The notes below the pieces were generated by a model. That model was given only the letters and a program-made list of their open reading frames with translations. It was not told the DNA's origin and made no database searches. Shown piece by piece: positions 1-34,283 of a stretch of 34,283 bases of DNA. Each line of letters starts with the position of its first letter. Within the stretch, counting starts at the first letter, position 1. This DNA comes from Catajapyx aquilonaris (taxonomy: Eukaryota): assembly GCA_000934665.2 (NCBI GenBank), contig JYFJ02000239.1, positions 124,001 to 158,283 of the forward strand. The letters are read 5' to 3'. A program made the translations under genes and the position numbers.

Positions 1-371
1 CTATTAGAAGCTTGATGTTCTCCCCAATGCTGCAAAAATATTAATGCTGTTAATAATATTCACTTCATTAGTCGTAACAAGGCACGATACATTTTAAGCT
101 AATTTGTAATTGTTTCCGAAGCAATATCTGAAATAGCGTTGTAATGCTACAAGTAGTAGCATGAGGATGCATAATGATGTACATTTTTTTCTCTCTCTCG
201 ATAATTTCAGTGCCGAACCAAACGACACACGTGGTCTATAAGTTAATGTCCGTCCACGTGTGCAATGCAAGATCGGACCATCAGCCTTGTTTTTAGCCCC
301 GTCGACTTCACTTACTACTTGGACAGCTTCTCGAACAGGAGCTGCGTCTCCTCCTCAGTCAACGGCCTCAT
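1..371 (-). CDS. NIP7: 60S ribosome biogenesis protein NIP7, 5' part (exon 1 371..316, intron 315..30, exon 2 29..<1, runs off the window)
   Basis: Not in the ORF track. The minus strand from ATG at 371 reads MRPLTEEETQLLFEKLSK-TA|gtaagt; the acceptor ttttgcag|C at 30/29 continues Y-IGENIKLLI. This matches the conserved NIP7 N-terminus (MRPLTEEET..FEK..KYIGEN..LL), and the splice phases agree. Confidence 0.92.
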
Positions 372-731
372 TTTATGGCTCAGATGAACAAACTGGAGGC
401 AAAGAAAATGAAGAAAATGCAGTCAATCACACCAAGACGGCAGCCATTGCACGCAAAATCAAGGTTACCAGATGCGCACTCACCTTGCAACATTACCCCA
501 TAATTTTAAACTTAATTATGTCTGTAATATCTATAATAAAATGTGGAAACAATTTTAAATTATTTTAATGTTAATTCTAATGGATTTTTGGTCCGCGGTT
601 CACGTTCCTTCTGTTGATTCATTGTGTGAAGGAACGGACCGGTCCGTTTCATCAGTTCCATTTTTAAGACAAGGAACGGCATGGCTGACTTCACATTGAA
701 ATAAATTTCTCTTGAAATACTTCTGCTCGAA
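372..731. promoter_or_regulatory. Bidirectional promoter/5'UTR region between divergent NIP7 and ELP5
   Basis: There are 360 bp between the divergent start codons (371 on -, 732 on +). The region contains the perfect 16-bp palindrome AACGGACCGGTCCGTT (633-648) and AAGGAACG three times (603-610 reverse, 629-636, 671-678). Confidence 0.6.
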
Positions 732-1656
732 ATGAATCGGAACCGTTCAAAAGTGACTCTTTTAGCAGACATTGTGACTGGAGTCAAGCCTGCACAGCTA
801 GTGCTCATTGTTGGTAAGTGTTTGCTGTCTTGTAGCCAGCTTATGACCTAATGATGTGAACTTTTCAGACAGCTTGGATTGTCCGGCACGCAGACTTTTG
901 AAGGCATTTGTCAAGTACGCTCTGGGTGATGGCCAGGTACATGTCATGTGCTGCGGGAGGCCACCGGGTGAATGGGAAGATGCATTTGCAGGGTCCAATG
1001 TTGTCACCCATGATGCTTGGAGCGATCAACGTGGATGGAGCCAAGACGGCGAATGTATACGAGACGATGCCTGCTTGCACGACTATCTCAAAGCCAAGTG
1101 GACACCCGGGTCGACCATTGTGATTGATTCGCTGTCCACGTTTTTGCTGGCACAAGGCGTCACTGGTGTTGTGCGGAATCTTCACTCGCTGATGGGATTG
1201 GAAGGCCTGAAGAGGGTTGTGTGTGTTCTGCATGGTGATGGCCATTCGGAGGAGACCGTGGCCATGTTGCGTCACATTGCCAGCGCATCATTGGTACTGA
1301 AATGTGGTAGTGCAGATCCAAAATGCCATACTACGTACAAGGCTGCAAGTGGGGCAGTTAAAACGTCGGTGGATAACTTTACGGTGTCTGATTCGTATGA
1401 ATTGACTGTAACGCCTGTTACCGTGGCACACAAGCTAAAAGTGGAGGTACAACCAGAGGATCCAATGGCGTCGATCACTACGTTTAAGCTGACTTTGGGC
1501 GAGCGAGAGATGGAGGCACGGAAGAACCTTGTGCTTCCATATATTAAAGTGGGTGAGCAGTCAGGGAGTCAGCAGTCAGAGGCAAAGATTTATTATCAGC
1601 CAGATGATGCAGATGATTTTGACGAGGATGATCCTGATGATGACTTAGACCTGTGA
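732..1656 (+). CDS. ELP5: Elongator complex protein 5, 289 aa (exon 1 732..813, 55-nt intron 814..868, exon 2 869..1656)
   Basis: ATG 732 MNRNRSKVTLLADIVTGVKPAQLVLIV-G|gtaagt ... ttttcag|AC joins in frame to ORF 856..1656. ELP5 hallmarks: LVLIVDSLDCPARRLLKAFV, HDAWSDQRGW, TIVIDSLS, LHGDGH, TFKLTL...ARKNLVLPY and the C-terminal IYYQPDDADDFDEDDPDDDLDL. Confidence 0.93.
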
Positions 1657-1740
1657 TGTTTGTATCAAAGTGTAATTATTACGAGAAAGTGGCGTCCGAT
1701 AATAATAAAACAAGTTCATCACACGAGACCACTGTATATC

Positions 1741-2589
1741 TTATTCCTCCTCATTTTCCAAGTTGATGTTTGAACCAAACCTTCCATACAGCATAACCTT
1801 TAGCTCCGACATGTTTTCCTTCACCTTTGCTATCTTCTTCTCCAGCTCAAGTATGTCCTTGTTCATCTTCTCGGTCATATTCTCCACTGTTTTCTGAAAG
1901 ACATAAAAGAGGAAGGTTCACATGTGCTACTATACAAAATGCAAAGGTCTCTCCAACAGTCAATGGAAACTCTCAAGCGAGTTACATTTGACGCAATCAA
2001 TACAGATGGGTTGTATCGCAACTGATGGGTTTCCCCTTATTTTAATTGGCAGGTTTTGCCATAATTTAACGACTAAGAAATTGTAGCTTTGGATGTACCA
2101 TAAAGGTGCGTTTATACGCGAGTGATTTGATGAGCGAAGTCGTCGCCAAGCGAAGTGACCAATATTGTTTGAGGTGAAAGTAACAATCAATTTTCGCCTC
2201 CAACAATACTGGCGTTGTTCGGCGTCGTTATCGCCATTGCTGACACCATGCTCAAACCTACAATAGCTTCCGGCGCAGCAAGTTCAATGAAGGCCTCCCC
2301 CACTTGGTATGGCACCACGTCCTCATCCTCGTCCAGAAGCTGAATATCATCCACAGCATCCTCAAGCGCCTTCTTCACATTCTGCTTGGTCTTCAGCTCC
2401 TCCTTGGCATCATCCATCCACGCATTGCATCTCGCAAACTTGTTGATCCTCTGCTGGTCCTCCAACGTTATGTGGACATCCGTGTCCTACAATTAAAAAG
2501 AAGCCACAAATTCAAGCCAACTGTTCAATCCAGATAGAACTTGGTGGCCTACTCACCGGTTGAAATGTCCCCTTTTCGCCCTTCGACAT
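1741..2589 (-). CDS. PFDN4: Prefoldin subunit 4, 136 aa (exons 2589..2557, 2486..2262, 1893..1741)
   Basis: Spliced translation: MSKGEKGTFQP|DTDVHITLEDQQRINKFARCNA...ALEDAVDDIQLLDEDEDVVPYQVGEAFI...EAI|KTVE...MSELKVMLYGRFGSNINLENEEE*. Both introns are GT-AG and phase 0. EDQQxINKFAR and LYxxFGxNINLE are PFDN4 signatures. Confidence 0.95.
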
Positions 2590-2833
2590 TTTTTCGAAAT
2601 AATATTCCAGTCGAACGAACTAGACAATTCGCATGAGAACACGCCTCTGCATGTACTTTCGATTATCCGCCGCCAGATGGGAGAGTGATACGGTGGATGT
2701 TGTTGACAGATGGCCGGTAGAGGCGCTTTTTACGCTTCTCTTCACCACGCTACGACCACGCTGTCTCGTGCCCCGTGCTCTGCCCTCAGGAACTGAGGAA
2801 GTCAACTCCGCTGCAGCACAACATCATCAACTG
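2590..2833. promoter_or_regulatory. Bidirectional promoter between PFDN4 and zinc-finger copy 1, with CTCF-like motifs and a conserved 15-mer
   Basis: CCGCCAGATGGGAG (2670-2683), TGGCCGGTAGAGGCGCT (2711-2727) and CTGAGGAAGTCAACT (2793-2807). The latter two recur upstream of copies 2 and 3; the first recurs upstream of copy 3. Confidence 0.55.
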
Positions 2834-2901
2834 GTATTGTAGCACATTTTTGCTTCATTATTCCCATAAGTTGACATGTGCATTACTTTCAGTGTCGCAT
2901 C

Positions 2902-4659
2902 ATGAGTGCCGTGCCTGAAGAATCCCCACAGGCCGATGAGGATGTAGCTATTCTGCCTGTTGAGGTGTGGCTGTGCTCAGTGTGTGGTGAGGAGTTTGGA
3001 AGCAAGGATGGTCTGGAGATGCACCCGCAGTGTGTGAAAACGGCAGGTGACATGTTTACGTGCGATGCGTGTGGGGCTGATTTCATGGTTAAGTCTAGCT
3101 TGGATGCTCACCATAAAAGGTGCGAGAAGAAGACGAAAAAATGCTGGGATCCCGACTGCGAGCTCAAGTTTTCTCGCAGGTCGCAGATGATTGCGCATTA
3201 TTACAATGGGCATCTCCAGGGGAATTCTCAAGTTGTGTGCAAGGAATTTAAAACCATGGGTGATTTTTTTGAGTGGAAGGTGACTTTGGAGCTGCAAAAT
3301 TCTGGCCGCTATGTTAAGACGTGCTCTACAAGGATCCCGCAGGATAATGTGTTGTATTCATATTATGTGTGTCAGATGGATGGCTCCTCAAACTCTCATC
3401 ATACGAGAAACACGAAAGGCAGGTGGAAACGCGACTCATTTGAAACTGATCTGAATTGCTCTGCAAAGATGCTAGTTAAAGAGTACCCAGACAATGTAGT
3501 AGTGCATTTATGTGACTACCACACTCATTCCTTAAAATCAAAAAAAGGTTGGTTGGAGGTTTGTTACAGGGATGAGCGTCACCAGAGAGGCATGCAAATT
3601 TCCGGGGATGAGGTTATTCGTATTCAGGAAGGCACCTACATAGTCAACTCACAGTCTGATTCAGATACACCATACAAGGTAAAACTCTACTTTGATAAAT
3701 GTGAGATAGATTCTTGCTCTAAAACTTGCAGAGAGCCAGAATGCTTCGGTCTTTGTGGCCATATGTATCACTGCTTTTGCCCAGATGGCCGTCGAATGTG
3801 CAAGCACATTCACAAAGTCCATGCCATTAGACAAGCAGGCGATATTCCTATAAGTAGTAATCATGCATGGGACCTCAGAAGCGAGCAGACTTCATACTGG
3901 CTTGGTTCCAGGGACAAACGTCACTCTAGGGGCATGAATATCTCCAAGCATAATGTGCTTCGTGTTCAGGAAGGCACCTATGGAGTTGATTCACAGTCCT
4001 GTATATATACAAAATACACGGTAAAACTCTACTATGATCAATGTGAGAGGGATTCTTGCTCTACAATTTGCACAGAGCAAGGATGCATTAATCTTTGTGA
4101 CCATATGTATCACTGTTCTTGCCCAGATCCCTGTGAAACATGCAAGCACATTCACAAAGTCCATGCCATTAGAAAGGCAGGTGATATTCCTATTAGTGGG
4201 GATGCATATGATCTCCAAAGTGATGCAGAGACAGATACAGAGAAGGAGACGGATTCAGAGAAGGAGACTGATTCAGAGGAGGAGATGGATACAGATACAG
4301 AGCCTTCATGGTACTATAATAACTATAGTTATGGACGTTTCCCTGACCAACGTCACGATAGGGGCATGGGAATTCCCACGGATGATGTGGTTCGCATTGA
4401 GGAACGCGCCTACATAGTCAATTCACAGTCCTATTCAGATACACCGTACTCTGTAAAACTCTACTATGGTAAATGTGTTTCTTGCTCTAAAACTTGCACG
4501 CAAGGATGCGTTGATCTTTGTGGTCATATGTATCGCTGCTCTTGCCCAGATGACAATCTAATATGCAAGCACATTCACAAAGTCCATGCCCTTAGACGAG
4601 CAGGCGATATTCCTATAAGTGGGACCCCGAAAGTGTTGAAGAAGATGCCTCCCAAATAG
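2902..4659 (+). CDS. MULE-transposase-derived zinc-finger protein, copy 1 (585 aa): 3 C2H2/C2HC fingers, WRKY/FAR1-like domain, 3 tandem extended SWIM modules, no DDE domain
   Basis: ATG 2902 follows a probable 5'UTR intron 2834..2892 (gtattg...tttcag). Fingers CSVC..H, CDAC..HHKRC, CWDPDC..HYYNGH. Block FFEWKVTLE...YYVCQMDG...CSAKMLVK...CDYHTH. Three repeats of RH.RGM.I...Y.V.SQS...C..C..C..C..C.HMY.CxCPD....CKHIHKVH starting at ~3568, 3910 and 4342. Confidence 0.8.
   Translation: MSAVPEESPQADEDVAILPVEVWLCSVCGEEFGSKDGLEMHPQCVKTAGDMFTCDACGADFMVKSSLDAHHKRCEKKTKKCWDPDCELKFSRRSQMIAHYYNGHLQGNSQVVCKEFKTMGDFFEWKVTLELQNSGRYVKTCSTRIPQDNVLYSYYVCQMDGSSNSHHTRNTKGRWKRDSFETDLNCSAKMLVKEYPDNVVVHLCDYHTHSLKSKKGWLEVCYRDERHQRGMQISGDEVIRIQEGTYIVNSQSDSDTPYKVKLYFDKCEIDSCSKTCREPECFGLCGHMYHCFCPDGRRMCKHIHKVHAIRQAGDIPISSNHAWDLRSEQTSYWLGSRDKRHSRGMNISKHNVLRVQEGTYGVDSQSCIYTKYTVKLYYDQCERDSCSTICTEQGCINLCDHMYHCSCPDPCETCKHIHKVHAIRKAGDIPISGDAYDLQSDAETDTEKETDSEKETDSEEEMDTDTEPSWYYNNYSYGRFPDQRHDRGMGIPTDDVVRIEERAYIVNSQSYSDTPYSVKLYYGKCVSCSKTCTQGCVDLCGHMYRCSCPDDNLICKHIHKVHALRRAGDIPISGTPKVLKKMPPK
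4228..4302 (+). repeat. In-frame 18-bp minisatellite (~4 units) encoding the acidic linker ETDTEK-ETDSEK-ETDSEE-EMDTDT
   Basis: gagacagatacagagaag / gagacggattcagagaag / gagactgattcagaggag / gagatggatacagataca, between SWIM modules 2 and 3. Confidence 0.85.
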
Positions 4660-4860
4660 TAGAGGTGCTTGTTTCACATGAACTATCCAAATCAAACAAG
4701 GAAGACTGAATTTAACAAGTAATTATGTGCACTTGGAGAGTATGCTACAATTCGAAAGGTTCAAGTAACAATCTTGCCAGAAATTAGAAGGAAAGTCAGC
4801 GAATTACATGCTATGTGTGCAGCTGTTTGTAATGAGTGATCCTGCAGAACTCACTTTCAT
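4623..4860 (+). pseudogene. Decayed remnant of the C-terminal helical tail that is still coding in copies 2 and 3
   Basis: Aligns by eye to 9260-9510 and 12070-12330 (ILPEIRRK.SELHAMC.AVCN). It carries a ~13-nt frameshifting deletion, further small deletions and an AAA>TAA change. Confidence 0.8.
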
Positions 4861-5477
4861 GGGAAGAAACAATCTTTGGGACAAAAATGTAGATTGACTG
4901 TTTAATTACTGCACTAGCTGGTACACCTACAGATTTTTCAACTGACATGTGAATATGAGCATAACACTTGAACTTATGCTTGCAATGGCTTGATTCTTTA
5001 CCAGGTCAATGTGTAAGGTAATTAGGTGATTATCAAATGTTGCTGTAAAATGTAGTAAATTGACAAGCCAGGCCAACCACAATAACAAGGATGACGTGTG
5101 GGAACAATTTAGGTTACATAGCAGAAGTGTATGTGGTGCATAATATATGCAATTGGCCAATTGTTCCATGGCAAAACTACACTCATTTAAGCAGCATACG
5201 TTGTTTTTTTAAATATGAAAGTAGCACCTATATTTTCTAAAAGTGGACAATCATTCTATTGTTGGGATTTTTGCAATTAAAAGTAGCACGAGATGTCCAG
5301 TCTTGTGTCAAAAAACACGTGTTCTGAGAGGAAGTGACAATCATGTAAAGAAGAGATTTGCAATCATAAAAGGAATAAAATCATGCTCAGAAAGGGACGA
5401 TATATTTTTTAAGGACATGCAGTGTTTTGTATATTAATAATTTTACAAGACCTGGTGTTAGTGTTACACAGTGTATA

Positions 5478-5647
5478 CCGTATTTTACAGCACATGACGC
5501 ACAGGCGTATAAGATGCACCCGCATTTCAGTAGATCATATTCAGGAGAGAAAAAAACTTTAATTGTGTTGTCACATATAAGACTCAGGGCGATTTTTTGA
5601 GCCTTTTTTGGGGGATAAAAGTGTGTCTTATATGCCGTCAAATACGG
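5478..5647. mobile_element. ~170-bp MITE with terminal inverted repeats, at a TA site (Tc1/mariner/pogo-like)
   Basis: 5' TA|CCGTATTTTACAGCACATGACGCAC; the 3' end reverse-complements to CCGTATTTGACGGCATATAAGACACAC. The element is absent at the homologous position after copy 3 (~12910). Confidence 0.75.
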
Positions 5648-5964
5648 TGCAGTAATTATTTGGAATCAATGACGCTTAGTCACTAGTTATTCAGAATTAA
5701 AGAGCTACAGTATGCGGACTGAATTTGGTGAAGAACTGAATTAAATTGTGTTCATTTTGGCCATTTTTCATGTGGGTCCTCATTATGCAGATAATGTTCA
5801 GCAACATACCCACTTGACCTGTGTTACGGTACTTTGAAAACCAGATGTGGTTTATCATTGTGATTGGAATTTGGGCCTAATAATGTGTGAATGTCATTCT
5901 GACCTGTTTTTTTCTGTAGTTAAAAGTGCTAACTGTTCTGTAAACTGTTGGAAAAGTTTGGCCA

Positions 5965-7797
5965 TCCTTATAATAAAACAGAGTTTCTTTATTTGTTGGT
6001 GTATTTATGTGGGTATGTCACACCATTTTAACCCACTTCCCTAGTATCGAGAGTGCCGAAACTGGCCACACCCATGTCTTACATTTCGCTGATTCCGGGA
6101 AAAGTCCAGAAACTGCACTATTTTGAGTGTAAATGCCCCAAATGGTTTTTAAATACTGTTGTCTCATCTACAGCCACTGTTACCATGATGCTTCTACCCT
6201 CCCTCACTATTGTTGGTCAGTTGTTACCATTGACAGAGGTTGTTGGTAACCAAGGGACGTGTCATTGAGTATTTTGCTCGGCAGCGGCTGAGTTTAGCAA
6301 TGTACAGGCCTACTCTTACTAACCATACTGGGGCTGCTCAAAGCCCATGGCCGTCCCTTCTCGGGCTTCCCAAACTGCCGAACAATTACCGAACAATTAT
6401 TCAGCTACGGTACTCTACAACAGTTTAAAAGGTTTTTCATTTCACGGTTTACCTGTCTTTTCATATTGGGGGATCAAAATGTGCTCATCTGGGGGGTCAT
6501 CGCGAATTTCACAAGGCGATTTTTTTTTTTTTTTGGGATAACCTACGAGAAAGATTGGGAAGCACTGCCTCAAGGCCGCAAGACAATAATGCCAGGAAGG
6601 GAGATCACACAATGCCAGAAATAACTGTGGTACAGTACAGCGAGAAAAGAAAAGCAGTGTGACAAAAGACCAACAGGTGATGATGTGCGTAATAATGCGG
6701 CAAGAAATCATTGGCAAGAGGGTTATGAAAGTGGTTGACAAGAGAACAAAAATTTTAACATATTATTAGGCACTACATTACACTTGGGGATAACTTCTTT
6801 TGAATATGTACTGTACGTGTACCTGGAATATCATTGAAAAAAATCAATCCTGATCATTTATTGTGCCACTTATCACGACCTCAAGACGTAACGACACTAT
6901 AAATAATAGAATCATTTTTATCAAGCTGCATCATGTCCCTGCAACATTGCACCCCATACGTTAAGTCCTTGGCAACTTCGGATGAAGCCTGGAAGTGTTG
7001 CACCTCTGGATGTTGCAATAAGGGATGTTGCCATGTTGACATGAGTAGTGTTTCTCAGAGGGATTTCCCCGCCCTCTTTTCCTCGTGTAACTTGTTCGCC
7101 CTTTTCCTATCTATAGGCTCCAAAGTCCAAACTGAAATCTAAACCGACGGTGTCTGCGTGGACGTGAGTTCTCAACGCATCTGAATAGGGCCCATTGTGG
7201 CACTGGTTGTTCCTGCTGCTGAGCAGCCCAGGCACCCAGCTCTCATCAAATAGTGTTGTTCATTGTTTGGTTCTTTGGTACATTACCAAATAGTAACGAT
7301 TCAGAACAGTATTGTACCCAGTGATACTTTCATTGCTGCTTGAGACTGGTCCGAGTATTGCGTGGCATATGATCATTACCTGGCACAGACATGTAGACTG
7401 TGAGGTGAACTGAGGTAGGGTATCTGTTGCATACACAAGGTGTAGCTTTTGTTAATACATTACATAATTTCATGAAATACTGGCGCTGTTGGGCCACAAC
7501 AGGTCTTGCTCATGTGACATGTTCCAGGCCATCACTCCACGAGCACAGAGCATTTTACACTCCCTCTGACTTAGCTCACACTATGCAGGTTTTATGTTTT
7601 ACTAACGCCTTTCATTTTTCAATCCTCATGCCTCATCCTCATGCTCCCCTGGCACACACTGATGGTTTACATGCCCCCGATTCAGGGAAAAGTGCACTTT
7701 CTTGAGTCTAAATGACTAAAATTGGCACTAAAATTTAGGATTTTCCCGGTACTCTACCATGGATGTATGCCGTGCGAAGAATGGGCTCTAGTGATAG
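5965..7797 (+). mobile_element. Non-autonomous Helitron-like insertion (~1.83 kb)
   Basis: Starts A|TCCTTATAATAAAA. Ends with the imperfect hairpin CCGTGC-GAA-GAATGG (7770-7784), then CTAG (7788-7791) or ATAG|T (7794-7797). No TSD. Removing it restores ggcca-tagtttataaaataataatggtt, matching the uninterrupted gggca-taagttattaaataatggtt at ~10616-10640. No Rep/helicase ORF seen. Confidence 0.7.
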
Positions 7798-8173
7798 TAG
7801 TTTATAAAATAATAATGGTTCATGTTATTAAAATTCTTTTTTATTCTGCACCGATGAAACATGGAAGCCACAGTGCTTATTCATAATTGAATCCAGTGAA
7901 TTAACCTGCATATACAGGAACTGTGCCTAGTTATGTAGTTTAATGTAGTTTGATCCGACTTGATAGGTCAGCTAGAGGCGCTTCTTACTACTATCCTCTC
8001 GTGTGCGGCTGTGCAGTGTACACCACAGTCGTATGTGTCGCTGCCCTGAGGAAGTCAACTACGCTGCGGAACAACACCTATTCCTTTGATTTCTTGTCAA
8101 CATTGGTGGTATGGCTGCATGCTTTTGCTTCATTAAACCGTAAATCCACGTACATTCCTTTCAGTGTCGCATC

Positions 8174-9507
8174 ATCAGTGCCAGGCGTACAGCATCCGCA
8201 CCAGGCTCATCTGCAACCGCTTCCAGAGGTGTAAAGACAATGCCGCCAACAATGCCGCGATTTTCTTGCTCAGCATGTGGTAAGGCATACAGATCGAAGG
8301 AGAGTGTGCAGAGGCACATACTGTTCTCATGTTATGAGCAGAGTGAGAAAACGGCATGTGATATGTTTCCATGCAATGCGTGTGGGGTTACTTTCAAGAA
8401 TAAGGGCACCTTGGTTGTTCACCGTAAAAGCAAGAAGTGCATCAAGAAGACGCTGGAGAACAAACACTTGAAAGGCTGCTGGGATCCCGGCTGCGAGCTC
8501 AGTTTTTCTCTTAGGTCGCAAATGATTGCGCATTATTACACTGCTCATCTCCAGGGGAATTCTCTAGTTGAGTGCAAGAAGTTTAAAAACATGAGTGATT
8601 TTTTTGAGTGGAAGGTGACTTTGGAGCTGCAAAGTTGTACCCGCTACATTAAGATATGCTCTACGAGGATTGTGAAGGATAATGTGTTGTATTCATATTA
8701 TGCTTGTCAGATAGATGGTTTCTCAAAGCCTCATACTGCGAGAAAAGCAGAAGGCAGGTTGATACCCGGATCAATTAAAACTGATCTGAATTGCCGAGCA
8801 AGGATGATTGCCAAATCCGCCAATCCGCCAAATCCGGACAGTGTAGTCGTGCATTTGTGTGCCTACCACACTCATCCCTTGGAATCAAAAATTGTGATGG
8901 CTGTGATGTTTCCAAAGAAAGAGGTAAGTATAGGATCAATGAGCGAGTTTCACGGATGCTTAATTACCGTGACGAACGTCACTATAGGGGCATGCGAATT
9001 CCCAGGAATGATGTGGTTCGAATTCAAGAGGGCACCTACATAGTCTATTCACAGACCGATATAGATACACCATACACGGTAAAACTATACTATGATCAAA
9101 TATGTGGGTCGGATTCTTGCTATAAAACTTGCAGAGAGCCAGGATGCTTTGATCTTTGTGGTGATATGTATCACTGCTTTTGCCCAGATCCCAGTCTAAT
9201 ATGCAAGCACATTCACAAAGTCCGTGCCATTAGACGGGCAGGTGATATTCCTATAAGTAGTAGGGATGCATCTTACCTCGGAAGTGTTGTAAATGATGAT
9301 TCTGAAATAGTAGAGGAGTCTGTTTCACAGGAGCTGCCGAAATCGAGCAAAGAAGACTTGACTGAATTTAACAAGAAATTGCGTGCCCTCGCAGAGTATG
9401 CTGCAATGCCAAAGATTCAAGGAACAATATTGCCAGAAATGAGAAGAAAAATCAGTGAATTACATGCTACTTGTGCAGCTGTTTGTAATGAAAGTGACCC
9501 TGCATAG
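8174..9507 (+). pseudogene. MULE-derived zinc-finger gene, copy 2: start-codon loss and frameshift; may still encode a 267-aa finger/WRKY-only product from ATG 8240
   Basis: The start homologous to copies 1 and 3 is ATC (8174-8176), in frame with ATG 8240. Homology is split over ORFs 8240..9043 (fingers, WRKY-like) and 8791..9507 (SWIM, tail). One extra A in the A5 run 8887-8891 would fuse them. The SWIM module has H>D and H>R changes. 5'UTR intron 8109..8164. Confidence 0.7.
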
Positions 9508-10167
9508 CTCACTTTCAGGGGAGGAAAAGACATCAATGCTCACATACAATCTTTGGGACGAAATGTAGATTGACTGTTAGATTGACTGTTTAATTACTGC
9601 TCCAGTTGGTACGCGTACAGGTTATTCAACTAACAAATTAATATGAGCATAATACCTGGACTTATACTGGCAATGGCTTAGTTCTTTACCACTTAATGTG
9701 TAAAAGGTGATTAGGTGTTTATCAAAATGTTGTTGCAAAAGAAACTGATGAGTCAGACAAACCACAAATGACAAGGATGACATTTGGGAACAATTTTGAT
9801 CACACAGCAGGTGTATGTGATGCATTTATCCATTGTTTCACATGTGGCAGAACTACACTCATTTCAGCTGCATGAGTGTTTTTTTTTTAAAGTATGAAAG
9901 TAGCACTTATAGTTTCTAGCAGTGGACAATCATAATATTGTTCGGGTTTTTGCAATTAAAAGTGGCAAGAGATGACAATGTTGTGCCCAAAAAAACATCC
10001 TGGTCCTGAGAAAAAAGTGATAGCCATATGTGAACAAGCAATCTCGTACAATCATAAAAGGCATAATAATGCACAGAAAGGGATGATGTATTTTCTTAAG
10101 GATATGCCATACGTGTTTTGTACGAATAATTTTTCCAAGATATGGTGTTAGTGTCACATAGTGTATA

Positions 10168-10314
10168 CCGTATATGACGGCATATAAGATGCACCTGCAT
10201 TTCAGTAGATTATGTTCAGGGGAAAAAACTTTCATTATATTTTTTCGCATATAAGCGATTTTTTGACCCATTTTTGGGGGGAAGAGCGTGTGTCCTATAT
10301 GCCATCTATTACAG
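10168..10314. mobile_element. MITE, paralogous copy of 5478..5647 at the same relative position
   Basis: TA|CCGTATATGACGGCATATAAGATGCAC ... GTGTGTCCTATATGCCATCTATTACAG|TA, with the same flanks as the first copy (gtgtata...cagtaattatttggaat). Confidence 0.72.
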
Positions 10315-11002
10315 TACAGTAATTATTTGGAATAAAATATGACGCTAAGTCACTAGTTATTCAGAATTAAAGAGCTACGTGGACTGAAATTGCTGAAGAA
10401 CTGAATTAAAATTGTGTTCATTTTGGAATTTTCCCATGTATAGGTCGTCATTAAGCCCATGCTGTTCATCTACATGCCCAATTGGCTAGTGTTAATTTGA
10501 AAACCAGATGTGGTTTAGCATTGTGTTTGGAAATAGGTCCTAATAATGTGCAAATCTGATTCTGGCCCGTTTATTTCTGTAGTTAACTGTTCTCTGTAAA
10601 CCGCTGGAAAAGTTTGGGCATAAGTTATTAAATAATGGTTCATATTTTTTTTGTTATTTTAAATTCTGCACTTATGGAACATAGCCACTGTGCTTAATAA
10701 TTGATTCCAGTGAAACCTCCATAAATAATAAGAGTGTCATTTCCTGGACAATTTTCATATCGGAGTGTGTACACGACTGCTCCGCCGCCAGATGGCAGAG
10801 TGAGCTGATGTAGTTTGCATTGTTTGAGAGGTGGCCACTAGAGGCGCTTTTTACGACTCTCCAGCCGTTCCCTGAGGAAGTCAACTCTGTTGCTGGAGGA
10901 CAACACAAATTCCTTTGGTTTCTTGTCAACATTGGTGGTATGGTTGCATCCTTTTGCTTCATTATGCCGTAAGTTAACGTGCGTTCCTTTCAGTGTCGCA
11001 TC

Positions 11003-12382
11003 ATGAGTGCAGAATCCGCGCAGGCGTCATCTACAACCACTTCCAAAGGTGTAACGATGCCTCGAGTGAAGGTATGGCTGTGTTCAGCATGTGGTAAGCA
11101 GTACAGCAGGAAGGATAACCTGCGGAGGCACACACAATCGTGTGGTTTGGAGCCGACTAGGACGAAAACTTTGTTTTCGTGTGATGCGTGCGGGGTTGCT
11201 TTCAAGCTTAAGGCTAGCCTGGCTGGTCACCATAAAAGCGGGAAATGTGGCAAGAAGACGCTGGAGAAGAAAAGATGCTGGGATCCCGGCTGCAAGCTCA
11301 AGTTCTTTCACAGGTCGAAAATGATTGCGCACTATTCGGATGCGCATCTCCAGGGGAATTCTCAGGTTGTGTGCAAGACGTTTAAAAACATGGGTGATTT
11401 TTTTGAATGGAAGGTGACTTTGGAGTTGAAAAGTTTTACCCGCTATGTTAAGACTTGTGGTACAAGGATGTCAAAGGAGAATGTGTCTTATTTGTATTAC
11501 GCTTGTCAGAGGGATGGCTCGTCAAAGCCTCACGCTGCGAGAAAAACTGAACGTAGGTTGAAACGCAGCTCAGTTAAAACTGATCTGAATTGCCCTGCAA
11601 GGATGCTAGTTAAACAGTATCCAGACAAGGTAGTAGTGGATTTCTGTAGCTTCCACACACATCCCATAAAAGAAGAGCGGACTGATAGCTTGCCAAAGAG
11701 AAAGAAAAGTAAGAAAACAAAAAGTGCAGAGAAGGATACACAAACTTTGTTAACCAAAAGAGGCACGAAGGTTGGTCGGAACAATGACAGCCGTCACTGT
11801 AACGGCATGCAAATTTCCGGGGATGATGTGGTTCGTATTCAGGAAGGTACATACATAGTTACTTCACAGTCTAACTCAGAAATAGCATACTCTGTAAAAG
11901 TAAAGTTTGACAAATGTATAGCTGATTCATGCTTCGAAATTTGCACAGAGCCAGAATGCTTTGATCTTTGTGGTCATTTGTACCATTGCATGTGTTCAGA
12001 TGTGAGTCTAATGTGCACGCACATACACAAAGTTCATGCCATTAGACGGGCAGGCGATATTCCTATAAGTGGTAGGCATGCATGTGACCTCAGAAGTGTT
12101 GCAGAAGATGTTTTCCAAATAGTAGAGGTGCCGGTTTCATATGAATTACCCAAATCAGTAGAGGAAGACTTGACTCAACTGAATGAGGAATTAGATGAAA
12201 TTTCACAGTATGCTACAATGCCAAAGATTCAAGCAACAATATTGCCAGAAATTAGAAGGAAAATCAGTGAATTACATGCTATGTGTATGGCTGTTTGTAA
12301 CGAAAGTGATCCTGCACCACTCGCTTCCATGGGAGGAAAAGATATCAAAGTTCACATACACACTTCGATTAAAAATGCATAG
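11003..12382 (+). CDS. MULE-transposase-derived zinc-finger protein, copy 3 (459 aa): 3 fingers, WRKY/FAR1-like domain, basic NLS-like linker, 1 extended SWIM module, helical tail, no DDE domain
   Basis: Intact ORF from ATG 11003 after 5'UTR intron 10938..10993. CSACGKQYSRKDNLRRH, CDAC..H, CWDPGC..HYSDAH; YYACQRDG...CPARMLVK...CSFHTH; KRKKSKKTK; CGHLYHCMCSD....CTHIHKVH. Confidence 0.82.
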   Translation: MSAESAQASSTTTSKGVTMPRVKVWLCSACGKQYSRKDNLRRHTQSCGLEPTRTKTLFSCDACGVAFKLKASLAGHHKSGKCGKKTLEKKRCWDPGCKLKFFHRSKMIAHYSDAHLQGNSQVVCKTFKNMGDFFEWKVTLELKSFTRYVKTCGTRMSKENVSYLYYACQRDGSSKPHAARKTERRLKRSSVKTDLNCPARMLVKQYPDKVVVDFCSFHTHPIKEERTDSLPKRKKSKKTKSAEKDTQTLLTKRGTKVGRNNDSRHCNGMQISGDDVVRIQEGTYIVTSQSNSEIAYSVKVKFDKCIADSCFEICTEPECFDLCGHLYHCMCSDVSLMCTHIHKVHAIRRAGDIPISGRHACDLRSVAEDVFQIVEVPVSYELPKSVEEDLTQLNEELDEISQYATMPKIQATILPEIRRKISELHAMCMAVCNESDPAPLASMGGKDIKVHIHTSIKNA

Positions 12383-13505
12383 TAGATTGCAGGTTATTTA
12401 ACCCAACTGGGTGCTCACAGTGGCTGGGTTCTTTATCCTTTAATGTGCAAGATAATTTGATGATTATTTAAATGTTACAGGTGGAAGTGTGGCATAAGAT
12501 GGCAGTAAATGGATGAGTCAGATTATCAGTTGAAAAGCAGTCAGATATGGTAACTGACCACAACAACAAGCATGACATGTGGGAACAGTTTAGGTTATGC
12601 ATCAAGTGTACTTGGTGCATATCTGGAAAAAACTATACTAATTAAAAATGAAAAAACACCTATATTTTTAACCGCATACAACATGTTTATGTTTTTGCAA
12701 CAAGTGATGAAAGGTGCACATTCTTGTGCCCAAAAACACTTAAAGTATTCTGAAAGGAAGTGATAACCATGTAAACTATTCAATAATATTGTAAAAGGAA
12801 ACGTCATGCACTGAACGAGATTGTATTTTTCTTAAGGAAATGCAGTGCTACTAATATAATGGTTTTTGTATGTCAATAATTTTATAAGGTATGGTGCAAG
12901 TGTCAACTAGTGTACAATTTTTTGGACTAATCACTATTGATTCAGAATGAAAAAAGAACGTGGACTGAATTTGACGAGGAACTGAACTAAGTTGTTCATT
13001 TTGGGAATTTTTCATGTAGGTCTTCATTAAGCAGATGTTCAGCGACATGCCCAATTGGCTAGTGTTAATTTGAAAACCAGACGTGGTTCATCATTGTGAT
13101 TGGAATATGGGCCCAAATTATGCATAAAACTCATTCTGTCCTGTTTTTCTGTAGTTAAGAGCTAATTGTTCTGAAAACGGTTGGAAAATTTTGGCCATAA
13201 TAAAATTTTCTTCTTTTCTGTTATACACCTATGGAACATGGAAGACGTAATTGAATCCTAGAGTGAAGCCTGTAAATAGTGGGCTTGTGCCATTTCATGA
13301 AAATGTTATACCTCAGAATGTCCACTACATCAGACACCATTCAGAACCGGGAAAGAATTTACAGTGCATTTACTTGTCAGAATATTGGTGCCACAAATTC
13401 GCATGCTTTTTGAATCTGGGCCCACATTCAGCTAAAGAGGGCAATTTTTCATGCCCTCAAGCCCATAATTTGTCCCAATCCTTATTTGCAGAAGTTGCGA
13501 TCAAT

Positions 13506-13837
13506 AATTGATTGGGTATTCGGCTAGCCCCGTAAGGGGCCTTCTGCCAGACCTCTATTTAGATGGTGTACAATTTTTGGGAATCCTATTTTTGAACCGC
13601 CCGGGCCCACGGGCAGGATGACAGGAGGGGATGTGCAAAGTGCAGTGAATCTGACGCTGTGGCCATTTTTAGTGAACTCCCCGGGTGGTTTAGTCTGTAG
13701 GAAATACCACCCGAGACGAAGCCAGAGGTGACCCCAAACTCTGCACGAGATGAAGGGGGTGTCCCCGGGCTGGGATCGAACCCGGGACCTTAACATCCGT
13801 GGGCGCGCACGTTACCGCGGCGCCACTCCGTCTCCCT
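13506..13837 (-). mobile_element. Full-length tRNA-derived SINE (~332 bp) with 15-bp target-site duplication
   Basis: On the minus strand: A box TGGCGCCGCGG (13825-13815), B box GGTTCGATCCC (13782-13772), 3' hairpin GCCCC-TTAC-GGGGC (13540-13527) and a CAATCAAT tail. The perfect direct repeat GAAGTTGCGATCAAT lies at 13491-13505 and 13838-13852. Confidence 0.85.
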
Positions 13838-14164
13838 GAAGTTGCGATCAATGCCCTTTAATACAGAACCAATATTCCTCTACATAGTTTTTCTAAAAAT
13901 GCCATCCAGGTTCTGCTTTATTAGACAAAAACATACTGATAATAATCCTTTCAATCTCCCAGAACTGAAAAGTTTTTCTGCAGTAGACAATATATTGTCA
14001 GCTATATGCACGGTCCATTCTACGGTAAATGTGGCCTGGCCTTGTGACTATGTTACAAGGTCATACTGAAGGTAAAGCAGGCCATAGTTCACCTTGGTTT
14101 ATGGTCAGACTCTGAACACATACAAAATTAATTGGAAATTCCCTATGACAGTTTTCTATATATT

Positions 14165-14371
14165 TTTCAACTTCACTCTCCGGTGCAAGGAAACAGGGAC
14201 ATTGGGAACAGGTAGGGATTTTTGGGGAGGGAACATGGGAGCAAGTGCAATGTCGGTAAAGGGGGACCCTCCTGATGCAGGTGAAAAGAAAACTCCCCAG
14301 GCAGGGATCGAACCTGGGGCCTTTCACTTAGCAAGCCGAGACGTTACCATATCGGCCATCTACACCTCCCC
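14165..14371 (-). mobile_element. Second tRNA-derived SINE-like element (head 14371..14295; 3' boundary uncertain)
   Basis: A box TGGCCGATATGG (14358-14347) and B box GGTTCGATCCC (14314-14304). There is no acceptor-stem pairing, so it is not a tRNA gene. The body is unrelated to the first SINE, and no TSD was found. Confidence 0.6.
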
Positions 14372-17300
14372 AATAGACCACACTTATTTATCTTGAAACT
14401 TAATTTGCCCCAATTTGACTTGGCTCGTTCGCATGCATCAGTGGTCCATTAACAAAATATATGTGTTAAAATCTACTTACTGGACCACAGAGAAATTATT
14501 AGTACGGAGTTCTATAATGCATACCTTTACAAGGATGTACAGCTGTGGTGAGGGTATCTCTACACCACCAGATCCAGGCAACTTCGTCCTCCTTCCAGAC
14601 CAGGAGTAGGAATGTTAACTATTGGCCACTACACAGATACCCGCCAAACTACTCCCTCCAAATGTCAGCTGTGGTCCATTTATGTCAACTTTGGAAGGTG
14701 TGGTGTATTTGACCTTGGACTGAGCAGTGCCCTACAGTAATTGCTACATTGTACTACATTGTACAACAAGAAATTAATGGAAAGGCACCAGAGAGGGCAA
14801 GCAAATGAAAGTGTTTGGGTCTTCACCTTCAGTAAATGCAAAGGATGTTTAGGAGTAAAATCCAAGCACAAAATTCTTCTATCAAAACTGTGTATTTACC
14901 TTGCTTATAATAATAATTACATACACATTGTACAAGGTATTGCTTCACTGTAAACAACTTGACCTCAGCACAGACTGGTGGACAGGATAAAATTCTCTCC
15001 TTGGGTGGGGTATGTATATAAGCAAAGAAATTTTGTTTGAAAACTGAAAAAGCAGAACGTCTTTTCTCCAAAGGAATGTCGGCTGTTGCTTGAGCATTTC
15101 CTACAGGAAGCTTCTCACACGTTTCTCTTGTAAAAGTCATGTACTCTATAATGTACTGGAATGCTACCGTCATATGGATCCATCTCTTGTCGACCAGGGA
15201 AAAAAAAAATCAAATCAAAAAAAAGGGGTCAGTGATTTTCCACCTGTTCGCCAGACTATGCTGCGATCTCTCAATGAAAACTAATACTCTAAACAAAAAA
15301 TAATAATTCAACATACTGGAACCTATAGCGGGCAAGATGTTACAACCTCCATCTCCTGGGGATGGGCCAAAAATCTCTCCTCATTTTTTTTCCACCATTA
15401 TAATAATAATTATTACACTTCCAGCCCACCATCGACTTTGGTACAGTAACAGGCCACTCCAAATAAAAACCTGCTTGTTATCATTATTATAATTATTATT
15501 ACACCTCGTGCGAATCTGCATACAATCGGGTTCAAGTAAAATCACAAGTACACTTAAAAAGGAAAAACACAAATAAAAATGGTTGGGAAAATAAGCTTTG
15601 CTTATTTTTCCCATTTCACGATTTGTCCAAGCTTAGCTTGCAGTGGTTATGACCATTCAACATAAAAATCTCCCGAATTACTAACACAAAAGTGTATGCC
15701 TTTGTTTCGCTCTTTTTTCGTCCCTCCTTTCAAGTTTTGGCATATGAAAATACAAACCTTCTTTTCTTGTCCCCCACTTAATATAAATACCACAACGGGA
15801 TTTTTTTCCATATTTTTTCTTAAAAAATCACAGATGTTCAGGGTGCAACAAGGTCACATGTTCATATTTTCTTCTCTCCTACCCTCCCCTCTAAAACCCC
15901 CATGAAACTTATCTATAAAAAAAAGGATTTCTAGCATTATTTATTAAAATAATTCCTTTTTTTTTTCTTCAAAAAAAAAAAAAACACTCCCCTCCCAGAT
16001 ATTGCAACGGAGGTTTCCGACTTCAAAAAAATGCATTTATCATCAGTGTTTTGCACCCCTTTTTCTCACCGCGTGTGTACAGTGTTATTGCATATTCCAT
16101 TTACTGATTGCCACTTGTGCCTCTAAAACCTGCTTTTGGCATTGCAGATCAAAAACCGGCAAATTGGTGAATAAACAATGTAAGATGAAGATGAGCTCCC
16201 GTTAAAAATAAAATTAATTAAAAACTGACAAAAATGCACACCAATATTATCAGCTGCATATAAGTTAAAAATGTGAGGTATGTACGCTAGAAACTAAAAG
16301 GAAATATGGCACATAAAAATAACAATTTCACCATTTTTTGTCACTGGAATGATCCCGTAGCAAGACCCCTTTGAAAAAAAAAAAAAACAAAAAAAGTTTC
16401 CAGCATGGAGAACACTACATATGATATTAGTAGTTAGCAAATAATAGAAAGTGGGGGAGGGTAGGGGAAAAAACTTTGGTTAAGTCTTCAAAGGCACTTA
16501 TTATTATTTTAAATTCTGTTTAGCACATTATCTCATGGGGAGGGAGCGGATGTGCTGAATTAAAGCAAGAAAAGCTGGGTAATGCAAATTAAAAACATAA
16601 CAATCCTACAAAAAGAAGAGCGAAAAATGACTAGCTGTCCCCCTTTTTTTGCATGGAGCTTGCAAATAATTATAATTAAAAAAAAACTGGCCAGCTTTTC
16701 TCCTTTTTCTTTAAAAATCCTCGTGAAGGGTGGTCACCAGAAGGTTCGCATTTATTTGGCACTTGAGCACTCGCTCGCTTTCCTCATTTCCCTCTCTCGC
16801 TTTCTCTTTACGCATCTTGCTGTTTTATGGCAATCTGAAGAATAACTTAAAAATTTGCAATAACCTCACTCTGAATGTATCCAATCTCTCTCACTCCAAA
16901 GATCACTTTCATTCTCTAAGTCGTCTTGATTCCTGTGCCTCGATGACAAGTGTTGTGCACACAACTAAGTTTATTATTTTTTTTAAATGTATTCTTTCAT
17001 GAGAGTTACTTAAATGCAGACAAAGCACACCTACCAATGTGTAAGGCACACTTCCTTACTATCAAAATATACTATGCACAATAGTTAAAATAACAAACAC
17101 AAAAAGGCACTCTATTTACAGGGATTTTTTTTTCTCAGCACATATCTTTTTCCGTTATAAAGGCGAAAAGTGGGGGAGGGAAAAAAAATCTTAGATTTTT
17201 TTTCTTATTACGTGTAGCTCTACAATTGATAAGGTTTTGGGAGAGAAAAAAGAAATTTGATCCCCTCGTACATTACACAGGCCACCAAATTTTGCAGGCA

Positions 17301-17991
17301 TTTTGAAAATGTGCACCGAAGTTGTCATGCCCCCTTTTTTTTGCCTAAATTTGTACACTAGTGTTCAAAAATGGAAGCCTTTCAATATGTTGATTTTTGT
17401 GTGTGATTTCAGACCCCACAAGTGTCCGAAAAACTAAGCCACATGATTTGTTAGGCACAAAAATTTGTTTCACCCAATTTGCAGTGGTCATGTAAAAAAA
17501 TCACAATGCGATGCTGATCTGACTCCCGAGAGACCGTTGCTGTTGTTTGGTTTTCGTGGCCTGCTTTCTCTCTCTTTCTCTTTATTTCGGTTTTTCTATT
17601 TTTTGTTCCTTCCACAACAAGCGATGTGGATATCCGTAACTGAAAAATCCACTGAACCTGCACGTACTTCCACAGAAAAAGGCAACTAATCCCTGGGTAT
17701 TGTTGTCCCACGAAACAAAACAGCACAACACAGGCCCCCAAGTTCCTGGTCCTTAATATTTTTTTCTTCATATTTTTATGGTTATATGTATATGGTTAAG
17801 GGACGTAACAAACAAAATTTTATAACTGACCTTGCCACTGTTATTTTTTTATATCACTGTGTTCTGTTCACTGGGTTAAGGTTGCGGAAGGCTGAGTATT
17901 GCTCTGCACATTGCTGGGGAGGTGGGAGGGGTGGGGTGGGATCACTGGCTAACACAGACCAAGCGTGTATGTGTATGTGTGTGTGTAATAA

Positions 17992-20900
17992 TCACTCGAG
18001 ATGCCTGTATTTGTGTGCGGACATCTGCGAGAGGCCGAGCACGGCATAATGGCACTTGAGGCAGTGGTAGTGGGTCTGTTTCTGGTTGTGTGCACAACCT
18101 TCTACGCTGCAGTTCTGGGATGGGGTGAACTTCTCGAAGCCTGCCGCCATGATGGAGTCCAGCTTCTGGTGTTGGCGACGGTGAGCCACCACCTTGTTAG
18201 TGTCTGTGCACACAAAGTCGCACTTGAGGCAGTGGAAATGGGATGCCTTGTTTTGCATTGTGCCTGGAAGGGACAAGAAAAAGGCTGGCATTATTGGCGT
18301 AGTTTGTCAAATCATGGCCAGCTCAGTATGTAAGGCTGCCGTTCACCATACATTTAAGTTGAAGAGTATAGAGACTTACCAAGCGTAGAAGTGTAGATGC
18401 AGTCAAATCTCCCACATGGCACGTTGGCTCTGAACTGCTGGAAATCACCACCCATGAGGGTGTCAAGTCTCTCATGCCTGGCGGTGTGTTGCACAAACCG
18501 CGTCTTGTCACAGAAGCTGTACCCGCAGTCCTTGCGGATGCAATGGAAGTGTGTCTGGTGCTCCCTGTACCCACAGTGGGGGTACTTGCAGTCCTCGTTG
18601 AAACGGAATCGGATGTATCCCTCAGGGACAGGCTCGTCCTTCAGGATACGCAAGCTGGACTGGATACGTGCCTTCTTCGCCTCTGGGCTCATGTCCAGTC
18701 CTCCGCAAACCATCCCCACCCTCTTGGTGCCTAGCATGGAAGGGGTTGTGGATGATGGGCCCTCCCCTTCAGTGCTAGGAGACATCTGGGTTGGACTCAG
18801 CTCTGGCTTCATAGCCCCAGGCATTCCCCCAGGCATTGCCACAGGCATGGACCCAGGCATGGCCCGGGCTAAGGTTGGGGTCGCAAACATCATCCCACTG
18901 GCGGTGGTGTACAGGGCGGGGATGCCATGCTGCATGAGGGGAATCCCTTGAGATGTCAGGAGGGCATAAGGGGAGTTGGCCAGCATCTCTGGGAAACCAG
19001 GAGGGTGTCCGCTGTGGGGCGGTAGTTGAGAGAGGGATGGGTGGTGCTGAAGGGACGGATGGGAAGTAGGGGGCAAGGGTAGCTGCATCTCACTCAGGTG
19101 GCGTGGCATCTCGTACTTCACTGTGGATGGGTGAGAACAAGGTAAAAATAAGACAAGGTTCCAGAAATATGGACCACTAATAAACGACAAAGGATGCCAC
19201 AGAAAATTTTTACAAATGCAAGAGTATATTATGCAAGTATGGAAAAAGTGTTTAAAATGGTAAATTATATGCTGCTTACTAGAAGTCATTATGTCTTGTG
19301 GACTGGATGAGTCTGAGCTCTCATCATGTGCATGCGAATCCGAAGGAGATCCCTTGTCTGATTCATCTTCCCCATCTCGTCGAGTACTGTTTGGGCTAAG
19401 AGCACCACTACTGTGCTTCTGAATATGAGGCCTCAGCTTATCCAACTCCGAGAAGGCCTGGAATTAAATAAACGTAATAATTAGTAAGTATGAACTACAC
19501 GCAATTTTTGTCAAAGGTCTAACTTGTTCAACCAACCTGATTGCAAGCATGGCAGTGATAATGGTCTTTCCTCTTAAGCTTGCAGAACGGCCTTCCACAT
19601 GACTGATCCGGACCGTACTTGGTTGGCCGATCTAGAAGAGACCAATCGAAGCGGCTCATTTCGGGGCTAGGCTGCTGCAGAAGTTTGGTCAGAGCATGTT
19701 GGTCCCCTCCCATCATGGCCTCCATTACAGACGCATCTAACAAGAAAGGCAACAATGTAGAAATCCTCTTGGAGAGTAATTTAAAGTCTCTCGAGTTACA
19801 CAGAGCTATTTGCAACGAATTGTCCCCATTCCCAAATTTATAAATTCTGTAGGTGTTGGATATTTCTACAATATTATTGTGCTCTAGAACCATTTTGTCG
19901 CTGCCCCTGGATTAGTACGACAGACCCTACCTCACAAACTTGGTTACAAGACACATTGCACACACATTGTTGTGGTGTCATCATCACAACCCATGCACTG
20001 ATACATTTTTAACATAGAGAAAGTATATAAAAAAAATCACACACACATAAAGAAAAAAAAAACCAACTAAACATGAATATAATCCGAAGGCACCTTATGA
20101 TTGTGATTGAAAGTAAATTAATTTTTGTCCACGGGTAACTCACTTTGCTTATAGTCATCGGCTCCGTTCTGATCCACGATCCCACCTGGCTTATTGGGGG
20201 AAGAAGGGTTTGAAGAGATGGGGGACGTGGCTGTAGAGGTGGTATTGGACTCACACTTCACCACCTTGCCCTGGGGCAATGAGGTAGGGAACGCTGAGAG
20301 AGGATAGTAAGTGCCTGCTGCCTTCACAACTGCAAGAGGGATAGAGATAACGGGAGCTCCGTCAGCAAGCAGGTTGGAAAGCAACAGATTCATGCTATTT
20401 TTTTATTTATTTTTTTTCCTTTTCAATTGTCTTGTTCTGTTCGATCACTTTGCCTCACAAAAAGGATTAGTTTAAGATTTTTTTCTTTGAGTGCATTCCC
20501 ATGCAACAGGTTCTGAGTCTGATTTGCATTCTTTTAATGTTATTTTCAAAAAAGGTGTCTTGCAGATCATACTTCATGTACAGGCCAGTGTTGCAACATT
20601 CTGCAGAATTACGTTTTGTTAGGTGGTTTAGTCATACACATGTGAAAAATATCACCAGCCTCTCCCCAAAAAACCGCCTGTGTCTGCAATGTGTTCAGCC
20701 TAAGTGATATAGACGCCCCCCTTCCAGACCCTGTCCAAGTAAGTCACCCCTACCTGTAATCTTGGGTGGTGTGTCCGAAGACGGTGGAGGTGCAGGGGAA
20801 TGAGAGGACCTCGGACTGCTGCCATCATCCCGCTGCCTCCCCGACTCAGTAGTGGTGGTAGTGGTGGTGGCCGATGCTGAAGAGGATTCTGAAGTTGGCT

Positions 20901-23900
20901 GATGATGCTCCCCTCCTTCCTCTGCACTATCTTTGCTGTGAGTCTGCTCGTGAACAGCCATGGTGGAGTATCGCACAAAGGTAAAGCCACAGTTTGGACG
21001 TGTGCAGTGGAAATGACGGTTCACTTTATTGCTGGAAAGGAAGACAAGTGTGTGTTAGTTTATAAATACTGAGCAATCCGTTAAATACGTGGTCTAAAAG
21101 CAAATTACTGTATCAGAATTTCAGTTTTCTACCAGTCATGTTTACCTGGGACAAGCAGGGTGACGACAGTCGATGGTGCGGTCGAAGAAAACAAAACCTT
21201 CCATGATGTCGATATTGTCGTGGAAATCCTTGGAGTGCATTATAAGCATTTCCTCCTTATCCGTGACATAGAAGCACCTTGGCTGGCTGCAGTGAAAATG
21301 CTGCTTCCCGTATGATGGGCAGAGCAGGTCGGGACATGGGCTTCCATTGGCAAATACGTAGAAGCCCTCCTGCACCTCCGTCTTGGTATTCGAAGCCTCA
21401 CTAGACTCCCCACTGGCAGCCAGGTGCTGCGCCATCAGGTGGGGCGGAATGGTCATCATGGGCTTCATTCCCAAGGGACTGTGTGACGGGGAGGACCCAG
21501 GCATGGCCTCCTCTGCTGACTGCATGGCCGTCGGGGTGGCCATCAACCCTTGCCCGGAAGTGGGGCAGGCCATGGGCATCATTGGCTTGGGGAGCTTGAA
21601 GCTGGTGAAGATGGCCTGAGGCATGTCTGGCAGGCCGTGACTAGCAGACATTGGGAACTAGAAGGAAGACAAAACCATGAATAAAATTTTGGAAGTCAGC
21701 AGTTAAGACATTATTATTCTGGGTTTATGTTCAGTGCAGGGTACAGCTTCCAAGTCACAAGCAAAGCATTTGAAGTGTTAAAACATGCAAAAAGCCAATA
21801 AAAGGGTGAGTTTTCTGCTATGTAAAACATGTCCAAAGAAAAAATTATTCATGACTACAGATTGTCATTGAACACTTTACACTTTTCTACAAAGATGTTC
21901 TCAATTATTTTATTGACTTGCAAGATGTGCCCCACGTCCTCTAAGAGTGTTTCTGGGAGTTAGCTCTGTTTATTTTTGTCTTAAAATTGCTGAATATGTT
22001 ATGTCAAGGGTGAAAATAGGAGAATAATAACTCCCAGATACAAGAAAATATAACTTACATAATCGTTCCAGACCTGAAATTGAAAAAAGTTTGGGAATTT
22101 GTACTACACTTAAACAATGGCCCTCCAAATGAACTTAGACAGTGAAAATCATTGCCACAGCAGCAATACATTACAATGACATAAATGTTGCCATGTGCTC
22201 ACCTCAATAACTCTGTTTTTAGGTGGGCGACCCCGCTTCCTCTTGAACAGTCCGTCGATGGAAGTAGTCAGGGTCATGGTCATTGGATCCTTGGACATGT
22301 TGAGCTTCCGGGAATATTCATGCATTTTGTAGTGGTCGAGACGGCGGAAAGGCTTGTCCGTGGGCATAATCACCTCACGACAATTATCCTGTGACAAAAT
22401 ATGTGGTACATTTTAAACACATATCCACAGCACAGAGTAGAATATTGTTTTAATTAATTTGCATAACTTACCCAAGTACAGTGGTAATGCTTGAGTCTGT
22501 TCTGATGTATACACTCGGTAGGACATTGACAAGGCTCCTGACCTGCCTCCGTGACATAATAGAAGGAGGCCGTCACCTGCTCCTGCTGCTCATGGTTTCT
22601 CGCATGTTCCCTCACCCCATCCTTGGACCGGAAGGCCATGTCGCACCCCTCGGCATAGCAGTGGTAGTGGTCCTTGTACTGGAACTCACACTCTGGCTTG
22701 CACTTGTCATGGGGTGCGAACCGGGTCAGGTACTTCTTCCAAATCTCCTCCTGTTGGGCTTTCAGCATGTCATTGGTCAGATCCATCGCGGCCAAGTTTT
22801 CTGCCGTTAGCAATGAGGGAGGGACTGCTGTTGGGGGCATGGCGTACTGCAGGACACCGGAAGGATCAAGTCCAGTCATGAGGGACGCAAACCCGGCATA
22901 AGGATTGACTTGTCGCTTGGTGGCAGGGAGGGGACTGGTGGTGCTGGGGTTGTCCATGGGGAGGCCGTTTGTGCAGGGGATGGCCGGAGGGGGCTGCTGG
23001 TCCAAGTCCTTGGTCTCCGCCGATGTGGTACCAACTGAGGAGGATGACGACATGGACGAGGACGACATCACTCCAACAGGGCCCTGGATCACTGACGTTT
23101 GGATGGCAGATGGCTCATGCTGTGACAACTGCAGAGAAGGGACATGCAATATAGTTATCTATATATCGCTCGACTGAGGACCAAGTACAGTACTTTTCCT
23201 TATGGGATTTTCCAGCCTGTGCAATAATTCTAGCTATTGGTACGGCTAATCTACTCTTGGTACTGATAATGGAGGTAACAAGAAATGCAAGGTGGATCAA
23301 AAGTTACCTGATCAGTGATGTGGTGCATGGCGACAGGGCTTATGCTGAGAGAGTGCCCATCGCCCATGGTCTTCATCATACTCTGAGCCAGCTTGAACTT
23401 TCGGTAGGCCAACTCATTGTCTTTCCTCTCATGTTTCCTTTTGTGAGAGTACAGCTGCCCACTAGAGTGCAACACGTAGCTGCAACCCGGACGGATGCAG
23501 TGGATGTGGTTGCACACCCTGGAGAATCTGCAGTTTTCAAAGCAGCAGTACTCGTGCTTCATAAACTTCTTGAAGCCATCCTTGATCAGCTGCTCATCCT
23601 TGATGTGGTATGACTTATGCTTCTCCATGTCTGCCTTGTTCTTGAACGTATACTTGCAGCCTGGCCTCCTACAGTGAAAATGTGTGGTTCGCTGGCCAAA
23701 GAAGGAGCAGTAGGCCGCAGAACAGTCCTCGGTGGCCCTGAACCTCTGGAACCCTTCTTGTATGATGGCCGAATCCTTCCGGTGGTAGTTGGCATGCATC
23801 TGCACATCTGATGTGCTAATGTACACCTTATCACAGCCCTCCTGCAAGAACGCAATAAGTCACACCACTCTCCAATTGGTAAGCAACTACAGACTAACCT

Positions 23901-25566
23901 GAAGGCAGTGGTAGTGAGTCTGCTTGCGGTTATGGTTGCAATTTCGGAAACGGTCCAAGCAGTCATCCATAGGTGAATAGCGCATGAATCCATGCTGCAG
24001 CGACTCATCCCTCTTCTTGTGCCACTTGAAATGACGTATCATCTCCTCCTTCTTGATGAATACCCTGGAGTTGCAGTCCAGACAGTGGAAATGCTCTCTG
24101 CAAACAATTCCAAATATTAGTCATAATTTCATTTAGCATCCAATAGTACTCTAGTATGTGATGGAGCAACTTTTCTGTTTGAACCTTGTTTCAAACCTCG
24201 CGCTGCTATGTGCTATCCAACCTCCATCTAGTGCAATCCTCTCCAATTTCAGCACAATTCTGCACTCTGGCGCAATCTGCACGCGAAAAACCGTAACTTC
24301 CAAAAATCCGCGAATCTACAAGTACGAAATGTTGATTTATCGCAATTGGCACTTTTTTACCGCACATAGCACCGCAATGCTCAAAACTGAGAAAAATAGC
24401 AGTCAGACAACTTGACTGCGAAAAAACAAAAACACCTGAAGATTTAAACAATATAAAAAAATGGACTGACTAGTTTGGTCAGGAAGATTGAAAGCTTTTA
24501 GGTATTAAAGTGGGAGGGATAAGAAGGCGGCGAGGCTATAAACATTTTATCCCGTTGCGCCGGGCCTGGAGATGAATCTTCCTTCCATGTTGTCAATTTA
24601 CCTGGGGAAATCTCTTGCACGCAAAAACCCTCAAGACCAGTAGCCGGAATACACGCACCCCCCCTCTCTCCATCTCAACCCTCTAAAAAAAATACATATG
24701 CGTGTGCGTAATTGAAACGTTAAATCATCCTAATGCGGCGGATCTGCCTTAGATACTATCTTCAAAAAAAAAAAAAGGTGGGATCCATTTTTTTCTCTCT
24801 TTCTCTGCTCGATAACCTCTCATTAGCAGGCAGTAGAAACCGGGAATATTCGCAATTCAGCAGCTAGAATTTACGTCTCATTAGCAATCATTGCAATGAG
24901 GAATAAGCTGATTTCTTGCAGGAGAATTATTCAGTGAACTTGGCTCAGGAGGTCACCCAGAAAAATCGTGATATATCGATATGTATCAATTAGGGCCGTT
25001 TAAAAATTATGGCGGAATTCCTGCGAGTAATAAAGTTTTTAAAAAAATATTAGTAACCAAATTGACGTCATTCAATGACAGGCTGGTTTAGCAACAAAAG
25101 TACCGTAACAATGCTTCTGCCATAATAATTTTTTGCAGTAACAAAAAAAATGGCTGCCGAGCTACGCCGTCATAATAATTTCCAGTGCACCCCCCATCCA
25201 CTTGGCTCTCTCACCCCATCACCATAAAAGCCATGTAGACGACCATCCTTATGCACTTTACATGTAGCCGGGCCTTTTGACGGTGTCGTAAAGAGCCGCG
25301 GGGAGTCACCCAGCTCGGGGGTTCCTGCCAGGCGAACCCGCAAAAGAATAGGAAGTATCCGCCACCAGAAATATATACCGGTCAGCACAATTACCTGTAA
25401 TTCAGATCCTTGCAGTAGGCGCTGCCACATTCGGCCGCATTGGCGAATCTCTTCACATATCGGGTGTAGTCGATGGGCGCCTGCTTCGAAGGGTCACGAC
25501 CTGTGCCGAGCGAGGGTCCCAGGGAGGTCAGGCTGCCCACGGAGAGGTGACTCGGTGTGGGCACTC
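17992..25566 (-). CDS. CASZ1: Zinc finger protein castor homolog, 5'-partial, ~1370 aa in 12 exons: 25566..25395, 24097..23899, 23841..23308, 23128..22472, 22388..22203, 21657..21146, 21031..20754, 20329..20144, 19736..19537, 19457..19280, 19120..18380, 18263..17992
   Basis: All 11 introns are GT-AG with matching phases. Diagnostic Castor sequences include [74 protein letters not shown] and [24 protein letters not shown]. Stop TGA at 17994-17992. The first visible exon begins at a phase-1 acceptor, so the start codon lies further right. Confidence 0.95.
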
Positions 25567-26200
25567 CTGGAAAAAAGAAGACATTGTGCTTATAGTATGG
25601 GCGCAAATACCGTTGTAAACTGAGAAAACATTTCCGGGATAATTTGACCAAAATATTGCCACATTGCACCTATACTATCCTTACTCGCTACGCTACGCTC
25701 GGCGGTGGGGCTTCGCACCCCCCTCCCCCACGTTGGGCTTCGCACCCTTTGCGAGTATATCCGTATTAATTTTTATAAAAATAAAAATATGGGCATTTTG
25801 CCCTAAACTGCGCAATTTCACGCACGGTATCACGTTTTCGTGAGTGTTTTCGTCCAATTTTTCAGTGACGCTTGTTGAGCCCCCCCAAACAAAAGCTGTT
25901 CTCATTAATAATAACTAAAAAAACCGATCCAGACTGGTACTAATCCTAATCCGATATCCCTGGCAGCCAAATCCGAGCGACTGGATTCTGCCGGCTCTCT
26001 CTTATTAAAATCCTCGGCAAGAAAACAACCGACCAGCTTCTTATTTACTAATCAGCGGGTTGGGGTCGAGGTGAAACGGCGGAGAAAATGAATTCGCGGA
26101 ATGGCCTTATTTTCGCCATGTCATGATCGACGATTCATATCTCCTCCCATTTTTCTCTCTTGAAGAAACAGGATTGGTGAATTGGCTCCAAAAAATATTT

Positions 26201-26228
26201 GGAGGTGGGTGGGGGGGGGGGGGGGGGG
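26201..26228 (+). repeat. G-rich tract with G18 homopolymer
   Basis: ggaggtgggt followed by 18 G. Confidence 0.85.
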
Positions 26229-26666
26229 TTGCATTGTAGCGCGAAGCTGCCGTTCCACCACTCCGGATATTTGAATACCCAGAATAGGGGCNTTTTTTTT
26301 CAACCCAATCTTTTCTTACATAGTCGCACATTCACGAACTAATCAAAGCCCATTATTCATGCCCGCCTTGTATAGTAAAAATAGTCCTGCTTTTAATGTG
26401 GCCTTCACATGTTTATTCCTTACTTTTTTTTATAATTCGCCAGAAGCCATACAGAGCACAGCTATTGCAAATGGGTTGAAAAAAAAAATTGGCTGGCTAA
26501 GTACCACGCCACAAATCAACGTCAAGGGGAAACACCACACCTCTCCTGAGGAAATAAGGCCGCATTTGAATCATTCCTGGGCGCAAATCGCCATACACAA
26601 ATGAGTATTCAAGTCCTCCATAAAACATGGGATCTGCATAACGAGTTTTTCGGAGTGCAGTGTATC

Positions 26667-26672
<6 letters not shown>

Positions 26673-26710
<38 letters not shown>
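26673..26710. repeat. (GA)19 microsatellite
   Basis: Perfect GA dinucleotide run. Confidence 0.95.
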
Positions 26711-26711
<1 letters not shown>

Positions 26712-29700
26712 GGATTAATCGGGGCGAAAAATCTTTCAATCCCCAAGGTTTTCTCGGATGACCGACGACCAACACTAGGGATCTAATGACCTCTACCTGC
26801 CGTCTAACTGCTAATTTGTAATTTTCTGCTTGACTGCTGGCACCCTTGTCTTGCGGGGTCACGCCCTGACAATCGGGCGGGGGTTTGACTTCATTTTAGC
26901 TCAAAAGGTGCGCACACTTCTAGTTAAAAATTGTAAAAAAAAAATTTACTTATGACATTTTGCAAGAATTGGCAACCATTCGCTTAAGGGAAATTTTTCA
27001 TCTCGTTTACGTGAGCTCGTAAAAATTTATCAATCGATTTGAGTAATATTTTACTCTGACGGTGAAATTGTTTCAGGAAGTCATTACGCCAATTGGGAGA
27101 AATTTTCACTGAAAACGAGTGGCCTAATAGATTTCACTGTATAGGCAATACTGTACGTTCATACCAGTCCAGTGAATATTACTTGCCTGCACAATTTTTT
27201 GTGAATTAAGCTTATACTAAAAGCAGATATTGGGATGTCTGTCACATGTCTTCGGATGAACCGGAACATTTTGCTTCGTCGTTTTTGTGGTTTCGTCACA
27301 AGTTTGCGTTATACATTACAGTCAGCACATAATGGGAGGCATCTCATGGACAAGAATCAAGAAATTCAAAAGAGTAAAAAAAACCACTCATATTGAGCAT
27401 AGCAAGGCCGAATTTTTTTCATACCACAGATCTGGGTTGCGCTCAAAAATTGGCATTGGTATATATCCCAGTAGCAGCTAATCCAGCCGTGATATGATTG
27501 CTCAAAATATACAGTACGAGGCTTATTACAAAACGAGTGAACGGAAGGGAAGTTAACTAAGCATTTCCTGCTCTCCTTGACTTTTCCTCCCTGTTTTTCT
27601 TCTCAGTTTTGCCCCTCTTTTAAAAATCTGTCTATGTCAAGAACTCCCTGGTAAGGAAGATGCTGCTTTCAATGGTCCGAAAAAGAGTGTGAAAGAGTGA
27701 TGGAACCAGCATGTGCCCAACCCAGTTTCCTTGACCGCTTTTCATCTCCCTCTTTCTGATTGCCTTACTATTATTCTTTCCTCCTCATGCCCCCATTTCC
27801 TTTTTCCTCCTCAGCTGCCTCTGAATTTTATTAGCCCAAGGCCCTCCATACGTCACGCTGGGAGCTGTCTTCCCGCCAAAATAATTTTTGGCACAAATCG
27901 AACAAGTCCTGCGAGACCAGCCATTTTTTTCCCCTCCTCTCTCTGAAACTGTTCATTGGTGTGTCAACCCTTTGGATATGACGATGATGATCGAGTCGAT
28001 TTTCAAAACGGGCTCGGAACACGCAGAAGAAATGTCGTCTCCCGAGGGAGAGTTGGTCAAGAAAAAGGGGCAAAATGGGGCCTCCCACTGTTCCTCCATG
28101 TTTAAACTCCATGCATTTTGCAGGGCTTTATTACTTCGGTGCTGACGTCGAGGCCCGAAGAGGAAAAGCGAGCCCTAGGGAGCTTCCAGGGAAACAGTTA
28201 ATCCCAAATTCCATTATTATATGGGGAATGGACTTGGGGAGAGTTTCGGGCTGATAACTGCAGGAAACGGGCCAAAAAGAGCCCACCCACAACCCACTGG
28301 ATGGTTAGAAAAAGAATGAGAGTATATATAAAAAAATCTGATGGAAAGAATATATACGAATCGATTCGAGTTCGATCCGCTTCCAATTTAGGAATCCGCT
28401 GATCTTTATTCCCGATCTCATTTCGTACTTGTGTTGTGCTGTCCCGACTTCCTTTCCAAATGGACTTTGGTCCCTTTGCCAAATTTGAGACTCATCCAGG
28501 ATATCGGACCTCCAGAATAATCATCCAGGAAAGCCTGATAAGACCACTGTTGTCATGCTGCAAAATACTCCACTAACATGGCTAATCTACAGGATATATT
28601 TGAGCAAAAATACGAATTTTGTGCAATATTCATAATCAGACATTTGCATTTTTATTACGCCTGTCGATTTGATTGCAATTTTTACCTCGCTAAAAATTAT
28701 TCATACTGACCTCAAGATTCTGACATTTCGCACGACCAAACGGAAGATTTTTAGGAGCACTGGTCAAACGGCGTTACCATGCAAAAATAATCCAAACGTG
28801 CACGCGATTTTCCCGGACTATTACCCAGATAATAAATATTTTGTAGAGTCTGGATCCACTTTTGGGGTTCCATTGCTTCACTGCGACTCCAAATCTGCAC
28901 CTGCGTCACCAACTTTTTTTTTTTCCTCCACGTGTAACAGGTCATCCACACGCGGAAGGGGAACCCTTTTTAAGACGGAAATGATTTGACTTATAGAAGC
29001 TTCCCCAGCTCTATTTTGACCCTGATTGAATCGCCACTTTTTCCATATAAGATACGACGTAATTCGCAAATCTATGGCACGTGGAAGCCATTTTATCACT
29101 GAGATCATAGTTGAGATGTTTAAATGAGCGGTTCTATTAGTCCAGGGGAAAAATTTCCCCCCCTCTGTTTTATCTCATAGAGGGCCAATGCAGGTCAGCA
29201 TATTTATGACAGAATGCCAGCTATTTTCCACTCCCCGAGCCCGTGATGGGCATTCCAGCATGCAAAAACTGGGCCTGGGTTTTCTAGAGAGTGCACAAAG
29301 TGTGCGGAAGCGCCATCAAGAGTGGTGTATATATGTATGCCGAATCAGGCTCTTGATTTACCGCCGGTTCTAATCGCTCTCCACCAAAAAGCTTATGGGT
29401 CTAAAAAGGCATGGGTTACAAGAGAGGGTGGAGGGGTGCATAACTTGGGACAAGCTTCTGGCCAAACCATTACAGGGTTAGAAAAATGGCCTTGCCTTTT
29501 GCTGGTCCCACGCCCTTTTTCAAGCCCGTAAAAAACAGACTTCCAATTTTTTTTTCTTTCAAAGTAGACTACTTGAGATACGACCACTGGAGCGTAATCT
29601 AATGGAGACATGTTAAAAATCAGTTGATAGGTGTGGAGGGTTGTCAGTCAAGTTTGGACATTTGGCACTTGGTTGCAGCTCCTGGCATCAATGGGAGGAT

Positions 29701-32700
29701 TGGCGATTCTGTGCAGTGGCATTGGGGGCAGGGGCAATTGCCCTGGTTGAATGGGATTGAGTGGGTGGGTTGAAGGCCTGGAAGTCTTGAGAGAGGTTGA
29801 AAGGAGGAGATACAAATAGCCAGGGCCTCTAAGGAACGCCTGTTGGTGAAATCTCGGTACAATGTTTGGAATGTGTGGGATCATATGGCACGTTTTCCAA
29901 CAGATTTTTAGGCGAATTTCCGCGAGAATTCACACTCTACGTCCAATGAAGAACCTGCGACCGTCCCCAAAATATTTCACGACTTCACGGACCATCGAAT
30001 CGGCTGTGACTTCACCGCCTTTGTTACATTCAGCAGACCTCCAGACCCATGTTGTGACACCAAAAACGCGACAGACTGCTACACTACGCGACGGAAACAA
30101 ACGATGTATCGCGACGCTGAGTCACACAACAGGAAACAATGTGTCTCTTTCAGCAACAAAAGCCACCTTCCACTATAAGTAAGCTCTCAGGCTGAGCAAA
30201 ACATTTAAAGGTTTCTGTGACACAGTGGTAAATGGGACCCTATCCACTCTGGAAGCAGTGGCCAGGAGCCAAGCCAGACTGCACGGCTTCCCAGTTTAGC
30301 GACAAACGGTGGACAACCGGGTCACAATTTTTTAAAGGCCAAGTGTGAGCAGGTACACCCTTATCCCAACAGCAATCCCCACCCTTCGTCTCATTAAATA
30401 ATAATGTGAGATATTTGGCTTTCATGCACGAGAGCAGTTTTCAAAGGCAACCCCCCCGCTTCCCTTATTTTATGTATGACAGACATGAATGGAATGTCAG
30501 AAGTAATAGAAGACAAAGGAAGGGAAACCTGCTTAATTAATGCGAATGGGCCGTAATCAAGATGAATTGAAATAATGCCTCTCTACTGTATAGGTAATCT
30601 TCCTGTCCCCTACATCGTCCCCAATCTTTTGTGCGGGCTCGAACGCGCAATTAACACAATTGCATAAACACGAAGCCTTAATTCTCGGAGGGGTAGTTTA
30701 TTTTCGCATGCGTTGTGTGTAATGAACGTGTCGATACCGGGTAACATCCGCAGCTGGGGAACCCTCTCCGGAAAACAAATCGAATTCAACTAGTCGATAA
30801 CCCCTTTTGCTTGCCAGAAAAAAAACTAGTTTTGCATTTTTAACTCATACACATGCTCATATATCTCTGGTGTCAAGTTTTGGCCGTTTTATATCGCAGG
30901 TTTTTTATTATTATATTATTCTCCACATGAAAAGAGAGAGGGGGGCATTCCATCTTGTTGCACTGAATGAATGCTGCCCACTTTCATGTCGACCTCACTA
31001 GAATTCGAAGAAAAGTTTGCGGGTCTCACACCTGGACTATGTGGGAGTGTCTGTGAAAAAAAAGCACAATCTATTGGACACCTCGACATCTTGGCACATT
31101 TCTCCCCCCTCCCCCCTCTCTTTTCTACAAGACCTCTCCTTTCAGGTCACGGATATTGTCCAATTTCCATTCGGCCCTCCCCAAATATGACACCGCGACA
31201 ATGGGCTAACGTTTCCCGCAAAACTTAATCCTAACCCTCAAGCCTTCCGCTCCAGAAATAGGTTCGTTTTTTCCCAATTTTTTTTGAAAAAGCACCCTAG
31301 GGTGGGGAGACCCACAAGGTCGGTTTAATTTATATGAAAATGATCGGTGCTCTAAATTGAACCCACGATCCGGAAATAAATTGCCATTTTCATGCAACCC
31401 GGAATAAACATGGGGTTAGGGTTGTTTTCAGGAACGAACCGCATGGAATAAAAGGAAGAAAGAGCTTTTAACACACACACATAAAAAACGGTTAAAAGCC
31501 CCCCCTTTCTTTTTTTATTTACACCACTAAAAAAAATTTGGTGGGAAAAATATATATTGGGGATGTACTTTGCACTTTCCCCACGACCAGGATTTGGGTG
31601 GAAGGGAAGTGAAAAAAAGGGGTAAAACTCCGGAGATTTCCGGGGATGAAAGGGGGCAAAATATGGAAGGGTTGTGCACACCCCCTTCACCCTCAAACCC
31701 TCCTCCTCCGGTGCTCGGTTTCAATTTTCTAAAGCTTGGGGATAAAAACCACGGTTCCTATAGTCCTAGATGGTCAGAAGGATAAAGCAATTCCTACCAG
31801 AATAGAGAAGGGGGTTATGGCAAAAAGGTTTCAAAAAAAAAAGTATAAGACGCCTAGAATAAAAGAAGGGAAAAGAGGTTTTTGGGATGTGACCACCCGA
31901 AATGGGAGGTCACATTTCTTTCACCTCCCCCGACCCCTCTTTTTTGGGGGAGCCCCAAGAGGAAAGGGGGTACTTCCTCGACTTTTCTGCTCTCATCTCC
32001 TAGGCGTCAGCTGGCTTGAAGACTCAATGGCAAGAGGAGGAGCAGACATTTCATGCTCTCTGGTTACATTTTGTCCCTAGTGTTTACCCTTCCCTTCCCC
32101 AAAAATCGGAAAAAGGAGAGATAACGTTCCCCTCCCAACTTCTTCAAACCCAGACCGTTATAGAAGGATTTTTTTTTTTCTCACACTCGAGCATACACGT
32201 ATAAGCTGGGATGTTTTTTAGAGATGTTACCAGACTCTGACGGATATATCCTCGATTTCCCCCGGACCTCCAAGCCTTTCATAACCAAAATGGAAGAAAA
32301 CGGTTTTTTAAGTTCAACAGTTCTCGAGTTGGAGATTTTCCTTTTTTGGAGAGTTTCCCGTTACGAGAGGAGGGATCCACCCTTTCTATTTTTTTTTTTT
32401 ACTTCTTGTATATTTTTTTATACGCAAGCTTTCAAGCACAATGGGGAGATTATCAACTGACTAGCAGCTGACAAAAGCTGGAATTGTGTCCGACCCTGTT
32501 GTGCGTTCACACATTGTCAACTGTACCGTTTGATATCTCTAAAACCGCATACCACCGGATCCAATTTCAAATTTTTACGCTTATCTTAATCCAGCATTCA
32601 CATCTCACTAAAAATTTAAATGTTTATTATTTTGTCGCTATATTATTTATTTGATCGTTGTATTCATTATTTCTTGATTGGTGAGTTATGCATTTACTTA

Positions 32701-34283
32701 CTTTCATAAACACGCACGTGCATATTTATTTGTTTGATATTTTATGAATTTATTTATAATTTTTACTAATTTCATTTCATTTCGATTTATTATTTGTATT
32801 ATAATATGCGTGTACAATGCACACTTTCTGGCATACACGGAAATCAACACTCAGTGTGTCCAGTTGCATACTTACTAAAATAATGAGCCACGTGTGTAAT
32901 AAAATTCAAAAATTCTAAATAAAATTCATTTCAATGCATTAATGTTGCGCGTTTAATCAATCAGTTAATACAAACAAGCATTTTACGCACAAAGTTGTGC
33001 AATTACGCATACCAGCTTTGCGGAGTGTACCGCCGGATCAAGTTTCAAAATTACATGTTTACCACACGGTCCTTAATTCAATCTACAACATAATTCAATA
33101 TTTTTTTTAAAAAAATACTTGACACCATGCTGGAAAAATTTTCTCGCTATAAAAAAAAACAAGCTGTATACGTGGCGCAAATGTTCATAATGTAATTATT
33201 CCTTTCCCGCCAGAGCCGAAATTACTGTAACACATACGCAACACATCACGGCAGACACTAAACATGTTTCGCCGTCAAATGGCGCAACAAATCATCAAAA
33301 AAGCGCTCATCCCTCCCACCCCGTACACTCTATACCACCACCAACCATGGCCCTACCACCGCATTAATTAATTCCTCCACTTCAAAAAGGATCGGAATAA
33401 CCGGCCCCCATGCATGGGAGTAATTAATTTTTCCCATGTTCCGAATCACGCCTTCGAAAACGGGTTGCCTTCAACCAGAAACGTTTCCTGGGTAAAAACT
33501 ACAAGCCAGTTCTGACGTCTTCATCTGGCCTTATAGCTTCTGCTTGTCTTCGCTTCATCAATTGCACACAAAACATTTTAAACTAAGCTATAGTAACATC
33601 ACATAACTGCTTTTAAAATTTTTAGATGTTGCGCTTCTATTCGTAACCATTATAACCACATTATCAACAAATCATTGGCTTTTCCTGGAAAGGTGTAGGA
33701 AATTGTCTCGATTGTCCCCTAGGGCTGGGTTTTTTTTTTTGCTGGAAAAATCACAATTCTTTGGAAGCAGTTACCCTTCACTAACGGGTGATAAAAAGTA
33801 CAACACGACCCGGTTTTTCGACCCATGAAAAAAAAAGAGCGACAAGTCTCGTATGTCGTGCGACGCGATAATTGCTCGTGTAATTTTACCAGGTGGCATG
33901 GGAAAACCGAAAATTGGATTTCGAGGCTGTGCAACACATGCACTGTATTTCACCTGCCAGGGCATGATCCCCACATATTGTGCCATTAAAACCGCGCGGA
34001 AAAACTCCACCCAAACCGCTAATTAAGCCTTGATGAACTTGTCTCCTGGCCAAACATATTGACATACACACGGCAAAATTTTTTGGGACGTCTCCACTTG
34101 GCGTCGGCTTCCAAACTCGTCTCCCACGAAGTCATTTTTGGGGTGGATGGGCGGGGTGAAGAGTTCCAAAAAAAATATATATGGCCCGGTTTTTTTTATG
34201 TAAAAAAATACTTATAGTGAGACACCCAAAAAGTTGGCTTCCAAGCGAGGGCAGAAAGACAAAACTGATCTTTCAAAAGTGGA

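Follow-up and report, generated by a model that had tools for sequence, protein, structure and literature searches.

Three paralogous genes in tandem units

Three paralogs, here called P1, P2 and P3, lie on the same (+) strand in a 34 kb window of Catajapyx aquilonaris, the window being the whole 34,283-nt stretch of DNA that was analysed. Each of them encodes three C2H2 fingers and, behind these, a WRKY/GCM1 (FAR1-type) domain that a short linker connects to a Cys-rich SWIM-like module; this is the motif order of the original prediction, with which the three plus-strand ORFs and their alignments agree. Pairwise alignments give 53-64% identity among the proteins and 73-77% identity in aligned coding DNA. 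The genes reside in tandem duplicates of about 2.3-3.2 kb, which were defined by three-way DNA alignment together with direct-repeat families D1-D20.

2718..2807, + strand: upstream motifs TAGAGGCGCTT.TTAC and CTGAGGAAGTCAACT of copy 1, common to all three copies (alignment A5)
2770..5940, + strand: duplication unit 1, comprising P1 with its upstream motifs and putative leader intron, plus about 1.3 kb of 3' flank
2834..2892, + strand: putative 5'UTR intron of P1, 59 nt, GT..polypyrimidine..CAG (read from the sequence; alignment A5)
2902..4659, + strand: P1 coding region, 585 aa, with three C2H2 fingers, WRKY/GCM1 domain and three SWIM-like modules, tail lost
3562-3891, 3925-4230 and 4345-4641, + strand: the three SWIM-like modules of P1 (alignments)
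4228-4295, + strand: in-frame 18-nt acidic repeat in P1 (repeats D2, D4 and D5 cover the P1 module region)
about 4660..4840, + strand: degenerate, out-of-frame remnant of the P1 tail, with stops (repeat families D6 and D7; sequence)
8023..10600, + strand: duplication unit 2 (P2), directly adjoining unit 3 (repeats and three-way DNA alignment)
8109-8164, + strand: homologous putative intron of P2, 56 nt (sequence, alignment A5)
8240..9507, + strand: P2 coding region, shown in the window as two overlapping frames, 8240-9043 and 8956-9507
10871..13170, + strand: duplication unit 3 (P3) (repeats and three-way DNA alignment)
10938-10993, + strand: homologous putative intron of P3, 56 nt (sequence, alignment A5)
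11003..12382, + strand: intact P3 coding region, 459 aa, with a branch shorter than those of P1 and P2

Besides the upstream motifs and the putative intron, homology between the units takes in about 1.1-1.3 kb of 3' flank. Units 2 and 3 are placed head to tail in one orientation with flanks in common, and their start-to-start spacing is 2787-2829 nt in the coding part and 2573-2749 nt in the 3' flank. Unit 1 and a prefoldin (PFDN4-like) gene stand head to head, the two having a divergent promoter region in common, and the upstream motifs of copy 1 are situated about 130-220 nt away from this gene's first exon. The predicted tandem amplification beside the PFDN4 promoter is borne out by gene-like units, as is the predicted absence of terminal inverted repeats (TIRs), none of which were found at the unit ends by repeat analysis and inverted-repeat search. 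The leader intron of 56-59 nt and the shared promoter motifs proposed earlier correspond to homologous stretches of 59, 56 and 56 nt and to two motifs, with splicing still putative; the GT..AG stretches end in TTTCAG immediately 5' of TGTCGCATCATG in all three copies. Summed contig depth, which is not a copy number, is 24-55 over the genes versus 28-33 over the prefoldin promoter, and reaches about 100-800 in spacer parts 5488-6931 and 7293-7653. High-copy repeats are located between units 1 and 2.

The copies differ in their state of preservation. P1 carries the RH..G/Cys-cluster module three times and has lost the C-terminal tail, which is kept in P2 and P3. In P2, the frame break at about 8924-8956 coincides with a 7-base gap of the window: 7 extra bases after position 8929 are found at full depth in all three sequencing runs (2 samples, 2 studies), and with these bases both halves read by hand as one frame free of stops. 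The frameshift is absent from the reads. The ancestral P2 start codon (about 8173) reads ATC, and an in-frame ATG follows downstream at 8240. HTH and RH are separated by 16 aa in P1, by 43 aa in P3 and by about 36 aa in P2 with the 7 bases counted, close to the ~13-45 aa originally given.

Domains and predicted folds

The structure model of P3 has a mean pLDDT of 77.5 and, together with profile and fold comparisons, allows the following parts to be distinguished.

11072..11347, + strand: P3 residues 24-115, three beta-beta-alpha (C2H2-type) fingers (model, PDB sequence and fold matches to C2H2 arrays, Pfam zf-C2H2)
11363..11671, + strand: P3 residues 121-223, zinc-binding DNA-binding domain of WRKY/GCM1 fold (FAR1-type; Pfam FAR1, fold matches)
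11672..11776, + strand: P3 residues 224-258, Lys-rich linker, predicted disordered, replacing 357-392 core residues of relatives
11777..12076, + strand: P3 residues 259-358, SWIM-like module with RH..G, beta strands, C..C..C..C..C.H, then CxCx6CxH (alignment A4)
12158..12304, + strand: P3 residues 386-434, helical hairpin tail, a predicted homodimer interface whose homologue in full-length relatives is the post-SWIM tail

The FAR1-like domain named in the original prediction is matched by Pfam FAR1 on P3 (E 8.3e-5), although the score of 23.7 bits is under the 28.1 cut-off. Fold matches point the same way, with Aft2-DNA 4lmg in front (Z 7.8, rmsd 2.7, 81 aligned), followed by WRKY1 (Z 5.9), WRKY33 (Z 5.9) and GCM (Z 5.5); all fold matches have Z below 8. 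The C-terminal module had been predicted to be a SWIM finger. The Pfam SWIM model gives no match to it, but it counts as SWIM-like on account of its position, the CxCx6CxH pattern and a modest match in structure to ZSWIM8 (chain 128-217; Z 5.7, rmsd 3.8, 82 aligned, 22% identity). The SWIM domain of ZSWIM8 corresponds to residues 172-208 in the available part of PMC13083262. Nearly or fully invariant C46, C51, C55, C60, C64, C70, C72 and C79 (alignment A4), as well as His81, are kept in all five modules, and H66 has become Asp in P2. P0007 (906-1090) and P0029 (536-712) align through the P3 hairpin tail.

When two copies of P3 259-445 were folded by ESMFold2 without an alignment, the pairing score was 0.56, versus 0.00 for the best control. 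This score is reached by 21 of 30 proteins whose solved structure pairs copies of one chain and by none of 23 solved as single chains; among eukaryotes, the figures are 17/29 pairs and 0/30 single chains. At least 64% of contacts recur between the runs, the partner pLDDT is at least 66, and the predicted interface comprises residues 386-432. The model supports binding, with the helical hairpin at the C terminus as the predicted site of homodimerisation.

Mutator descent and loss of the catalytic core

A profile search with the two conserved parts retrieved 615 proteins at E<=1e-3 and 170 at E<=1e-10. Many of these relatives are Mutator (MULE) transposases of 750-1200 aa in which two matching stretches flank a MULE/RNaseH-like core. 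A Pfam scan of 40 profile matches identified MULE and/or ZSWIM1-3_RNaseH-like in 22, with Ulp1 additionally in 7 and OTU in 1. Between the two conserved parts, the 43 full-length rows (among 55 tree rows with both parts) have 319-392 residues, and the window genes have 8, about 30 and 35. By BLASTP, P3 60-231 matches residues 162-337 of the lobster protein XP_042237447 (37% identity, 2e-30) and P3 242-347 matches its residues 683-793 (40% identity, 1e-18); the RNaseH-like domain of the lobster protein, at 453-557, is situated between these stretches, and about 345 of its core residues are without a P3 counterpart. When 10 full-length relatives were compared with the whole window by tblastn in six frames, only N and C parts were matched, and no core remnant was found at E better than 0.1. 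The bipartite matches with a large central gap uphold the predicted MULE origin, and at the level of sequence the locus is confirmed as a tandem family descended from a MULE transposase gene minus its entire DDE/RNaseH-like core.

Full-length arthropod MULEs, such as those of Homarus americanus (XP_042237447, 989 aa) and Meganyctiphanes norvegica (CAL4123493, 1110 aa), have N-terminal C2H2 fingers as the window genes do, and share with them C2H2, WRKY/GCM1, SWIM-like module and helical tail in the same order at 30-43% identity. They differ in 357-392 extra residues with a MULE/ZSWIM1-3 RNaseH-like domain between the parts, and some add Ulp1 or OTU proteases, neither of which occurs in the window genes. 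Even the nearest full-length relatives reach no more than about 30-40% identity across the shared parts, and no relative above about 40% identity was found in a library built from 15 billion proteins.

The core-less architecture is not confined to this locus and recurs in other arthropods. Frankliniella occidentalis LOC113206152 (XP_026277878, 465 aa) is core-less and resembles the window genes in architecture and length, as do core-less ORFs (P0002, P0010 cluster) of 427-460 aa, which may derive from DNA or from spliced RNA. Core-less relatives are 24-28% identical to P3 over the whole protein and are separate genes by the tree. Among the 52 database rows with both parts, nine lack the core, and some of these nine retain the Ulp1 protease. 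The core-less rows are scattered among full-length ones; of the 9 changes on the tree, well-supported branches force at least 5, and one origin of core-less forms appears in 0% of bootstrap trees. Judged from this tree, core loss arose at least five times among the relatives, the annotated thrips gene included. The window trio is alone on a long branch, no conserved ortholog clade was found, and SWIM modules have been amplified repeatedly.

Selection and evolutionary rate

The three frames, 424-585 codons long, have all stayed open at dS 0.23-0.67, and in neutral substitution trials a 459-codon frame remained open in 1.2% at 8% change and in 0.5% at 10%. Indels that are multiples of three make up 8/12, 8/13 and 6/7 of those in coding sequence versus 5/31, 6/31 and 8/28 in flanks. 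In the dN/dS check attached to the original prediction, values among the copies are 0.40-0.93, and they approach 1 for P1 versus P2, with 1.04 over the first two fingers and 0.93 for P1 module 2 versus P2. Coding identity is 0.73-0.77 versus 0.74-0.80 in flanks, i.e., coding sequence diverges as fast as non-coding. The P3 branch measures 0.057, versus 0.24 and 0.29 for the other two copies. Open frames and mostly triplet indels, despite dN/dS, suggest from the sequence that these are fast-evolving yet selected genes.

Comparable systems

The P-element KP repressor is an internally deleted transposase product that keeps DNA binding and dimerisation without catalysis, and it inhibits transposase through occupation of its sites; this is reportedly the work of Lee et al. 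in 1996 and 1998. KP, which comes from another superfamily (THAP domain, P element), is a functional analogy only, and it is encoded by mobile copies with TIRs, whereas the window genes are TIR-less tandem units.

The cores of the relatives match Pfam ZSWIM1-3_RNaseH-like, and Pfam model PF21056, named for ZSWIM1/3, is an RNaseH-like domain. A FAR1-type domain is likewise part of vertebrate ZSWIM1/3. Apart from WRKY and C2H2 structures, the SWIM region of ZSWIM8 is the sole solved fold that matches the C-terminal module (Z 5.7), but ZSWIM8 is a cullin-ligase receptor and, unlike the window genes, has no WRKY/GCM1 block. At the sequence level, the window genes were not found to be members of the vertebrate ZSWIM proteins.

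The plant FRS/FRF family (FHY3, FAR1; FRF1-4) likewise consists of MULE-derived DNA-binding proteins. The original prediction held that the domesticated plant MULEs FAR1/FHY3 and MUSTANG retain the core. FRS proteins do keep it, but truncated FAR1 forms occur in plants as well: the available part of PMC6000157 describes FRF as truncated FAR1 forms with the DNA-binding domain only, for which competition with full-length FRS proteins over DNA sites is proposed, and that of PMC8599713 describes truncated FAR1 forms, the F and FM types, arising mostly from premature stops. FRF keep the FAR1 domain alone, without SWIM. In the window genes, in contrast to the premature-stop F/FM types, excision took out the middle and left both ends in place.

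Possible functions and alternative explanations

Descent, core loss, tandem duplication, preservation of the frames and the predicted folds form the established part of this account. Since the cutting middle is lost and the DNA-binding and pairing parts are kept, the products would probably be regulators or transposon inhibitors. It is tentatively proposed, at somewhat short of an even chance, that the three host-resident genes encode non-catalytic, dimeric DNA-binding proteins acting as KP-like Mutator inhibitors or regulators. The tandem family goes back to a single MULE transposase gene that lost its entire DDE/RNaseH-like core. Its members keep the N-terminal DNA-recognition block (three C2H2 fingers and the FAR1-type WRKY/GCM1 domain), the Cys-rich SWIM-like module at the C-terminal end and, in P2 and P3, the helical hairpin tail predicted to pair chains. 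Such proteins are unable to cut DNA. We infer that the genes would be expressed and the proteins would dimerise in the cell, the dimers binding sites of the ancestral transposase, either ends of related MULEs or derived sites. Trans-dominant inhibition or repression might follow through site occupation or through dead complexes with full-length transposase, by analogy with KP and with FRF-FRS site competition. Counted against the inhibitor reading are coding divergence equal to that of the flanks, dN/dS near 1 for P1 versus P2, P1 without the dimerising tail and P2 without its ancestral start codon, as well as the distance of the nearest full-length relatives, Pfam FAR1 under cut-off, no Pfam SWIM match and fold Z below 8.

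The protein evidence would serve equally for domesticated transcription factors with a host role unrelated to transposon control, comparable to plant FHY3/FAR1 and yeast Aft1/Aft2, in which the C2H2 and WRKY/GCM1 block would read promoter sites while the SWIM module and dimer tail recruit partners. Gene-like units with a promoter, the divergent promoter region of unit 1 with a housekeeping prefoldin gene, and a SWIM domain that organises protein assembly in ZSWIM8 (available part of PMC13083262) are in keeping with this. Conserved host transcription factors would usually evolve more slowly, and the weak constraint, the uneven decay of the copies, the lack of any relative above about 40% identity or of a conserved ortholog clade and the long branch of the trio render such a role rather unlikely. 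The genes might also be functionless relics, i.e., an internally deleted MULE that lost its ends and whose duplicates, generated by unequal crossing-over, are drifting to pseudogenes: dN/dS is up to 0.8-1.0 for P1 versus P2, coding DNA is conserved no better than flanks, the P1 tail is degenerate, the first ATG of P2 is lost, its module has a His to Asp change, and internal deletion is common in the family (9/52 database rows core-less, some with Ulp1 protease). Relics are nevertheless considered unlikely, as three frames are open at dS 0.23-0.67 when neutral trials keep one frame open in at most 1.2%, coding indels but not flank indels preserve frame, zinc ligands are retained, the sole frameshift is a window gap absent from reads, and the P3 branch is very short (0.057 versus 0.24 and 0.29).

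It is very unlikely that the genes still belong to mobile non-autonomous MULEs, or that they represent a second product of an active element, with ends beyond the recognised region. Their relatives are transposon proteins, arthropod 'Ghost' MULEs are reported without recognisable TIRs in the available part of PMC6446971, and high-copy repeats occur between units 1 and 2; but units 2 and 3 adjoin head to tail with common flanks and no independent insertion sites, no inverted repeats are present at unit ends, and the copies, at 73-77% in aligned coding DNA, are not near-identical, with the gene depth, like that of unique flanks, adding a weak argument. As for the proposed inhibitors or regulators, fast lineage-specific evolution, repeated core-less forms and repeated amplification of SWIM modules hint at conflict.

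Gene layout and tandem units

Three paralogous genes, P1, P2 and P3, lie in tandem on the plus strand, each within a longer duplicated stretch referred to as units 1 to 3.

Coding regions, duplication units and shared upstream motif
2902-4659, plus strand: P1 coding region, open frame of 585 aa
8240-9043 overlapping 8956-9507, plus strand: P2 coding region, two frames in the window
11003-12382, plus strand: P3 coding region, open frame of 459 aa
about 2770-5940, plus strand: unit 1, from repeats and three-way alignment
about 8023-10600, plus strand: unit 2, from repeats and three-way alignment
about 10871-13170, plus strand: unit 3, from repeats and three-way alignment
2710-2733, 7975-7995 and 10830-10852: shared upstream motif (..CTAGAGGCGCTT..) of copies 1, 2 and 3

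The original prediction had described one order of motifs common to the three paralogs, and protein alignments confirm it. In all three, two clear C2H2 fingers at the N-terminus precede a third finger of the form C-x4-C...H-x4-H, followed by a block with F..WK, YY.CQ.DG, LNC.A.M and H.H, a linker of variable length, and a Cys-rich, SWIM-like module running from RH..GM...V.S...Y.V through a Cys cluster ending in CxCx6CxH to KHIHKV. P1 carries three copies of this module, and an acidic 18-nt repeat lies in frame between the second and the third. P2 and P3 share an 80-residue tail beyond the module; the homologous DNA of P1 sits 3' of the stop codon, out of frame and containing stops. The ATG used by P1 and P3 reads ATC in P2, and the P2 frame stays open to an ATG at 8240.

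The frame break of P2 is probably absent in the organism. In all three public runs, which come from two samples and two studies of the same organism, seven extra bases follow position 8929 at full depth. They shift the downstream frame by one, so that 8240 to 9507 is joined without a stop into about 424 codons by hand reading, and the break in the window is a false frameshift arising from its 7-base gap. The bases missing at window 8929/8930 reflect an error of assembly or else a rare allele. An intron had also been considered; the available GT..AG options are just 10-24 nt long and leave the frame broken, and the 7-base gap accounts for the break.

The tandem amplification proposed at the outset is well supported, as repeat finding and a three-way DNA alignment identify P1-P3 as tandem duplicates of a gene-like unit. 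Homology starts about 130 nt ahead of a conserved junction between TTTCAG and TGTCGCATCATG and runs to about 0.8-1.3 kb past the stop codon. Units 2 and 3 adjoin directly, and units 1 and 2 are about 2.1 kb apart. Over 5488-6931 and 7293-7653 in this spacer, summed contig depth, which does not equal copy number, is about 100-800 vs 24-55 over the genes, and these stretches probably consist of high-copy repeats that entered later than the duplication.

The unit ends carry no inverted repeats, in keeping with the absence of TIRs noted previously: the only pairs are of 14-28 nt with 78-89% complementarity, none of them at homologous ends in all three units. The units do not show the TIRs and 8-10 bp target-site duplications of a MULE (Mutator-like) enzyme. 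One inverted repeat of 27-28 nt (78-89% complementary; 5477-5503 / 5622-5648 and 10167-10194) is located within the 3' flank that units 1 and 2 share, and one DNA contig connects 10194 with 5523, a hint that these two units were rearranged or mis-assembled with each other. In the spacer, at 5488-6931 and 7293-7653, the contigs display many loose ends and internal joints.

Upstream of the coding regions, each of the three copies has the same two motifs and a stretch reading GT...polypyrimidine...CAG (59, 56 and 56 nt long), the look expected of a putative short 5'UTR intron. As a side observation, one contig of run X5, which covers parts of the units, ends at 8164, the predicted acceptor of the P2 leader intron, with 12 letters unaligned, a weak hint at most. 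In copy 3 the upstream motif reads CCACTAGAGGCGC, which may resemble an insulator (CTCF-type) site minus one base.

Descent from a MULE transposase and loss of the core

Neither MULE profile of Pfam (PF10551 / PF21056) matches any window protein; on these proteins Pfam detects the fingers and a FAR1 match below its cut-off, and neither MULE nor SWIM domains. A word-indexed homologue search with P3 returned nothing at E<=1e-3, and the exact P3 sequence is absent from the protein collection. The best ESM Atlas matches are arthropod C2H2 and MULE+C2H2 clusters at 0.85-0.89, to be taken as a lead only, and the finger-free part gave no usable match there. Relatives came from a full HMMER search in which a profile of the two conserved parts that flank the catalytic core of MULE transposases was compared with 1.84 billion representative proteins: 615 at E<=1e-3, of which 170 reach E<=1e-10, those named being from lobster, krill and thrips. 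Among 40 of these relatives, Pfam finds a MULE and/or ZSWIM1-3_RNaseH-like domain in 22, seven of which also have a Ulp1 protease and one an OTU protease.

The match of P3 to a lobster protein (Homarus americanus XP_042237447) falls cleanly into two stretches. Residues 60-231 of P3 match 162-337 of the lobster protein (37% identity, 2e-30), residues 242-347 match 683-793 (40%, 1e-18), and the skipped stretch, an alignment gap of about 345 residues, carries an RNaseH-like domain at 453-557. Across 55 rows of the tree described below, the two parts are separated by 319-392 residues in 43 full-length rows vs 8, about 30 and 35 in the window genes. When ten full-length relatives were compared with the six-frame translation of the window by tblastn, each gene was matched only in the two parts, and by two queries in the tail as well, and no remnant of the core better than E 0.1 was found in the 34 kb. 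Homology is significant on both sides of the core, and the bipartite matches to full-length arthropod MULEs around a large central gap that the original prediction called for are found with the lobster protein and in the tblastn comparison. Taken on sequence homology, the MULE origin of P1-P3 and the loss of their core are well supported.

Recurrence of the core-less architecture

A tree was inferred with IQ-TREE (LG+C20, 230 columns) from 55 rows containing both parts, the P2 row being a composite of two ORF pieces. It leaves out P0151 and P0153-P0155, four near-identical proteins from a single cluster, and every match that was not scored by both of the two narrow domain profiles, including P0043, P0053, P0123 and P0147, which are contiguous matches in HMMER. 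Twelve of the 55 rows are core-less, three from the window and nine from the database; the latter include two from one 90% cluster and P0062, whose envelopes overlap and whose branch is long. On the tree, the core-less label requires nine changes, at least five of them forced by well-supported branches. A single origin of all core-less proteins was rejected, since 0% of 200 bootstrap trees group the core-less rows. The window trio forms a 100/100 clade on a long branch of 1.48, and its nearest full-length row is the lobster protein.

Core-less rows are not all of one kind. Two of them, with 119-136 residues between the parts, keep the Ulp1 protease and are therefore read as transposon copies. 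Others are gene-like, namely a 465-aa RefSeq model from thrips and, on contigs of 1.7-2.4 kb, ORFs of 427-460 aa, some of which could be splice forms. The core-less architecture recurs among arthropods and is no one-off, and its repeated independent origin suggests a mutational hotspot or repeated selection.

Repeats of the SWIM-like module also occur in ORFs of other species, with three in P0013 and two each in P0022, P0024 and P0077, separated by acidic linkers like those of P1. An ancient triplication common to P1 and P0013 was considered and rejected, as the modules cluster within each protein. To judge from this clustering, amplification of the module arose separately in several proteins.

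Predicted structure and pairing

A single-sequence AlphaFold model of P3 reached a pLDDT of 36.5; with an alignment of 87 rows, the mean pLDDT is 77.5, and the domains are mostly above 90.

Segments of the P3 model
24-115: three beta-beta-alpha fingers
121-223: sheet domain (WRKY/GCM1)
232-258: disordered Lys-rich linker
259-358: Cys-rich module
363-383: second disordered stretch
386-434: helical hairpin

For the fingers, the zf-C2H2 match of P2 lies above the cut-off (E 5.9e-11, 42.6 bits), that of P3 scores 17.7 bits, under the cut-off of 25.2, with three fingers seen in its model, and sequence matches in the PDB are to C2H2 proteins such as Aart at 1e-11. For the following block, the best Pfam FAR1 (PF03101) match amounts to 23.7 bits (E 8.3e-5), below the gathering cut-off of 28.1. 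Foldseek with the P3 model against the PDB yielded no match at E<=1e-3, the list comprising C2H2 arrays only. A Foldseek-independent search gave the following matches for the sheet domain.

Fold matches of the P3 sheet domain
Aft2 bound to DNA: Z 7.8, rmsd 2.7, 81 residues aligned
WRKY1: Z 5.9, rmsd 3.0, 59 residues aligned
WRKY33: Z 5.9, rmsd 4.1, 75 residues aligned
GCM: Z 5.5, rmsd 6.7, 88 residues aligned

The predicted domain has the four-stranded sheet, the C..C..H.H zinc ligands and the fold match of the WRKY-GCM1 type, and the relatives conserve C168, C197 and H218 (with H220 in HTH). With every Z value under 8, each match supports a predicted WRKY-GCM1 fold in P3 without settling it. 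According to Babu et al. (PMC1702500), this fold is tied to MULE transposases.

The Cys-rich module of the model aligns with ZSWIM8 128-217 (Z 5.7, rmsd 3.8, 82 aligned, 22% identity), a score below the level that excludes a common arrangement; the SWIM domain of ZSWIM8, placed at residues 172-208 (PMC13083262), falls inside the matched range. The CxCx6CxH pattern is present in all five window modules, and the module follows the core in full-length relatives. At the thresholds used, the Pfam SWIM profile (PF04434) matched none of 16 modules and none of 8 full-length relatives, and a profile search of the PDB with the module gave chance-level matches only (E>=0.31). The module is named SWIM-like because the fold-match Z values are below 8 and Pfam SWIM is silent.

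When residues 259-445 of P3 were folded as two copies with ESMFold2, without a custom alignment, the pair score was 0.56 vs 0.00 for the best control. This mark is reached by 21 of 30 proteins whose solved structure pairs two copies of one chain and by 0 of 23 solved as lone chains (17 of 29 and 0 of 30 among eukaryotes). Contacts agree by at least 64% between runs, the partner pLDDT is at least 66, and the interface is the hairpin at 386-432. The modelling supports a predicted homodimerization of P3 through its hairpin tail. The tail is inherited from the transposase, as two full-length relatives align through it.

Selection and proposed role

The evidence for selection is mixed and points to P1-P3 being fast-evolving, maintained genes. 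Pairwise dN/dS by the Nei-Gojobori method comes to 0.46-0.82 in the N-terminal part, 0.40-0.93 in the modules and 0.40 in the tail, at dS of 0.23-0.67; comparisons with P3 give about 0.4-0.5, and P1 vs P2 gives 0.7-1.0. Branch lengths are 0.057 for P3, and 0.24 for P1 and 0.29 for P2 after a shared 0.27. On these data, P3 looks like a conserved parent, and P1 and P2 like diverging or decaying daughters. Slow decay is a serious rival, and aligned identity is no better in coding DNA (73-77%) than in the flanks (74-80%). On the other side, the share of indels whose length is a multiple of three is 8/12, 8/13 and 6/7 in coding DNA vs 5/31, 6/31 and 8/28 in the flanks, neutral trials at 8, 10 and 12% substitution left a 459-codon frame open in only 1.2%, 0.5% and 0.06% of cases, and all five modules retain the zinc-ligand positions, apart from one His that is Asp in P2.

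Shortened transposase derivatives that retain DNA binding are known regulators, such as KP, the repressor of the P-element, and the plant FRF proteins, shortened forms in the MULE-derived FHY3/FAR1 family. P1-P3 have kept the DNA-recognition block and the C-terminal module of the transposase, and P2 and P3 the tail, and are missing the catalytic domain; prediction supports the KP-type combination of retained DNA-binding and multimerization parts with lost catalysis. We favour a KP-like role. The proteins would be expressed and, given the Lys-rich linker of P3, would enter the nucleus, bind specific DNA and pair via the tail, and they might then occupy the sites to which related MULE transposases bind or, alternatively, trap the transposase in dead complexes. 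A host transcription-factor role is another serious rival, and the reading of the cluster as a domesticated regulatory system is plausible. Fast lineage-specific evolution, tandem diversification, repeated birth within transposon clades and the lack of a conserved ortholog fit a gene in conflict with transposons better than a conserved transcription factor, and favour the KP-like role. A wider proposal, which we consider rather unlikely as a whole, is that arthropods repeatedly excise the MULE core to make protein brakes on Mutator, the window holding one such brake captured as a host cluster and diversifying in an arms race by tandem duplication and SWIM multiplication. If active, P1-P3 would offer a tractable case of protein-level Mutator control in animals and a natural experiment on the function of an isolated SWIM module.

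Related themes have been described. Plant FRF proteins have been proposed to compete with FRS proteins (PMC6000157), and plant FAR1 genes are reported as shortened to F or FM types, mostly via premature stops (PMC8599713). FHY3-like genes occur in some animals (PMC10027918). Of two arthropod MULE clades, 'Ghost' is described with SWIM and no TIRs found, and 'Spectre' with C2H2, TIRs of 74-76 bp and 8 bp duplications (PMC6446971). In searches of open-access and bioRxiv full text, no description was found of an animal MULE-derived protein that has the C2H2/WRKY-GCM1 block and the SWIM module with its dimer tail and is precisely core-less.

Neighbouring genes

Other genes in the window
946-1656, plus strand: ORF of Elongator Iki1/ELP5 (Pfam E 3e-11)
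1744-2590, minus strand: beta-type prefoldin gene of three exons (Pfam Prefoldin_2 E 3.6e-8 and 6.5e-5 on two exons)
17992-23859, minus strand: large multi-exon gene with H-x-H-C type zinc-finger repeats and low-complexity Pro/Ser/Met (weak Pfam zf-C2H2 hits)

The window contains no Rfam families, and an X in a translated frame near 26290 indicates at least one N, either an assembly gap or an ambiguous base. The nearest named relative of the ELP5 ORF is a locust protein with 31% identity, in keeping with an arthropod-like host. This ORF and the prefoldin gene are arranged tail to tail, and the latter is head to head with unit 1; its first exon and the upstream motifs of copy 1 are about 130-220 nt apart, suggesting that the two genes share a divergent promoter region. 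The gene at 17992-23859 may be castor/CASZ1-like.
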